Positions 1-61,630 of a DNA stretch of 61,630 nucleotides are shown here, one piece after another (within the stretch, counting starts at the first letter, position 1; each line of letters starts with the position of its first letter). This DNA is from a virus (taxonomy: Duplodnaviria; Caudoviricetes). The stretch covers positions 1 through 61,630 of IMG/VR virus record IMGVR_UViG_3300042549_001103; one strand, written 5' to 3'. The notes beneath the pieces were generated by a model. That model saw only the letters and a list, made by a program, of their open reading frames with translations, was not told the origin of the DNA and ran no database searches. Both the position numbers and the translations under genes were made by a program.

Positions 1-27
1 GCTGACCCTGTTGAGCTAATTGAAAAG
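1..27. repeat. Terminal direct repeat / circular assembly overlap, copy 1
   Basis: gctgaccctgttgagctaattgaaaag is identical to 61604-61630; the endolysin frame continues across the junction. Confidence 0.95.
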
Positions 28-144
28 TTTAGTCAGGCTAAGGAAGACTTTTATCGCGGCCTTGACGATTTTAAGGTATACGGTACGGGATGGTTAAACA
101 GGGTTGCGGCTGTTAAAATCAAAGCTACTACGATGCTGGGATAA
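1..144 (+). CDS. 3' part of endolysin (continues from 61211 across the origin)
   Basis: Frame 1 reads ADPVELIEKFSQAKEDFYRGLDDFKVYGTGWLNRVAAVKIKATTMLG*, with the GWxNR ending typical of GH108-type lysozymes. Confidence 0.9.
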   Translation, partial: ADPVELIEKFSQAKEDFYRGLDDFKVYGTGWLNRVAAVKIKATTMLG

Positions 145-147
145 ACC

Positions 148-2568
148 ATGCCATTACAGAAGATCACTCTCACACCGGGGCTTTACAGGGAAGGTACTGC
201 CTATTCTGCTGAAGGCAGATGGTACGACGGCGATAAGATTCGTTTTCGTTCTGGTCAGCCTGAAAAGATCGGTGGGTGGGTGCGTCTGTCTAGTAACCAG
301 TACTTAGGTGTTACACGAGCATTGTGGAACTGGGCGACCTTGGCTGGGCGCAACCTGCTTGGTCTTGGCACGAACCTAAAGTATTACATTGAAGAGGGTG
401 GTAATTATAACGACATCACCCCAATCCGCAAGACTGTAAATCCAATGCTTGGCCCTGTGCCACCCAGTACTGGAAATCCTTTTGCTAGTGCGTATAGTAC
501 GCTGGCGGCAGCTGTAAACAGCACAGTAACAAGCTTAACTTTAACCGCCGCCGCTTCTTTTCCAAACTCTGGCGGTTTAATAAAAATTGATTCAGAAGAG
601 ATCCTGTATACCGGTGTATCAGGCAATGTATTAACTGGCGTTGAACGTGGGTATAACGGGACAACCGCCGCTTCTCATTTAATTAGCGCCCCAGTTGGCT
701 GCGCTACAGTCACTGTTACGGATCTTGGTAATGGTGTCGTGCAAGACGATTTTGTAACTTTTAGCGGCGCAACCGGTTTTGGTGGGTTTACTGCCGCGCA
801 GATCAATACTGAGAAACAAGTTTTTCGTGTTGTTGATTTATCAAAATACACGGTTAATATTTCTGGCGGGTTTTCTACCAGCGCGGCTTCGGGCGGTGGC
901 ACAGTTGCTATTGCTGCATACCAAGTAACCACGGGGCTGGATGTCTACGTTGTTGGTGTAGGTTGGGGTGCTGGTATTTGGCCTACTCCATTGGTTTATA
1001 CGCTAACAAATCCATTCACTACATCTTCTGGCAGCGGTACGGTTGTGGTAACACATAATTCTCATGGATTAACTAATGGTCAAGCTGTTCGTTTTTCTGG
1101 CGCTGCTGCTGTTGGTGGCTTGTCAAGTGCGCTTTTAAATCGCGGGTTCTCGATTACGTATATCAATGCCAACTCATACTCTATCGCAATGGGTAATGAC
1201 GGTTATGGCACACCAATTACCGCGTCTTCTCCTGCTTCTGGCGGCGGAACAGTAACTGCTTACTACCAAAATGGGTCTCGTGGTTGGGGTAGCGGTGCTT
1301 CTACGACAGTCGGTGTAGGGTTGCAACTTCTTTTATGGACTGCGGATAACTTTGGCGAGGATCTTGTCTTTGCTCAACGTGGTGGCGCAATCTTTTACTG
1401 GGACGCAACACTTGGCACGGCTACGCGCGGGCAGTATTTAAGTGTATTGTCTACCGCAGCTGGGCTTGCCGGACAGTTTGTACCGACTGCTACAAACCAA
1501 ATATTGTCTTCGCCTATTCAAAGATTTGTAATTGCAATCGGCGCTAATCCATACGACCCGACAGATCCGAATACAGACTTTGACCCGATGCTTGTACGTT
1601 GGTCTGACCAAGAAGATCCTTTTCAGTGGGTACCTGCGATTACCAATCAGTCTGGTGAATTTAGGCTGTCACATGGGTCTTATACCGTTACTTCTATTAA
1701 CGCCCGCCAAGAAATTCTAGTCTGGACTGACGCAGCGCTGTACTCCATGCAGTATCTAGGGCCACCTTATGTCTGGGGGTTTACATCTCTGTCCGACGAC
1801 ATTTCTATTATGTCTCCCAACTCTGTTACGACTGCTAACAACGTTGTGTACTGGATGGGTAGAGATAAGTTTTACAGCTACAACGGACGTGTTGATACGT
1901 TGCCATGTGCTGTACGGCAGTATGTCTTTGAGGATTTAAACAAGGATCAAGCGTACCAAGTGTTTGCTGGTTCAAACGAGGGCTACAACGAGGTGTGGTG
2001 GTTCTACTGCGGTCAGAACTCAAACACAGTTAACAAGTACGTTGTGTATAACTACTTAGATCAGGTCTGGTACTACGGCACATTGGCTCGCACAGCTTGG
2101 CTAGATTCTCCACTTAGGGAGTATCCTATTGCGGCAGATTACAATAACCGCACCCTGTATCATGAAGTAGATAACGATGACGTGTCTGGGTTGACTCCAG
2201 TACCTATTAATGCGTACGTACAGTCGGCTGACTTTGATATTGGGGATGGGCAAACATTTGGATTTGTGTGGCGTATCTTGCCGGATATTAACTTTAACGG
2301 CTCTACCGTGCTAGCACCGTCTGTCACGATGCAAGTTAAACCTCGCAGGAACTCAGGCGCACCTTACGGTACAGCGGACAATCCAACTGTAACTAGCGAC
2401 AATAACTATACTGTACAGCGCGTTTACACAGTCCAAGAGTTTGATGGGCAGGTTTACACAAGGCTGCGTGGTCGCCAGATGGCGCTGCGAGTAGAGTCTA
2501 CTGGGCTGGGTGTGTCGTGGCAGCTAGGTAATGTGCGTATTGATGTGCGCCCTGATGGCAGGAGGTGA
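148..2568 (+). CDS. Virion tail nozzle / DNA stabilization-type protein
   Basis: 806 aa; beta-rich with repeated W/Y-G motifs (VRWSDQED, EVWWFY); lies just before the ejection genes; has Thr/Gly-rich inserted domains. Confidence 0.6.
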   Translation: MPLQKITLTPGLYREGTAYSAEGRWYDGDKIRFRSGQPEKIGGWVRLSSNQYLGVTRALWNWATLAGRNLLGLGTNLKYYIEEGGNYNDITPIRKTVNPMLGPVPPSTGNPFASAYSTLAAAVNSTVTSLTLTAAASFPNSGGLIKIDSEEILYTGVSGNVLTGVERGYNGTTAASHLISAPVGCATVTVTDLGNGVVQDDFVTFSGATGFGGFTAAQINTEKQVFRVVDLSKYTVNISGGFSTSAASGGGTVAIAAYQVTTGLDVYVVGVGWGAGIWPTPLVYTLTNPFTTSSGSGTVVVTHNSHGLTNGQAVRFSGAAAVGGLSSALLNRGFSITYINANSYSIAMGNDGYGTPITASSPASGGGTVTAYYQNGSRGWGSGASTTVGVGLQLLLWTADNFGEDLVFAQRGGAIFYWDATLGTATRGQYLSVLSTAAGLAGQFVPTATNQILSSPIQRFVIAIGANPYDPTDPNTDFDPMLVRWSDQEDPFQWVPAITNQSGEFRLSHGSYTVTSINARQEILVWTDAALYSMQYLGPPYVWGFTSLSDDISIMSPNSVTTANNVVYWMGRDKFYSYNGRVDTLPCAVRQYVFEDLNKDQAYQVFAGSNEGYNEVWWFYCGQNSNTVNKYVVYNYLDQVWYYGTLARTAWLDSPLREYPIAADYNNRTLYHEVDNDDVSGLTPVPINAYVQSADFDIGDGQTFGFVWRILPDINFNGSTVLAPSVTMQVKPRRNSGAPYGTADNPTVTSDNNYTVQRVYTVQEFDGQVYTRLRGRQMALRVESTGLGVSWQLGNVRIDVRPDGRR

Positions 2569-2588
2569 CTTCCCATCCGTTTAAATGT

Positions 2589-2597
2589 TGATATAAT
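2589..2597 (+). promoter_or_regulatory. Extended -10 promoter (TGnTATAAT) upstream of the HNH-AP2 gene
   Basis: tgatataat followed by RBS aaggag (2610-2615) and ATG at 2622. Confidence 0.5.
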
Positions 2598-2621
2598 AAG
2601 GCTTCTTAAAAGGAGTTTATT

Positions 2622-3248
2622 ATGCCAAGATTTATAGATAGAGCAGGGAAGAGGTTTGAAAGACTGACCGTAATAGAAAGAGCTGGAACGAGTAAAAGCA
2701 AGAAGGTACTATGGCGTTGTATGTGCGATTGCGGAACAGAGACGGTTGTTGATACCTGTAGTCTGGTTACAAAAAATACAACGTCATGTGGCTGCTTACT
2801 GAAAGAAAAAATTACCAAGCATGGCGGTTGGAATAAAGGTTCTTACAATACATGGCGAGCAATGATTAGAAGATGTAACAACCCAGAAGACAAAGACTAC
2901 CCAAAATATGGTGGTAGGGGTGTGTCCGTGTGCCAACAATGGCTTGACTACACTATTTTTGCAAAAGATATGGGCGAGCCGCAAGGCGACGAGACGCTCG
3001 ATAGAATTGACACTTACGGAAACTATACGCCAGAAAATTGTAGGTGGGCTGGAGTAAAAACACAAAATAGGAACACAAGATTGCGTGTTAATAGCACGAC
3101 AGGTTTCACGGGGGTTTCTGTTGTTGGGAAAAAATTTCTAGCAAAAGTTACTGTTGGTAAGAAGGCATACTATTCAAAACTATGTAGCACTGTGGAAGAA
3201 GCCGCCGCTGCCCGCAAAGAACTTGAACTACTGCATTGGACAACGTAA
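2622..3248 (+). CDS. Free-standing HNH homing endonuclease with C-terminal AP2-like domain
   Basis: WxCxCDCG and TxSCGC motifs, YGGRG, TLDRIDTYGNYTPENCRW, then NSTTGFTGVS...EEAAAARK; AT-richer than its flanks. Confidence 0.85.
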   Translation: MPRFIDRAGKRFERLTVIERAGTSKSKKVLWRCMCDCGTETVVDTCSLVTKNTTSCGCLLKEKITKHGGWNKGSYNTWRAMIRRCNNPEDKDYPKYGGRGVSVCQQWLDYTIFAKDMGEPQGDETLDRIDTYGNYTPENCRWAGVKTQNRNTRLRVNSTTGFTGVSVVGKKFLAKVTVGKKAYYSKLCSTVEEAAAARKELELLHWTT

Positions 3249-3914
3249 ATGACAACCCTACGCACAACCAAAGCCCCGAACCTACCTATTGCGCCGGTTG
3301 TTTATGATTCTCGCCAGCAAGACTTGTTTAGCAACGCGCTGCGTCTGTACTTCACTCAAAATGACAACGACTGGCAAGCTATTCTTGGTACGGATGGTCT
3401 TAAGTACATCCAAGCCCCTCACATAGCTGCATCAGATTCAGTCACTCAATACGCCTCGGGCAACAACATTCCCACTTTGGTAGGCTTTAATACTGTGGAA
3501 TCCATCAGTGGGTTTACGCTAGACATAACAGGGTACGCTACCGCCGCAAATGAAGGTGTGTATAAAATAGACTACAGCTTACAGCTCGCTAATACAGACA
3601 ACGCACAACATGATGTATTTGTTTGGTTGCAAACTAACGGCACGGTAGTACCCGGATCTTCAAGCCGCTTTACAGTTCCAGCGCGTAAGAGCGCAGGTGT
3701 TTTTGGCTATGTTGTTGCGTACTCTTCTGTTGAGTTTGAGATTGCTAAAGACGATGAAATCCGCTTGTGGTGGGCGACCGAACAAGCCGCTACTTCTGGT
3801 GGCACACTAGGTGTATACATGCCCGCCCTAGCCGCTCAAACAGTGCCATATGTTAGACCTTCAAATCCTTCCGCAGTTGGTAGCATAAACTTTGTATCTA
3901 GGCTACCCGCATGA
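3249..3914 (+). CDS. Putative virion structural protein (C-terminal jelly-roll/C1q-like)
   Basis: 221 aa in the late operon; beta-strand pattern GVYKIDYSLQL...VFVWLQTNG. Confidence 0.5.
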   Translation: MTTLRTTKAPNLPIAPVVYDSRQQDLFSNALRLYFTQNDNDWQAILGTDGLKYIQAPHIAASDSVTQYASGNNIPTLVGFNTVESISGFTLDITGYATAANEGVYKIDYSLQLANTDNAQHDVFVWLQTNGTVVPGSSSRFTVPARKSAGVFGYVVAYSSVEFEIAKDDEIRLWWATEQAATSGGTLGVYMPALAAQTVPYVRPSNPSAVGSINFVSRLPA

Positions 3915-3948
3915 TAATATTAACTAAATTGACCCACTGGGTGACACT

Positions 3949-6486
3949 ATGAGTTTAAATAAAGTTGCCAGCCATTTAGCTGCGCAAGGCCGTGGGCCTG
4001 ATACAACACTGGTACACATGTCACCCCGTGAGGTTGGTGCACTTCAAGGCATTGCTCGCCAGCATGGTGGCAGCTTAACAATTAATCCACAAACTGGGTT
4101 GGCTGAAGCTGGATTCCTTGATGCCATACTCCCTATGATTGCAGGTGCTGGGCTCAGTTTAATCCCCGGTGTCGGCCCACTCATGGCTGCGGGTATTGTC
4201 GGCGCGGGTACAGGACTGCTTACTAAGGATTTAAACAAGGGTCTGATGGCAGGTCTCGGCGCGTTCGGTGGCGCAAGCCTTGCTGGGGGCTTAATGAGTG
4301 CTGGTACTGCTGCTGGAAGTACCGCCGCTGCAGGTGAAGCTGCTACCGCCGTTGGGTCGTTGTATACCCCCGCTGAAATGGCTTCTATGCAGGCTGCTGG
4401 TATGACCCCCGCTCAAATTACTGCGTCTGCGGCTGACTTTGTAGGAGGCCCTTCTGGTATTGGCACTGCAAACATGCCGTTCTCACAAGCAACACAAAGT
4501 GCATTAAACAATCCGGCTACTGCGGGAATGAGCGAAATAGCTAAAGCCCCCGGCGAGTTCTTAAAAAAGAACATGTTCCCAATTGGTGCGGCAGCAGCTC
4601 CGTTGTTACTGGGTGGAGGTAACTTGCTTGGTGGCGGGAAGAAGGAAGAAGAGAAGTCCGACAGCTATATCCGTCCTCAGACATACTCACAGATACGCAA
4701 CCCGAATTACACTGGTGCGGGCACTCCGTACTTTACACAATCGTATACACCACAGACTCCAATCGTAGCTTCTGAGTATGGGGATCGGTCGTTCGCCGGA
4801 GGCGGTATTGTTGCTTTAGCTAAGGGTGGGTCTAGATCGTTTGCTGAAGAACAAGCTAGTCCCGGTGCTCTGGGCCAGCGTGATGACAACGACGCACCTA
4901 CAGTTCGAGAATTATTAGAAGTTCTTGGTGGTGATAAACGCGAAAAATACGAACGTTTAGCCAGTGGAGAAAAATTTAATCCTAAAGACTATTCCGATAA
5001 AGAAATACAAGCTGCAAAACTGTTGTTTGCTGCGAACAAAACCAAAGATCCTGAACGGTACCTGAGTTCACTTAGCCCATTTTATGATGCTCAACTTAAC
5101 TTTGCGTTGAAAAACACTAACTTGAGTGGGTTTGTTAACCTTCTAGAGCCGAACACCGCGGTTATTCGCAGCTTGACCGACTCGGCTGATACTGTTGCGC
5201 ATGAATTAACCCACACCCTACAATTGCATAACGAAGCTAAGGGTAACAAAATTGGTACAGAAATTTACCCTTATGTTCGTAAGTTAGATAGCGACCAACG
5301 GGATGAAGCATTTGGTAAAGCGCTTAACCGTTTTGATAGTCCAAGAGAAGTGTATGCAAATTTAAATACAGGAGCGTTGCTGGCAAGTACTGAAGGTGGA
5401 GATTTTGTAAATTCTTCGGCGGGCCGTGCATTGTTACCCGATAGAAAATCGCAAGGTGAATACTACGCAAACACAATGCCGGGGGTACAAAGCATTTATG
5501 GGTACCGAGAGGACTCAGAAATTCCCCAAGACAAGTTTAAACGTGACTCGCGGGATTCCTACGCGACGCAAGCTATGAAATACGCTAAACATAAAACACA
5601 AAAGAACGCTGCTGGTGGCGCAGTACATGCTTATGCAGAAGGTGGTACGGTTGACCCTCTTGGTATTGCTGCACTAGGCCCGCAATCGAGTGGAGAAAGT
5701 TTTGCACCTGTAATGACGTACGACCCTGTAACAAAACAATACGTGAACGCCGTACCCACTGCGGCTCCAATGCCAAACAACATGGTGTACGACCCTGTCA
5801 CTCAACGCTATGTAACTCCAACCCCCGACGCCACTGCGGGCTTATCTGCTATTGGTAATAACCAAGCCAACTATATGTACGACGGTGGTGGTGGTGATGT
5901 TAGTGGAAACTCTAATAGTATGGGAGATCAAGGAGACCCGGCGGGCGATGATGGCAGTGAAGGTGCTGATGGCGGTGATGATGGTAGTGATGGTAGTGAT
6001 GGCGGAAATCTAGCAGAAGGTGGTATTACTAATTCCAAGATGGCTGCGGTACAGAAGTATATGTCCCAAGCCCAAAGCAGCACACAAGGTATGCAGCAAG
6101 TACTGGCGCTTGCTAAAGCTGGGGATTACAACGCCTCGGTTGCTTTGAACCAATTAAATGCTAGTCCGAATCAGAACTACGCTATGGGTGGGGGTATTTC
6201 TTCGCTGGGTGGCTATTCTGATGGTGGGCGCATGCTAAAAGGCCCCGGAGATGGTGTGAGTGATAGTATCCCCGGAATAATCGGTGCTAAACAACCTGCT
6301 CGATTAGCTGATGGCGAGTTCGTAATTCCTGCCCGTATTGTTTCTGAGGTAGGTAACGGCTCGTCAGAAGCAGGCGCTAAGCGTTTCTACGCCATGATGG
6401 AGCGTATACAAGATGGGCGTAAAAAATCTATCGGTAAAGATAAAGTTGCGGTGGACTCTAAAGCATACAAACACCTGCCAGCATGA
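3949..6486 (+). CDS. Internal virion / ejection protein with repeated AxGG motifs and an inserted HExxH domain
   Basis: 845 aa; Gly/Ala-rich hydrophobic N-region; VAHELTH at ~5200; C-terminal GPGDGVSDSIP...LADGEFVIPA domain. Confidence 0.65.
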   Translation: MSLNKVASHLAAQGRGPDTTLVHMSPREVGALQGIARQHGGSLTINPQTGLAEAGFLDAILPMIAGAGLSLIPGVGPLMAAGIVGAGTGLLTKDLNKGLMAGLGAFGGASLAGGLMSAGTAAGSTAAAGEAATAVGSLYTPAEMASMQAAGMTPAQITASAADFVGGPSGIGTANMPFSQATQSALNNPATAGMSEIAKAPGEFLKKNMFPIGAAAAPLLLGGGNLLGGGKKEEEKSDSYIRPQTYSQIRNPNYTGAGTPYFTQSYTPQTPIVASEYGDRSFAGGGIVALAKGGSRSFAEEQASPGALGQRDDNDAPTVRELLEVLGGDKREKYERLASGEKFNPKDYSDKEIQAAKLLFAANKTKDPERYLSSLSPFYDAQLNFALKNTNLSGFVNLLEPNTAVIRSLTDSADTVAHELTHTLQLHNEAKGNKIGTEIYPYVRKLDSDQRDEAFGKALNRFDSPREVYANLNTGALLASTEGGDFVNSSAGRALLPDRKSQGEYYANTMPGVQSIYGYREDSEIPQDKFKRDSRDSYATQAMKYAKHKTQKNAAGGAVHAYAEGGTVDPLGIAALGPQSSGESFAPVMTYDPVTKQYVNAVPTAAPMPNNMVYDPVTQRYVTPTPDATAGLSAIGNNQANYMYDGGGGDVSGNSNSMGDQGDPAGDDGSEGADGGDDGSDGSDGGNLAEGGITNSKMAAVQKYMSQAQSSTQGMQQVLALAKAGDYNASVALNQLNASPNQNYAMGGGISSLGGYSDGGRMLKGPGDGVSDSIPGIIGAKQPARLADGEFVIPARIVSEVGNGSSEAGAKRFYAMMERIQDGRKKSIGKDKVAVDSKAYKHLPA

Positions 6487-6896
6487 AGATACAACACGTA
6501 GCGTTTAATTACGTAAATCAAGTATGGCCTGAGATTTCCGAGTACCTGAAGGCAGCAGTTGAAAAACAGCAGGGAGTGCCAGACTACACGCTGGAACAAG
6601 TTAAAGTTTATGTAACTACTGGGCAGTGGCTACTATTGGTTGCAGTTGACGATGAAAGTATAATACGTGGTGCGGCAACAGTAGACCTGTTTAACCGCCC
6701 ATCCCATCGGGTAGCGTTTGTTACGTGTGCTGGCGGACGGCTGATGTCAAACTTAGACTCTGCTGCGAATTTAAAATTAGTATTAAAAGGTTTTGGTGCT
6801 ACATCAATTGAATGCGCAGCTAATGGCAGCACAGAGCGGTTGTGGCAACGTCTAGGGTTTACCGAGAAATATAAGATACTTGAGGTAACAATATGA
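6483..6896 (+). CDS. Putative GNAT-fold acetyltransferase-like protein
   Basis: 137 aa; RLWQRLGF motif; sits between ejection genes, the position of T7 gp13-like genes; ATGA overlaps at both ends. Confidence 0.5.
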   Translation: MKIQHVAFNYVNQVWPEISEYLKAAVEKQQGVPDYTLEQVKVYVTTGQWLLLVAVDDESIIRGAATVDLFNRPSHRVAFVTCAGGRLMSNLDSAANLKLVLKGFGATSIECAANGSTERLWQRLGFTEKYKILEVTI

Positions 6897-9736
6897 ATTT
6901 AATCTCCACCATCAAAAGCCTATTTAATTACCTCACGTTATACATGGGGGGTGGGGGGTCTTCTGCACCAACTCAACAAAACGTTACCCAAACGTCCATC
7001 CCCGATTATGCGCGTCCATATGTTGAAACCGCGCTAGGTAAAACCGCTGCGCTGACAGACATCAATCAGAACCCTTATCAGCCGTACCAAGGGCAGCAAG
7101 TTGCAGACCTAAGCGCTTTACAGCAACAAGCTATGGGGTCTATCGGTGGGCAGCAAGTGGCTTCACAGCTGGGTGATGCAACCAACTTAGCTTATAACGT
7201 TGGACAGCAGGGCTTTAACGCAGGTAACGCTTACCGTCAGCAAGCCACCTCAGCGGATGCAATGAGTCAGTACATGTCGCCCTACATGCAGAATGTGGTA
7301 GATGTGCAGTCTCAAGAAGCCCGCCGTCAGGCAGACATTACCCGTCAAGGTACACAAGCACAAGCCGCTAGATCTGGCGCTTTCGGTGGGTCGCGTTCAG
7401 CTATTGTTCAAGCAGAGGGAGATCGTAATTTAGCCACACAACTCGGGCAGATCCAAGCTCAGGGTTCACAGAATGCGTTTCAACAGGCACAACAGGCACA
7501 ACAGTTTGGCGCAAACCTCGGGCTTCAGGGTCTAAATGCAGCGGGTTCCGCAGCCTCTACGTTGGGCGCTCTCGGTCAAACCCAGTTTGGTCAGCAGATG
7601 GGTATCAACCAAGCTCAAATGCAAGCTGGTGCACTGCAACAAGCTCAGCAACAACGTGGTTTGGACGTTGCATTCCAGCAGTATCAGGATCAGCTTAACT
7701 ACCCATACAAGCAGCTGGCGTTTCAATCGGATATGTTCCGTGGTTTGCCTCTGTCGCAAAGTGCTACAACTATGTACCAGAACACGGGCGCTATGGCTCC
7801 TCAGCTTTTGGGTGCAGGTATCGCAGCTTATGGTGCAACGCAGCGAGCCAAAGAAGGCGGCTTAATGAAAGGCTACGCCGAAGGCGGTATAACTACTGTT
7901 GACCCATCAGTGCCCTCGTCCATTGGCCCACAAGCCTTGTCTAACCGCTTAGCAAAACTCTCTGATGAGCAGTTAATGGCTTACGCCCGCACCGTTAAGG
8001 ATGCCGTGGCGCTCGCAGAAGTTAAAGGCGAGATTCAGCGCCGTCAAGAAGCCCGTGAACCGCAGGGCCAGATGCCAACAGGTACAGTAGCTCAAGGCAT
8101 CGCACCTAGCGAAGAGCAAGGACAGATGCAACCCCCAATGATGGCAGGTGGCGGTATTGTTGCTTTGGCTGGTGGTACAACGCCAGAAATCATAGAAGAC
8201 TTGGGGAAAGCAAACAAAGCACTAGGTAATACTCCTGAAGATAAAGAAAGACGCGACGCACTAGCCCAACTTAATAGGTCTGGTTCGTTATTTGGGTATG
8301 TGACACAACCCGGGGCGCAGCGCGCTGCTAATAGAGCTACTTTAGCTGAGTTACAAAATGCTCCAATAGAAGACATTAGAGCATACCGAGATACCGGAGC
8401 TATCCCACGTTCAGAAGACCCTTTTGGTACCCCTGCACAAATGGCTGCTTTAGAAGCATCAAACGCCCAAGAAGCCGAACGTCGCCAAGCTAACGCTCAA
8501 GCCCGTGCGCAAGGTTCTATGGCAGACAGCACAGATCCACTCGGGGACTCTTCCGCAGTACCACTCCCACCACCCCCAACAGAATTTCCAGAAGAAGGTG
8601 CGTCCCCCGTTACTGGCACTACTCCTTCTAGCGCACCTCCCGGCACCGTTCCCGGTGGTATTGTTCCTAGCCGTGCTCCTGCCGGGCAAGCTCCTGTCGC
8701 CGCCGCTCCTGCTGGTCAAGCTCCTGCGGGTCAAGCTCCTGCTGCGTCTACTGGTATCGTTTCTTCTTCTAAAGCTCCTACGGCAATGGCTACTGGTGCG
8801 ATCCCGATTGCTAATCCCGGTGATCCGATGGGTTGGGGTGCGTACAAGGCAAGCGTTGAAGACGCAGCTAAGCTTGATCCTGAGCAGAAAGCTGTTCTTG
8901 AAGACATGCGTAAACGTTCTGAACGCAAGATGGGTCGTGCCGAGAAGCAAGAAAAGAACGTGTTTAGTGAGTCATTAATTGCTGGTGGTTTGGCGATGAT
9001 GGGTGGTCTGAACTTGTCTGACGGTGTACGTCGCCTTGCCGAAGGTGGTGGTAAAAAGTACTTCGAGTCTTCTGCTGCAGCTAATAAAGCTATTGAAGCC
9101 GCTGATGATGCACAAAGCGCATTCGATCAGTACCAGTTGTCACTCAAGCAAGGCAACAAGAAAGTCGCTGCCGATATGTACGGCAAGTTCCATAACTCTA
9201 TGCTGGATTATCAGGGCAAGATTCAAGCGGCAAGTATCAGTGCAGCGGCAAGTGGTGCGGCTACAGCTGAAGCCGCTAAGTCCAGAACTGCAAATATGGA
9301 GATGCAAGAACGTCGTTACGATCTTGACCGTGATGCACTAATGCAGCGCCATGCAGAGAACGTGGCTGCACGGGAAAACGAGTTTAAAGTTCGTATGGAA
9401 CAAGAAGGCAATACCAAGATGTATCAGCAAATGCAATTACTAGATGGTAGGCAAAGAGATTTAATGGCGGAACGTCGCCTTACTGAAAAAACGGTTTATG
9501 ACCGTTATGCCACACAAATCGACCAGATAAGAATGGCGGAATCTACTGGTAAGCCGTTGTCAGAAGCTTTGCGCCGTCAGAAAGTGGCTCTCGAAGCACA
9601 AGTAAACGCTGACCTTATAGCCAAACTTGCACCCATTAATAAGCAATTAGAAGATGTGGTGCTTAGAAAAGGGGAAATGATGAATATTCCTGCCCCATCG
9701 TCTAGTGGTGGGTTTAGAATTGTCGGTGTACGATAA
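6893..9736 (+). CDS. DNA ejection / pilot protein
   Basis: 947 aa; MGGGGS...IPDYARPY N-terminus, Q-rich helices, GAFGGSR motif; RBS gaggt upstream. Confidence 0.65.
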   Translation: MNLISTIKSLFNYLTLYMGGGGSSAPTQQNVTQTSIPDYARPYVETALGKTAALTDINQNPYQPYQGQQVADLSALQQQAMGSIGGQQVASQLGDATNLAYNVGQQGFNAGNAYRQQATSADAMSQYMSPYMQNVVDVQSQEARRQADITRQGTQAQAARSGAFGGSRSAIVQAEGDRNLATQLGQIQAQGSQNAFQQAQQAQQFGANLGLQGLNAAGSAASTLGALGQTQFGQQMGINQAQMQAGALQQAQQQRGLDVAFQQYQDQLNYPYKQLAFQSDMFRGLPLSQSATTMYQNTGAMAPQLLGAGIAAYGATQRAKEGGLMKGYAEGGITTVDPSVPSSIGPQALSNRLAKLSDEQLMAYARTVKDAVALAEVKGEIQRRQEAREPQGQMPTGTVAQGIAPSEEQGQMQPPMMAGGGIVALAGGTTPEIIEDLGKANKALGNTPEDKERRDALAQLNRSGSLFGYVTQPGAQRAANRATLAELQNAPIEDIRAYRDTGAIPRSEDPFGTPAQMAALEASNAQEAERRQANAQARAQGSMADSTDPLGDSSAVPLPPPPTEFPEEGASPVTGTTPSSAPPGTVPGGIVPSRAPAGQAPVAAAPAGQAPAGQAPAASTGIVSSSKAPTAMATGAIPIANPGDPMGWGAYKASVEDAAKLDPEQKAVLEDMRKRSERKMGRAEKQEKNVFSESLIAGGLAMMGGLNLSDGVRRLAEGGGKKYFESSAAANKAIEAADDAQSAFDQYQLSLKQGNKKVAADMYGKFHNSMLDYQGKIQAASISAAASGAATAEAAKSRTANMEMQERRYDLDRDALMQRHAENVAARENEFKVRMEQEGNTKMYQQMQLLDGRQRDLMAERRLTEKTVYDRYATQIDQIRMAESTGKPLSEALRRQKVALEAQVNADLIAKLAPINKQLEDVVLRKGEMMNIPAPSSSGGFRIVGVR

Positions 9737-9755
9737 ATACAACTAGGAGTGTGGT

Positions 9756-12700
9756 ATGCCGATCTATTCAATTGAAGGCCCTGATAAACGTATTTATGAC
9801 ATTGAGGGCCCTGAAGGGGCATCTGAACAAGATCTAATTTCCGCTGCGCAGCAATACGCTAAACAGACGCAGAGGCAGGAAAGAGACGAGCGTAGCGCAA
9901 AAGAACTAGCCGAAGCCGACGCTGCCGCGGTAAAAGCAAGAGAAGAGCTAAGTAAGCCAATACCAGAAGGTGGTTTTAAAGCCGCCGCTCGTGCCAGTCT
10001 TGAGCGTGTGCAGGGTGACATTGCTGGTGTTGCTGGACGTGCCGGTGCTGTTGATATTGATACAGCTGAGAAGTTTAAAACCGAAAAAGAAAAACGTGCT
10101 GGGGAGATTTTCCAAGGCACGGAAGATGGTTGGCTAGAATCCCCATGGACTAAATTTAAAGAGACGTTGGGTAGCTCGGTTGGCTACATGGCTGCTCCTA
10201 TTGTCGCTGGTGGCGTGGCTACGCTTGCTGGTGCGTCTGCCCCTATTTCACTCACCGCTGCTGGCTTGGCGTCACTTGCTCAGTTCACGGGTTCAAACCT
10301 GTCTAGGCAGATGCAAGAAAAGGGTCTTGGCTTAGCTGATACCGATCTACTGTCTGCGGGTGCTGCGGCTATCCCTCAAGCGGCACTGGACGTGGTGTCT
10401 TTTAGAATGCTGCCCGGTATTAACCGCATCTTTAAATCTGCTGGTAAAGAGTTATCAGAAGACCAACTTAAAGCTATCGCTCAACGCAACCTGCTAACGA
10501 ACGTAGGTATGAGTGGCGGTAAGATTGCCGGTGTCGAGGGTCTGACTGAAGTTGGTCAACAATTCCTTGAACGCTTACAAGCAGGCATCAGCACAACCGA
10601 TGCAGAAGCACGGGATGAATATTTAGAAAGCCTGATTGGTGGTGCGGTACTCGGTGGCGCTTTCGGCGGTGTAAGTGGTATTGGTGCGCGTGGTCGTGCA
10701 CGGTCAAAGTTAGAAGGTATTGAATCTAGACGTGCAGCGGAGGAAGAAGCTGCTGGTATTACCCCACAATACACAGGGCAAGGGGAGATGTTCCCCACAG
10801 AGTTACAGCAAGCTCAAGAAACTATTGCAGGTATACAAGGCCCTGCTGCACCAGAAGTAACTACTCCCGAACTCACCACTACCCCTGCTGGTGTTGCACC
10901 GGGACAAGGTGAATTATTTGGCCCTGCGTCTGGTGCCCAGCCTGATTTGTTTGGGGATACAATCCCTGCGCGTCAGGAACAGATAGAAGTTGACCCTTTT
11001 GAAGTAAGAGTCAAAGAGTTAACCGAAGAATTCATCGCTGCGGGAGTGCCCCCAAAACAAGCTGCAGTTGTTGCATTCCAACAAGCGCGTAATGAATCTC
11101 GGGATGACACACTCGCCACCATGCAAAGTGGGGTAGGGGCAGATCCTAGACAAGGCGCATTACAGTTTGCGCCCGCCGCACCGGAATCGGTTGCAAGTAA
11201 TCAGCCAATTACCCCCATGCAACGGGAAATGGGTTTTACTGCCGCGGAGTCCCAGCGCGAAGCACAAAAGCAAGCCCAGATAGAACAAATTGCGCGTCAG
11301 GCACAAATTCAAAACCAGCTACAACTTGCCGAAACCGACCTACAAGCTGCGGGGATTACGCCTGCTGCACCTACAGCGTTTCCTGCCGCACGTCAGGGGC
11401 AACCTACCCAACCTCAACAGATTGATTTGTTTAAGCGTGGTGAAGCCCCTAAGCCTTCACGCGGTGAGATGCTTCGTGCAGGAGTTGCACTTGAATCAGA
11501 AGTACCAGCACCTAGTCAACCTGCGGCTCTTATTACTGAAGAATCACTCGATGTACTCAAGCTACCAAAAGCAGCGGCGTTGCGTAAGCGGTTATTGGGT
11601 AAAGACATGAACGATCCGGCGCAGAGCCAGCAAGTCAACACTGAACTTCGTGCTGCACTGCAAAACCCCAACCTGCCGGACGATACTAGACAAGCAATTA
11701 AAGATGTGCTTCAGCAGTCAGAATTTACACGTCAAGACGAGATATTTGGCCCGCGTGGTGGTGTATTACCTCAACCTAAATCCTCAGCACAGGGAGCGCA
11801 AGATGCTAATCAGCGACCTACCCCTAAGCCACCCGCTCAGCCCGGAACAAGTCAGCCGCCTGTGGGAGTGGGTGGTGTGGGCGTCGGCACAGGAGCCGCA
11901 GGAAAGACTGGTACCGGAGGAGTTTCAGGAACTGGAAAGCGAGGATTGGCTGATACTGGTGGGGGAGCTAAATCTGACGCTGCTGGAGCAAAAGGTAAGC
12001 CCGCTACAGTAAGTAAAAAAGACGCCTACGCCGAAGGAGTTCAGTCAGCCAAAGACGGTCAATCCGCGCTAGGTAGCCCTTATCCTGAAGGTACTGCTGA
12101 GCATGAAGAATTTAGTAAAGGTTATTTAGATACTAAATACCCTAGCTCGAAAGCCAAACCAAAAACCGAAGCTAAGAAAGAAGCGCCTAAGAAACCCGAA
12201 GCTAAGAAAGAAGCGCCCAAAGCTCCGGTAGACCCGATTGCCGCACTGGTGCAACAGACTCAAGCAGCGATAGATAAGGCACCGAAGAAAGAAACTACGG
12301 AAGCAGCACCGGTAGCAGCTAAAGGGAAACCAGTTAGCGCGTTTGATGCGCCAATTGATGGAACTGTTAAACCACTTCCTAAAAACGAAAAGTTCGACCC
12401 TCTCATCAACACCGAAAGCGACAAAATTACTCCTCCGCTATCCGCTGCGGTGGAAAAGCTTCTTCGTGCGGGTGATCTTGTCGGTGCGCTGCGTGCGTAT
12501 GCCAAAGAGACTAGGGGTGTAGCTGGGCGTATCGCGATGCTCTTGTCTTCTGTTCTTGGTACTACGAAAGTATTTGTAGTCTCTGATGCCCAACTGAAAA
12601 AGATTATTAAAGATCGCACTGGTGTAGACGCAAATAAAACGGAAGGCGCGTACTTTTACCAAGGTAATGAAATCTTTATCAACGCTGATATTGGTCTAGA

Positions 12701-15700
12701 TGGGCATACGTTGCTACATGAGGCTGTACATGCTGCGACCAAACGGATACTCAGTAACCCAAACCATCCTGTTACTAAACAACTGACTAAGTTGTTTGAC
12801 GACGTAAAAGACAAGCTCGGTAAAGCCTACGGTGCCAAAAGTCTTGATGAATTTGTTGCTGAAGCTTTCGGCAACATGGAGTTCCGTACCGAGCTAGATA
12901 CTATCACGCCATCTGGTCAGCGTATTTCTGCACTGGCGCGGTTCGGTAACATCATTAGCAACATGGTACGCCGCCTTGTCGGTGCACAGCCTAAAGCGTT
13001 GGGTTCGGTAATGGACGAAACCGACCGGCTGATTGCATCTATTATTTCCCCTGCACCAGATGCGGTGTTGGGCATGGGGTACGAGCCTGTTGCGTTCTTG
13101 AACACTGCCGGTAAAGTTAATAAAGCACTCCCCGCGTTTACTGAGCGCACAGTAGATAGCTTCCATAAAGTGTTTACTAGCAGTGTGCCTGACTGGGTAA
13201 AGAAAGCGTTGCGCATGTCGCTGCCAAGTAACGCGCTCGAAGACATTGCTGTTAAGTATTTGCCCGAAGCTCCTGAGTATGAGAAGTTAATTAACGCACG
13301 TAGTGGTGCAGAGCAGAAACTCACAAAGGCGGTCAACGCCTCTCTTACTCGCGCCGAGCAGTGGGCTGCAAAGCAACCACAAGCCAAGATCGACAACTTT
13401 AACAACGTCGTAAACTCCAGTACGCTCAAGCAGGTAGATCCTAGTAAGCCAATGTCAGCGTATGAGAAGGACGCGGAGAAGCTTAAAGCGTGGAAAGAGC
13501 TAGAGCCTAAATGGAAAGCTCTCGGTGTTGATGGGCAAAAGATGTACACCGACTTACGTGACTCGTACAAAACTCTGTATGACAAGATTGCTGATCTACT
13601 TAAAGTCAAGATGGACGGCGAGATGGGTAGTGCCGGTGCCGCAAAAGCCGTTAATGATGCACTGCGCAAAATCATGGACAACGCTGGCAAGATAGAGCCG
13701 TACTTCCCGTTGACCCGTGTGGGTGATTTTTGGTTGGAGTACAACGCACTTGCCCCGGACGGTAAATCTACAGAGAAGTATGTAGAATCGTTTGAGACTC
13801 CCCGTGCCCGTGCCCGTGCTATAGAGGAACTGAAAAAAGATTCTAGCGTAAAAAATATTACGCCGTTCGCTAAGCCGACAATGAAGACTTACCGTAACGC
13901 ACCTAGCGGTTCGTTTATGAGTAGTGTGCTGCAGACCCTAGAGCTAAACAAAGTATCAGACACGACTACCGAAGAGATTATGAATCTGTTCTTAAACGTG
14001 ATGCCTGAGACAGCGTTTGCTCAATCATTTCGGCAACGTGAGGGTGTGTTAGGATTTAACGCAGATGCTATAAGCGCCATGCGTTTGCGCACTCCTGCTA
14101 TCGGGCGTCAGCTAGTGAACCTAGAGTACGGTGCTAAGTTGTCCCGCCTTAATTCTAAGATGCAAGAGTCGGCTAAAGCCAGTAGAGATGACACCGCGAA
14201 AGCGTTTGCGGCTGAGTACGATAAGCGCATTCAGTTAGCAAATAGTCCAGATAACCCAGCATGGTCGCAAGTTAGTAAGACGTTTGCTTTCGGTATGACC
14301 CTCGGGTTTAACGTCTCTTCCGCACTGGTTAACGTAACGCAAATACCACTGGTCGTTATGCCCTATCTGGGTGGTAAATACGGATACGGAGATACTGCTT
14401 CTGCGATAGCTCGTGCAACGCGTGTGTTTATGGGTAGTGGTTTTAGCCGGACAGATAAAGACTTGTTAGGGCAAGATACTGAAGCGCGCGCAGCACCATC
14501 GTTGGAGAACATCGACTTCAGTAAAGCCCCTGCAAAGATGAAACACTACGCAACACTAGCACGACTCGCTGGTGATAACGGTGTGTTTGGTCGCTCGTTA
14601 ACACAGGACATACTGAACGTCGATGGTAGCGTACCCTTACTTGACAAAGTAAATGCGGTGTCTGGGTTTGTGTTTCACCACGGTGAGCGCATGAACCGAC
14701 AGATCGGTATGATCGCAACGTACGACCTCGAACTCAAGCGTATGAAAGATAAGCCTACCGCTCCTGAGAAAGGTATGAATGAGGCTCAGAGGGAAGAAGC
14801 TGCAGCGATAAACGCTATTAATATGACCAACCTGCTTAACGGCAGCTCGTCTACCGCCGGTGCGCCACGTATCGCACAGAACGCGCTTGGTTCGGTTGCG
14901 CTTATGTATAAACGTTACGGCGTGTCTATGTACTACATGATGTTTAAGACAGCACGTGAAGCGTTGAAGTCTCAGGATTCAAAGGTACGAAAAGCCGCGA
15001 TGTTACAGATAGGAGGTATTTTTGGTTCAGCTGCGTTGATCGCCGGAGTGCGTGGCGTACCTATGTTTGGTGTAGCTGCACTTTTATACGACATGGCTAA
15101 AGACGATGACGAAGATGATTTCCGCACGGTCGTAAACAAGTGGGTCGGTGCCACCGCGTACAGTGGTGGGTTAAACGCCATAACTGGACTTGAGATTGGT
15201 TCGCGTGTTGGGTTAAGTGATTTGCTCTTCCGTGACAACAACTCAAAACCTGACCAGTCCACGATCCTATCCATGGTTGAGATGCTTGGAGGCCCTGCAC
15301 TGGGTATTGGATTACGCGCCGAGCGGGGTATAAAGATGATTAACGATGGGGAAGTCTCCCGTGGTATCGAGCAGATGTTACCCGCTGCATTCGGTAACGG
15401 ACTTAAAGCTTTGCGTTACGCCACCGAGGGTGCTACCACTGTGCGTGGTGATCCAATTATGGATGAGGTTAGCGCATGGAACGTTGCGGGTCAGGCGTTT
15501 GGTTTTGCACCTGCCGAATACACTCGACAGCTTGAGATTAACGCTAATGAGAAGGGTAAGGATAAAGCCACAACAGAAGCTAGAACTAAACTCTTGCGTA
15601 AGTTCTACACTGCTACACGCTTAGGTGATTCTTCAGAAGCACAGGATGTCATGGAAGATATTGTGAAGTTTAATTCCAAGCATCCGTCGATTGCGATCAC

Positions 15701-15830
15701 TGGGTCAACAATTAAAGACTCTATGAAAAAACACGCTCAAACATCTATGATGATGCAAAAGGGTGTGGTCTACAACAAGAAGCGGTACTCCGAAGTGATG
15801 CAGAGTCTGTCAGAGTTTAACGAGGATTAA
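9756..15830 (+). CDS. Giant internal virion protein (large polyvalent protein-like) with zincin-like HExxH domain
   Basis: 2024 aa; TLLHEAVHAAT...EFVAEAF metallopeptidase-like region; last gene of the late arm; RBS aggag. Confidence 0.7.
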   Translation: MPIYSIEGPDKRIYDIEGPEGASEQDLISAAQQYAKQTQRQERDERSAKELAEADAAAVKAREELSKPIPEGGFKAAARASLERVQGDIAGVAGRAGAVDIDTAEKFKTEKEKRAGEIFQGTEDGWLESPWTKFKETLGSSVGYMAAPIVAGGVATLAGASAPISLTAAGLASLAQFTGSNLSRQMQEKGLGLADTDLLSAGAAAIPQAALDVVSFRMLPGINRIFKSAGKELSEDQLKAIAQRNLLTNVGMSGGKIAGVEGLTEVGQQFLERLQAGISTTDAEARDEYLESLIGGAVLGGAFGGVSGIGARGRARSKLEGIESRRAAEEEAAGITPQYTGQGEMFPTELQQAQETIAGIQGPAAPEVTTPELTTTPAGVAPGQGELFGPASGAQPDLFGDTIPARQEQIEVDPFEVRVKELTEEFIAAGVPPKQAAVVAFQQARNESRDDTLATMQSGVGADPRQGALQFAPAAPESVASNQPITPMQREMGFTAAESQREAQKQAQIEQIARQAQIQNQLQLAETDLQAAGITPAAPTAFPAARQGQPTQPQQIDLFKRGEAPKPSRGEMLRAGVALESEVPAPSQPAALITEESLDVLKLPKAAALRKRLLGKDMNDPAQSQQVNTELRAALQNPNLPDDTRQAIKDVLQQSEFTRQDEIFGPRGGVLPQPKSSAQGAQDANQRPTPKPPAQPGTSQPPVGVGGVGVGTGAAGKTGTGGVSGTGKRGLADTGGGAKSDAAGAKGKPATVSKKDAYAEGVQSAKDGQSALGSPYPEGTAEHEEFSKGYLDTKYPSSKAKPKTEAKKEAPKKPEAKKEAPKAPVDPIAALVQQTQAAIDKAPKKETTEAAPVAAKGKPVSAFDAPIDGTVKPLPKNEKFDPLINTESDKITPPLSAAVEKLLRAGDLVGALRAYAKETRGVAGRIAMLLSSVLGTTKVFVVSDAQLKKIIKDRTGVDANKTEGAYFYQGNEIFINADIGLDGHTLLHEAVHAATKRILSNPNHPVTKQLTKLFDDVKDKLGKAYGAKSLDEFVAEAFGNMEFRTELDTITPSGQRISALARFGNIISNMVRRLVGAQPKALGSVMDETDRLIASIISPAPDAVLGMGYEPVAFLNTAGKVNKALPAFTERTVDSFHKVFTSSVPDWVKKALRMSLPSNALEDIAVKYLPEAPEYEKLINARSGAEQKLTKAVNASLTRAEQWAAKQPQAKIDNFNNVVNSSTLKQVDPSKPMSAYEKDAEKLKAWKELEPKWKALGVDGQKMYTDLRDSYKTLYDKIADLLKVKMDGEMGSAGAAKAVNDALRKIMDNAGKIEPYFPLTRVGDFWLEYNALAPDGKSTEKYVESFETPRARARAIEELKKDSSVKNITPFAKPTMKTYRNAPSGSFMSSVLQTLELNKVSDTTTEEIMNLFLNVMPETAFAQSFRQREGVLGFNADAISAMRLRTPAIGRQLVNLEYGAKLSRLNSKMQESAKASRDDTAKAFAAEYDKRIQLANSPDNPAWSQVSKTFAFGMTLGFNVSSALVNVTQIPLVVMPYLGGKYGYGDTASAIARATRVFMGSGFSRTDKDLLGQDTEARAAPSLENIDFSKAPAKMKHYATLARLAGDNGVFGRSLTQDILNVDGSVPLLDKVNAVSGFVFHHGERMNRQIGMIATYDLELKRMKDKPTAPEKGMNEAQREEAAAINAINMTNLLNGSSSTAGAPRIAQNALGSVALMYKRYGVSMYYMMFKTAREALKSQDSKVRKAAMLQIGGIFGSAALIAGVRGVPMFGVAALLYDMAKDDDEDDFRTVVNKWVGATAYSGGLNAITGLEIGSRVGLSDLLFRDNNSKPDQSTILSMVEMLGGPALGIGLRAERGIKMINDGEVSRGIEQMLPAAFGNGLKALRYATEGATTVRGDPIMDEVSAWNVAGQAFGFAPAEYTRQLEINANEKGKDKATTEARTKLLRKFYTATRLGDSSEAQDVMEDIVKFNSKHPSIAITGSTIKDSMKKHAQTSMMMQKGVVYNKKRYSEVMQSLSEFNED

Positions 15831-15861
15831 AAAAACCCCCCGGGGACAAACCGAGGGGCTA
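15829..15861 (-). terminator. Rho-independent terminator at the convergence of the two arms
   Basis: Minus strand: agcccctcgg-tttgtcc-ccgggggg followed by a T-run. Confidence 0.7.
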
Positions 15862-15915
15862 AGGGACAACTAAGGAGAACAAGTAACGGACAAGGCCACT
15901 TGTGCTTGTATTTTA

Positions 15916-16182
15916 TCACAGCAATCTCCAGAAACGTACCCCCCAGCGCTTGTCTTCAATACGCTCCACAGCGGTAAGCTTCCACCCTTGCTCCTGCGCT
16001 ATCGCATACATCTGGTGCTTTAACTTAGCCGTGTTGATAGCAGGCACAAACAAAGACGAACCAACAAGAAAAGTACCCCAGTCAACGTGCATTTGTACGC
16101 CATCTGGGGCGATGACTTTACTCGTCGGTTGATTCCTTAAGAACGGGTGCCGCGTTAACGTAAGAACTTTCTTTGTCGTCAT
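15916..16182 (-). CDS. Hypothetical protein
   Basis: 88 aa overlapping the primase end; GSSLFVP...GVRFWR. Confidence 0.6.
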   Translation of the reverse strand: MTTKKVLTLTRHPFLRNQPTSKVIAPDGVQMHVDWGTFLVGSSLFVPAINTAKLKHQMYAIAQEQGWKLTAVERIEDKRWGVRFWRLL

Positions 16183-18958
16183 CCATGAAATCCGTAAAGT
16201 CTAATAACCATACATCGGCAGCGGGCAAATTCACGTGTGTACCCTTACCCATACGCTGCTTAGCTTTTTGAGCTTTCATACGTCCGGTTCTAAGGCTATC
16301 GGTAAACGCGTTGTAATTAATCTGCTGCTTAACGCACCAAGACTTAAGAGGTTTGACTATTAAGAACATCTTCTTTACGTCGTACTCGTACCGACCAATC
16401 ATAGCACCACGTGGGATGGCATCAGGGATGTTAATGTCCTTACGCAGATCCTGAGTACTCTTGATGCGTAAAACGTTGTTGTAGTTCTCAGCCAAGTAAT
16501 CACTTAGGATGCTTTCGGTATCGCCCGCCATTGTTTCCATCTCAACGTTTGAGTCTTGCATAGTGCGAATAATCCACCGGAATAATGCTGCGGTATCGTA
16601 CTGTGTAAGATTTAACTTGTTGGCAAGAATCAATCCGGTCAACGCCGACGCCGCTTGTGCAGACCAATAACGATTTTCAGCCTTCAATCCCGCTGCGACG
16701 TCGATTCGTTTCTGTGTAGCCTTCAGTAGTTCACCTACTTCATCTACGTTGTTCATCACGTACTGCACAAATATAGGCCCTGCATGACCGTAGTGATCCT
16801 TGATGTCGCTACTGAATTCGTCGGTTTCGGACTTAGTTGGGAACACAATCTTCGGTGCGCGGTGCGATAGAACCCGTTGCGCTTCAGCTTTTGGGAGTGC
16901 CTTATACGTTGAGATACGCTCAAGCATATCGGTGTTGCCGTTAGTCGCGCAGTTGTTCTTCCATGGCATACCACGCAGACGCTCGACGTTACTTTTGACA
17001 GACATCCGGTTGCGCTGAAACCCACTTGGAATTTGATAAACAAAGTCACTCAAATCTTTCGGTGCGGTGTTAGTCATCTCGTCAAAGAAGCACGGTAGGT
17101 TTTTCATTACCTCCATACGGTTCATCTTCGAGTTCATTGTGTCGCGCTCGTTCATCACGAGGATTTCTGGATCGCCCCATACCGATGCACCTGCGTACAT
17201 GGCAGTGGATTTTCCTAAGCCGCTATCCTTACTGTGCAAGTGAAACACGGAACTATTAAGCGGCAGATATTGAATCAATACCGAACCGAACGAGAGCCCC
17301 ATCATGTATTGATGCACTTCAAAACCCGGACGATTGTAGAAGTTCGCCGTCTTAGCCCACCCTTCCAATGTTCCTTTCGGTGCGAACGCAGGGAATAACC
17401 CAAGCGTACTACTAGAAGGTGGATTGACTTCAACTCGGTCTTTAAATATTTCAGTACCACCAAGCACAAAGGATGATAAGTTATCATCCGTCCACCCAAA
17501 CTGGCGTCGTGCTTCAGCAGCGGTTGTAGTCATTTGTAGGTCGTTGACCCATTTAGAAACGTAATTCATAAGCTCATCCATTTTAATTAAACCAACACCC
17601 TGCATAGCCATATAACGCCGAAATTCTTCCTTAGCGTAGATTGCTGTTAGTGGTACCGTGAACTGTCGCACCCCATCTTTCGGGAGGTGTAGCCGCATAA
17701 CAACCGCTTCGCCTATTTCAGGATCGCGGAGTCTGTTTACAACGTATAAATCATTGTGATACACAGGTACTTCAATTTCTTCGTCTTCCTTACGTACAAC
17801 TTTAAATATGCCCCCATTGACACCCCGACGATATGGCTCAGGGTATTTGGGGATAAGAAACTTCTGCAGGGGAGCGCTTGGTAGATCGAGTACTTTCTCT
17901 TCTACTTCTACGGGTTCCTCTGATACTTCCAACTCACGCCCAAGTGTGATCGGGCTTTTAAACTTACCTTTGTTTACACAGTCTCCACATATACCGGGGT
18001 TGTATCCGTTAAACGTCTCACACGTGTAAGGCCCTCGTATAGCATCTGCTTTGCGCTCCGTCGAATCCGGTGAGTAGTCTGGGTGCTTAGAAGATATTTT
18101 ATGTACAGCTTTATCACGATCAACACAGAAGGCAGCGATGGATAATCCTGCTCTCCACATTGGTTCCGGCATTGTGGTCTGATTCTCATAAACCCACTTC
18201 AACTGATTACAGCCCTTACCGTCAATGGTCTTGAGCATGATCGTCTTAAACCGACTACGAAAGCTCCCCATCATCTGGTCAAGTACTGGATCAGGCCCTC
18301 GTGGGGTAAACGACTTCTTACGTAAGAACGAACCCGCGCCAAGCAAATCTCGAAACGTCTCGAACTCTACTACTGGTGCAATTTCCCCAATAAACTCCAC
18401 GAAACGTGGTGGTGTATCTTTATGGTTATGTGTACCCGGCACACGTAACACCCGTGCCGAATCGGACGTAACAGCGGGGTCAGCCCGCAGTCCATGTTCC
18501 GTGCAAAGTTCTTTTAGTCGCTCGGCAACAGGCACCCATGTCTCACGTAAAACAGGTTCAGCCAATGCCCAATATACGTGTATACCACGACCTGAATTAA
18601 TAAGCGTAGGTTTTGGTAACTTAAGTTCTTTACAGAAAGCCCGCAGACCTGTCAGCGCAGCCGACTGTGTATCGTAGTCTTTGTTTGCACCGCAATCTAG
18701 ATCTAAAAAGAACGAACGTAATTGATGCACATTATTGTTGCGTCGTGAGCCGGATTCTACAAAAGTAGCAAGCGCAAAGTAAGCGTTACGTCCTGTGGTA
18801 TCAAACGCTTGCGCACTGTCTATGGCATCACTCAAATCTGTATAGAATTTTTGTTTTACGTCTGGGTCACGTTTTTCTCCATGTAGTTCTTCTATTCCGG
18901 TAACGCAGTAAAATCCCTCGTCACCAAGTATTGTCCTAAGAAATCTCTTTGTGTCCAT
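16118..18958 (-). CDS. Primase-helicase (AEP/RepB-like primase plus DUF927-type helicase region)
   Basis: FFLDLD, SGRGIHVYW and RVLRVPGT primase motifs; PYTC...CGDC; Walker A SGLGKS; FFDE Walker B. Confidence 0.85.
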   Translation of the reverse strand: MDTKRFLRTILGDEGFYCVTGIEELHGEKRDPDVKQKFYTDLSDAIDSAQAFDTTGRNAYFALATFVESGSRRNNNVHQLRSFFLDLDCGANKDYDTQSAALTGLRAFCKELKLPKPTLINSGRGIHVYWALAEPVLRETWVPVAERLKELCTEHGLRADPAVTSDSARVLRVPGTHNHKDTPPRFVEFIGEIAPVVEFETFRDLLGAGSFLRKKSFTPRGPDPVLDQMMGSFRSRFKTIMLKTIDGKGCNQLKWVYENQTTMPEPMWRAGLSIAAFCVDRDKAVHKISSKHPDYSPDSTERKADAIRGPYTCETFNGYNPGICGDCVNKGKFKSPITLGRELEVSEEPVEVEEKVLDLPSAPLQKFLIPKYPEPYRRGVNGGIFKVVRKEDEEIEVPVYHNDLYVVNRLRDPEIGEAVVMRLHLPKDGVRQFTVPLTAIYAKEEFRRYMAMQGVGLIKMDELMNYVSKWVNDLQMTTTAAEARRQFGWTDDNLSSFVLGGTEIFKDRVEVNPPSSSTLGLFPAFAPKGTLEGWAKTANFYNRPGFEVHQYMMGLSFGSVLIQYLPLNSSVFHLHSKDSGLGKSTAMYAGASVWGDPEILVMNERDTMNSKMNRMEVMKNLPCFFDEMTNTAPKDLSDFVYQIPSGFQRNRMSVKSNVERLRGMPWKNNCATNGNTDMLERISTYKALPKAEAQRVLSHRAPKIVFPTKSETDEFSSDIKDHYGHAGPIFVQYVMNNVDEVGELLKATQKRIDVAAGLKAENRYWSAQAASALTGLILANKLNLTQYDTAALFRWIIRTMQDSNVEMETMAGDTESILSDYLAENYNNVLRIKSTQDLRKDINIPDAIPRGAMIGRYEYDVKKMFLIVKPLKSWCVKQQINYNAFTDSLRTGRMKAQKAKQRMGKGTHVNLPAADVWLLDFTDFMDDDKESSYVNAAPVLKESTDE

Positions 18959-18988
18959 AGCTGCGCCCGCCTGTCATTGTAAAAGTGT

Positions 18989-19030
18989 GGGGTACTCGCT
19001 GCACCGTGTGACGGCATCCGCTTTCCCCCC
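18989..19030 (-). ncRNA. Candidate structured RNA hairpin with GAA/AGUA (loop E-like) internal loop
   Basis: Minus strand GGGG-GAA-AGCGGAUGCCGU-CAC-ACGGUGCAGCG-AGUA-CCCC, lying between the SSB and primase genes. Confidence 0.4.
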
Positions 19031-19039
19031 TAGGGATAC

Positions 19040-19942
19040 TTAATCGTCCCAATCACCCACAATGTCAGCAAGCTCAGCTTTATCTTCTACAGGTGCAGCC
19101 GTTTTCTTGACCATCTTTTTAGGCTCAGCAACAGGCTCTTCGGCTTCAGCTTTCGGAGCTTCAAGTTTAGGAGCAGCTTTCTTCTCAAACAGGTCAGCTT
19201 TCGGTGCAGGGATTACACCATCCATCTGTGACACGTTAAGTGTGATGGCTTTGATCGTATCGGGGTGGTCACGCATTTCCAATACAACTTCGATCTCGCT
19301 ATCTTCCAAACGACGCACAGGCTTGAACGTCAGTTTCGGCGTTGCACTTGCGGTGTCAAAACGCATCTCGGTCACGATACCTGCGGGGGCTTCGCCGTGC
19401 GCTTTGAGGTGACGTCCGTATGCCTGTAAGGGCATCTTGTTCTTATCACCTTCGCCGAACACAGACATACCGGGCAGTGTGACTTGATATACTTCACGCT
19501 TGTCAATCTCACCTTCAATCTGCACAGCAATACGCTGTTGGAATCGGCACGCGCGGCCCTCACCACCACTGCTCGAACCCTTGATGTTTTGTTTACAGTC
19601 AAGGCACCGTGATGCTTGGCGCTGGTCTTCTGGTACGGAGGTATCAGGTTTCTGTGTGTCGGACGACCAGCAAGTAGGCTTAGTAACTTCACCTTCGCTA
19701 TACGTACCTGCAAAGTACATACGTGATACCGGTGCAGCGTTAACGATCACCACGTTCATCGAACGCTCTTCCGATACTCGGTATTCTTTACCGCCGATCA
19801 TCTCGCGAAATACTCCGCCTTTAATCGACATGCGGCGGCTACCACCGGACATACTGCCACCAGAAAGGGTGTCGGACAAAGAGTCCTGCAGTTGTGAGGC
19901 CAAAGCCGATTTTGTACCACCAAACAAAGTCATAGCAGTCAT
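19040..19942 (-). CDS. Putative single-stranded DNA-binding protein
   Basis: 300 aa; acidic/aromatic C-terminus (DIVGDWDD); CxxC; replication-module position. Confidence 0.6.
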   Translation of the reverse strand: MTAMTLFGGTKSALASQLQDSLSDTLSGGSMSGGSRRMSIKGGVFREMIGGKEYRVSEERSMNVVIVNAAPVSRMYFAGTYSEGEVTKPTCWSSDTQKPDTSVPEDQRQASRCLDCKQNIKGSSSGGEGRACRFQQRIAVQIEGEIDKREVYQVTLPGMSVFGEGDKNKMPLQAYGRHLKAHGEAPAGIVTEMRFDTASATPKLTFKPVRRLEDSEIEVVLEMRDHPDTIKAITLNVSQMDGVIPAPKADLFEKKAAPKLEAPKAEAEEPVAEPKKMVKKTAAPVEDKAELADIVGDWDD

Positions 19943-19952
19943 TTACTTCTCC

Positions 19953-20225
19953 TTAGATGTCATCATCAGGGTTGAAATTCAGCTCAAGCTGAACGGGGGC
20001 AGGGATGTTGCTGACTGGTGCTTCATCCACTGGTTTTACTTCTTCATCAGGTATTGCTGTCAGGGCATCTACGATAGCAGGAATATTGAACCTGTACGTA
20101 TTACCGACCTTAATATATGTACTCTTAGGGATTTTCCCTAGTCGTACCCAACCACGAATGCACGATACGGTTACGGTAAAATGCTCCGCGACTTTCTCGA
20201 CTGGTACTAACGGCGTCTGTGTCAT
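19953..20225 (-). CDS. Excisionase/MerR-like HTH DNA-binding protein
   Basis: VEKVAEHFTVTVSCIRGWVRLGKIP...KVGNTYRF. Confidence 0.75.
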   Translation of the reverse strand: MTQTPLVPVEKVAEHFTVTVSCIRGWVRLGKIPKSTYIKVGNTYRFNIPAIVDALTAIPDEEVKPVDEAPVSNIPAPVQLELNFNPDDDI

Positions 20226-20620
20226 TATTTTCTCCTTACAGTCACAGAATATTGGCTGTCCACATTTAGTCCCGGTGGTAGCAAATCGGGATGCTCTTCT
20301 AAAAATTGCTTCATGTTGCCTTGGTTAAGACGTTTCTCTAATAGCTCAGGGGCTTGATGTTCAACAACAAACCTCCCCATCGCTTCCCAGTCGTTCGTCC
20401 AGTAGCTCTGCTTAACAGTGCGAAAAAACAAACCCTCGGCAGTACGCACGCTGTCTATATCGTTCTCTTTACAGAACTCTAGAAGTGCTGCCTTGACCTT
20501 ATCCATCTTAGTCTTTAGCGCCGATTCATTCTCTTTAAACTCGTGCAACATCTCGGCGTGTTTCTCGCGCATCTTGATGTAAATCTTTACTAGTTTCTCT
20601 ACGGGTACTTGATTGTCCAT
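20225..20620 (-). CDS. Conserved phage replication-module protein (coiled coil)
   Basis: ATG at 20620 follows RBS ggaga (the track starts at 20632). Confidence 0.6.
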   Translation of the reverse strand: MDNQVPVEKLVKIYIKMREKHAEMLHEFKENESALKTKMDKVKAALLEFCKENDIDSVRTAEGLFFRTVKQSYWTNDWEAMGRFVVEHQAPELLEKRLNQGNMKQFLEEHPDLLPPGLNVDSQYSVTVRRK

Positions 20621-20646
20621 GATGTTCTCCAAGTGATAACGATTTA

Positions 20647-20655
20647 ATTATAACA
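20647..20655 (-). promoter_or_regulatory. Extended -10 promoter (TGnTATAAT)
   Basis: Minus strand tgttataat in the short AT-rich gap after the helicase. Confidence 0.5.
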
Positions 20656-20667
20656 CATTACTATTAG

Positions 20668-22206
20668 TTATTGTAACAAATCTTTATATAAATCTACAAC
20701 CTTTGTATGTACGTCTATTTTATTGTCAAGAAGTTGGTAAACGTGACGTTCTACATACGATCCCTGAAGCTGTACCACCGTTGTTGGATGGCGTTGCCCA
20801 GAGCGATGAACCCTAGCGTTTGCTTGTGCGTATGTTTCAAGCGATGCAACAGGCCCCCACCACACCACCGTATCCGCAGCAGTGAGTGTTACCCCGTGCG
20901 CCGCTGACTGTGGCTGTATAACCAGAACTCGTGGTTCCGGCGTGTTTTGAAACCGTGTAAAAATATCCGTGCGCTTACCGGCGCTTACGTCCCCGGAGAT
21001 AATCTCGGTGGAAATACCGTCTGCAATCAATTTCTGGGTCAGGATTTGGATAATGTGCTTGTATGGCACAAACACCAGTACCTTCTGGTTAGTCTCGTCT
21101 ATAACCTCTTTTAGTGCCCTGTACCGATTCTTAATATCAAACTCAATTGTCTCACCCGTATCGGAGTACACCGCCCCGCACGATATTTGCAGCAGCTTAC
21201 TCATGTTGACTGCGGCGTTGACAGACGTAACAGACTCCCCTGCGGCTTCCATAATCATCTTGCCTTTGAGAAGTGCGTAGTACTTCTGCTGTTGTTTAGT
21301 CAATTCCACAGTACGCTTTACATACGTCATTTCCGGTAAGTCAAGGCACTCATCCTTCGTAAATCGAATAGCGGGTTGCAATGCCGTAAACACTGTGTTA
21401 GTAGCATCTGGTCTTGGTACCCATCGAAACTGCGCTATCTTGGTCATCACCATGTCTTTAAACGAACTCGCATATCGAGGCACAGCAGTCGGGTTGACGA
21501 GCCTAGCTAACCCATAGGCGTCCATGGGCGATTGCGCGGCGGGAGTACCTGTAAGCATCCACAGCCATGTATCAGGCGTCAGTAATCCATTGAGGACTTT
21601 CCACCGCTTGGCTTGTGCATTCTTGTATGCGTTAGCTTCGTCAATAACAATCAGGTCAAACTTAGCTGCGGCAATCTCGTCGCGCACGATCTCAACACCG
21701 TCGTAGTTAATGATGACAAACTCAGCGTCGCCATTGATGACTTGTTTACGCTTGGCTGCACTACCGTATGCGATGTCAACCGAACGGTGCATAGCAAATG
21801 AGAACAAATCCTTTCGCCATGCTATGTCCATAATTGACATTGGGCAGATCACCAACACACGCTTAATCCGTTGTTGCCGCATCAAATAATCCGCAGCCCA
21901 TATGACGCTTCCGGTCTTGCCAGTACCCTGCTCGTTAAAGCAGAACGCCCGCTTGTGCAATGTCAGGAACGCAGAAGTTGTACGTTGATGATCGAACGGC
22001 CTGTACTGCCCGGGCCAATCGTACTGCCCCAAAATTGGACTCGGCACGTTTCGTATCTTCAGGTTCTTCAAAACTTGTGCTTCGTCTAGTCCCCAACGCA
22101 CCAACACCTTACCATTACCTAAGTCCTTACTCTTTGGGATAACCGTTGTAATTTTTTGTGGGTTACGCAAACTGAGTAATAAGTTCTTATTGTCAATAAT
22201 TTCCAA
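20668..22206 (-). CDS. SNF2-family (SF2) helicase
   Basis: EQGTGKT, IDEA, LTGTP, QANARVHRSGQ; likely TTG start at 22206 after RBS ggaga. Confidence 0.9.
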   Translation of the reverse strand: MEIIDNKNLLLSLRNPQKITTVIPKSKDLGNGKVLVRWGLDEAQVLKNLKIRNVPSPILGQYDWPGQYRPFDHQRTTSAFLTLHKRAFCFNEQGTGKTGSVIWAADYLMRQQRIKRVLVICPMSIMDIAWRKDLFSFAMHRSVDIAYGSAAKRKQVINGDAEFVIINYDGVEIVRDEIAAAKFDLIVIDEANAYKNAQAKRWKVLNGLLTPDTWLWMLTGTPAAQSPMDAYGLARLVNPTAVPRYASSFKDMVMTKIAQFRWVPRPDATNTVFTALQPAIRFTKDECLDLPEMTYVKRTVELTKQQQKYYALLKGKMIMEAAGESVTSVNAAVNMSKLLQISCGAVYSDTGETIEFDIKNRYRALKEVIDETNQKVLVFVPYKHIIQILTQKLIADGISTEIISGDVSAGKRTDIFTRFQNTPEPRVLVIQPQSAAHGVTLTAADTVVWWGPVASLETYAQANARVHRSGQRHPTTVVQLQGSYVERHVYQLLDNKIDVHTKVVDLYKDLLQ

Positions 22207-22250
22207 CTTGTTCTCCGATGCCAAAACAACCAAACACGGTGTGCATGGTT

Positions 22251-22438
22251 TAAAAAGTGTGGGCTCCCATAAAGCAGGGTTCCATAGAAAATTAAAACAC
22301 TAACAGTCCAGAGTGCAGGTGCCTGCCAAGAAACCTAGGTCTGCGAGACTGCTGTTGTTTAAATCAGGTCGCTAACACCTGATACCCACAAGTATAAAGA
22401 CTTAGTTAATCCTTATACCTATAGGTACCACGTACCCA
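22251..22438 (-). ncRNA. Candidate multi-stem non-coding RNA
   Basis: Several stems, with G-U pairs favouring the minus strand; see findings. Confidence 0.45.
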
Positions 22439-22735
22439 CTACTTCTTGCGTTCTCTCTTGCTAACTTCTGATACTAGGTTGCGCTTTGCATCGCGCTTAA
22501 ACGATCTGTTAGCACTTGCGTTCTCGACCTTCAAGCCATCTTTAATCGAGCCGCCTTTATCTTTTGCTTTGACATGTGCAACATCGTTGCCGTCGCCTTT
22601 AGATACTTTACCAGCTTTCATCATTTGTGCACGAGCCTTGTTGCGCTCAGCACGATTCTTTAATTGTTCAGGAGAGCCTTGATACTTATCGTATTCGGTC
22701 TTGTAATCTCTATCTGCTTTGTTCTTGTAAGGCAT
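22439..22735 (-). CDS. Small HNH-like endonuclease
   Basis: RNKAR...GDGNDVAHVK...GGS...ANRSF, a degenerate HNH pattern. Confidence 0.65.
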   Translation of the reverse strand: MPYKNKADRDYKTEYDKYQGSPEQLKNRAERNKARAQMMKAGKVSKGDGNDVAHVKAKDKGGSIKDGLKVENASANRSFKRDAKRNLVSEVSKRERKK

Positions 22736-22736
22736 A

Positions 22737-23408
22737 TTAGTTCCTTCCGTTATGTGGGCAACTTAGCACCACACAGTGTTTTTTACAAAGCCCTGATGGG
22801 CGTGGGTTCCATACGTTGCTTGCGTATGCTTCTTTCATGCGGTTGTATTGCTGTAACCATTTTTCCCACAACGCCGCTTCGCTTTCAATTGGGTACTGGT
22901 CTTTAACAAAGTCTTTACTAACAACAAACAGTAAGCCCGCTTTTACATGAGTCACCATCGGGAAGTGCTTAAACACCGCAAGCGCCATTAACTCAAGTTG
23001 ACCCTTATCTGCGTACTTAGCACTCTTACCTGTCTTGTAATCTAATACGTGTGCAACTTTTGTATCGTAGTTAATTATGAGTAAGTCGGCAATACCCCGC
23101 CACCACACGTGCTCATCTTTAAACTTACAGGGCTCTAAGTTTTCGGTCAAGCCCATCTCGTACTCGCACAACTTATCACCGGGAATAACGTTCAACTTAT
23201 CCAGTGCACCTTTAGCATAAGAAAAATGCGCGGGTAGCGGTGTGCCGTCCTTGATGTACAACTCTGCTGCTGTGTGAAACTCTGTACCGTACATAGTCGC
23301 GGTAGTGGGGGGTTCGGAAAAGTCTCTGATTACTTTTAGGTGGTAAAACTTCCTAGGGCAATCGTTAAACGATTTCATACCACTATACGACCATGTAGGT
23401 ACACTCAT
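22737..23408 (-). CDS. PD-(D/E)XK / Cas4-like exonuclease
   Basis: WSYS...CPR, GTEFH, GIADL, LDYKTG, QLELMA and C-terminal Cys cluster; likely start at 23408 overlapping the polA stop. Confidence 0.85.
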   Translation of the reverse strand: MSVPTWSYSGMKSFNDCPRKFYHLKVIRDFSEPPTTATMYGTEFHTAAELYIKDGTPLPAHFSYAKGALDKLNVIPGDKLCEYEMGLTENLEPCKFKDEHVWWRGIADLLIINYDTKVAHVLDYKTGKSAKYADKGQLELMALAVFKHFPMVTHVKAGLLFVVSKDFVKDQYPIESEAALWEKWLQQYNRMKEAYASNVWNPRPSGLCKKHCVVLSCPHNGRN

Positions 23409-25234
23409 TAACAATCTCCGTACGACTTCCCGTGGCCTGATTCGCAATTGAGTGGGAGGCCCGTCGCCCACGTTGGTGTCCACCGCATACTTTCTTCTAC
23501 GTACGCAACAGCTTCACCCACCATCTCATCCGGCACGACACAAGCAATCGCGTCATGGACAGTCAACACAACTTTGTATCGCTTTGCGATGCGCAACATC
23601 TGCTCACCAATGATACACCTTGCTACTGCTTGACACACATTCTCAACTACTTTGCCACCGTATATGCGAGTGCGCCCCTTGCGAGTAGCGTAGCTAAACT
23701 CAATACCTTTTTCGCCCTGCTCAAATTCAAGTCCATCATACCGCATCAGTAAACCGGATGGAAGCCTTATACCCGATGTTTTTGGTTCTATTGTCAGCAC
23801 ACCTTCTGGTAGCCCTAGACGCATCTCATCTCCGTTCGCCATACGCACTAAAGCCGATTGTGCATCGCGCCATAAATTAACGATGTCGTCGTTTGCCCTG
23901 CGGTAAATATCAATAACGCGCCGCGCTTCGCTAAGTTCCATATCAAACCCAAACGTCTTAAGTTGTGCTTGAAACTTGGGCGCACCCATACCGTACCCTG
24001 CACCGAGAATCGTGGTCTTACCCACAAACCGCTGATCTTTGGATACTTGGTCTTCTGGCACGTCATAAATGATTGACGCCATCTTCTTGTACACATCTTC
24101 CTTGTTTGTAAAGCCCGCGAGTAGATCGGTTTGTCCTGCTAACCACGCCAGTACCCGTGCCTCGATCTGTGCAGAGTCAGCGTCAATGATGGTGTAACCC
24201 TCTGGTGCAACGATAGAGTGCTTGAGCTTGTTTGCATTAGCCCCGCGACTGGGTAAGTTTTGCAAGTTAATCTTATCGTCCCCACCCCATCGCCCCGTGT
24301 GCGCTGCGTAATATCGAATCGGTACAGGCATGAGCCCGCGTTTGGCAATGTCAATGAACCGTTGCGTCCTAGTTTCTTCAAGTGTGCTCTTAGTGCCAAG
24401 GCGTGCCGACACCAGTGTTTGCACCCGCACATCTTCGTGTTCGGCTAGTGCTTTAAATCCCTCGTCGCTCTTAGCCAAAGCAAGGGCTTCTTTACCTGTG
24501 GTCAGACTAATTTTTGTTGGGGGTGTCACGCCTAAACTTGTCAGCAACTCAGCAAACTTCAGGTTCGACATCAGCACCTCACGTGTTGCACCACACTCTT
24601 CAAGCAGCGCCGCCTTACGTTCTTTGATGTCAGACAAGTGATGCTCAAGCAGCGGTAGGTTCAGGTCAAGCACGGGCTCGATAAACATACGCAACGTACA
24701 GTCGATCAGTTTGTATTCCTGCTTTGGAAAGTTTGCCGCCATCAAATTAAAAATCTTATACGTAAGATCGACGTCGTTGATGCAGTAGTCTCCGTACAAT
24801 GATAGTTCCTCTTCGCTGAAATCGGCGCGGCGCTTACCTTTAGCGTTGATTACTTCTGTCCCCTTGACACCCACTTGGTAGCGCTCCGCCATAGCTTTGA
24901 GTGAGCCACCCACCTCGATACCGTGCAGAGCCCTTCCCATACACAAAGTATCAGCCCATACACGAGGAGTAACACCAAAGCGCCAATTAAGAATGGCACC
25001 ATCGAACATAGTGTTATGGCATACCACCATCGCATTTGCCCAGTTGAAAGTCTGTAACCATTCGTTGATTTGTTCATACGTGCCACTCGCCCATTCCGTT
25101 GGGTTGTTGTTTACTTTTATAGCTAATCCAATCACTTCAAACCGGTAGTCGCGCACGTACTCTTCTGTCGTTAGCTTTGTCAGACTAAACTCTTGATCGT
25201 AGTAAGTTTCAAAATCAATTACAATTAAGTCCAT
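23408..25234 (-). CDS. polA: Family A DNA polymerase with 3'-5' exonuclease
   Basis: DFET, HNTMFD and YCINDV exonuclease motifs; DSAQIEARV (A), RFVGKTTILGAGYG (B), TVHD (C). Confidence 0.92.
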   Translation of the reverse strand: MDLIVIDFETYYDQEFSLTKLTTEEYVRDYRFEVIGLAIKVNNNPTEWASGTYEQINEWLQTFNWANAMVVCHNTMFDGAILNWRFGVTPRVWADTLCMGRALHGIEVGGSLKAMAERYQVGVKGTEVINAKGKRRADFSEEELSLYGDYCINDVDLTYKIFNLMAANFPKQEYKLIDCTLRMFIEPVLDLNLPLLEHHLSDIKERKAALLEECGATREVLMSNLKFAELLTSLGVTPPTKISLTTGKEALALAKSDEGFKALAEHEDVRVQTLVSARLGTKSTLEETRTQRFIDIAKRGLMPVPIRYYAAHTGRWGGDDKINLQNLPSRGANANKLKHSIVAPEGYTIIDADSAQIEARVLAWLAGQTDLLAGFTNKEDVYKKMASIIYDVPEDQVSKDQRFVGKTTILGAGYGMGAPKFQAQLKTFGFDMELSEARRVIDIYRRANDDIVNLWRDAQSALVRMANGDEMRLGLPEGVLTIEPKTSGIRLPSGLLMRYDGLEFEQGEKGIEFSYATRKGRTRIYGGKVVENVCQAVARCIIGEQMLRIAKRYKVVLTVHDAIACVVPDEMVGEAVAYVEESMRWTPTWATGLPLNCESGHGKSYGDC

Positions 25235-25449
25235 TAGGTTTCCTTAGTTGCTTTACGCTTTCTTTTAAGTGCAGTGATGCCCGCTTGTGGTTCTTCAGGT
25301 TCTTCGTCATACTTAGCTTCGATCATTGCGTCTGCTAGGACATAACACCACGTAGCAACACGCGGCTCACTACCCTCCATGACACCTCGACTAGACAGCC
25401 CCATCAATGCTAATCCCGCAAACAAGTCTCTCAGGTCTTCGTCATTCAT
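25234..25449 (-). CDS. Hypothetical protein
   Basis: LRDLFAGLALMGL...YVLADAMI, a common small phage protein pattern. Confidence 0.65.
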   Translation of the reverse strand: MNDEDLRDLFAGLALMGLSSRGVMEGSEPRVATWCYVLADAMIEAKYDEEPEEPQAGITALKRKRKATKET

Positions 25450-25829
25450 TTTGGCTCCTTTAAAACTTCTAATAACTTCTCAAGGTAATGGATGCCCTTA
25501 CCAATCTCTTGTTCGGACTGATCCTTTGAGCCCATGCGCATGATGTACTTTAGCGCACCCGCACGATACGCACCAACTCGCTGCTCGACAGGCCAAGTGT
25601 CGATTACATCCCAAGGCTCAACACCCATGGCTTTGTAGTGTGTACCGCCAACTTGTTTAGCGTTGGCGGTCTTGACCTCATGCTCGATAGAGCCACGCCG
25701 TTCTTCTATAGCTTCTTTGTGCGCCGCAAGGCTGTAGGCTTCTGCAATGTTCTTTGGGTAGCTCATTTCTTTTTCCTTTTGTTTGTTTAAGCGTATTTCT
25801 AAAAGATTGAATTCGTCATCCTCAGTCAT
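25446..25829 (-). CDS. DUF3310-like protein (T7 gp1.7 nucleotide kinase-related)
   Basis: QVGGTHY...ALKYIMRMGSK...KGIHYLE. Confidence 0.75.
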   Translation of the reverse strand: MTEDDEFNLLEIRLNKQKEKEMSYPKNIAEAYSLAAHKEAIEERRGSIEHEVKTANAKQVGGTHYKAMGVEPWDVIDTWPVEQRVGAYRAGALKYIMRMGSKDQSEQEIGKGIHYLEKLLEVLKEPK

Positions 25830-26289
25830 ACTTCGCTCCTAGTAACTCGACTCTTGGTTTGTTAAACAGCCATGTTGATGCATGGTCTGGGTGTGGTTGG
25901 AAACGTTCCATAAACTTAATGTGTTCACCGTGCTGCATGGCGTAATCTTTGCTGTGAATCGTGGAGCGCCATCCGTTGTTCGTCGCGAGGGGGGCGTAGG
26001 GGTCATAAGTGTTGCGCCTGTTAATTTCTTTGCGTGCTTCGTTTTGTGTCTTTTTCTTCTTGCTTATGAGCATAACGGACTCCCCCTTGCCGAGTTTGTA
26101 CACTTTGGTGAGAACATTATGCTTGCCCTTACGCCACTCGCATACATGAATCTCCCCCATCTCTTCTAGCAGACGTAGGTGCTTGGATGTGGCTTTGGTC
26201 TCTGACTTTAACTCTATTGCAATTTCTGATGCGCTCATGTCTTTGGTTGCGAGGATGTCGAGAACCTGTTCTTGTCTTTGGCTAATCAT
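25822..26289 (-). CDS. Winged-HTH protein
   Basis: MSASEIAIELKSETKATSKHLRLLEEMG. Confidence 0.6.
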   Translation of the reverse strand: MISQRQEQVLDILATKDMSASEIAIELKSETKATSKHLRLLEEMGEIHVCEWRKGKHNVLTKVYKLGKGESVMLISKKKKTQNEARKEINRRNTYDPYAPLATNNGWRSTIHSKDYAMQHGEHIKFMERFQPHPDHASTWLFNKPRVELLGAKYD

Positions 26290-26647
26290 TTTTTTCCTTT
26301 AGCTTGGCTTCAACAGCAAGTATGGCTATTGAAAAATCAATTAGTTCTTCTAACTCTGCTTCATCGGAAGTGCAATCGTCAATGATTTTATGTACTTCAT
26401 CATCCGTCAGCCCGACCCATTTACGCTTGGGTGGCAGTGAAGACATAGACAATACGTCATGCGCTTGTCTGAGTAATGCGCATGCTGTTTCCGTTGTGGT
26501 TACAGGCTCTTGCTTCTCTGCTTGCTCAATTGCTTGGCGCAGTGCTTCTATCTCGGGCAGCAACTCGACTTTATACTCAGCGTCAATGCCAATCTCCCAC
26601 AGGTGTTCAAACTTAGCCAACGCTTGTTTCATTGCTTCGATGCTCAT
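26282..26647 (-). CDS. Hypothetical protein
   Basis: EALRQAIEQAEKQEP...WVGLTDDE; coupled overlaps with neighbours. Confidence 0.65.
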   Translation of the reverse strand: MSIEAMKQALAKFEHLWEIGIDAEYKVELLPEIEALRQAIEQAEKQEPVTTTETACALLRQAHDVLSMSSLPPKRKWVGLTDDEVHKIIDDCTSDEAELEELIDFSIAILAVEAKLKEKND

Positions 26648-27012
26648 GTGTTGCGCTCCTTTAATAGGGCTTCAATCATTCTCGCCAAGCTAATACCACT
26701 ATACACATTGCTATATGTTTCAACCTCTACATCAGACATCCCAATCCAAGGCCTTTTGTATTCTTGGATGTCGTCGTCAATCGTCAGACCGTTTGGACGA
26801 TGCGCCATGTCGTTTTCGGGTACATATTCTTCGGACGTGTCGCTGTTTTGCTCTTTTGTGTGCATAGCGTATTCCTCGTCCCCGCTAATAAAATGAAAGC
26901 CTGACCCACGCAGAAACTGTTCAAACATTTCGTGGATTTCAACAAGAGTCACGCCCTCAAAGTTCATCTCGACTATCGTGCCGTATTGCTCTGATTTAAA
27001 AACGAATTTCAT
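26644..27012 (-). CDS. Hypothetical protein
   Basis: Likely start at 27012 (ATGA overlap with the upstream gene). Confidence 0.6.
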   Translation of the reverse strand: MKFVFKSEQYGTIVEMNFEGVTLVEIHEMFEQFLRGSGFHFISGDEEYAMHTKEQNSDTSEEYVPENDMAHRPNGLTIDDDIQEYKRPWIGMSDVEVETYSNVYSGISLARMIEALLKERNT

Positions 27013-27221
27013 TTCTCGCCCCTGTGCATAGCCCGATCCATCTGCTCGTCTAAGCCTTTCTCTGTACACATAAACAGGTGTGCTGTGTATTTGTTCAGCC
27101 ACTTGTAACGCTCGGCATCACGTTGCAAGGCTCGGACTTCACGGGCAATCTCTGCCATCTCTTCGCTTGTAACGAACGCACCCTCGTCCAGTATCTTTAG
27201 TAGTTTGTCCAAGATGTTCAT
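27009..27221 (-). CDS. Hypothetical protein
   Basis: RDAERYKWL motif common in phage small proteins. Confidence 0.6.
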   Translation of the reverse strand: MNILDKLLKILDEGAFVTSEEMAEIAREVRALQRDAERYKWLNKYTAHLFMCTEKGLDEQMDRAMHRGEK

Positions 27222-27223
27222 AC

Positions 27224-27445
27224 TTATCTCCTTATGATTACTTCAGCCTCTGTTTCAATCCATACCCTTGCACCACAAGATAAAGGCTTGTCAGGGGAGT
27301 ACACAATCCTGCTACCCCCCATGATCTCTACCTCGTGTGCGTAGGTATTGCTCTTGTATGTCTTAACGGTCAGGATAGGGTTGTCCGTACCGTTTTTGAC
27401 ATTAGCTTTAACCTCATGTTGGTTAACGTGGATGATGGTTTTCAT
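27224..27445 (-). CDS. Conserved small phage protein
   Basis: IHVNQH...PLSCGARVWIET; likely start at 27445. Confidence 0.65.
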   Translation of the reverse strand: MKTIIHVNQHEVKANVKNGTDNPILTVKTYKSNTYAHEVEIMGGSRIVYSPDKPLSCGARVWIETEAEVIIRR

Positions 27446-27449
27446 ATTT

Positions 27450-27599
27450 TTACATGCAAGTGGTTGTGCAGTTTGTTCCATAGCAGCACGTAGTGCATAC
27501 CGTCATACGTCCGCCAGAGATCACCGTGTTGGTGACACAGTTTGCATAAGCAGCTGTAGTAACTGTTGCAAAAATAATTCCCATCAATAGTTGTTTCAT
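27450..27599 (-). CDS. Secreted cysteine-rich peptide (49 aa; not in the ORF track)
   Basis: MKQLLMGIIFATVTTAAYANCVTNTVISGGRMTVCTTCCYGTNCTTTCM*; RBS ggagga; ATGA overlap with the ParB-like gene. Confidence 0.75.
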   Translation of the reverse strand: MKQLLMGIIFATVTTAAYANCVTNTVISGGRMTVCTTCCYGTNCTTTCM

Positions 27600-28435
27600 T
27601 CTAAATCCTCCGATTCACCCATGTTAATTTTCTTTTGGAGGTTCTTGTTAACTTCTTTCATTACACCCTCCGCCCATATACGTTGACCGCGCCTCTCGTG
27701 ATACTCCACTGCTTTATCCGCGGCTTTCATAATACCCACCGCCCCGATCTTTTTCAGTCGAGTTCGTAAACGAAGGTCGGTTAAATCAACCTCTGCATTT
27801 TTATGGATGTACCACAAACTACCCAATACTTTTTCATGTAAAGGGACATTACCGCTAATATCAATTGCCGCATCAAGTACGGCTTCCAACATAGCGGCAT
27901 CTTCTTTAGTTCGATTCAGCGCCCAAGCAACACACTTCAAGTCTCGTGCCTTATTCGCTGTTGAACTAACTCGGATATTTAAGCGTGAACAGATACCGTT
28001 AAACTTTACCGCTGTCGGATCATCTGCTGCAAGTGCCGCACGATACTTATCTGTACTAAACACAGGGCGACGTCCAGTGTTGGCGTCTAGAAATCCTTGT
28101 GCCTCTTGCGCGATACTAGCGGACTCAAACACTAAGCAAGGTAACGTCTTAATATCTGAACGTCGTTTAGCTGCTGCAACTCGGTGCTGCCCGTCAATCA
28201 CCCAAAATACTCCATTGCGTTTACCGACAATGATTGTGCCACAAGCAAACCATGACCATGCGCTTGCCATGCTAACTGCTTTGGACTCAACCAAATTACG
28301 TTGGTACGCAGGGGACACTTGCAACAACCCCTTGTTGAGCATACCGAATCGACCCGGCTCATCTTTGACTGTCCACCCGTAAATCTTTACCTTGTCCTGT
28401 ATAGAACCGTTAATGCCTACACGTGTTTCACTCAT
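27596..28435 (-). CDS. ParB/Srx-like domain protein
   Basis: YQR and VIDGQHRVAAA (GxxR) motifs. Confidence 0.75.
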   Translation of the reverse strand: MSETRVGINGSIQDKVKIYGWTVKDEPGRFGMLNKGLLQVSPAYQRNLVESKAVSMASAWSWFACGTIIVGKRNGVFWVIDGQHRVAAAKRRSDIKTLPCLVFESASIAQEAQGFLDANTGRRPVFSTDKYRAALAADDPTAVKFNGICSRLNIRVSSTANKARDLKCVAWALNRTKEDAAMLEAVLDAAIDISGNVPLHEKVLGSLWYIHKNAEVDLTDLRLRTRLKKIGAVGIMKAADKAVEYHERRGQRIWAEGVMKEVNKNLQKKINMGESEDLE

Positions 28436-28444
28436 GTCGTTCTC

Positions 28445-28672
28445 CTAGAAATATGTAATTAAATAAATTAAAGCAACTACTGCAACTGCACTTACTGCAA
28501 CCCATATTCTGCTGGGTTTACTACGTTCAAACTGAGTACCAAGCAATACGTTTTGCAAGTTCATCGCATCCGCATCGAGTGCTACGTTCTTACCGCTGTA
28601 CGTGCCTTGGGTTTGTCTACGCTCAAACCACTTAGGTTCGTACGCTATGCCAATCTTCACTTTGCATTCCAT
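28445..28672 (-). CDS. Hypothetical membrane protein
   Basis: C-terminal TM segment IWVAVSAVAVVALIYLITYF. Confidence 0.55.
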   Translation of the reverse strand: MECKVKIGIAYEPKWFERRQTQGTYSGKNVALDADAMNLQNVLLGTQFERSKPSRIWVAVSAVAVVALIYLITYF

Positions 28673-28673
28673 C

Positions 28674-28862
28674 TCATTCTTCCTTGTTTGTTGTGCCGTC
28701 TGGGTAGAACAGCGTGTTATGTACACGACTTGGTTTACGCAGTATGTCCATTGAATTCGGCCTCGTAGCTATGACCGACAACTTCATACCTTTGTACTGC
28801 CCCTTATTGAACCTATCAATATCTCGGGGCGGCGTCTTTACTTGCTTAGGTTTGTTAACCAT
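28674..28862 (-). CDS. Hypothetical protein
   Basis: Likely start at 28862; RPNSMDILRKPSR. Confidence 0.55.
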   Translation of the reverse strand: MVNKPKQVKTPPRDIDRFNKGQYKGMKLSVIATRPNSMDILRKPSRVHNTLFYPDGTTNKEE

Positions 28863-29134
28863 TCGTGTACCTCGTCCATGTTGCCTTCGTTGACAACGAT
28901 AGCTGCGCCACCGCATTGCCTTATGTTGGCGAGTTCGCGGTCTTGCAGTGCTGTTGTTGTGTTCTTACCTGCCTTGCATTCGATGGCAAAGAACGCACCC
29001 TGATAACAACCTATGATGTCAGGCACTCCACTTCTACCGAAACCACCTGTAGCGGGGAAAAAGTAGTAAGCACCTAGTAGATCGAGTTGTTTCTGGACTG
29101 CTTTCTTCACCCGTTTTTCGGGTGTCATAGCCAT
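28838..29134 (-). CDS. VRR-NUC domain nuclease (resolvase-like)
   Basis: PEKRVK...GVPDII...AIECKAG...TALQ. Confidence 0.85.
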   Translation of the reverse strand: MAMTPEKRVKKAVQKQLDLLGAYYFFPATGGFGRSGVPDIIGCYQGAFFAIECKAGKNTTTALQDRELANIRQCGGAAIVVNEGNMDEVHEWLTNLSK

Positions 29135-29136
29135 GA

Positions 29137-29418
29137 TTATTTAAACTTTTCGACAACACGTTTGATGGCACGGACGAATATGTTTTCCGGCTCAGGCGCG
29201 GGCTCTTGTTTAATCGGCGCGGGCGTTGTTGGCTCAAGGTCGAGCGTTAACTGCTCAGGCTTTTTACTTATGACAGTTCCCGTATTTCTTAGCCGTGAAC
29301 GTAAGTTGTATACGTACTGCGGGCTAACCGTTAAGGACTTAACGATTGTTGCTGTTGACGCACCTTGGTTAATCATTTTAGTTGCGCGTTCAATTTTAGT
29401 CAGGCGTGGCTTGCTCAT
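29137..29418 (-). CDS. HTH-containing protein
   Basis: GASTATIVKSLTVSPQYVYNLR. Confidence 0.55.
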   Translation of the reverse strand: MSKPRLTKIERATKMINQGASTATIVKSLTVSPQYVYNLRSRLRNTGTVISKKPEQLTLDLEPTTPAPIKQEPAPEPENIFVRAIKRVVEKFK

Positions 29419-29439
29419 TACTTTCTCCTAGATCGCAAT

Positions 29440-29454
29440 CCTTACACTGTAAGG
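29440..29454. promoter_or_regulatory. Palindrome site 1, CCTTACACTGTAAGG
   Basis: Intergenic; symmetry extends to atccttacactgtaaggat. Confidence 0.75.
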
Positions 29455-29488
29455 ATGTTGTACTGATTGTTTATAAAGTTACTGCTGC

Positions 29489-29863
29489 CTACGTAGTGGG
29501 CTTGTACACCCAATACGTACGATTTGTAATGCGCCTACCCACACTTGGTATGTCTTGAGTAGGCGGTGTAGCTGATAGCATACTGAGTACTGCAATACGT
29601 TCTTGTACCCATTCGGGTAGTGTGTCTAATGAATCATACGTACCTTCTAATGCGGAGTCAATACTTTCTAACCCTATGCAAGTAACATCTACCACATTGT
29701 CATGCTCGATATGTATACGGTAGATCGTTGATGCAGGTTGATCGGTGAGCATTTTTAGCTTTTCATATGTATTCCCCAAATCTATTCCCGTGCTAGGTAA
29801 GAGCGTTATCATATCCAGAAATAACTTTAGACAACGTTTCTGCGATACGCTATACGACATCAC
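29489..29863 (-). CDS. Hypothetical protein
   Basis: LPEWVQERIAVL...VGRR...YWV, similar to the C-terminus of the upstream ORF. Confidence 0.6.
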   Translation of the reverse strand: MMSYSVSQKRCLKLFLDMITLLPSTGIDLGNTYEKLKMLTDQPASTIYRIHIEHDNVVDVTCIGLESIDSALEGTYDSLDTLPEWVQERIAVLSMLSATPPTQDIPSVGRRITNRTYWVYKPTT

Positions 29864-30815
29864 GATCTACCCAGTAGACACCCTTACCCACATTCACCCC
29901 GACACCATCCACGTACTCATCCTTGGATAGCATATCAAGTACCGCAAGTTTACCAGCAATATCTTCCGGCATATCTGCCACAGGGATAGTCTGTAGGGTA
30001 GGGGGCGTAGAGTTAGACACATCGGGAAACATCAACACATCAGCCATTACTACCCCCACTCGTTCATACAAGCGCACGTTATAACTACTTACTGCGCGCG
30101 TACCCTCCGCCTTGTACTTGTCAAGCGCCTCCTCATACTTGTCTACGTACTCCTTGACCTTTGGGCTGTCGAACGAATAGCCCTTGTCCTTAGCCGCAAC
30201 TAATTCATTCAATACCATACTAACTAAGCTAGATGAGTTCCTTGACAACTCGTACTTAACGTCAACGAGTTTACTTTCTAGATCACGTACCCTGCTTGTT
30301 GCTTTCAGCGAGTAGTCCAACCTACTCTCGTTTGCTATCTCCACAGGTGTACACGTCTTGAGATGTTTCAGTGCAAGTGTTACCGCGGCGTTCAAGCGTT
30401 TAGATGCACGAGTCCTATACGCTGCGTTGTGTGCTCTGTACTTAGTGTTCTCGATGTCACGACTGTACACAGTGTATGCAGAATCATCCGTATTACTACG
30501 CCGCCCCTCTAAGTTCGGGTTGTGATACCCGATACGACCCATGGCATACACATCCCCCTCACGATACACGAGCAGCTGTAAAAACAACGTGCCGAGGTGT
30601 GTGATACCCGAGGATACCCACGAACTTGTTGTGTTCCTACACACACCGAACCGCAGTGAACCGTTCTTCGCTTGTAGTGCTTGCATAAACTCATACAACT
30701 CTTTGACCACAGGAAACCCACCCACTAGGTAGGGTGTTACCTCCGGCGCTGTTGGCTCATTCACAGCTGCGTACTCAGCGATACTGCTTACTTCGTTTTG
30801 CCATTGTCTGTACAT
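29850..30815 (-). CDS. Hypothetical early protein
   Basis: Start at 30815 after aaggaga; ends MPEDIAGKLAVL...VGVNVGKGVYWV. Confidence 0.65.
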   Translation of the reverse strand: MYRQWQNEVSSIAEYAAVNEPTAPEVTPYLVGGFPVVKELYEFMQALQAKNGSLRFGVCRNTTSSWVSSGITHLGTLFLQLLVYREGDVYAMGRIGYHNPNLEGRRSNTDDSAYTVYSRDIENTKYRAHNAAYRTRASKRLNAAVTLALKHLKTCTPVEIANESRLDYSLKATSRVRDLESKLVDVKYELSRNSSSLVSMVLNELVAAKDKGYSFDSPKVKEYVDKYEEALDKYKAEGTRAVSSYNVRLYERVGVVMADVLMFPDVSNSTPPTLQTIPVADMPEDIAGKLAVLDMLSKDEYVDGVGVNVGKGVYWVDRDVV

Positions 30816-30825
30816 GGTGTTCTCC

Positions 30826-31833
30826 TTAAACTTGTTCGGTTGCAAATAGGTCAAGCATCTTATTCATCAGTCTGTTGTACTGCGACTTAAACTTCCTCAT
30901 GCTATCTACATCTGAAAACGTCTTAATGCTTGCGTTGCATTCGACCAGTATCATTGTCGTCAGTGCCGTACGCAGCACGTGCTCATCGTCTTTCAATATA
31001 TCTTTAACCAACGCTGACATCTCTGGTGTTGGTATACGCATCGGTACATAGGAGTTTGCAAAGATCTTATCCCCCGCAAAATCTATGAATTCCGCCACCG
31101 CTACATCGCGCGCTCTCCATTTACTTTCCATACCCGATACAAGCATCGGCGATATTACACACATCCAGTTAAAGTAGTCACGCAACTGTTTGCGGTACGG
31201 GCTTTTTGCATCGCGGTCTATCTTGTTAGTCTTAAGCGTATACAACTCACTCGTACGCTCATACGTATCAGGTGACGTTTGCTTGAACCATAGCATCTCA
31301 CCTCCATCCTTAGTTACCACTCCTGTACTCCAGTCAACTCCGTAATCCATCCTTGGTAGTACGTGCACCTTCCTATCTACGTGTGTATGGATTGAGTTAG
31401 CACGTGTGCTACCTGCTGAACTAAACGACATACCCCGCGGGGTGTACGCCTGTAAGAACCCATAGCGCCCCATCCATACACCCTGAACTGAACCAGAACG
31501 TATGCGAATGTAATCCCCGTCAACTCTTCGCTGCACCATGATTGGTGCGAACTGTAGCTCCAACTCTAGCGGCATTGGGCTGTACGAACGTACCGAACTT
31601 AGTACGCCATCAGATAGCACGTAGGTGTTCTCATCAACTTTAATGATGCGTTCGATCTTGTTGCGTCTTGCCCCGATTGGGCGCACATCATCTTCGAGTT
31701 TGCTCTTCCTACTTACGATTGGTTTAACTGATTCGTACTTCGCACGTATGAGATCAAAGTGCATCTCGCTTGCGGGTTTAACTTTTAGTCCTGATGACAG
31801 GCTTTCGTATTCACGTATAAGTCCGTATGCCAT
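30826..31833 (-). CDS. Hypothetical early protein
   Basis: 335 aa ORF with a purine-rich RBS. Confidence 0.65.
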   Translation of the reverse strand: MAYGLIREYESLSSGLKVKPASEMHFDLIRAKYESVKPIVSRKSKLEDDVRPIGARRNKIERIIKVDENTYVLSDGVLSSVRSYSPMPLELELQFAPIMVQRRVDGDYIRIRSGSVQGVWMGRYGFLQAYTPRGMSFSSAGSTRANSIHTHVDRKVHVLPRMDYGVDWSTGVVTKDGGEMLWFKQTSPDTYERTSELYTLKTNKIDRDAKSPYRKQLRDYFNWMCVISPMLVSGMESKWRARDVAVAEFIDFAGDKIFANSYVPMRIPTPEMSALVKDILKDDEHVLRTALTTMILVECNASIKTFSDVDSMRKFKSQYNRLMNKMLDLFATEQV

Positions 31834-31861
31834 GATTGATACTCCCTATTAGTTTTAGATT

Positions 31862-31876
31862 CCTTACAGTGTAAGG
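31862..31876. promoter_or_regulatory. Palindrome site 2, CCTTACAGTGTAAGG
   Basis: Intergenic. Confidence 0.75.
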
Positions 31877-31883
31877 ATATGGT

Positions 31884-33062
31884 TTAGTTAATGTGTACGT
31901 ACTTACCCACGCTTGGACGTGCGCCCTTGTTATTCTGAATACACCACAGCACAGGCGTTGTCCACGCGCCCCATGAGCCACCGAGATACCCATCGGTCAG
32001 CACCACTACTGCTTGCGGCTTAATGCCATGCTCTGCAATGTACTGAGGCACACACTCAACTGTTGTGCCACCACCCCCTGCGGGTTTAGTCGATGTGGTC
32101 AGGCGATCAAGATCATCTTGCTCATACACTTCATCACGACACACCTCAGTATCCCAGTACAACAAGCGCACCTTGGATGGGTGCACCGTATCGCAGATAG
32201 CCTTAACCTCCGACAAGAAGGATGACAGTTCCCTTGCGCCGATAGAGCCTGATGTGTCGATAGCCAACACCAACTCACCGACTGACTCACTGATACCCGA
32301 TGGTAAGTAATAGCCTGATGACATATACCTACGGTTAGGCTTGCGCCATGTAGAGTAATCGTTACCAGTGCACGTGGTTGATACAAACTCACGCAGCACC
32401 TCACGCCAATCTATCTGTGGTTGTAACAGTCCGTCCATGTCACGATTACCACCGCTACCCATCTTGCCCGCAGACAGCACACCTTGACGTATCGCCTTGT
32501 CAATCTCGCGCTCCAGTTCTTTGCTTTCGGCATCGCTCATCTCTTGAGCATCATCCCACCCATGCTCATCCATGCTACCCCCACCACCCCCACCACCCCC
32601 ACCGCCCTCGTCATCATCTTGCTTGAGTAAGTGGTAGACCTCGGCGCTATCCATATCACGATACTTTGTGTTGAGTAGTCCGACCTTGGGCATCACGATA
32701 AACTTCTTGCCGTTATCACCATCGACGAGCTTGACGTTAATCACGTAGTCACACGCCATATTTGCAAGGCGTGCGTTGTCCTCGTACAGATGTCGCCATG
32801 TCGTGATGTGCCTATACATCTTATGGTATGCCTCGTGCAGCACAAGAAAGCGCAGCTCTGCATCGCTCAAGCTCTCAACAAACTTGCGACCATACACTTC
32901 GTCACGCCCGTTGGTGTACGCCGTGGGTGTCTTATCACATACTGACTTGTCACCAATCATTAGCACTGGTGCGATAGCGTAGTAGTGCGGTTCAGCCATG
33001 ATGTCGATGACTGCCTTGTTCAGTCGCTGCTCGACTGTGAGTTGTTTACCTAGCATTAACAT
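31884..33062 (-). CDS. Metallopeptidase-like plus VWA domain protein (DUF2201-type)
   Basis: TAYTNG, LHEAYH, ANMACDYVIN; poly-Gly linker; MIDAS DTSGS; GGGGT; LTDG. Confidence 0.85.
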   Translation of the reverse strand: MLMLGKQLTVEQRLNKAVIDIMAEPHYYAIAPVLMIGDKSVCDKTPTAYTNGRDEVYGRKFVESLSDAELRFLVLHEAYHKMYRHITTWRHLYEDNARLANMACDYVINVKLVDGDNGKKFIVMPKVGLLNTKYRDMDSAEVYHLLKQDDDEGGGGGGGGGGSMDEHGWDDAQEMSDAESKELEREIDKAIRQGVLSAGKMGSGGNRDMDGLLQPQIDWREVLREFVSTTCTGNDYSTWRKPNRRYMSSGYYLPSGISESVGELVLAIDTSGSIGARELSSFLSEVKAICDTVHPSKVRLLYWDTEVCRDEVYEQDDLDRLTTSTKPAGGGGTTVECVPQYIAEHGIKPQAVVVLTDGYLGGSWGAWTTPVLWCIQNNKGARPSVGKYVHIN

Positions 33063-33064
33063 GA

Positions 33065-33232
33065 TTATTCCTCCACTTCATCTACGTAACCTACGGTTAT
33101 ATACAGATCGTCATACGGCAAAACTTCCTTTGCCTTTTTAAGTGCGATGATCTGGGCTTGTTCTTCGTTCTCTGCCTCAACTTCGTGATGTACGCTTGCT
33201 GAGTAGTCGATGCAAACTAAATACTTCTTCAT
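33065..33232 (-). CDS. Small hypothetical protein (55 aa; not in the track)
   Basis: MKKYLVCIDYSASVHHEVEAENEEQAQ...; RBS aaggag. Confidence 0.6.
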   Translation of the reverse strand: MKKYLVCIDYSASVHHEVEAENEEQAQIIALKKAKEVLPYDDLYITVGYVDEVEE

Positions 33233-33245
33233 TTCACTTCTCCTT

Positions 33246-33260
33246 CCTTACACTGTAAGG
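33246..33260. promoter_or_regulatory. Palindrome site 3, CCTTACACTGTAAGG
   Basis: Intergenic, abutting an RBS. Confidence 0.75.
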
Positions 33261-33266
33261 TTTTAG

Positions 33267-34352
33267 TTAAGCCTTGTCGGCTGTGAACAAGTAGTTGTTA
33301 GCCATTGCCCACGTTGTGAACTTCTTGTTAGTCATCACGATGTTCTTGCGTGAGTACTTCTCTTGCCGTACACCGTTGGCAAACATACCCTGTGACTCCT
33401 TATCCATACGCATCATGTAGTCCATCCATGGGTCAACCCACTCACGCTCGATGTTAGTCAGCGCACGGAACACGACCATACACTTGACCGCAGCCGACGT
33501 TGGTAGTGCCGCACCCATCGGGTCTTTCTTAATAGACTCAAGGCTTGGCAACTCATCGGCTAACTTCACGAACGCCATCAGATCAAGGGCTGCACGTTCG
33601 CCTATCGTACCCATGAGTAACGCTGTCAACGATTGGTCATCGTAATGTTCGCGCTGTTTGAGCCAGTCCGATGCAGACTCCAATGAACGTGGTGTCACGA
33701 ACGCCTCGCGCTGCTGCTGTGGGTGAAAGATGTACGGGTTGTCCTCGGGTGTCTTGACCTCATCGAACGATTGAAACAATGCGGGGGTGTCCTTGCAGAA
33801 ACCCAGTAACGTGTGATCTATGCCATTGTTGATACCCCACTCGACCCACTCGATATGTGTAGGCTTGCGTGATGTCACAAGAGTCATGCGGTTACGTGCA
33901 TGGGGTGGTACTAAGTCACCTACACCCTCTGCGCCTAGGTTAGTGGTTGCGAACACAAGCCCACGCAGATCATACGAGCCGATCTTGCGCTCTAAGATAA
34001 TACGTAGCATTGCGTTCTTGACCGCAGGGTTAGCCTTACCGAACTCGTCGATCATTAAGATGATGGGCTTATTCAAGTGCACACCCAACTCTTCGTTCGG
34101 CACAAAGCGCACGAACCCTTGCTCGTCCATAGTTTGTAAGCTAGGAATGCTGATGTCGCCCAAGTCCTTAGTCGTGCAGTCAAAGTAGCAGGGCGTGTGG
34201 TCGGGTAACAACTTAGCGAGTGTCTTGAGCAGGGATGACTTACCCGTACCCATGTGTCCTCGCACAAGCACCGTGTTGTCGTAGCCACCATGCAAGATGG
34301 CGTTACTGATTTGGTCAAGTGACAGGGCGTATAGAGATGTAGCTGATGCCAT
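33267..34352 (-). CDS. MoxR-like AAA+ ATPase
   Basis: GHMGTGKS, LMIDE, ATTN, ARNR, TPRS. Confidence 0.85.
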   Translation of the reverse strand: MASATSLYALSLDQISNAILHGGYDNTVLVRGHMGTGKSSLLKTLAKLLPDHTPCYFDCTTKDLGDISIPSLQTMDEQGFVRFVPNEELGVHLNKPIILMIDEFGKANPAVKNAMLRIILERKIGSYDLRGLVFATTNLGAEGVGDLVPPHARNRMTLVTSRKPTHIEWVEWGINNGIDHTLLGFCKDTPALFQSFDEVKTPEDNPYIFHPQQQREAFVTPRSLESASDWLKQREHYDDQSLTALLMGTIGERAALDLMAFVKLADELPSLESIKKDPMGAALPTSAAVKCMVVFRALTNIEREWVDPWMDYMMRMDKESQGMFANGVRQEKYSRKNIVMTNKKFTTWAMANNYLFTADKA

Positions 34353-34408
34353 GATAATTCCTTATAAGATGTTTGATTGTGTTACTTGTTGTACTCGGTG
34401 CTGCAAAC

Positions 34409-34424
34409 CCTTACAGCTGTAAGG
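34409..34424. promoter_or_regulatory. Palindrome site 4, CCTTACAGCTGTAAGG (16 bp)
   Basis: Overlaps the stop codon of 34411-35331. Confidence 0.65.
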
Positions 34425-35331
34425 ATGGTAGTGCTTTCAATACTGCATCTACTTTCTGCTTCGTCTCATGGCGCAAGTAGTCGTCCTCACGCAGAGCCTC
34501 GGCTGACACACACAAGAACGTATCTTCAAGTGAGCGTGCCATTGCTGCCATCTGACTGTCGCCTGTGATATTGCACGACTTCATGATGTCCACGATTTCC
34601 ACCACGTTATCCACGAGCGAGTCACGAAACACTTTGCGCGTAGTCTTGTCACGGCTGTTGGCATAGTCAAGGCGTTCTGACATCTTAGATAACGCTGTGT
34701 ACGCCCGCTTCCATATATCGCCCATTGCGTTGTTAAGCTGCGCGGTGTAGTACTGTGTGTAGTGCGATGTTAAGAGATCATTAGCTTCCTTGCCCATGTC
34801 CACACGAAAGTCACCCACCTCTGGCACAGGCATATAGTTAGCACTGAACCGGAACTTAGACACCAAGCTGTCCGATGTCGGGTACTCATCGGCATGGAAT
34901 AACGCGCCTAGCTTGACTTGTGACTGCCCAATCTCCCACGAATACGCGTCGATAAACACTTGCACAAGCCGCACGAACTCTTGCTCGAGCTCACTGATCT
35001 GCTTGGTGTACTTGAAATACTGAGCCGTTGGCAACAGGCGCAGCCCCGAGTCCGACCATGGCATGGTCATCGCATAGTGGATGTTGCGAGCGTTCGCAGC
35101 AAACTTACTCACCGCATCCAATTCGGCACAGTCCCCAAGCAACTTCTTGTTCACGCTTGCCGTGCCACGTGCTGCGTTGTTAGCAGATGTAACCTCTGCG
35201 CTTGCTCGCTTGTCCAACTTGCGACCTGTCCACGTACTGATGTTTAGTTCCACGAGCATTGCAGCCGTACTGATTGATGGTGCGTTAATAGATGGTGCTG
35301 TGTGTGTTGCGTTAATAGATGGTGCGTTCAT
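34411..35331 (-). CDS. Conserved phage protein (DUF3150-like) of the MoxR/VWA cluster
   Basis: WTGRKLD...TMPWSDSGLRLLP...EYP. Confidence 0.6.
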   Translation of the reverse strand: MNAPSINATHTAPSINAPSISTAAMLVELNISTWTGRKLDKRASAEVTSANNAARGTASVNKKLLGDCAELDAVSKFAANARNIHYAMTMPWSDSGLRLLPTAQYFKYTKQISELEQEFVRLVQVFIDAYSWEIGQSQVKLGALFHADEYPTSDSLVSKFRFSANYMPVPEVGDFRVDMGKEANDLLTSHYTQYYTAQLNNAMGDIWKRAYTALSKMSERLDYANSRDKTTRKVFRDSLVDNVVEIVDIMKSCNITGDSQMAAMARSLEDTFLCVSAEALREDDYLRHETKQKVDAVLKALPSLQL

Positions 35332-35345
35332 GATGTTTTCCTTTT

Positions 35346-35360
35346 CCTTACACTGTAAGG
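35346..35360. promoter_or_regulatory. Palindrome site 5, CCTTACACTGTAAGG
   Basis: Intergenic, abutting an RBS. Confidence 0.75.
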
Positions 35361-35444
35361 TTCTGATTGATATTGTTAAGTGATACTCGGTCTATCGTAT
35401 AAGCAGCTTGCGCTGCCTACTTTCATTTCATTCACTACAACTAC

Positions 35445-35474
35445 ATTATAACACTATATGACACACTATGTCAA
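35445..35474 (-). promoter_or_regulatory. Sigma70 early promoter
   Basis: TTGACA-18 nt-TATAAT with extended TG. Confidence 0.8.
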
Positions 35475-35494
35475 GTTATTACACTTCTTGATAC

Positions 35495-35677
35495 TTATAC
35501 CTCATTGAATCTAAACTTACGCACCCATATAAAACGGGTGTCAAGCGGCACGTACACTCGCAGCTCAAAAGCCTTATCGCTGTAGATTTCATGGCACACA
35601 CTGATACCCCTGTCGGGCGTCACGCCTAACACCTCTACGATCTTGCCGTTGGGCAGCTTCCCTGCTGTGAATTCCAT
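35495..35677 (-). CDS. Small hypothetical protein
   Basis: Start at 35677 after taaggagaacgta. Confidence 0.6.
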   Translation of the reverse strand: MEFTAGKLPNGKIVEVLGVTPDRGISVCHEIYSDKAFELRVYVPLDTRFIWVRKFRFNEV

Positions 35678-35687
35678 TACGTTCTCC

Positions 35688-35828
35688 TTATTCCTCACGC
35701 ATACCTACGGGCTTACGTTTCACGTACCGCACAGTCCACGGCACACCGTTAATCCACCCGCACGTACCGAGCGCTCCCGCAGGGCGTATTGCCCAACAGT
35801 TTCTTAGCCTCACCACTGTGTATTCCAT
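35688..35828 (-). CDS. Small hypothetical protein
   Basis: Start at 35828 after an identical taaggagaacgta. Confidence 0.55.
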   Translation of the reverse strand: MEYTVVRLRNCWAIRPAGALGTCGWINGVPWTVRYVKRKPVGMREE

Positions 35829-35838
35829 TACGTTCTCC

Positions 35839-36012
35839 TTAAAAGGGTTCAACTTCGCCTTGCTCTGCTTCCCGCACGTCCATGCATCCTGCATCAAAAC
35901 CTTTCTGGTACTGCTTGCACGTGTCGTATGCGTGGATGTTGATGGTGTTGTTCACTGCGTCCTGATAACCCATGGTGTAGTTAGCAGGGGTAGGGTTTTT
36001 GTAGTTAGTCAT
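35839..36012 (-). CDS. Small hypothetical protein (57 aa; not in the track)
   Basis: MTNYKNPTPANYTMGYQDA...YQKGFDAG; ATGA overlap; RBS aaggag. Confidence 0.55.
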   Translation of the reverse strand: MTNYKNPTPANYTMGYQDAVNNTINIHAYDTCKQYQKGFDAGCMDVREAEQGEVEPF

Positions 36013-36230
36013 TTCGCACTCCTTATGTACTTCGGGTTAAGATCTTTTAAGTCATTCATATCGGTAATAAGTACTGCGTTGGACTTGTGCAGGTTAACTA
36101 CTGTGTGCTTGCGTTGTTGCGCTTGTTGTTCACCGCATGGTAGGCACGTGCTGTATCCCAACTTGAACCGCTTGTGTGGCACGTAACCACCAAAACAAGT
36201 GGTGCATAAATATCTGGTGTCCTCACTCAT
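36009..36230 (-). CDS. C4 zinc-finger protein (DksA/TraR-like finger)
   Basis: CTTC...KRFKLGYSTCLPC; likely start at 36230. Confidence 0.55.
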   Translation of the reverse strand: MSEDTRYLCTTCFGGYVPHKRFKLGYSTCLPCGEQQAQQRKHTVVNLHKSNAVLITDMNDLKDLNPKYIRSAK

Positions 36231-36438
36231 CGAACTTTCCAATCCCTGCGACCGCAGGGTAACGCTCACCAGTGTTGATGTCGATGCAGTTACCAAGGTC
36301 GATGTCCTTGTGCTTGTTGGCGATGTACGCCATGGCACGCAGTAAGTCCGCATCACGAAAAAGCCCTGAGTGGTAGTCACGCAGCACCATGTGAATCTCG
36401 TCGTGCATTGCGCGTTGTTGGGTAGTAGTGGCTGTCAT
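36223..36438 (-). CDS. Hypothetical protein
   Basis: 71 aa with RBS aagga. Confidence 0.55.
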   Translation of the reverse strand: MTATTTQQRAMHDEIHMVLRDYHSGLFRDADLLRAMAYIANKHKDIDLGNCIDINTGERYPAVAGIGKFDE

Positions 36439-36453
36439 GGTATGTCCTTAGTT

Positions 36454-36660
36454 TCAATTTAGGAAAGTAAACTCTTTAGCGTCCCAGTAACGTGTGCTTG
36501 GGATGCCCTCGTGGTAAGTCACGAACCGATGTTGCTTGGGAAAGTAGGTCAGCAATTCGATACGTGCATCGTCTTTGATCTTGGTAAAGAACTTAGCTTC
36601 TGCAACTTGAAGCACCTCCTGATCTTTAGCCGATTGGCAAAACTCATAAACAACCTTCAT
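36454..36660 (-). CDS. Hypothetical protein
   Basis: 68 aa with RBS aagga. Confidence 0.55.
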   Translation of the reverse strand: MKVVYEFCQSAKDQEVLQVAEAKFFTKIKDDARIELLTYFPKQHRFVTYHEGIPSTRYWDAKEFTFLN

Positions 36661-36671
36661 CTCGTTTTCCT

Positions 36672-36893
36672 TTAGGTTTGGTTGTCGTTACGTATGGTTT
36701 CTATTTCTTGCAACATCGAAGTAAGCACGCGCTCTACCCTGTCTTGCAACACGTGGGGTTTGGGGTAGTCACCTTGTACTGCGCTTAGCCCGATGTTTAG
36801 GTTTGCGAAGTTGTCTAGCAAACATCTGAGCGTCCGTGCCCTGAGCAAGTGCAAGTCATGCCTTGCGTGAATCAACTCTGTTTCTGTACTCAT
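36672..36893 (-). CDS. Hypothetical protein
   Basis: First gene after the promoter at 36997. Confidence 0.55.
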   Translation of the reverse strand: MSTETELIHARHDLHLLRARTLRCLLDNFANLNIGLSAVQGDYPKPHVLQDRVERVLTSMLQEIETIRNDNQT

Positions 36894-36905
36894 CGTATTT
36901 CCTTT

Positions 36906-36920
36906 CCTTACACTGTAAGG
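36906..36920. promoter_or_regulatory. Palindrome site 6, CCTTACACTGTAAGG
   Basis: Lies between promoter and RBS. Confidence 0.75.
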
Positions 36921-36968
36921 TTTATTGTTAGGTGTCGGTCATGGTGTTTCTTCATTCACCATACCTCT

Positions 36969-36997
36969 ATTATACCCCAAGTGGCATACTATGTCAA
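36969..36997 (-). promoter_or_regulatory. Sigma70 early promoter
   Basis: Perfect TTGACA-17 nt-TATAAT. Confidence 0.85.
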
Positions 36998-37018
36998 GTT
37001 TTGACAAATAGTGTCAAG

Positions 37019-37100
37019 GATGTGCTTTCCGAAGATGACGGGGTTCACAATGTGTAATGGAGTGTCGTAGATGTGCTTTCCGAAGATGACGGGGTTCACA
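37019..37100. repeat. 31-bp direct repeat x2 (period 51)
   Basis: gatgtgctttccgaagatgacggggttcaca at 37019-37049 and 37070-37100. Confidence 0.9.
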
Positions 37101-37158
37101 GAGTGAAAGTTCTTGTAAAGTTCTGTATGGGGTGTGTGCAAGTCATTGATATGGAACG

Positions 37159-37461
37159 AATGTTCGAAAGTAACAATGTTCTCAGGTAATACCTGCCGGA
37201 AAGTGGTGTCCACGTTTTTGAGGCAAAATTAGAACTTTCGCAGGACTTCAAAAAGGGGCAAAAAAAATTCCTAGGTTAAAAGGCAATCTCAAATAGAACA
37301 TTAGAACATTCATAATATATTAATATAACTTACTAAAACACAAACTATGGTTTACTAAATTGTGTCAAGAATGTACGTAAAACTACGTAAAGTGGCGTAA
37401 AACTAATGTTCCTAACAAATGGAACATTCGAAGAACTTTAGAACATTTGAAGTGGAACATT
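37159..37461. repeat. Cluster of GAACATT/AATGTTC heptamers in AT-rich DNA
   Basis: Copies at 37159, 37175, 37296, 37304, 37405, 37422, 37441 and 37455. Confidence 0.7.
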
Positions 37462-37507
37462 CACTTTTCCAACACACCATAACTCTGCATAGTTTAAATT
37501 TAGCCTG

Positions 37508-37790
37508 CGCTCGTCGCGACTCGTAAAACTATCATTTACCTACCCCGCAGCCTTAGAGGCGTGTGGCTCTCCGCGGTGCTGTCTTGCAGCCTTAGAGGCG
37601 TGTGGCTCTCCGCGGTGCTAAAAAACACGACCCTCAAAAAAACCACGCTCGTCGCGACTCGTACAACTATCATCGCCCCGCTAGCCTTAGAGGCGTCTAG
37701 CTCTCCGAGGTGCTACCCGCTAGCCTTAGAGGCGTCTAGCTCTCCAGCCTGCTCAAAAACTGCGCTCATCGCGACTCGAAGAACTATCAT
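37508..37790. repeat. Nested repeat array A-B-B-A-B'-B'-A
   Basis: A (28 bp) at 37508, 37646, 37763; B (34 bp) at 37547, 37586; B' (30 bp) at 37677, 37716. Confidence 0.9.
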
Positions 37791-37910
37791 AAACCGCCAA
37801 GAAAAAACTGACGGAGAATTTAAGCGGCATTGTGCATGGCGTAGGTTGTTCGGTTTGGCATGGGCTGCGCCCATCGGTTTGGCAACGGGAAGGTTTTTAT
37901 TGTGCCGGAT

Positions 37911-37926
37911 CCTTACAAGTGTAAGG
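37911..37926. promoter_or_regulatory. Palindrome site 7, CCTTACAAGTGTAAGG (16 bp)
   Basis: Just downstream of the minus-strand terminator. Confidence 0.65.
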
Positions 37927-37948
37927 TTTGTCTGGATCGTACGGACGC

Positions 37949-37981
37949 AAAAAAACCCGCAAGGTTTGCACCAAGCGGGCT
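37949..37981 (-). terminator. Rho-independent terminator of the first early operon
   Basis: Minus strand agcccgcttggt-gcaa-accttgcggg followed by a T-run. Confidence 0.7.
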
Positions 37982-38000
37982 AAGTTAAATGTAGTGTGGG

Positions 38001-38186
38001 TTAACTAAAGCATTCAAACCTTTTAGCGTTAACGTTATTTATACCCTCATAACAGTAAACACGTGAACCGGATTCTAAGGGTTTAATCCAAAAAACGTCC
38101 TGTCTTTTTCTACCAGAAATATCGCCTTTGGTTTGCCACAATAGCAGATTAGATAAGTGCGCGTCAGAGAATTTAATTTCTTGCAT
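38001..38186 (-). CDS. Small hypothetical protein
   Basis: 61 aa, RBS agggg. Confidence 0.5.
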   Translation of the reverse strand: MQEIKFSDAHLSNLLLWQTKGDISGRKRQDVFWIKPLESGSRVYCYEGINNVNAKRFECFS

Positions 38187-38200
38187 GGTAAACCCCTAAG

Positions 38201-38299
38201 TTATTGTGCCAAAATATCGACAATCCAGTCCATAAAAAACAAGATCATTCCAGCAATCCAAACAAAACAAAAAACATCTAAGAATTTTTTAAGCATCAT
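38201..38299 (-). CDS. Small membrane peptide (32 aa; not in the track)
   Basis: MMLKKFLDVFCFVWIAGMILFFMDWIVDILAQ*. Confidence 0.4.
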   Translation of the reverse strand: MMLKKFLDVFCFVWIAGMILFFMDWIVDILAQ

Positions 38300-38330
38300 T
38301 TAGCGGACGGGTTTCCCCGTCCGTCCTGTT

Positions 38331-38936
38331 TTAGTTGAGAGGGATCATACCTTGCGCGGACATAATACGTTTCACGCAGTCCGCTACATCAAAATTAGCA
38401 CCTTCCATCTTTTGCAGTTTGACAATGACGGCAGCAAGTGCGGCGTGAATCTTTTGGTTTTCAGTTTTGACCGATTCGGATCCCTCGGTTTCCGTTTCAG
38501 TACTGATAGCCTCGCCGCTCTTGTCCAGTCCGTCAATGGCAAACAAGTGAGTCCGAATGCGATTTAAGTACGTATCCTTTTTGGTAAGTAAATTAGTGCG
38601 TTCCGCTTTTGTTGCAAGGTCAAGGGTTTTTGCATCCTTATGATACAGGGCATAATCTGACTTGGAGAAACCCGCGATAATAGCGTCAATCGTTTGGGTA
38701 CGCGCCGATTCGGATCCACCATTGGTAATAGTCATAAGCATATGACCGGTAAAACCATCGGCGTGCAAACCCTCGGAAATCGTGCGAAGGTTTTTGGCCT
38801 GTTTGGCCTCGACAGTCATATCAGTACTAACGTAGGACATGATGGCGGAACGGGTAGTACTGGACATAATTACATCGGCGGGTAAGAGCGTTACTGAAGT
38901 AAGAGCCGATACCAGGGAAGAGGCTTGCTTTTTCAT
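38331..38936 (-). CDS. First early gene, hypothetical protein
   Basis: 201 aa directly after the consensus promoter; RBS aagga. Confidence 0.7.
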   Translation of the reverse strand: MKKQASSLVSALTSVTLLPADVIMSSTTRSAIMSYVSTDMTVEAKQAKNLRTISEGLHADGFTGHMLMTITNGGSESARTQTIDAIIAGFSKSDYALYHKDAKTLDLATKAERTNLLTKKDTYLNRIRTHLFAIDGLDKSGEAISTETETEGSESVKTENQKIHAALAAVIVKLQKMEGANFDVADCVKRIMSAQGMIPLN

Positions 38937-38989
38937 AACTGTACATCCTTATAAGAGTTAGAGTTACTGACTAATTTGTCAGTAAAGAT

Positions 38990-39018
38990 ATTATAGATCA
39001 AATGTCATATTGTGTCAA
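38990..39018 (-). promoter_or_regulatory. Sigma70 early promoter
   Basis: Perfect TTGACA-17 nt-TATAAT. Confidence 0.85.
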
Positions 39019-39034
39019 GTAGTGTGATGGAATA

Positions 39035-39049
39035 CCTTACAGTGTAAGG
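39035..39049. promoter_or_regulatory. Palindrome site 8, CCTTACAGTGTAAGG
   Basis: 16 bp upstream of the -35 box. Confidence 0.75.
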
Positions 39050-39280
39050 ATTTGTATTCTGGTAAACCGAGTTATGCCGAGCCCACCGTACCCCGACCCC
39101 CCTTTAGCATTGTTGTTATCGTGTATCGTCTAGTATTACTATTACGCTCAAACAATTACCTTTCCTAAGCGTTCCTTACCCAGTAACTAAGCATAGCTTA
39201 ACCCCACCTCCTTAGCCCACACAGAACACCCCCCGGTGCAAAACAAACGCCCATACTAAAAAATTTTATATAAAAAAATA

Positions 39281-39309
39281 TTGCGTTCTAAACACTAAGA
39301 AGTTACACT
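39281..39309 (+). promoter_or_regulatory. Putative promoter of the terminase/late operon
   Basis: TTGCGT-17 nt-TACACT preceded by A/T tracts (UP element-like). Confidence 0.5.
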
Positions 39310-39344
39310 CCGTGCAACGACCTCACGGTGCGCAGAAGGATCTT

Positions 39345-39947
39345 ATGGCGATGTTGCTTACGCCCGACATTGGGGTGCCTCTACTACCGCAACAACCGAT
39401 TACTGACTTGTACGAACGAGTCAAGGCCACTGCGCACACCGCAGATATTCTTGCTGGCCTCGGAATGCAGATCGACCCACCTAGCAATTCAGATAATGAT
39501 ACGGCTGCAACACTAGCTGCGGCGTACGCTGCTGACCCTGAAAAGACTTCCCGTGCGGTATCCAACACCCGTGCGGCGACTATGACTCCTGCTTCACTTA
39601 TCCAGACGCGCAGTATTCTCGATGAGTTCGGTACGGCTGTTGTGCGCCATAGTGTTGAGATCCGCCATCTGGTAACAAATAAGTTACTAATAGAGTCGGA
39701 GAACCCAGACCCCCGTGTGCGCATTCGTGCGTTGGAGCTGCTGGGCAAGATTAGCGATGTGGGGCTCTTCACAGAACGCAGTGAGGTGCTGATTACACAC
39801 CAGTCTACAGATGACTTGCGTAAGAAGCTACGCGAAAAATTTAACCGCATACTAGATAATGACAGGCCAGATGTGGTTGATGCCGTCATGGTGGGTGGCG
39901 ATGTGATCGACCTAGACAAAGAACTAGGTATTGTGCCAAATGAGTGA
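39345..39947 (+). CDS. terS: Terminase small subunit (putative)
   Basis: RIRALELLGKISDVGLF motif; immediately upstream of terL; ATG at 39345 after aagga. Confidence 0.65.
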   Translation: MAMLLTPDIGVPLLPQQPITDLYERVKATAHTADILAGLGMQIDPPSNSDNDTAATLAAAYAADPEKTSRAVSNTRAATMTPASLIQTRSILDEFGTAVVRHSVEIRHLVTNKLLIESENPDPRVRIRALELLGKISDVGLFTERSEVLITHQSTDDLRKKLREKFNRILDNDRPDVVDAVMVGGDVIDLDKELGIVPNE

Positions 39948-41478
39948 AGCAATAGATTTTAGTCTTGCTGAAATTGAGCTGATGCTACAGCGACTGGATG
40001 AGTTTTCCCTCGAAGAACAACTCGAAATAGAACAACTTGCCGATGTGCTGGAACAACGCAAACTTGCACAGACCTGCCGAAATGACTTAATTGAGTTCTG
40101 TAAGCACATGGATCCCAACTATAAAGTTGGACGACACCACCGCAGGCTTGCGGATCTGCTAATGAAGATGGAACGCGGCGAAGAAGACCGCATCGGGGTA
40201 TCAGTACCACCTCGTCATGGTAAGTCTCAGATGGTTTCCATCTATTTTCCTGCATGGTACCTAGGGCGTAACCCCGATAAGAAGGTGCTGATGGTCTCGC
40301 ACACGGCTGATTTGGCTGTGGATTTCGGTCGCAAGGTGCGTAACATCGTCGATAGCCCTGCGTATAAGGCAATTTTCCCAACAGTCACACTTGCGGCAGA
40401 CTCTAAATCAGCGGGACGCTGGAACACCAACATGGGTGGTGAGTATTTTGCCTGTGGTGTGGGCGCTGCCTTGGCGGGTCGTGGTGCACACTTCCTAATT
40501 GTTGACGATCCGTTCTCAGAACAGGACGTGCTAAATGGTAACTACGAGGTTTTTGACCGAGTGTACGAGTGGTTTACGTACGGTGCGCGTACGCGTCTGA
40601 TGCCACAAGGTAAAGTTGCTATTGTGCACACCCGCTGGCACCCAAATGACTTGATCGGGCGCTTAGGTAAGGACATGGGGCGCATTACGAACTCAGATCA
40701 GTACGAAATGTTCGAGTTTCCAGCCATATTTAATGAAAATACCGACAATGAGAAGGCTTTATGGCCTGACTTCTACGATTTAGAGGCACTGCACCGCACA
40801 AAAGCGTCTATGCCGTTGTTCCAATGGAACGCGCAGTTCCAACAATCCCCTACTGCAGAAGAAGGTGCACTTGTTAAGCGGGAATGGTGGAAGCGTTGGG
40901 ACGCGGATGACCCACCGAGCTGTGAGTATGTCATTATGACGCTCGATGCCGCTGCTGAAAAGAACACCAGAGCTGACTTCACTGCACTTTTGACGTGGGG
41001 GGTCTTTAATGACGAGCGATATACCGATGGCTCAAGCCATATAATCTTGCTTAATTCGATAAATGTCAGGGTAGAGTTCCATGAGCTCAAGGAGCTTGCG
41101 CTTAGAGAGTATAAAGAGTGGCAACCCGACTCGTTTATCGTGGAAAAGAAGTCTAGTGGCACACCGCTCTTTCAAGAACTGCGCAGAATGGGTATCCCCG
41201 TCTCCGAATTCACTCCACATAGGGGTACAGGCGATAAAATTGCACGTATTAACGCAATATCAGATATATTTAGATCCGGTATGGTGTGGTACCCAGCAGG
41301 GCGCAAGTGGGCAGAAGAGGTTGTGGAGCAGGTAGCTGCTTTTCCAGCGTCAGATCACGACGACATGGTTGACTGCGTGTCCATGGCACTTGCGAGATTT
41401 CGCAGTGGTGGGTTCATACGACTAGATACAGATGCACAAGACGAAATCATGCGCCCACGGGTAGCGGCTTACTATTAA
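39940..41478 (+). CDS. terL: Terminase large subunit
   Basis: PPRHGKS, LIVDDP, HTRWH, FP...HDDMVD. Confidence 0.95.
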   Translation: MSEAIDFSLAEIELMLQRLDEFSLEEQLEIEQLADVLEQRKLAQTCRNDLIEFCKHMDPNYKVGRHHRRLADLLMKMERGEEDRIGVSVPPRHGKSQMVSIYFPAWYLGRNPDKKVLMVSHTADLAVDFGRKVRNIVDSPAYKAIFPTVTLAADSKSAGRWNTNMGGEYFACGVGAALAGRGAHFLIVDDPFSEQDVLNGNYEVFDRVYEWFTYGARTRLMPQGKVAIVHTRWHPNDLIGRLGKDMGRITNSDQYEMFEFPAIFNENTDNEKALWPDFYDLEALHRTKASMPLFQWNAQFQQSPTAEEGALVKREWWKRWDADDPPSCEYVIMTLDAAAEKNTRADFTALLTWGVFNDERYTDGSSHIILLNSINVRVEFHELKELALREYKEWQPDSFIVEKKSSGTPLFQELRRMGIPVSEFTPHRGTGDKIARINAISDIFRSGMVWYPAGRKWAEEVVEQVAAFPASDHDDMVDCVSMALARFRSGGFIRLDTDAQDEIMRPRVAAYY

Positions 41479-41488
41479 AGGTTAAATT

Positions 41489-44017
41489 ATGGCAATCGAG
41501 AAAAGTTTGTACCAAGCGCCCTTGGGTATCGAGGAAGGTGAGGCTCCAGAGTTGGAGATAGAGATTGTTAATCCCGACATGGTGACGCTAGATGATGGCA
41601 GTGTTGAGATCACAATTATTCCCGGCGAGCTTGATGACGAGGAAGAAGGCGACATTGCGTTTGATGCAAACTTAGCCGAGCTAATGTCTGATGGGGATCT
41701 CTCTAAACTGGCCTCTGACTTACTTGCGGACTACGAGAATGATGTGGGTTCACGCAAAGACTGGGAGCAGACGTACACAGACGGTATTAAGTTACTAGGT
41801 CTAAAGTACGAGGAGCGCACAGAGCCTTGGCCCGGAGCATGTGGTGTGCACTCACCACTGATTGCAGAAGCTGCAGTGCGCTTCCAAGCCGAAGCGATTA
41901 TGGAAACATTTCCAGCCGCAGGCCCAGTCAAGACGCAGATCATCGGTAAGATTACTCCTGAGAACACGGATGCTGCACAACGTGTACAGGACGACATGAA
42001 CTATGAGCTCACGATGGTGATGAAAGAGTACCGCTCAGAGCATGAGAAGATGTTATGGAACCTGCCAATTGCAGGATCTGCGTTTAAGAAAGTGTATTTT
42101 GACCCAAGCATTGGGCGTCAGGTGTCTATGTTTGTGCCCGCAGAGGATGTCATTTTGCCATACGGTACAAGCGAAGTTAGTATGTGTGAGCGTATTACTC
42201 ATCGTATGCGTAAGACCCGCAATCAGTTGTTGAAGCTGCAAGAAAGTGGGTTCTACCGTGAAGACATCGACATCGTAGATGGCCCGGTTATGCAGCCTGA
42301 TTCTATTCAGAAAGCTAAGGACGAAGAGACTGGGTTTAGCGCCACATACGATGACCGCCCGCTCTTACTTGAGATGCAAGTAGAGATTGATATTACCCAG
42401 TTTAGAATCAAGAATGCTAAGGGTGAGAAGACCGAAATCGCCCTGCCGTATGTCGTGACAATCCTTAAAGATACGGGAGATGTGCTGGCTGTTCGCCGTA
42501 ACTGGGAGCCAGATGGTGAGGACTCGTTCCCCGCGAAAGTTCTGCATGAGGAAGATGATGACGAGGACTTTGATCCTAAGATGCCGCGCCAGTACTTCGT
42601 GCATTACCAGTATGTGCCGGGCTTTGGTTCATACGGCTATGGCCTCATCCACCTGATTGGTAACAGCGCCAAGAGCGCGACATCCATAACACGCCAGTTG
42701 GTAGACGCTGGTACGCTGGCTAACTTGCCCGGTGGTATGAAGACTCGCGGCTTGCGCATCAAGGGCGACGACACACCGATTTCTCCCGGAGAGTTTAGAG
42801 ATGTTGATGTGAGCTCAGGCACACTGCGCGATAACATCATGCCACTGCCATATAAAGAGCCAAGCCAAGTGCTACTTGCACTGCGCGGGATTATCTCTGA
42901 CGAGGCACAGAAGTTTTCTGCAGCACCTGACATGAAGATTAGTGACATGTCGGCAAACGCCCCAGTGGGCACAACGCTTGCGCTAATTGAACGTAATTTG
43001 AAAGTGATGTCGGCAGTGCAGGCGCGTATGCACTTCAGTATGAAGCAAGAGCTTCGCTTACTTGCGCGTCTCATTCGCGACTACGCTAGACGTGAATACG
43101 GCTACCAGCCGATTGAGGGTTCACCTCGTGACCGCAATGCCGATTACGCCCTAGTGGAAGTTATTCCTGTTAGTGACCCTAACGCGTCTACCCTTGCACA
43201 ACGTGTGGTGCAGTATCAGGCTGTGATGCAGCTTGCACAGATGGCACCTCAGATTTACAACTTGCCTAAGTTGCATCGCCAGATGTTGGAAGTGTTAAAC
43301 ATCAAGCAAGCAGATCAGCTTGTGCCACTAGAGGATGACCAGAAGCCCACCGACCCAGTATCTGAGAATATGAACATTCTTATGGGTAAGCCGGTCAAGG
43401 CGTTCCAGTACCAAGATCACGAGGCGCACATCCGCACTCACATGGCGGCTATGCAGGATCCGCAGATTGCACAAGTCATGGGGCAGAACCCACAAGCTCA
43501 GGTGCTCATGCAAGCAGCAAGCGCTCACATTACCGAGCACGTTGCCATGGCTTACCGCCAGAAGATCGAGCAGCAGTTGGGTGTGTCGTTGCCAGAACCC
43601 GATGCAGAACTCCCACGTCAGATCGAGTATCAGATGTCTGGACTCATCGCTCAAGCTGCAAGCCAGCTCTTAGGTAAGAACCAAGCCGAGGCGCAAGCTC
43701 AGCAGAACGCACAGACGCAGCAAGATCCGATTGTGCAGATGCAGCAAGCTGAACTCCAGATCAAGAGCAAGGAAGTCGAGATCAAAGAGAAGCAGATGAT
43801 GATTGACGCGGCAGCTCAAGCTGACAGGTTGGCACTTGACCGTGAGAAGCTTAAAGCTGACCAAGAACGTGAAGGATTAAAGCTTGGCCTTAAGGCTCAA
43901 AACGACCAACGCAAGATGGAAGCTGACCAAGAACGTGAAGGTCTACGCATCGGTGTGGACGTTGCAAAAACTAAAGCGCAAATGGCGCGAGACGCTATGA
44001 AAGGAGATTCTAGATAA
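41489..44017 (+). CDS. Portal protein
   Basis: 842 aa after terL; GSAFKKVYFD, PVGTTLAL; long Q-rich coiled-coil C-terminus. Confidence 0.85.
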   Translation: MAIEKSLYQAPLGIEEGEAPELEIEIVNPDMVTLDDGSVEITIIPGELDDEEEGDIAFDANLAELMSDGDLSKLASDLLADYENDVGSRKDWEQTYTDGIKLLGLKYEERTEPWPGACGVHSPLIAEAAVRFQAEAIMETFPAAGPVKTQIIGKITPENTDAAQRVQDDMNYELTMVMKEYRSEHEKMLWNLPIAGSAFKKVYFDPSIGRQVSMFVPAEDVILPYGTSEVSMCERITHRMRKTRNQLLKLQESGFYREDIDIVDGPVMQPDSIQKAKDEETGFSATYDDRPLLLEMQVEIDITQFRIKNAKGEKTEIALPYVVTILKDTGDVLAVRRNWEPDGEDSFPAKVLHEEDDDEDFDPKMPRQYFVHYQYVPGFGSYGYGLIHLIGNSAKSATSITRQLVDAGTLANLPGGMKTRGLRIKGDDTPISPGEFRDVDVSSGTLRDNIMPLPYKEPSQVLLALRGIISDEAQKFSAAPDMKISDMSANAPVGTTLALIERNLKVMSAVQARMHFSMKQELRLLARLIRDYARREYGYQPIEGSPRDRNADYALVEVIPVSDPNASTLAQRVVQYQAVMQLAQMAPQIYNLPKLHRQMLEVLNIKQADQLVPLEDDQKPTDPVSENMNILMGKPVKAFQYQDHEAHIRTHMAAMQDPQIAQVMGQNPQAQVLMQAASAHITEHVAMAYRQKIEQQLGVSLPEPDAELPRQIEYQMSGLIAQAASQLLGKNQAEAQAQQNAQTQQDPIVQMQQAELQIKSKEVEIKEKQMMIDAAAQADRLALDREKLKADQEREGLKLGLKAQNDQRKMEADQEREGLRIGVDVAKTKAQMARDAMKGDSR

Positions 44018-44208
44018 TGGATGCATTTGACGTTTTACGTAAAAAAATTCGTGAACGCATGAACGCCCTAGCCGACGATGTTGCGACAGGGCGCTGTACT
44101 GATTTTGGTATGTACCAAAAACTTTGCGGGGTAATAGAGGGATTGGCCTACGCAGAGCGAGACTTGCTTGACCTCAAGCAAACAATGGAAGACCACGACA
44201 ATGAGTGA
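44017..44208 (+). CDS. Small conserved head-module protein
   Basis: YQKLCGVIEGL; coupled to the portal stop. Confidence 0.7.
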   Translation: MDAFDVLRKKIRERMNALADDVATGRCTDFGMYQKLCGVIEGLAYAERDLLDLKQTMEDHDNE

Positions 44209-44617
44209 AATACTAATTGGCGCTAACCCCGACAACCCACAAGTTGTTGGTATGTACCAACCCGAGGCTACGGCTGAGGAAAAGGCTAGACAGCTCCCAA
44301 AACCTTCTGGCTACCACATCCTGTGTGCTATCCCTGAAAAGGAAGCTGAATATGAAAGTGGGTTGTTAAAAGCTGACGAGACCATTCGCAATGAAGAGAT
44401 CCTTACAACGGTTCTGTTCGTAGTTGACATGGGCCCTGACTGCTATAAAGACGTGAATAAGTTTCCATCTGGCCCTTGGTGTCAGCAGGGAGATTTCATC
44501 TTGGTTCGTCCAAACTCAGGATCAAGGTTGATTATTCATGGGCGCGAGTTCCGACTCATTAACGATGACACTGTTGAGGGTACTGTTCAAGACCCCCGCG
44601 GTATCAGACGCAAATAG
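44201..44617 (+). CDS. GroES/Cpn10-like co-chaperonin
   Basis: PSGYHIL...SGLL...VVDMGPD...GDFIL...RLINDD. Confidence 0.75.
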   Translation: MSEILIGANPDNPQVVGMYQPEATAEEKARQLPKPSGYHILCAIPEKEAEYESGLLKADETIRNEEILTTVLFVVDMGPDCYKDVNKFPSGPWCQQGDFILVRPNSGSRLIIHGREFRLINDDTVEGTVQDPRGIRRK

Positions 44618-44626
44618 GAGTAAATA

Positions 44627-45616
44627 ATGCCTACATACGACGAATTTAAGTTCCCCGACGAGCAAGACGGGGATGACCAGAAAGACCAAATTGAACTTGA
44701 TCTTGAGACCGACGGCACAAATGTCGAGATTGAGATTGTTGACGACACGCCTGTACAAGACCGCAACCGGAAACCCCTTGACCGGGAAGTAGCGGATCCG
44801 ACTGACGATGAGCTTAATGAGTACAGTGCCAAAGTCCAGAAACGGATGAAGGAACTGACCCACAAAAGCCACGACGAGCGGCGTAAAGCTGAGTCCCTTG
44901 CGCGTGAAAAGGTCGAGCTTGAACGTGCTGCAAAGGTACTAGCGGAGGAAAATCGACGCCTGCAAGAGTATGTGCACGTAGGTCAGAACGCGTATATCGA
45001 CAAATCTAAGTCTTTAGCCCAGATCGCTATGGACAACGCCAAGGCTAAGTTCAAGTCCGCGCTAGATATTGGTGACACCGACGCCGCAACATCCGCCCAG
45101 CAGGAGATGATGGCAGCGCAGATGGAAATGGAGCAGGTAAATAATTTTAAGCCTACCCCCTTGCGCGAACCAGAACAATCTGCGTATACTCAGGCATCAC
45201 GTCCTACACAGTCAGCACAAAACGCAGTAGATGATCGCAGTGTCGATTGGGCAAGCAAGAATCCATGGTTTGAGCGACGCGGTGATGAGGATATGACAGG
45301 TTATGCGTACGGTGTGCATAACAAGCTAGTACGAGAGTATGGGCCTGAGTACACACGTACCGATGAGTATTTTACTAAAATCGACTCTGCTGTAAGGCGG
45401 GCATTCCCCGAACGCTTTGATGACCTCGAAGATACTGCGGGTACCCAACGTAAAAAGCAGAGCCGCCCAAACAACGTTGTTGCTCCGGCGCAACGCTCAA
45501 CGGCACCGAAAAAAATTCGGTTGTCGCTTACCCAACAAAACGTAGCCAAGCGGTTAGGTATCCCACTTGAGCTTTACGCTAAGAAGTTAGCAGAATTGGA
45601 GAATTCAAATGGCTGA
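44627..45616 (+). CDS. Capsid scaffolding protein (putative)
   Basis: Acidic N-terminus, coiled coil, WASKNPWF, C-terminal AKRLGIPLELYAK. Confidence 0.65.
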   Translation: MPTYDEFKFPDEQDGDDQKDQIELDLETDGTNVEIEIVDDTPVQDRNRKPLDREVADPTDDELNEYSAKVQKRMKELTHKSHDERRKAESLAREKVELERAAKVLAEENRRLQEYVHVGQNAYIDKSKSLAQIAMDNAKAKFKSALDIGDTDAATSAQQEMMAAQMEMEQVNNFKPTPLREPEQSAYTQASRPTQSAQNAVDDRSVDWASKNPWFERRGDEDMTGYAYGVHNKLVREYGPEYTRTDEYFTKIDSAVRRAFPERFDDLEDTAGTQRKKQSRPNNVVAPAQRSTAPKKIRLSLTQQNVAKRLGIPLELYAKKLAELENSNG

Positions 45617-46058
45617 AAACCGTATTACTCGTGATTTAGAGACCCGAACAACTCAACAGCGTCCCAAGCAGTGGGCACCCGCGGAGTTGTTGCCTGAGCC
45701 AGATCAACAGGCTGGGTTTAAATACCGTTGGATCCGTGTCTCCATGCTCGACAAGGCTGACCCCCGTAATCTTTCGGCTAAAATTCGAGAGGGATGGGAG
45801 CCAGTAAAAATTGAAGAGCAACCTAAATTTCAACTGCTAATCGATCCCAATAGTCGTTTTAAAGACAACATTGAGATCGGTGGATTACTGCTTTGTAAGA
45901 CTCCAGTTGAGTTCGTGGAACAGCGTACGGCACACTTTGCCCGCCAAACACAAGCCCAAACGGAAGCTGTAGACAGTAATTTAATGCGCCAGAGCGACGC
46001 TCGTATGCCTCTTTTTAAAGAAGGTAAGTCTACGACTAGTTTTGGTAAAGGATCTTAA
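45609..46058 (+). CDS. Conserved head-module protein
   Basis: YRWIR...REGWEPV...GGLLLCK. Confidence 0.7.
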   Translation: MAENRITRDLETRTTQQRPKQWAPAELLPEPDQQAGFKYRWIRVSMLDKADPRNLSAKIREGWEPVKIEEQPKFQLLIDPNSRFKDNIEIGGLLLCKTPVEFVEQRTAHFARQTQAQTEAVDSNLMRQSDARMPLFKEGKSTTSFGKGS

Positions 46059-46079
46059 ATTTAATTTTTGGAGTTAAAC

Positions 46080-46700
46080 ATGGCTTACCCCACTATTGAC
46101 AAGCCTTATGGCTTTAAGCCAATCAATCTGATTGGTGGTCAGGTATTCGCCGGTTCCACTCGTAAAATGCGTATTGCTAGTGCATATGCAACTTCGATTG
46201 GTTTCGGTGATCTGCTAGTTCGCGCATCCGACGGTACTGTCGAGCGCTCTGCTGCAACCGCTGCTAAACCTACTGGCGGCTTCGCTGGTGTGTTTCTTGG
46301 TTGTGAATTTATCAACTCAAGCACAGGTCAACTGCAATTCCAACAGAACTTTGTTGGCGGAACAACAGTGACAACCGGCTTCATTACAGCTTATGTTTGT
46401 GATGATCCAGATGCATTGTTCCAAGTTGCTGTCGTTTCTGGCACAACAGTTGTGACTGGCGTTCAATATACTTCTGTCGGCAATAACGCCACAATCGTAA
46501 ACAACACCACAATCACTAACGCTGGTAACTCACAAGTTGCTTTGAACGCCACAACCGCTACAACTGATACATTGACAATTCGCATTGTTGACGTTGTACC
46601 TGATACCGCCTATATTTCTGGCGGCAACACGCTGTTTCCTGAAGTGATCGTAAAGTTCAACTTCGGTATGCATGCTTACGAAACCGCCGTCGGCGTATAA
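46080..46700 (+). CDS. Capsid decoration / minor capsid protein (putative)
   Basis: PYGFKP...GVFLGC...DDPD; directly upstream of the major capsid gene. Confidence 0.6.
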   Translation: MAYPTIDKPYGFKPINLIGGQVFAGSTRKMRIASAYATSIGFGDLLVRASDGTVERSAATAAKPTGGFAGVFLGCEFINSSTGQLQFQQNFVGGTTVTTGFITAYVCDDPDALFQVAVVSGTTVVTGVQYTSVGNNATIVNNTTITNAGNSQVALNATTATTDTLTIRIVDVVPDTAYISGGNTLFPEVIVKFNFGMHAYETAVGV

Positions 46701-46711
46701 GGAGCTAAATC

Positions 46712-47620
46712 ATGGCTATTTCACGCGCACAACTATTGAAAGAGCTGCTCCCCGGCCTGAACGCTTTGTTCGGTTTGGAGTACGCCCGTTATGGTGAACA
46801 GCACAAAGAGATCTACGAAACAGAGACCTCCGAGCGTTCGTTTGAAGAAGAGACCAAACTTTCTGGCTTCTCGGCTGCACCTGTTAAGAACGAAGGTTCT
46901 GCAATTGCATACGACAACGCTCAAGAAGCTTGGACTGCTCGCTATAACCACGAAACCATCGCTTTGGGCTTTTCGCTCACGGAAGAGGCAATTGAAGATA
47001 ACCTGTACGACTCTTTGTCTGCTCGTTATACAAAGGCTCTCGCCCGCGCAATGGCTTACACCAAGCAGGTTAAAGGTGCTTCTGTCTTGAACAACGGTTT
47101 TAGCTCCAGCTATGTTGGTGGTGACGGCGTTGCTCTATTCAGCGCTTCACATCCCTTGGTTGGTGGTGGTTCTAACAGTAACATCCCTTCAGTCCCTGCT
47201 GACTTGAACGAAACATCATTGGAAAACGCTGTGATTCAGATCGCTGCGTGGACTGACGAACGTGGTCTCTTGATCGCTGCTAAGCCTAAGAAACTCATTA
47301 TCCCATCAGCACTGCAATTCGTTGCAACAAAGCTGTTAGAAACTGAGCTTCAGGTTGGTTCGGCAGACAACACGATCAACGCTATCAAGAACAACGGTTC
47401 GATTCCAGATGGTTACACTGTTAACAACTGGTTGACAGACACAAACGCTTGGTTCTTGACAACCGATGTGCCTAACGGCATGAAGCACTTCGTTCGTATG
47501 CCTTTGAGCAACTCTATGGACGGCGACTTCGATACAGGTAACGTACGTTACAAGTCTCGCGAGCGTTATTCGTTCGGCTGGTCTGACCCACTCTCGATGT
47601 TCGGGTCGCAGGGTGCATAA
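46712..47620 (+). CDS. Major capsid protein (Mu gpT-like, HK97 fold)
   Basis: MAISRAQLLKELLPGLNALFG...GDGVALFSASHP...RERYSFGWSD; strong RBS; followed by a terminator. Confidence 0.88.
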   Translation: MAISRAQLLKELLPGLNALFGLEYARYGEQHKEIYETETSERSFEEETKLSGFSAAPVKNEGSAIAYDNAQEAWTARYNHETIALGFSLTEEAIEDNLYDSLSARYTKALARAMAYTKQVKGASVLNNGFSSSYVGGDGVALFSASHPLVGGGSNSNIPSVPADLNETSLENAVIQIAAWTDERGLLIAAKPKKLIIPSALQFVATKLLETELQVGSADNTINAIKNNGSIPDGYTVNNWLTDTNAWFLTTDVPNGMKHFVRMPLSNSMDGDFDTGNVRYKSRERYSFGWSDPLSMFGSQGA

Positions 47621-47690
47621 GTAAATTAAGGGGCGCACAGCTGAAGGTCGTCGCGCTTAAAAGAGTACCCTAAGAATCGCCCTTGATTTA

Positions 47691-47717
47691 GACCCCACTC
47701 AAAAGGTGGGGTTTTTT
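47691..47717 (+). terminator. Rho-independent terminator after the major capsid gene
   Basis: gaccccac-tcaaaag-gtggggtt followed by a T-run. Confidence 0.8.
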
Positions 47718-47759
47718 ATTGCTTGCATTTATTGTTGTATAGGTTATTATTAAAGAAAT

Positions 47760-47827
47760 CTGGGAACCTCCAGCTTTACTGACCGCCCCAGCGGACGATG
47801 CAGAGACAGTAGAGCGTAGTACTGCAT
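47760..47827 (+). ncRNA. Candidate pseudoknotted RNA downstream of the capsid gene (possibly Mu-gpT-DE-like)
   Basis: Four complementary pairings (see findings); preceded by TTGCAT-16-TATTAT. Confidence 0.5.
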
Positions 47828-47842
47828 ATACAAGGAATTATT

Positions 47843-48292
47843 ATGGCCTCGACTACTTTTTCTGGTCCAGTCACATCGACAAATGGTTTTATTGGCACAC
47901 TTACTGGCAACATTGTAGGTACCAGCGCTGTCACACATGAGACAACTGCTGCAATTAACGCCACAGCTACAGCCACAGCCGCTCAAGTCGCAACCGGCTA
48001 TATCACTTCCACATCCGCCGCTGCAACGATAATCACGCTTCCTACAGGCACATTGCTTGGCGCTGCTCTTGGCGCTACTCAAGGTACTGTGTTTGATCTG
48101 TACATTGACAATACTGGCGGCGCTAACATCGTAACCGTTGCTGTTGCAGTGAATGGCATCTTGTCCTCTGGTGCAGCTGATACCCCCGGAAGCTTTGGCG
48201 ACTTGACTATTGCTGCTGGCGCAACAGGCATTGCTCGGTTTACGCTGATGTTTGCAAGCGCAACTGCTTACGTCTTTACACGTACAGCTTAA
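47843..48292 (+). CDS. Virion structural protein
   Basis: MASTTFSGPV N-terminus; Ala/Thr-rich. Confidence 0.65.
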   Translation: MASTTFSGPVTSTNGFIGTLTGNIVGTSAVTHETTAAINATATATAAQVATGYITSTSAAATIITLPTGTLLGAALGATQGTVFDLYIDNTGGANIVTVAVAVNGILSSGAADTPGSFGDLTIAAGATGIARFTLMFASATAYVFTRTA

Positions 48293-48298
48293 TTAGCT

Positions 48299-48318
48299 AC
48301 CCACTTCGGTGGGTTTTT
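48299..48318 (+). terminator. Rho-independent terminator
   Basis: acccac-TTCG-gtgggt-tttt. Confidence 0.75.
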
Positions 48319-48338
48319 CTACTTCTTAGGAGCTAATT

Positions 48339-48632
48339 ATGGCAATGCAAACTGACGTTAAAAGCGAACATACCAACGGCACACAAACCAATCAAGCCCT
48401 TATTACCGGTCGTGTTCGGGTTAAGGCTGTGGTTATTACTGGTGGCGTTGGCGCTGGCAAGGCTAGATTTTTAGACGCTTCTGGCGGAAACATTCTTTTA
48501 GAGCTAGATACAGGGTCAAACTCAAACATGACTAATGTCATTTTGCCGGGGGAAGGAATTTTGTTCCCTAACGGCGTTTGGTATACCTCGGTATCCGTTG
48601 CTCCTCTTGGCGTTACGGTTATTTATGGCTAA
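48339..48632 (+). CDS. Small structural protein
   Basis: LPGEGILFPNGV; RBS aggag. Confidence 0.65.
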   Translation: MAMQTDVKSEHTNGTQTNQALITGRVRVKAVVITGGVGAGKARFLDASGGNILLELDTGSNSNMTNVILPGEGILFPNGVWYTSVSVAPLGVTVIYG

Positions 48633-48879
48633 GAAGACCCCATCCCTTGCTGTCGGTCGTGGCGAAAAACTGCCAGTCAAGCAAGGGGCTGGGTTAACTG
48701 CCAAAGGCCGTGCTAAATATAATGCAGCAACTGGGTCAAACCTAAAGGCTCCACAGCCCGAGGGTGGCCCGCGTAAGAAGTCATTTTGTGCCAGAATGAG
48801 TGGTATGCCCGGCCCTATGAAAGACGAGAAAGGCAGACCAACACGCAAAGCCGCAAGTCTCAAACGATGGAAATGTTGA
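48625..48879 (+). CDS. Small basic conserved protein
   Basis: GLTAKGRAKYN...SFCARM...SLKRWKC. Confidence 0.7.
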   Translation: MAKKTPSLAVGRGEKLPVKQGAGLTAKGRAKYNAATGSNLKAPQPEGGPRKKSFCARMSGMPGPMKDEKGRPTRKAASLKRWKC

Positions 48880-48880
48880 A

Positions 48881-49120
48881 ATGGAAGATACAGTGCAAAC
48901 AGCTCGCGAACTAGCTACGCATGCTAATGAAATAAAACATATCCAGTTTGACATGGATAGGGTTTTAGAAGAACTTGATGCCATGAAAACAACGATTGAC
49001 TCTATTAACCAAAAGCTTGACCGAGCTGAAGGCGGATGGAAAACCTTAATCTGGATTGGCGGGCTTGCCACAAGCGTCACCGGTATTATTGGTTATATTA
49101 TTGGACAAGTTCGAGGTTAA
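48881..49120 (+). CDS. Coiled-coil protein with C-terminal TM segment
   Basis: GGWKTLIWIGGLATSVTGIIGYII. Confidence 0.65.
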   Translation: MEDTVQTARELATHANEIKHIQFDMDRVLEELDAMKTTIDSINQKLDRAEGGWKTLIWIGGLATSVTGIIGYIIGQVRG

Positions 49121-49121
49121 T

Positions 49122-49535
49122 ATGCCAGCCACCTCTGCAAAACAAAAGAAGTTCATGGATGCGGCAGCAAACAACCCTGCGTTCGCTAAGAAGGTCGGTG
49201 TACCGGTTAAAGTAGCAAAAGAATATTCACAGGCCAGTAAAGGCCAATCTTTTAAGGAAGGTGGCGTTATGAAAAACGATATGAAACAAGACAAATCAAT
49301 GGCTAAGAAAGCTGTTGGCATGCACGAGTCACAGTTGCACGGTGGCAAGAAGTCAGATATGTCCAAGCTCAAGAAGGGCGGCATGCCTATGGCTATGAAA
49401 GACGGTAAAAAAGTCCCAGCATTCGCAGCTAAGAGCGGTGGCATGACTAAGATGGCTCGCGGCGGTGGCATTGAGTCCAAGGGTAAGACCAAAGGCACAA
49501 TGATTAAGATGAAGTCTGGCGGCAAAACTTGCTAA
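49122..49535 (+). CDS. Small Lys/Met-rich protein with KxGG repeats
   Basis: FKEGG, LKKGG, AKSGG, MARGG, MKSGG. Confidence 0.7.
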   Translation: MPATSAKQKKFMDAAANNPAFAKKVGVPVKVAKEYSQASKGQSFKEGGVMKNDMKQDKSMAKKAVGMHESQLHGGKKSDMSKLKKGGMPMAMKDGKKVPAFAAKSGGMTKMARGGGIESKGKTKGTMIKMKSGGKTC

Positions 49536-49543
49536 GGTGACGT

Positions 49544-49885
49544 ATGAAAAAGATGACCCAAGATGATATTGACGCCGGGCTAACACAAGAAGATGTTAAT
49601 CTTGGGTTGCGTGGGAAAGTGATTAAGGGCGGTAGCGACGCAGCTATGAAGTCGCGTATGGCTTCGGAAAAGTACGATAGCCCGAGCATCGTTGACCAGT
49701 ACCGTGATCTTAAAAAGAACCCCCCAGCTAAAGCTTTTTCTGTTGCTGAGCCTATTGGTGCGCGCAAGGGCGGAGCGGTTAAAATGGCAAAAGGCGGTTC
49801 AGCCTCAAGCCGTGCTGATGGCTGCGCTATGAAAGGCAAGACCAAAGGCATGATGGTCAAGATGAAGTCCGGTGGGATGTGTTGA
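49544..49885 (+). CDS. Small basic protein with xGG repeats
   Basis: ARKGG, MAKGG, RADGCAMKGKTKG, MKSGG. Confidence 0.7.
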   Translation: MKKMTQDDIDAGLTQEDVNLGLRGKVIKGGSDAAMKSRMASEKYDSPSIVDQYRDLKKNPPAKAFSVAEPIGARKGGAVKMAKGGSASSRADGCAMKGKTKGMMVKMKSGGMC

Positions 49886-49886
49886 G

Positions 49887-50162
49887 ATGAGAGCCTCTCG
49901 CGGAATGGGCGATATTAACCCGTCTAAAATGCCCGGAGCTAAGAAAGCTAAGCGCAAAGACGGCGATGAGTTTGCCATGTACGCCGAGGGCGGCAAAGTA
50001 AATGCCGCTGGCAACTACACCAAGCCTAGCTTGCGCAAGAAGATTGTGTCTCAAGTTAAAGCCGCAGCTACGCACGGCACAGGCGCTGGTCAATGGAGCG
50101 GTAGAAAGGCACAGCTAGTGGCTAAGAAATATAAAGCAGCAGGCGGCGGGTATCGTGATTAA
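49887..50162 (+). CDS. Small basic protein
   Basis: YAEGG; GQWSGRKAQLVAKKYKAAGGGY. Confidence 0.7.
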   Translation: MRASRGMGDINPSKMPGAKKAKRKDGDEFAMYAEGGKVNAAGNYTKPSLRKKIVSQVKAAATHGTGAGQWSGRKAQLVAKKYKAAGGGYRD

Positions 50163-50391
50163 AAAGCCGCAGCAATCCTTAAAAGCTTGGGGAGATCAGA
50201 AATGGCAAACCAAGTCCGGCAAGAAGTCCTCGGAAACGGGTGAGCGGTATCTGCCAGAGAAGGCGATTAAAGCATTAAGCCCTGCGGAGTATGCAGCCAC
50301 AACCAAGGCTAAACGAGCAGGTAAAGCGGCAGGTAAGCAGTTTGTAGCCCAGCCAAAACGTATTGCAAAGAAAACGGCAGGATTTAGATGA
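50155..50391 (+). CDS. Small basic protein
   Basis: SLKAWGDQKW...GERYLPEKA. Confidence 0.7.
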   Translation: MIKKPQQSLKAWGDQKWQTKSGKKSSETGERYLPEKAIKALSPAEYAATTKAKRAGKAAGKQFVAQPKRIAKKTAGFR

Positions 50392-51104
50392 CTACTTCAG
50401 GCACCGCAGGCTTTAATCTTGACCTCTCCGAGTTGGTGGAAGAGGCGTTTGAGCGTTGCGGAAAAGAACTGCGTACTGGATACGACCTACGTACAGCACG
50501 TCGCAGTTTAAACTTGCTGACGATTGAGTGGGCAAATCGTGGAATTAACCTCTGGACGATTGAGCAAGGCTCGATCCCGATGGTGACAGGGCAGTCTACA
50601 TACAACCTACCAGTAGATACGATTGATTTACTTGATACCGTTATTCGTACGGGTACAGGTCAGGGTCAGATTGACATCAACATCTCGCGCATTTCAGAGT
50701 CTACGTACTCCACTATCCCAACAAAGAACGCACAGGGTCGCCCAATTCAGGTGTGGATTAACCGCCAGTCCGGTGCAGACTATCCAACTACTGGCACGAA
50801 CGCTCCAAAGATTGTGGTGTGGCCTACGCCAAACGCACCGGGCAATCAGTATACTTTCGTGTATTTTCGCCTAAGACGTATTCAGGACGCTGGTAGTGGT
50901 GTTTCTACTCAAGATATTCCTTTCCGCTTTCTTACCTGCATGGTTGCAGGCTTGGCATTTTACTTGGCGTCTAAGCTTCCCGATGTAACGCCAGACCGTA
51001 TTTTGTTTTTAAAGTCTGAGTACGAACAACAATTTCAACTTGCTGCCGACGAGGATCGAGAAAAAGCACCGATTCGTTTGGTGCCAAGACTGTTGAATTA
51101 TTGA
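50388..51104 (+). CDS. Head-tail adaptor-like protein
   Basis: ARRSLNLLTIEWANRG...VWPTP...GLAFYLA. Confidence 0.65.
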   Translation: MTTSGTAGFNLDLSELVEEAFERCGKELRTGYDLRTARRSLNLLTIEWANRGINLWTIEQGSIPMVTGQSTYNLPVDTIDLLDTVIRTGTGQGQIDINISRISESTYSTIPTKNAQGRPIQVWINRQSGADYPTTGTNAPKIVVWPTPNAPGNQYTFVYFRLRRIQDAGSGVSTQDIPFRFLTCMVAGLAFYLASKLPDVTPDRILFLKSEYEQQFQLAADEDREKAPIRLVPRLLNY

Positions 51105-51112
51105 GGTGAGTC

Positions 51113-51496
51113 ATGCCCTCTAAATTTGCTTCTGGTAAATATGCGATTGCAGAATGTGATCGGTGTGGGTTTAGGTTTAAGTTAAAACAACTAAAGAAAG
51201 AGGTTGTTAAGACTAAACTGTATCAGGTCAAAGTATGTAACGCGTGTTGGAACCCGGATCAGCCTCAGTTGCAGTTAGGTATGTATCCTGTGAACGATCC
51301 GCAGGCTGTACGTGAACCAAGGCCGGATACCAGTTATGTTGTTTCAGGTTTAGATGTTGACGGTGATCCGTCTGGTGGCAGCAGAATATTTCAGTGGGGC
51401 TTTAACCCAGTCGGCGGTGCAAGAGATGGTGGTCTTACGCCTAATGACTTGATTATCCAAGCCCAGCTTGGTACAGTTACAGTACTTACATCCTAG
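51113..51496 (+). CDS. Conserved protein with CxxC pairs
   Basis: CDRCGF...VCNACW...PQLQ...PRPD. Confidence 0.7.
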   Translation: MPSKFASGKYAIAECDRCGFRFKLKQLKKEVVKTKLYQVKVCNACWNPDQPQLQLGMYPVNDPQAVREPRPDTSYVVSGLDVDGDPSGGSRIFQWGFNPVGGARDGGLTPNDLIIQAQLGTVTVLTS

Positions 51497-51505
51497 GGGA
51501 TAGCA

Positions 51506-51688
51506 ATGTATAAACGTGGCGCAGATGGCGTAGCAAAGAAAGGTAAAACTGAGGGTAAGAATCTCGGTAATGATGGCCCAAAGGTCGGCATGATGCATGG
51601 TGGAAAAAAGACCGCTGGTGTCAAAAACATCGACTTAAAAACGATGGGTCGTGGCTTGGCGAAGGTCAAGAACCAAAAAGGTGGTTGA
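51506..51688 (+). CDS. Small basic protein
   Basis: RGADGVAKKGKTEG, MMHGG. Confidence 0.65.
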   Translation: MYKRGADGVAKKGKTEGKNLGNDGPKVGMMHGGKKTAGVKNIDLKTMGRGLAKVKNQKGG

Positions 51689-51689
51689 T

Positions 51690-51971
51690 ATGGCTAAATT
51701 TAGTCAAAAACTAATGGGTAAAGAAGTTGGCTCGGCAGCGGTTTATGCTGAACCCCACACAATGAAAGGTGGCCCTGTGAACGTAAAAGAATCTATTAGC
51801 CGTAAGCCCGACCCGAACACCTTAAAGGCAACGGATGTAAATTGTTGCACCCCTGCTATGCGTGTTAGCACTGGAGATCCAGCCCGTGAAGATGTCAAAA
51901 CTACCGGCATTAAGATTCGTGGTACCGGCTGCGCGACGAAAGGCACAATGGCTCGTGGGCCAATGGGTTAA
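51690..51971 (+). CDS. Small basic protein
   Basis: TMKGG; RGTGCATKG. Confidence 0.65.
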   Translation: MAKFSQKLMGKEVGSAAVYAEPHTMKGGPVNVKESISRKPDPNTLKATDVNCCTPAMRVSTGDPAREDVKTTGIKIRGTGCATKGTMARGPMG

Positions 51972-51973
51972 AC

Positions 51974-52648
51974 ATGAACTATACCCAGCTCACCCAAGCG
52001 ATTATCTCGTACGCAGAAAGCAGTGAACCAGAGTTCGTTGCTAATATTCCTGTGTTCGTGCAAATTGCTGAGCAACGTATATACAACTCTGTTCAACTGT
52101 CCTACCTGCGCAAGAACGTTACGGGAACCGTAAGTCTTAGTAATAAGTATCTTTCTGCGCCAGACGACTTTTTGTCGGTGTATTCATTTGCCGTTATTAA
52201 ACCGAACGGTGAGTATGAGTACCTGTTAAATAAAGACGTTAACTTTATTCGGCAAGCTTATCCTGCTCCTACAGACATAGGTGTGCCAAAGTACTACGCT
52301 ATTTTTGGCCCTACAACAACTGCCACTTCCATACCAGCGATAACCAACGAACTGTCTTTCTTGCTTGGCCCGACGCCAGACATTAGTTACAACGTTGAGC
52401 TGCATTACTTCTTCTACCCTGAATCAATTGTGACTGCTGGTACGACGTGGCTTGGTGATAACTTTGACACTGTTTTGCTTTATGGTGCGCTGCGTGAAGC
52501 TGTGATCTTCCAGAAAGGCGAGGCAGACGTGGTCGCAATGTATGAGCAGAAGTACATGGAAGGTATGGCGTTACTCAAGCAGTTGGGTGATGGAAAAGAA
52601 AGACAGGATGCGTACAGAAGCGGGCAAGTGAGGTATCCCGTCCGATGA
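51974..52648 (+). CDS. Head-tail adaptor / tail tubular A-like protein
   Basis: AEQRIY...GVPKYYA...GPTPD...LLYGAL. Confidence 0.65.
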   Translation: MNYTQLTQAIISYAESSEPEFVANIPVFVQIAEQRIYNSVQLSYLRKNVTGTVSLSNKYLSAPDDFLSVYSFAVIKPNGEYEYLLNKDVNFIRQAYPAPTDIGVPKYYAIFGPTTTATSIPAITNELSFLLGPTPDISYNVELHYFFYPESIVTAGTTWLGDNFDTVLLYGALREAVIFQKGEADVVAMYEQKYMEGMALLKQLGDGKERQDAYRSGQVRYPVR

Positions 52649-53298
52649 AACGCTTAAATCCTAAAACCGCTGTACTTTTTAAAAAGGGTGACGTTCGAGA
52701 GGACGGGTATGTGTTTGGGTATTATCAAAATACAAGAATTAAAAAAGATGGTTTTTGTAAAGAAGTTTGGCTTTCTCCAGAAATGTTTGCTAAAGACGTT
52801 GAGTTACATAAAGCGGCGTCAAAAGCCTATTATGCAAAAAATGCAGATAAAGAGAATGCTAGATCAATTGCATGGAAGCAAAAAAATAGAAGTAGGGCAA
52901 ATGAACTTAAACGGCAGTCGTGGCATAAACACGCCGAAAGCAACCAAGAAAAATTACGTGTACGTTATATTGGAAACAAACAATACTATCTAAATCAAGC
53001 TTTATTATGGCAAAAACAAAACCCATCAAAAGTTGCAGCCAGAACAATGCGTCGTAATTTAGCAAAAATACAACGCACTCCGCCGTGGTTAGGTGGTGAC
53101 GATCACTGGATGATTGAGCAAGCATACGAATTAGCTGCCTTACGTACTAAAATGTTTGGGTTTGTGTGGCATGTTGACCATATAATCCCATTGCGGGGTA
53201 AAACTGTTTCTGGATTGCATGTGCCGTGGAATTTGCAAGTGATTCCGGGCGTAGAAAACAACCGTAAAGGGAACAGACTTATGGGGAACGTATCTTGA
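52645..53298 (+). CDS. Free-standing HNH endonuclease
   Basis: RTPPWL...WHVDHIIPLRGKTVSGLHVPWNLQVI...NNRKGN; AT-rich. Confidence 0.88.
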   Translation: MKRLNPKTAVLFKKGDVREDGYVFGYYQNTRIKKDGFCKEVWLSPEMFAKDVELHKAASKAYYAKNADKENARSIAWKQKNRSRANELKRQSWHKHAESNQEKLRVRYIGNKQYYLNQALLWQKQNPSKVAARTMRRNLAKIQRTPPWLGGDDHWMIEQAYELAALRTKMFGFVWHVDHIIPLRGKTVSGLHVPWNLQVIPGVENNRKGNRLMGNVS

Positions 53299-53714
53299 GC
53301 TTTACTGGAAACTTCCTTTGCAATAGCTTTAACCCCGGACTTGTTTCCGGCAGATTTGATTTTGTTGTTCCAACGCCGGATACATACTACATAGCGTTGT
53401 ACACCAATGCTGCTGCTCTTGACCAAACTACTACTGCTTACACAACAGCAGGCGAGGTGGTTGCCGCAGGATACACAGCAGGTGGTAACGTCATTACCCC
53501 CGTGTATTACACTGAGTCTGGTGGCGCGTACATTAGCTTTGCCAACACATCTTGGGCGGGATCCTTTACGGCTCGTGGCGCTTTAATCTATAAGCCCGGC
53601 AGTGATGGCGCTATCTGTGTGTTGGACTTTGGTTCGGACAAAACAGCAGCAAATACATTTACCTTAATTTTCCCGGCGGCTACCACAACTAATGCCCTTA
53701 TAAGGATTGCATAA
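53295..53714 (+). CDS. Tail structural protein
   Basis: IALYT...GYTAGG...ARGALIY...VLDFGSDK; TTG start. Confidence 0.65.
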   Translation: MSFTGNFLCNSFNPGLVSGRFDFVVPTPDTYYIALYTNAAALDQTTTAYTTAGEVVAAGYTAGGNVITPVYYTESGGAYISFANTSWAGSFTARGALIYKPGSDGAICVLDFGSDKTAANTFTLIFPAATTTNALIRIA

Positions 53715-53715
53715 C

Positions 53716-54294
53716 ATGAGCAGTGAAAAAACAACATTTGGGGATGCAGTTGATGCGACTGTTATCCGTGGTGCTGGACAGACCGAAGTTATTGGGCTGG
53801 AAGGCGTTTACACAGCAGAATGCTACGATGTACAAGGCAATCTAAAGTGGTCTGACAGCATTAAGAACCTGACAACGAACGTTGGGCGAGCAAGCTTACT
53901 TAACTCGTATTTTGCAAACAGCGGTGCTGGCGCAATCGTTATGGGTCTTAAAGGCACAGGCACAGCCGTTGTCGCTGACACGCAAGCAAGTCATTCTTCA
54001 TGGCTAGAAGTAGGATTGGCAAATGCCCCTACGTACTCAGGCACACGCAAGACTCCGTTGTTTGCCTCCGCTACTACTGCTAACCCTTCTGTGTTGGCTA
54101 CTAGCGCTGCTGTAGTGTTTGCAATCACTGGTTCTGGAACGGTTGCCGGCGCGTTTATTAACGTTGGTGGCTCGGCTGTGGTTGACAGCACAACTGGCGT
54201 CTTGTTCTCTGCTGGTGACTTTACTGCCGGGTCAAAGACTGTTTCTTCAGGCGATACAATTAACGTTACGTACACTCTTAGCGCCGCTGGTTAA
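53716..54294 (+). CDS. Tail structural protein
   Basis: GDTINVTYT C-terminus. Confidence 0.65.
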   Translation: MSSEKTTFGDAVDATVIRGAGQTEVIGLEGVYTAECYDVQGNLKWSDSIKNLTTNVGRASLLNSYFANSGAGAIVMGLKGTGTAVVADTQASHSSWLEVGLANAPTYSGTRKTPLFASATTANPSVLATSAAVVFAITGSGTVAGAFINVGGSAVVDSTTGVLFSAGDFTAGSKTVSSGDTINVTYTLSAAG

Positions 54295-54306
54295 CAGGGA
54301 ATTGTC

Positions 54307-54546
54307 ATGGTCACTCCAGTTATTGTTAGCGATCCGCCAATTACCAACCCTAACGGCTCAATGTCGATTGATTTTGTTGCGTCTTATGAAGGCTATGTGC
54401 TGAAAGACGCAATTGTCGGCACACCCGAATACATCAACTCTCTTTCTGCGGAAGAAATTAACACGATTGAGGTTGATCGGTTTAATGTCTGGTACGACAT
54501 TGTTAACCCACCGGCGGAAGTTGTTGAAGAACAGGGAGAAGCATAA
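54307..54546 (+). CDS. Small acidic protein (possible fibre chaperone)
   Basis: 79 aa preceding the large fibre gene. Confidence 0.55.
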   Translation: MVTPVIVSDPPITNPNGSMSIDFVASYEGYVLKDAIVGTPEYINSLSAEEINTIEVDRFNVWYDIVNPPAEVVEEQGEA

Positions 54547-54547
54547 A

Positions 54548-57500
54548 ATGGATCGCTATTGGGTAGGCGGTGCGGGTACTTGGGATGCAACCACAACTAC
54601 AAACTGGTCGGCTACTTCTGGTGGTGCTGGCGGTGCTTCTGCCCCTACGTCTGCTGATAATGTCATCTTTGATTCTGCGTCTAATGCAACACTATACACG
54701 GTCACAGTAGGCACGAACGCTGTCTGTGAGGACTTAACGGTTGCTGCTCCGCTTACGGGGGCTGTCACATTTTCTTTGGCTGCTACGGCAAGAATAGATT
54801 GCTATGGCTCAATGACGTTGCCAGCCGCTAACTGCACTTGGACAGGTGTTACTGGTGCGCTTGTAACATTTAGGGCAACCACTACAGGTAAAACAATTAC
54901 CACCAATGGAGTAACTTTAACTTTAACATCTTTAACCTTTAATGGTGTTGGCGGTGCGTGGACTTTAGGTTCGGCGTTAACATTTACTGGCTCAACTACA
55001 GGATTGATAGTCACTAACGGGACATTTAATAGCGGTAATTTTAATATAACTGGCGTTGTTTTTGCTGTTAATGCCGTTGGAACACAAGTAATTAACTTAG
55101 GTTCTTCTACCGTAACATTATCTGCCTCGGGTTCTATTACTTTTTCACAAACAGCAGGTCTTACATTTAACGCTGGTACTTCACAGATTAATTGCTCTAC
55201 TGCCTCACCAACATTTACTGGTGGTGGACAGACTTTCTACAATGTATCGTTTACAAGTGCTAGTGCTGGAAACACAACCATTTCTGGCGCAAATACATTT
55301 AATGATTTAAACCAAACAAGCAGGAGTGCTACTTCGATAAGAGGTTTTTCTTTAGGCGCAAACCAAACTGTATCTGGAACGCTAACTCTAGGCGCAGCAA
55401 ATACTTCTATTCGCAGAATACAGGTTCAATCCGACATCATTGGAACACGACGCACTATTGCGCTTAACGGAACGCTCGCCGCTTTAGCTGATATTGACTT
55501 TAGAGATATTGGTGCAGCTGGAACTGTAGCAACCCCTTGGACAGGGACTCGTCTTGGTGATGGCTTAAACAATAGCAACATTACATTTGACGCAGCTAAA
55601 GATGTGTATTGGAATTTGGTTGCTGGTGGTGATTGGTCTGGTACAGGATGGGCATTATCTTCTGGTGGAACTCCTGATGCTAATAACTTTCCACTAGCAC
55701 AAGACAAAGCAATTATTGAAAACACAGGTCTAAACACTAGCGCAACAATTACGCTAGGTGTAGCGTGGTGGATTGGCGAATTTGATGCTTCTACCCGCAG
55801 TAATGCTATGACGTTTAGCAATTCAACAGCAACACCAATAGTATATAAAAACGTCACGCTATCTTCTGCTGTCACAATGACAGGCACAGGTGTATGGAGC
55901 TTTGTTGGTCAAGGCATTACGCAGATTTTAGATACCAACACCGCTACGTTCGTGCCACCTATTACTGTCAATTCTGCAACCGGAACGCTTCAGTTAGCAG
56001 AGGATACAACTTGCTCTGCTACGGTTACTTTGACCAGCGGTACATTAAGCCTAAATAACTTTAACTTAACTTGTAATATATTTACTTACAGTAGTACTCT
56101 TACAAGAGCTATTGCGTTTGGCACTGGCGTAATTAACGTTACAGGAACAAATGCTGCGGTTTTAAGTGCTGGTTCAAATAGTACTGGGTTTAGCTATACA
56201 GGAACGCCTAGATTTAATCTAACTGGCGCAGGAGTAGGTGGGCAAACGAGAACCTTACTTTTTGCTCAAGCTGGAATTACCGAAGCAAATGCAGTTGACG
56301 TATATGTTACAGCGGGCGCTGATACTATTGCTTCTAGTGGCACAGGATTTTTTCTTAAAACTTTAGATTTTACTGGCTTTACTGGAGCGTTTACTAGGGC
56401 AACAGGTTCTTCACTGTTTGGCAATTTAGTAATCAGCAGTGGTATGACATTAACTGCTGGAATAGGCACAACTACATTTGCAGCCACATCAGGAACGCAA
56501 CTAGTCACCACAAATGGTGTTGTTTTAGATTTCCCGATTACTCAAAACGGCATTGGCGGTACTGTACAGCTACAAGACAACCTAACGATGGGTTCTACCC
56601 GCACATTTACGCTGACCAACGGAACACTAGACCTTGATGACAACACGCTAACAACTGGGCTGTTTAATTCAAATAACGTTAATACTCGTGCTATCGCTTT
56701 TGGGACTGGGAATATTACAACAACTGGAAGTGGAATTGCTTGGACTACAGCAACGCCTATAAACTTTAGTTATACAGGAACACCAACCGTAAACATTTCC
56801 AACAACTCAGCTACCTCAACCACCATTAATACAGGGCTACTGACTGAGTTGCAAGCGTTAAACTTTAATTACACTATTGGAACTTACACCTTAATTGATA
56901 GCACTAATTGTGTTTACGGGTCTGTGAACTTTACAGGTTTTGCTGGAACAATAGCGGGTACTGCTAGAGCTGTTTTTGGTAACTATACCTTAAGTACAGG
57001 CATGACATTAACTGCTGGAACAGGCGTAACTACATTTGCAGCTACGTCAGGTACGCAACTAGTCACTACCAACGGCAAAACTTTAGACTTTCCCATTGTT
57101 CAAAGCGGAGTAGGCGGTACTGTCCAATTGCAAGACAACCTCACGATGGGTTCTACTCGTCAATTTACGCTGACCAATGGAACATTTAATGTCAACGGCA
57201 AGGTATTTACTACGGGGATATTTAGCTCCGCTAACTCTAATACCCGCACCTTAAATCTAGGTGCTAATGGAACGCTTGCGATTAACGGTGGTGGCTGGAC
57301 AGCTCCGACTGCTACAGGCTTAACATTAAGTGGCACAGGCACGATTAGTATGGATTTGGCAACGGCTAAGACTTTTGCTGGCGGTGGTCTTGTCTATCCG
57401 TACACACTCAATCAGGGCGGTGCTGGTACGCTTTCGATTACTGGTGCTAATACATTTGCCGACATGACTAACACCGTACAGCCCACTACGATTACATTCC

Positions 57501-57613
57501 CAGCGTCTACAACTACAACGGTGTTGGATTTTAACGTAAACGGTACGGCGGGTAATTTAGTGACGCTGAACTCTAGCATTCCCGGAACTAGATTTACACT
57601 TGTAAGAGCTTAG
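54548..57613 (+). CDS. Large tail fibre / adhesin-like beta-helical protein
   Basis: RYWVGGAGTWD...NWSATSGG; T/G/N-rich repeats; ATG at 54548 after ggaga. Confidence 0.7.
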   Translation: MDRYWVGGAGTWDATTTTNWSATSGGAGGASAPTSADNVIFDSASNATLYTVTVGTNAVCEDLTVAAPLTGAVTFSLAATARIDCYGSMTLPAANCTWTGVTGALVTFRATTTGKTITTNGVTLTLTSLTFNGVGGAWTLGSALTFTGSTTGLIVTNGTFNSGNFNITGVVFAVNAVGTQVINLGSSTVTLSASGSITFSQTAGLTFNAGTSQINCSTASPTFTGGGQTFYNVSFTSASAGNTTISGANTFNDLNQTSRSATSIRGFSLGANQTVSGTLTLGAANTSIRRIQVQSDIIGTRRTIALNGTLAALADIDFRDIGAAGTVATPWTGTRLGDGLNNSNITFDAAKDVYWNLVAGGDWSGTGWALSSGGTPDANNFPLAQDKAIIENTGLNTSATITLGVAWWIGEFDASTRSNAMTFSNSTATPIVYKNVTLSSAVTMTGTGVWSFVGQGITQILDTNTATFVPPITVNSATGTLQLAEDTTCSATVTLTSGTLSLNNFNLTCNIFTYSSTLTRAIAFGTGVINVTGTNAAVLSAGSNSTGFSYTGTPRFNLTGAGVGGQTRTLLFAQAGITEANAVDVYVTAGADTIASSGTGFFLKTLDFTGFTGAFTRATGSSLFGNLVISSGMTLTAGIGTTTFAATSGTQLVTTNGVVLDFPITQNGIGGTVQLQDNLTMGSTRTFTLTNGTLDLDDNTLTTGLFNSNNVNTRAIAFGTGNITTTGSGIAWTTATPINFSYTGTPTVNISNNSATSTTINTGLLTELQALNFNYTIGTYTLIDSTNCVYGSVNFTGFAGTIAGTARAVFGNYTLSTGMTLTAGTGVTTFAATSGTQLVTTNGKTLDFPIVQSGVGGTVQLQDNLTMGSTRQFTLTNGTFNVNGKVFTTGIFSSANSNTRTLNLGANGTLAINGGGWTAPTATGLTLSGTGTISMDLATAKTFAGGGLVYPYTLNQGGAGTLSITGANTFADMTNTVQPTTITFPASTTTTVLDFNVNGTAGNLVTLNSSIPGTRFTLVRA

Positions 57614-57615
57614 CC

Positions 57616-58155
57616 ATGAGCTTTATTCGCAGTTACCTAAGCATCACCGATAGCGCGGCTTCACCAACAAGTCTTTGGTACGCCGAAAACTCTGTTAACG
57701 GCGGCAATAACACCGGGTGGAATATAAATACGGGTATCATAATATTTTGTAATTATTTAAATATACAAGATAGCGTTGCGTCCCCCACTCTGACTTGGTA
57801 TGCCAACACATCTACAGATAGCGGTAACAACCTTGACTGGATATTTGTTAACTATTACGAAGTAGATGCATCAGATACGATTACACTTACAGACATACAG
57901 GACGCAACTAGAACTCAGTTTGGCTCGATTTCTGAGTCAATTAGTTTTACCGATACTCAGAGCGCCATATTCGATTTTGCGCCGCAGATTGCGGAGTCGT
58001 TAACGTTGACCGATTCGGAATCGGCTATTGCTGTGTATGTGCCAACAGTAACAGACACCATTACGCTTGTTGACGCCCCAGTTCAACGAGGCTGGATTAA
58101 GATTGTTAACAGCCAAAACCCGAATTGGGTTGATATTAATAATTATCAAGGATAA
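57616..58155 (+). CDS. Tail-associated protein
   Basis: Duplicated YLxIxDS...GNNxxW unit followed by ESxTxTD repeats. Confidence 0.6.
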   Translation: MSFIRSYLSITDSAASPTSLWYAENSVNGGNNTGWNINTGIIIFCNYLNIQDSVASPTLTWYANTSTDSGNNLDWIFVNYYEVDASDTITLTDIQDATRTQFGSISESISFTDTQSAIFDFAPQIAESLTLTDSESAIAVYVPTVTDTITLVDAPVQRGWIKIVNSQNPNWVDINNYQG

Positions 58156-58158
58156 AAC

Positions 58159-60003
58159 ATGCCAAGTACCTTCTCGCCCTCGCTAAGAATTGAACTCATC
58201 GGTGATGGTGAGCAGTCTGGCGTTTGGGGACAAACTACCAATAACAACTTAGGCGACTTGCTTGAGCAAGCTATTGCCGGGCGTACAGCTTTAAACGTCA
58301 CCGCTGGCGACCTTACGCTCACATCGTTAAACGGCGTAGTGGATGAGGCGCGAAGCGCTGTGCTTGCGGTGACTGGCACACCCGGCGTGACTCGGATCCT
58401 TACGATCCCTAACGTCAAAAAGACTTACACGGTAATCAACAGCACCGCTAACATCGTTCAGATCAAGACCCCATCAGGTACAGCTTATGATTGCGCACCG
58501 TTATCACAGTCGTATGTGAACTGTGATGGTGTTAACGTTGTTACTGGGCGCTCGATTACAGACGGCGCTAATTTAATCACTTCTCTTGCTGCACCATTTA
58601 ACTCGCCGTCATTTACTGGCAACGTGGGTATTGGTACAGCTACGGCTACACTGCCACTAACCATTGGGGATTCTACGCTCCCCGCTGGGGCAACGATTGC
58701 TGGGCAAATGATTAGTTCTGATGTAGCTGCTGCAACGGCGCTGTTAAGCATTCGTCGTTCTTCTGCTTCTGGAAATGCGGGCTTAGCCCAATTCGTTTCT
58801 TCAGGAACCGCAGCTGCCCCTACAGCGGTTGCACTTAATCGTGGTCTGGGAAGAAATGATTGGTTGGGTTTTGATGGCACTAACTATATCAACGCCGCTG
58901 CGATAACAACTGCTGTAGATGGAGCGGTATCCACTGGTGTTGTCCCCGGCAGAATGATTTTTTCAACATCTACAACTAATACCCCAGTAGAACGTATGCG
59001 CATTACTAGCGCAGGCGACGTAGGCATTGGTACAAGTACGCCTTTTACAGCATCTACAACTTTTGACAACGGTAAAAACCCGTTGGTTGCTGATGGTGGC
59101 TATTACGGTGGCGGCGCGTACTACAACTCCACAGACTGGTTCAACACAACCTCATCGCAAGGTGGTTGGGTTATTAGAAACAGCGGTGGTGTGTTTACTT
59201 TATATACGGGGCCAAACTCCGGCGTAGCAGGCACAGCGTTTACGGATTTCGCTGAGCGTGTGCGCGTAGACAGCGCTGGCAAAGTAGGGATTGGTACAAA
59301 TGCTCCCGCATGTTCACTTCAAGTAAACGGTAGTATTCGCGCAAGGGGTGGCGCACCGGGGGCGCTGGGGGTAAATAATAACGGTTTCGCATTTGCTGGC
59401 AACGGGGGAGACGCTGATTCAGGTATGTATAGCTCTGCTGATGGACAACTTGAGTTTTATACAAATGCCGTAGAAGGAATGCGTGTAGACGGCGCAGGTA
59501 ACGTGGGAATCGGTACAAGTACGCCAGCTTCCAAACTAGAGGTTAACGGTTTGATTAGGGCGACTGGCATTACTGGTAAAGCAGGTACAAGTGGTGCGTT
59601 TAGTAATCCCTTTAATATAAATTGGACTGGTTCTGATGCAGAACTCTGGATTGATGCGGTAAATCTTGGAAATATTGCATTATTTTCTGACTATCGTATT
59701 AAACGTAACATTCAAACACAAACCATACCTGCGCTTGAGCGTGTAATGCAATTGCGCCCAGTCACTTATCAGATGGCTGATTACGGCACATTGTTTAAAC
59801 AAAACGAAGACATCAAAGAAGGTTTTATTGCTCACGAAGTTCAAGCGGTAATTCCAAGCGGTGTTGAAGGCGCTAAAGATGACGAAACAAAAATACAATC
59901 TTTGCGTTTAGACGCTATGCTCGCTGTCGCAATAAAAGCAATCCAAGAGCAACAAGCAATCATATCCGCAATGGAAGCACGACTAGCAGCGCTGGAGGCG
60001 TAA
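58159..60003 (+). CDS. Tail fibre with C-terminal intramolecular chaperone (peptidase S74)
   Basis: GNVGIGT/ERMRI repeats; SDYRIKRNI...GFIAHEVQ...AIQEQQ. Confidence 0.85.
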   Translation: MPSTFSPSLRIELIGDGEQSGVWGQTTNNNLGDLLEQAIAGRTALNVTAGDLTLTSLNGVVDEARSAVLAVTGTPGVTRILTIPNVKKTYTVINSTANIVQIKTPSGTAYDCAPLSQSYVNCDGVNVVTGRSITDGANLITSLAAPFNSPSFTGNVGIGTATATLPLTIGDSTLPAGATIAGQMISSDVAAATALLSIRRSSASGNAGLAQFVSSGTAAAPTAVALNRGLGRNDWLGFDGTNYINAAAITTAVDGAVSTGVVPGRMIFSTSTTNTPVERMRITSAGDVGIGTSTPFTASTTFDNGKNPLVADGGYYGGGAYYNSTDWFNTTSSQGGWVIRNSGGVFTLYTGPNSGVAGTAFTDFAERVRVDSAGKVGIGTNAPACSLQVNGSIRARGGAPGALGVNNNGFAFAGNGGDADSGMYSSADGQLEFYTNAVEGMRVDGAGNVGIGTSTPASKLEVNGLIRATGITGKAGTSGAFSNPFNINWTGSDAELWIDAVNLGNIALFSDYRIKRNIQTQTIPALERVMQLRPVTYQMADYGTLFKQNEDIKEGFIAHEVQAVIPSGVEGAKDDETKIQSLRLDAMLAVAIKAIQEQQAIISAMEARLAALEA

Positions 60004-60705
60004 ATGGTTGTAGCAAAGAAACCAGTTGCCAAGACCGCTGCTAAAAAGGCAGTGGTTAAACGCGCACCTGTTAAGAGCCTTCCAATCAAGCGAGCCAAAC
60101 CCGCCGCTAAGCAGGACATGACGGACAAGATTTTTGACCTTATCAAGTGGGTAGACAACCCGTTTAAACTTGTTTCTGTCATTCTCTTGTCTACTATTGT
60201 GTTTGCTGGATACTTTGCTTGGGACAGCCGTCAGGTCATTCTGGCAGCTATTCAGTCTAACAACTCGATGCCACAGTTAAAGACCCATGACGAGCTTTTG
60301 CCTTTGGCGACCAAGTTAGTTAAAGATATTAACGCTGTGGGTATCGTAGTCAACAAGGTCAACCTAGCCACCAACAGTCGCACAACCGTACTTGCCATCG
60401 CCAACGGCGAGCGTAACCCAAAGCTAGAGGGCGTGACTGTATCTTTGTTTGCTGCGAGTCCAGAGCGCAACGCAGACATTGTGTCCATGCTTAACAACGA
60501 AGTGTCCTGCAAACCCTTTCAATCATCGTCACCAGTTGGCGAATGGGCAAAGTCACAAGGCGTGACCTATATGTGCAGAGCCTCAATCCCGAACGAGATT
60601 GGCAAGTTTGCCGGATACATTGCAGTTGGCTTTAAGTCTGAGCCATTAGATATTAACTCTGTCAAAACCCGCATGATTTTAACCGCTACGGAGATGGACA
60701 AATGA
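60004..60705 (+). CDS. Single-TM membrane protein in the lysis cassette
   Basis: Lys/Ala-rich N-terminus, TM LVSVILLSTIVFAGYFAW, globular C-domain with 2 Cys. Confidence 0.6.
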   Translation: MVVAKKPVAKTAAKKAVVKRAPVKSLPIKRAKPAAKQDMTDKIFDLIKWVDNPFKLVSVILLSTIVFAGYFAWDSRQVILAAIQSNNSMPQLKTHDELLPLATKLVKDINAVGIVVNKVNLATNSRTTVLAIANGERNPKLEGVTVSLFAASPERNADIVSMLNNEVSCKPFQSSSPVGEWAKSQGVTYMCRASIPNEIGKFAGYIAVGFKSEPLDINSVKTRMILTATEMDK

Positions 60706-60788
60706 AAGCAAAATGGGAAGCAATTAAGACTTGGTGTGATGCCAAGTGGACAGCAATTAAAATCCGGTTTTCAGGCGTGAGGTTCTAA
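60702..60788 (+). CDS. Amphipathic cationic peptide (28 aa; not in the track)
   Basis: MKAKWEAIKTWCDAKWTAIKIRFSGVRF*; ATGA overlap; ends 1 nt before the holin ATG. Confidence 0.55.
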   Translation: MKAKWEAIKTWCDAKWTAIKIRFSGVRF

Positions 60789-60789
60789 C

Positions 60790-61221
60790 ATGATACCGAT
60801 TATGGAAATATTTAATATTGGTGGCAAGATCATTGACAAGATCTGGCCCGATCCCGCGCAGGCAGACCAAGCCAAACTCAAGCTGTTAGAGCTTCAGCAG
60901 AATGGCGACCTTGCCAAGATTCAAGCGGATATGCAGGAGCAGGGAGAGCTTACCAAGCGCCAAGAAAACGACATGAGGTCTGACTCTTGGTTGTCTAAAA
61001 ACATCCGCCCAATGACCTTGATTGCTATTCTATCTGGCTACTTCACGTTTGCCATGATGTCTGCTTTTGACATAGAAACAAACAAGGCGTATGTCGAACT
61101 GCTTGGTCAGTGGGGAATGTTGATTATGTCCTTCTATTTCGGCGGACGAACACTAGAAAAGATTATTGACATGAAAGCTAAAGAAAAGATTACTGAAACG
61201 GAGATTAAAAATGCAAAGTAA
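60790..61221 (+). CDS. Holin (3TM/GTA-holin-like)
   Basis: KIIDKIWPDP...SWLSKNIRP...FYFGGRTLEK. Confidence 0.75.
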   Translation: MIPIMEIFNIGGKIIDKIWPDPAQADQAKLKLLELQQNGDLAKIQADMQEQGELTKRQENDMRSDSWLSKNIRPMTLIAILSGYFTFAMMSAFDIETNKAYVELLGQWGMLIMSFYFGGRTLEKIIDMKAKEKITETEIKNAK

Positions 61222-61630
61222 TTGGCAACAAGCGTTTAAACAGATGCTTGCCTCTGAGGGCGGTTTTACTGATGATGAGCGCGATAAAGGCAACAAGCTT
61301 CCAGATGGGCGCAAAGGCTCCACTATGCTTGGCGTTACGCAATTCAACTGGGAAAACCATATTGGACACCAAGTCACGCACGATCAAATGCGTAAGCTGA
61401 CTGCTGCTGACGTTGAGCCGTTGTACAAAAAGAAGTACTGGGACGTTGTTCGCGCCGACGAGCTACCAAGCGGGATTGATTATTTGGTGTTTGATATGGG
61501 CGTTAACGCAGGCCCCGGTCGTTCTATTAAACTATTGCAAACCGCTGTAGGCGTCCCTGCTGATGGTGGACTTGGGCCAATCTCCATGAAAGCGATTTTA
61601 GCTGCTGACCCTGTTGAGCTAATTGAAAAG
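61211..61630 (+). CDS. Endolysin, glycoside hydrolase family 108-like (5' part; wraps to nt 144)
   Basis: EGGF catalytic motif, TMLGVT, YKKKYW, FDMGVNAG, LQTAVGVPADG. Confidence 0.9.
   Translation, partial: MQSNWQQAFKQMLASEGGFTDDERDKGNKLPDGRKGSTMLGVTQFNWENHIGHQVTHDQMRKLTAADVEPLYKKKYWDVVRADELPSGIDYLVFDMGVNAGPGRSIKLLQTAVGVPADGGLGPISMKAILAADPVELIEK
61604..61630. repeat. Terminal direct repeat / circular assembly overlap, copy 2
   Basis: Identical to 1-27. Confidence 0.95.

Follow-up and report, generated by a model that had tools for sequence, protein, structure and literature searches.

A repeated bulky-Ala-x-Gly-Gly motif in phage ejection proteins as a possible tape-measure-type maturation cut or joint signal

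Why should two ejection protein genes of one phage repeat the same short double-glycine peptide, and what happens at these peptides? The question is raised by ORF3949 and ORF6893 in IMG/VR record IMGVR_UViG_3300042549_001103 (Caudoviricetes); the window analysed here is this whole stretch of 61,630 nt (61.6 kb). We define the strict motif as [FYML][AK]xGG, i.e., as being of the bulky residue-Ala-x-Gly-Gly type, a pattern which was fixed after inspecting the sequence. The gene set of 77 ORFs comes from a greedy ORF call and is not a curated annotation. Each of the motif strings that a preliminary description had listed in the two proteins was found. Their features are as follows.

3949..6486, plus strand: ORF3949, tape-measure-like ejection protein of 845 aa
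ORF3949 residues 1-294: conserved N-terminal part with hydrophobic Gly-zipper helices, as judged from the sequence and an AF2 model
4792..4830, plus strand: double motif FAGGG282-IVA-LAKGG290 (residues 282-294), closing the conserved N-terminal part
4831..5604, plus strand: variable middle module of ORF3949 (residues ~295-552), with the HExxH string HELTH at 418-422
5605..5646, plus strand: double motif NAAGG553-AVHA-YAEGG562 (residues 553-566), at the end of the variable module
6010..6024, plus strand: LAEGG688 (residues 688-692), preceding a three-helix segment (692-739)
6178..6483, plus strand: C-terminal junction unit of ORF3949 (residues 744-845), with YAMGG744, YSDGG756, GPGDGVSDSIPG...ARLADGEFVIPARIV, an amphipathic helix and the end ...HLPA
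6483..6896, plus strand: 137-aa protein between the two ejection genes, without the motif
6893..9736, plus strand: ORF6893, ejection protein of 947 aa; residues 26-315 match phrog_4287 "DNA ejection protein" (E 8e-15)
7847..7888, plus strand: AKEGG319-LMKG-YAEGG328 (residues 319-332), at the end of the ORF6893 N-terminal domain
8141..8176, plus strand: MAGGG417-IVA-LAGG (residues 417-428), the ORF6893 form of [bulky]AxGGIVAFAxGG
9035..9049, plus strand: LAEGG715 (residues 715-719) of ORF6893

The genome contains 16 copies of the strict motif, against 3.77±1.91 expected from 2000 whole-protein shuffles of the 77-ORF set (largest value 11). Fifteen of the 16 are located in ORF3949, ORF6893 and three small basic proteins. 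In these five main proteins local shuffles within 10-, 20- or 40-residue windows gave 1.2±1.1 copies with a maximum of 6, and 15 was reached in 0 of 2000. In the comparison of late with early proteins that had been suggested, all 16 copies lie in late genes, and the minus-strand early/replication block (~16-39 kb) has zero strict copies. Capsid, portal and scaffold-like proteins of the same gene set have 0 motifs. The motif is limited to two families of ejection proteins and to small basic proteins, and the idea of a genome-wide tag is not supported. A literature search found no description of the motif. RTX-type calcium repeats, the lipobox and prepilin sites were rejected by eye because their defining residues are absent.

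The motif-bearing proteins contain 10-16% glycine and the pattern was defined post hoc, which could favour a chance by-product of Gly/Ala-rich composition. We consider the probability of this negligible, as the observed count was reached by no whole-protein or local shuffle, the enrichment recurs in independent homologues and loci, and tail proteins equally rich in glycine lack the motif. Glycine content, earlier named as the explanation that could undo the case, thus does not account for the motif frequency.

ORF3949 has no match in Pfam, PHROGs or NCBIfam. Megablast of the region against phage records gave no match, and tblastn with ORF3949 matched 8 phage records, over residues 742-838. Homologues number more than 6271, all metagenomic and 470-990 aa long. 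Residues 1 to ~294 and ~745-845 are covered in nearly all of 119 homologues and residues 310-540 in only 8; homology to other family members picks up again at residues ~536-599. The variable module, which has homology in about 8 of the 119, gave no PDB sequence match and no family match, and DUF4214 takes the place of the middle module in 10 of 28 homologues scanned. Full-length homologues (n=169) carry 3.28 motif copies on average and at least 1, against 0.31 after shuffling. Tandem copies are spaced 8-9 aa apart, and minimal homologues without an inserted module keep 2-3 copies within ~30 aa. DSL-LC04, a cultured relative (others are MinM2/Pag-Yong1 and the Caulobacter phages RW and GB2A), carries the same 13-mer pattern as ORF3949 residues 282-294: FANGGIASLAKGG.

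The motif had been proposed to sit at module boundaries, and the alignments of homologues agree with this. BLAST segments of homologues against ORF3949 end most often at residues 290-295 (58) and 309-310 (26), at or after FAGGGIVALAKGG. Over all, a motif is no more than 5 aa away for 26% of 30,628 internal segment ends, compared with 6.8% for random positions. It was also pointed out earlier that AGGGIVALA is shared by ORF3949 and ORF6893 at the DNA level. In this genome the sharing is real, as there are exactly two copies of the 17-mer GGCGGTATTGTTGCTTT (at 4801 and 8150; 100 shuffles gave an expectation of 0), but it is no general feature. Such an identical 17-mer, and the swapping of modules that does occur at motifs, would suit a DNA-level recombination linker, i.e., motif DNA serving as a conserved boundary at which modules swap. 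However, the longest word common to ORF3949-like and ORF6893-like genes has a median of 12 nt over 67 related loci, a common word of ≥15 nt was found in 3 of the 67 compared with 2 of 40 for a giant-gene control, and the motif persists although its residues at x and in the bulky place vary. A DNA-level linker is thus very improbable and, weakly, already refuted. Selection targets the peptide rather than the DNA.

In 78 related loci ORF3949-like genes contain 214 copies (22.3±5.2 after shuffling) and ORF6893-like genes 140 (18.9±4.7). Upstream ORFs have 30 copies against 22.3, and the giant proteins 5 against 10.3, which is below expectation. The enrichment is confined to the ORF3949-like and ORF6893-like genes and is absent from tail genes and from the giant protein, which in the window is ORF9756, a polyvalent protein with LPD39 and a DarB-like C-terminus. 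In IMG/VR at least 120 stretches match a degenerate DNA pattern for AxGGIVAFA; among the matches listed, 79 of 80 loci inspected had the context "...LP...[bulky]AxGGIVAFA". The ORF6893-like gene is divided near the position of residues 319-332 in 19 related loci, and its first half ends 12-25 aa past an xxGG motif.

The 137-aa protein encoded between the two ejection genes had no match in Pfam or NCBIfam; we judge its sequence to be acetyltransferase-fold-like. A motif-free ORF of 120-165 aa occupies its place in 63 of 78 loci, some of these ORFs belonging to another family. An acetyltransferase-like enzyme acting on the motif was considered and rejected, because some of the loci lack the gene or have another in its place, and no Cys or His is conserved in it.

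Outside the two ejection genes, the motif is found in small basic proteins:

49119..49535 (alternative start 49056), plus strand: 138 aa from MPATS..., with FKEGG, LKKGG, MARGG and MKSGG; ends ...GGKTC
49544..49885, plus strand: 113 aa, with MAKGG and MKSGG; ends ...GGMC
49872..50162, plus strand: 96 aa, with YAEGG; matches phrog_17747
51506..51971, plus strand: two ORFs of 60 and 106 aa (51506-51688 and 51651-51971) with the variants MMHGG and TMKGG

Five such proteins had been described as motif-bearing. The first three carry the strict motif (4, 2 and 1 copies, respectively), while the two at 51506-51688 and 51651-51971 have variants only. The N-terminal 46 aa of the 138-aa protein match phrog_16759 as well as two PHROGs named "virion structural protein", in the latter at their N-termini; apart from these and phrog_17747, Pfam, PHROGs and NCBIfam gave nothing for the small proteins, and tblastn with the 138-aa protein gave no match. 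The basic small ORFs of five related genomes contain 27 copies (1.65±1.34 after shuffling), compared with 1 copy against 1.0 expected in the other ORFs of the same stretches. The motif can stand 2-3 residues from the C-terminus (...GGKTC).

The C-terminal unit of ORF3949 provides the link to better known phages. It has 45 invariant columns among 41 sequences, and the motif precedes SDxI by 24-32 aa in 160 of 169 ORF3949 homologues. Its profile found 11,580 cluster representatives, with the unit at the extreme C-terminus in all 150 matches listed. Neither the unit (Pfam, PHROGs, NCBIfam) nor its GPGxGxSDxIPAxLxxGE[FY]V box (Pfam) belongs to a described family. The DSL-LC04 version of the unit is found in 417 records, nearly all of them annotated as siphophage tape measure proteins, so the resemblance to tape measure proteins that had been proposed is correct. 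The siphophage module reads [F/R/K]AxGG-x(2-15)-GPGTGTSDSIPAxLSxGE[FY]V, as in JBD88a, Vibrio PG28, Burkholderia FKKS2, Morganella Henu15, Klebsiella phi_270 and actinophage proteins. Of 13 tape measure proteins inspected, 11 have xAxGG immediately before the box and the other 2 have the variants FAGG and KKDGG; in 6 of the 13 the distance from the box to the C-terminus is 105-135 aa. ORF3949 has all three features of this junction module: the box, the xAxGG directly upstream and the position near the C-terminus of a long protein that has hydrophobic segments. Unlike the siphophage module, the ORF3949 unit has two motif copies, belongs to a phage with a podovirus-type neck and ends in a clade-specific helix and ...HLPA.

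AF2 models were made for ORF3949 residues 680-845 and for a 362-aa minimal homologue. The pLDDT is about 90 for residues 692-739 in the former, and falls to about 37-50 at the motifs and the near-invariant C-terminal unit (45 and 120 aligned sequences). Foldseek of the 362-aa model against PDB returned nothing at E≤0.001, PDB sequence searches gave low-complexity noise or no match, and the matches in ESM Atlas were confined to unnamed viral clusters, apart from a weak crAss cargo lead (0.83). The predicted complex of three copies of residues 734-845 (score 0.01, mark 0.42) is neutral for and against.

A tape measure protein proper lies in a tail tube, sets the tail length and is encoded after the genes for the tail tube and the frameshifted chaperone. 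ORF3949 has tail-fibre-like genes on one side and ejection genes on the other. The neck proteins match SU10 (podovirus) adaptor domains, and Pfam and PHROGs scans of the genome gave no match to tail tube or chaperone genes. ORF3949 is not a tape measure protein in the strict sense; it resembles the injected part of such a protein and not the ruler. The motif-bearing proteins, with their joints marked, are probably injected along with the phage DNA.

To our knowledge, cutting of ruler proteins is limited to T5 and lambda. Tsui and Hendrix in 1983 are said to have described the cut of lambda gpH to gpH* and gpHC. For T5, the account of the tail gives the tape measure protein pb2 as cut "after R1127" into pb2* and pb2C (Linares et al., 2023, PMC10038345). 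On the GenBank T5 sequence, from which rather than from the published cut-site figure we located R1127, this bond lies in ...FVPR1127-AEGG..., one of only two relaxed-pattern matches in 1219 aa. In both pb2 and ORF3949 a hydrophobic channel-forming part is followed by [R/bulky]-A-x-G-G and a C-terminal piece of ~90 residues, which taking the reported T5 bond is 92 residues in T5 and would be 89 in ORF3949 if the cut were at Y756|SDGG. T5 differs in having a long tail and one such site, compared with 7 sites in ORF3949 and further copies in other proteins. No significant likeness was found between pb2C and the SDSIPA/GEFV box (hhalign E 0.41).

In its treatment of gpH, the 2025 Ur-lambda paper (PMC12617516) places the cut in the Gly-rich C-terminal region, with neither site nor enzyme mapped and both cut site and catalysis given as unknown. 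In that region, ~120-140 residues from the C-terminus, FATGG733 and YATGG778 flank the GEFV box. Lambda is without the SDSIPA half of the box, unlike ORF3949, and the alignment of the two boxes is weak (E 0.005, probability 6.8%). By BLASTP the lambda FATGG aligns with the second, post-box FATGG of a Burkholderia tape measure protein.

P22 offers a precedent for trimming of an ejection protein by the host. According to the P22 record, host OpdA removes the gp7 leader, and the sequence at this cut is ...YPE20|KGGKGG, i.e., a host peptidase trims the protein just before a Gly-Gly pair. ORF6893 starts similarly, with ~18 residues and then GGGG. The gene order 14-7-20-16 of P22 resembles that of the present phage in having a small motif-free gene ahead of ejection genes: the 137-aa protein occupies the position of gene 14 ahead of gene 7, with no similarity to gp14 by BLASTP. 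However, the register of the cut is different, and no repeated motif occurs in the ejection proteins of P22.

Adenovirus protease sites, (M/L/I)xGG|x on core proteins, also combine a hydrophobic residue with Gly-Gly on small basic internal proteins. This analogy with adenovirus and ubiquitin-like proteases, invoked previously, does not hold up: the hydrophobic residue of the present motif is one position farther from GG (P5 instead of P4), the T5 cut as reported precedes Ala whereas the adenovirus cut follows GG, and Pfam gave no match to an adenain/Ulp1-type clan CE cysteine protease among 63 proteins scanned. The absence of a canonical prohead protease, remarked on before, was confirmed by Pfam and PHROGs scans, which show none between the portal and capsid genes. 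By reading, no long N-terminal extension is seen on the 302-aa capsid protein. The system is not of the prohead-protease type (T4 CTS, phiKZ), as there is no head protease and there are 0 motifs on capsid and scaffold-like proteins. Search for a protease linked to virion genes found none; the sole Pfam peptidase match is an early-gene DUF2201_N/VWA protein (31884-33062). Polyvalent proteins, which are likewise injected multi-module proteins with exchangeable domains, are predicted to be processed via built-in metallopeptidase (zincin) domains (Iyer et al., 2017, PMC5512222), and the word "glycine" is absent from the main text of that paper. Unlike these proteins, the motif-bearing ones are mostly without a metallopeptidase domain, and the true polyvalent giant is without the motif. 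The HExxH string of ORF3949 belongs to the rare module described above.

Since T5 cuts its ruler protein inside the same peptide, we favour, at about an even chance, a reading of the motif as a tape-measure-type maturation cut or joint signal which has spread to other joints. ORF3949 would be the short-tailed phage's counterpart of the tape measure protein: injected, channel-forming and ending in a siphophage-type junction module, where a bulky or basic residue and A-x-G-G precede GPGxGxSDSIPAxLSxGEFV and the short motif may act as the signal at the module edge. A cut at Y756|SDGG would correspond to R1127|AEGG in T5. In this clade the signal would have spread to flank the swappable middle modules of ORF3949, to mark the domain joints of ORF6893, and to recur in small lysine-rich proteins whose genes follow that of the capsid. 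Multi-part precursors would then be cut apart or trimmed at [bulky]|AxGG, either in the course of assembly or once injected. As there is no obvious phage-encoded protease, the cutting may be done by the conserved C-terminal unit itself or by a peptidase of the host, as happens with the P22 gp7 leader. For the present phage we infer the cutting, the bond and the agent alike from these comparisons.

The cleavage that was originally proposed thus has a precedent in the R|AEGG of T5 pb2, but several features fit better an uncut hinge or docking motif, a serious rival which we hold to be possible though somewhat doubtful. According to it, the motif is a short sticky element of disordered linkers (bulky and small residues, a Gly-Gly turn, often then I-V-A) that is retained in mature proteins, either letting modules pack and then thread the tail channel or binding a partner or other copies by strand addition. 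The low predicted pLDDT, which coincides exactly with the motifs and the C-terminal unit, is what segments folding upon binding typically show, and in the ORF6893 family the specific consensus is longer, [bulky]AxGGIVAFAxGG. The multivalent copies stand in tandem at 8-9 aa, and 2-3 are retained in minimal homologues without a module, which speaks against cutting. So do the split ORF6893-like genes, where the first half still ends 12-25 aa after the motif, and the small proteins with a motif 2-3 residues from the C-terminus, where a cut would yield merely tiny peptides and has little point. The giant polyvalent protein, expected to be processed, has fewer copies than its shuffles. On the other side, the only mapped site in a motif-bearing protein, as reported for T5, is a cut, and the motif coincides with homology breakpoints, though a hinge would give the same. 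The T5 link itself depends on this single mapped site, the lambda likeness being weak and the P22 register different.

An encapsidation tag, which would bind the inner shell, scaffold or portal and load ejection and small basic proteins into the procapsid, has precedents in the T4 capsid-targeting sequence and encapsulin cargo peptides. It would explain why the motif is common to otherwise unrelated proteins all expected inside the head, and it suits a capsid protein that is 81-90% identical across 5 relatives when ejection proteins are far more diverged. We find it unlikely, since tape measure proteins, whose destination is the tail and not the head, have the same motif, its copies are mostly internal, at joints, rather than terminal, and the giant protein, which also needs packaging, is not enriched. 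A comparably small probability goes to the SDSIPA/GEFV unit being a self-processing module common to siphophage tape measure and podophage ejection proteins. Such a unit would cut the adjacent [bulky]|AxGG and, in this clade, the same tag in companion proteins. This would explain the absence of an assigned protease in lambda, T5 and the present phage, as well as the many invariant Ser, Asp, Glu and Arg in a unit with no stable predicted fold alone.

Under the cut or joint signal reading, a motif that contains the T5 site, flanks the lambda region and occurs in hundreds of tape measure proteins yields a testable cut-site prediction, which for lambda gpH is F733|A734 or Y778|A779. The motif connects the rulers of long-tailed phages with the ejection proteins of an environmental clade of short-tailed phages that is very large and mostly uncultured. 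If it generally marks the seams of injected phage proteins, their domain boundaries and mature products would be readable from sequence.

The motif [FYML][AK]xGG (a bulky residue, Ala, any residue and Gly-Gly) was followed through the window, a complete 61,630-bp virus record. Its late genes encode a large terminase, a portal, a holin, tail-fibre-like proteins, a 302-aa HK97-type capsid protein and two SU10-type (podovirus) adaptor proteins. The portal shares 33-40% identity with its counterparts in Pelagibacter phages HTVC027P and HTVC023P, DSL-LC04, MinM2/Pag-Yong1, roseophages CRP-901 and CRP-902, and Caulobacter phages RW and GB2A. The ejection genes follow each other in this order:

3949-6486, plus strand: ORF3949, 845 aa, tape-measure-like ejection protein
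6483-6896: 137-aa ORF between the two ejection genes
6893-9736, plus strand: ORF6893, 947 aa, ejection protein
9756-15830: giant protein of 2024 aa, with a HEAVH string within its LPD39 match (residues 1154-1286) and DarB-like C-terminal 700 residues

By eye, the 137-aa product looks acetyltransferase-fold-like (...RLWQRLGF...); its gene occupies a position equivalent to that of P22 gene 14, but similarity between the two is not detectable. An ORF of 120-165 aa separates the ejection genes in 63 of 78 related loci. Two HNH/endonuclease VII-type genes, probably mobile homing endonucleases, lie within structural gene blocks (2622-3248 and 52645-53298).

All motif strings listed in the preliminary description were found in their places. 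The 77-ORF set contains 16 copies of [FYML][AK]xGG versus 3.77±1.91 after shuffling (2000 shuffles, largest 11): five in ORF3949, three in ORF6893, four, two and one in three small basic proteins and one in a 1066-aa ORF at 54413. The copies are in late genes; early genes carry none. Local shuffling (10-40 residues) gave 1.2±1.1 copies versus 15 observed, a count reached in 0 of 2000 shuffles. Since the observed counts exceed both whole-protein and local shuffles, glycine content does not explain the motif.

Homologues of ORF3949 number more than 6271; all of them are metagenomic, and many lie on 60-66 kb contigs. From 240 retrieved, a two-ended full-length filter kept 169 and left out 71 as partial or divergent. 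[FYML]AxGG averages 3.28 copies (range 1-6) in the 169 proteins versus 0.31±0.04 in shuffled ones. Longer proteins have more copies (2.85 in those under 500 aa, 5.0 in those over 850 aa), and a copy stands 24-32 aa ahead of SDxI in 160 of them. The C-terminal profile yielded 80 related loci from IMG/VR, 78 of them usable, with a constant gene order: a tail gene of ~700-800 aa, a small ORF, the ORF3949-like gene, a gene of ~135-150 aa, an ORF6893-like gene (whole or split) and a giant of 2000-2500 aa.

Motif copies in the 78 related loci (observed; shuffled)
ORF3949-like genes: 214; 22.3±5.2
ORF6893-like genes: 140; 18.9±4.7
Upstream ORFs: 30; 22.3±4.8
Small downstream ORFs: 1; 0.7
Giants: 5; 10.3±3.1

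Among the large injected proteins here, only the orthologues of the giant avoid the motif. In five near-complete relatives, basic small ORFs 3' of the capsid gene carry 27 copies (1.65±1.34 shuffled) and the other ORFs carry one (1.0 shuffled). Many of the small basic proteins encoded there end in cysteine (...WKC, ...GGKTC, ...GGMC): in the five relatives (related sequences L095-L099), 10 of 30 basic ORFs do so versus 0 of 33 other ORFs. One Cys-ending basic ORF is a DUF6321 protein. Examples in the window:

48535-48879: Cys-ending basic ORF
49119-49535: Cys-ending basic ORF
49544-49885: Cys-ending basic ORF

Residues 1-46 of the 138-aa basic protein (MPATSAKQKKFM..., window 49119-49260) have matches in phrog_16759 and at the N-termini of two long 'virion structural protein' PHROGs. 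They form a portable N-terminal domain, which may be what actually targets the protein to the head.

Homologue alignments to ORF3949 span residues 1-~294 and ~745-845; residues 310-540 (the HExxH module) are covered by only about 8 of 119 homologues. Inserted middle modules differ among homologues, DUF4214 being present in 10 of 28 long ones scanned. BLAST segment ends cluster at 290-295 and 309-310, at or immediately past FAGGGIVALAKGG. Among internal ends (n=30,628, 169 proteins), 26% are within 5 aa of a motif versus 6.8% for random positions and 19.7% near other GG pairs, which are 3.3-fold more numerous. The proposed coincidence of motifs with homologue domain boundaries is thus largely borne out, but as a conserved motif tends to anchor alignment ends, the clustering shows only the 'last conserved element before divergence'.

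The extended consensus is bulky-A-x-G-G-[I/G]-[I/V/T/A], frequently doubled, 8-9 residues apart, and takes the form '...LP...[bulky]AxGGIVAFAxGG' in the ORF6893 family. A DNA pattern for AxGGIVAFA gave at least 120 matches in IMG/VR, with the '...LP...' context in 79 of the 80 loci read. The 17-mer DNA word common to ORF3949 and ORF6893 is present at both 4801 and 8150; as a general feature, sharing of AGGGIVALA at the DNA level did not hold. Words of at least 15 nt are common to both genes in only 3 of 67 loci, and a control gene gives 2 of 40, so selection acts on the peptide.

The C-terminal unit of ORF3949 (the SDSIPA/GEFV box region, residues 744-845) is exceptionally conserved: 45 columns are invariant across 41 sequences, although the N-terminal parts of these sequences are ~50% identical. 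Its profile matched 11,580 representatives at E≤0.001 (2,417 at E≤1e-30), with the unit at the extreme C-terminus in all 150 matches listed. AF2 pLDDT was ~40-69 for the unit and ~37-50 for the motifs (45 or 120 aligned sequences); sequence and fold searches found no PDB match for the unit, and no Pfam family was found. The likeness to tape measure segments given in the preliminary description was confirmed: the C-terminal 110 residues of the DSL-LC04 homologue match 417 phage records, nearly all annotated as siphophage tape measure proteins (hosts include Mycobacterium, 112; Gordonia, 89; Arthrobacter, 42; Burkholderia, 39; Vibrio, 32; Pseudomonas, 25). Among 13 of these proteins read, xAxGG stands 14-26 residues ahead of the box SD in 11 and variants occur in two; the box is 105-135 residues from the C-terminus in six and internal in the rest. 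In HTVC027P gp82 the unit is divergent and contains a single YADGG. Pfam covers neither motif nor box in the lambda, Burkholderia, Vibrio, Morganella and T5 proteins. Another near-invariant box, GRGxDxxLVHMxPxEVxxLQxLAxxHGGSLTINPxTGLPE, occupies ORF3949 residues 14-57 (window 3949-4120) and also lies inside the DSL-LC04 protein (L003, about residues 165-200).

According to PMC10038345, MS located the T5 pb2 cut 'after R1127'. In record AY543070 the site reads ...NSFVP-R1127-A-E-G-G-MMYPG..., and this RAEGG is one of only two relaxed-pattern matches in 1219 pb2 residues; pb2C has 92 residues. T5 pb2 gave no alignment with the ORF3949 unit (hhalign E 0.41). For lambda gpH, cut in its Gly-rich C-terminal region, PMC12617516 states that both cleavage site and catalyst are unknown, and that tape measure cleavage is known for T5 and lambda only; the JBD30 paper raises cleavage as speculation. 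gpH contains ...KFH-FATGG-FTGTGGKYEPAGIVHRGEFVFTKEATSRIGVGNLYRLMRG-YATGG..., and its GEFV part resembles the ORF3949 unit weakly (hhalign E 0.005, probability 6.8%). In a BLASTP alignment with the tape measure protein of Burkholderia FKKS2 (L225), lambda FATGG733 (L221) pairs with the second FATGG, which follows the box, so the motif-plus-box unit seems to be tandem or shifted among lambda-like rulers. No description of the motif as a conserved signal was found in the literature searched; T5 figure S5G could bear on the point. Iyer et al. (PMC5512222) do not use the word 'glycine' in their main text.

In line with the preliminary description, no prohead protease is visible in the genome; its scaffold-like and capsid proteins are without the motif. 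Weak candidates for a cutting enzyme are an early DUF2201_N/VWA protein, the sporadic HExxH module and LPD39, termed 'potentially enzymatic' (Iyer et al., PMC5512222).

31884-33062, minus strand: DUF2201_N putative metallopeptidase with VWA domain, early gene
33267-34352, minus strand: AAA (MoxR-like) ATPase, adjoining early gene

The former is the sole Pfam peptidase-type match in the genome and contains 14 GG pairs and no motif copies. In P22, the host OpdA takes a 20-residue leader off gp7 (P22 record), the leader ending in ...YPE directly before KGGKGG. Given the absent head protease, the weak candidates and the OpdA case, we infer that a host enzyme or self-cleavage would be responsible. 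ORF6893 and its orthologues (L024, L039, L059, L066 and others) have a conserved ~18-residue leader, M..L.K.LF.P.WF.F.M (residues 1-22, window 6893-6958), leading directly into GGGG(G), which recalls the gp7 leader cut off just ahead of KGGKGG.

The motif is real, strongly conserved and located at the seams of injected proteins. It might serve as an uncut hinge or docking element, a less likely but serious reading. Copies are found in tandem, with two or three retained in minimal proteins; where the ORF6893-like gene is split, copies remain 12-25 aa ahead of the point where the first half ends; those in small proteins lie 2-3 residues from the C-terminus; and the giant lacks the motif (its class has 5 copies versus 10.3±3.1 shuffled). 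These features speak against cutting and suit a hinge or docking element at least as well. A tape-measure-type cut or joint signal is the most likely reading, to which we give about an even chance, and the motif-plus-box module is a true tape measure element.
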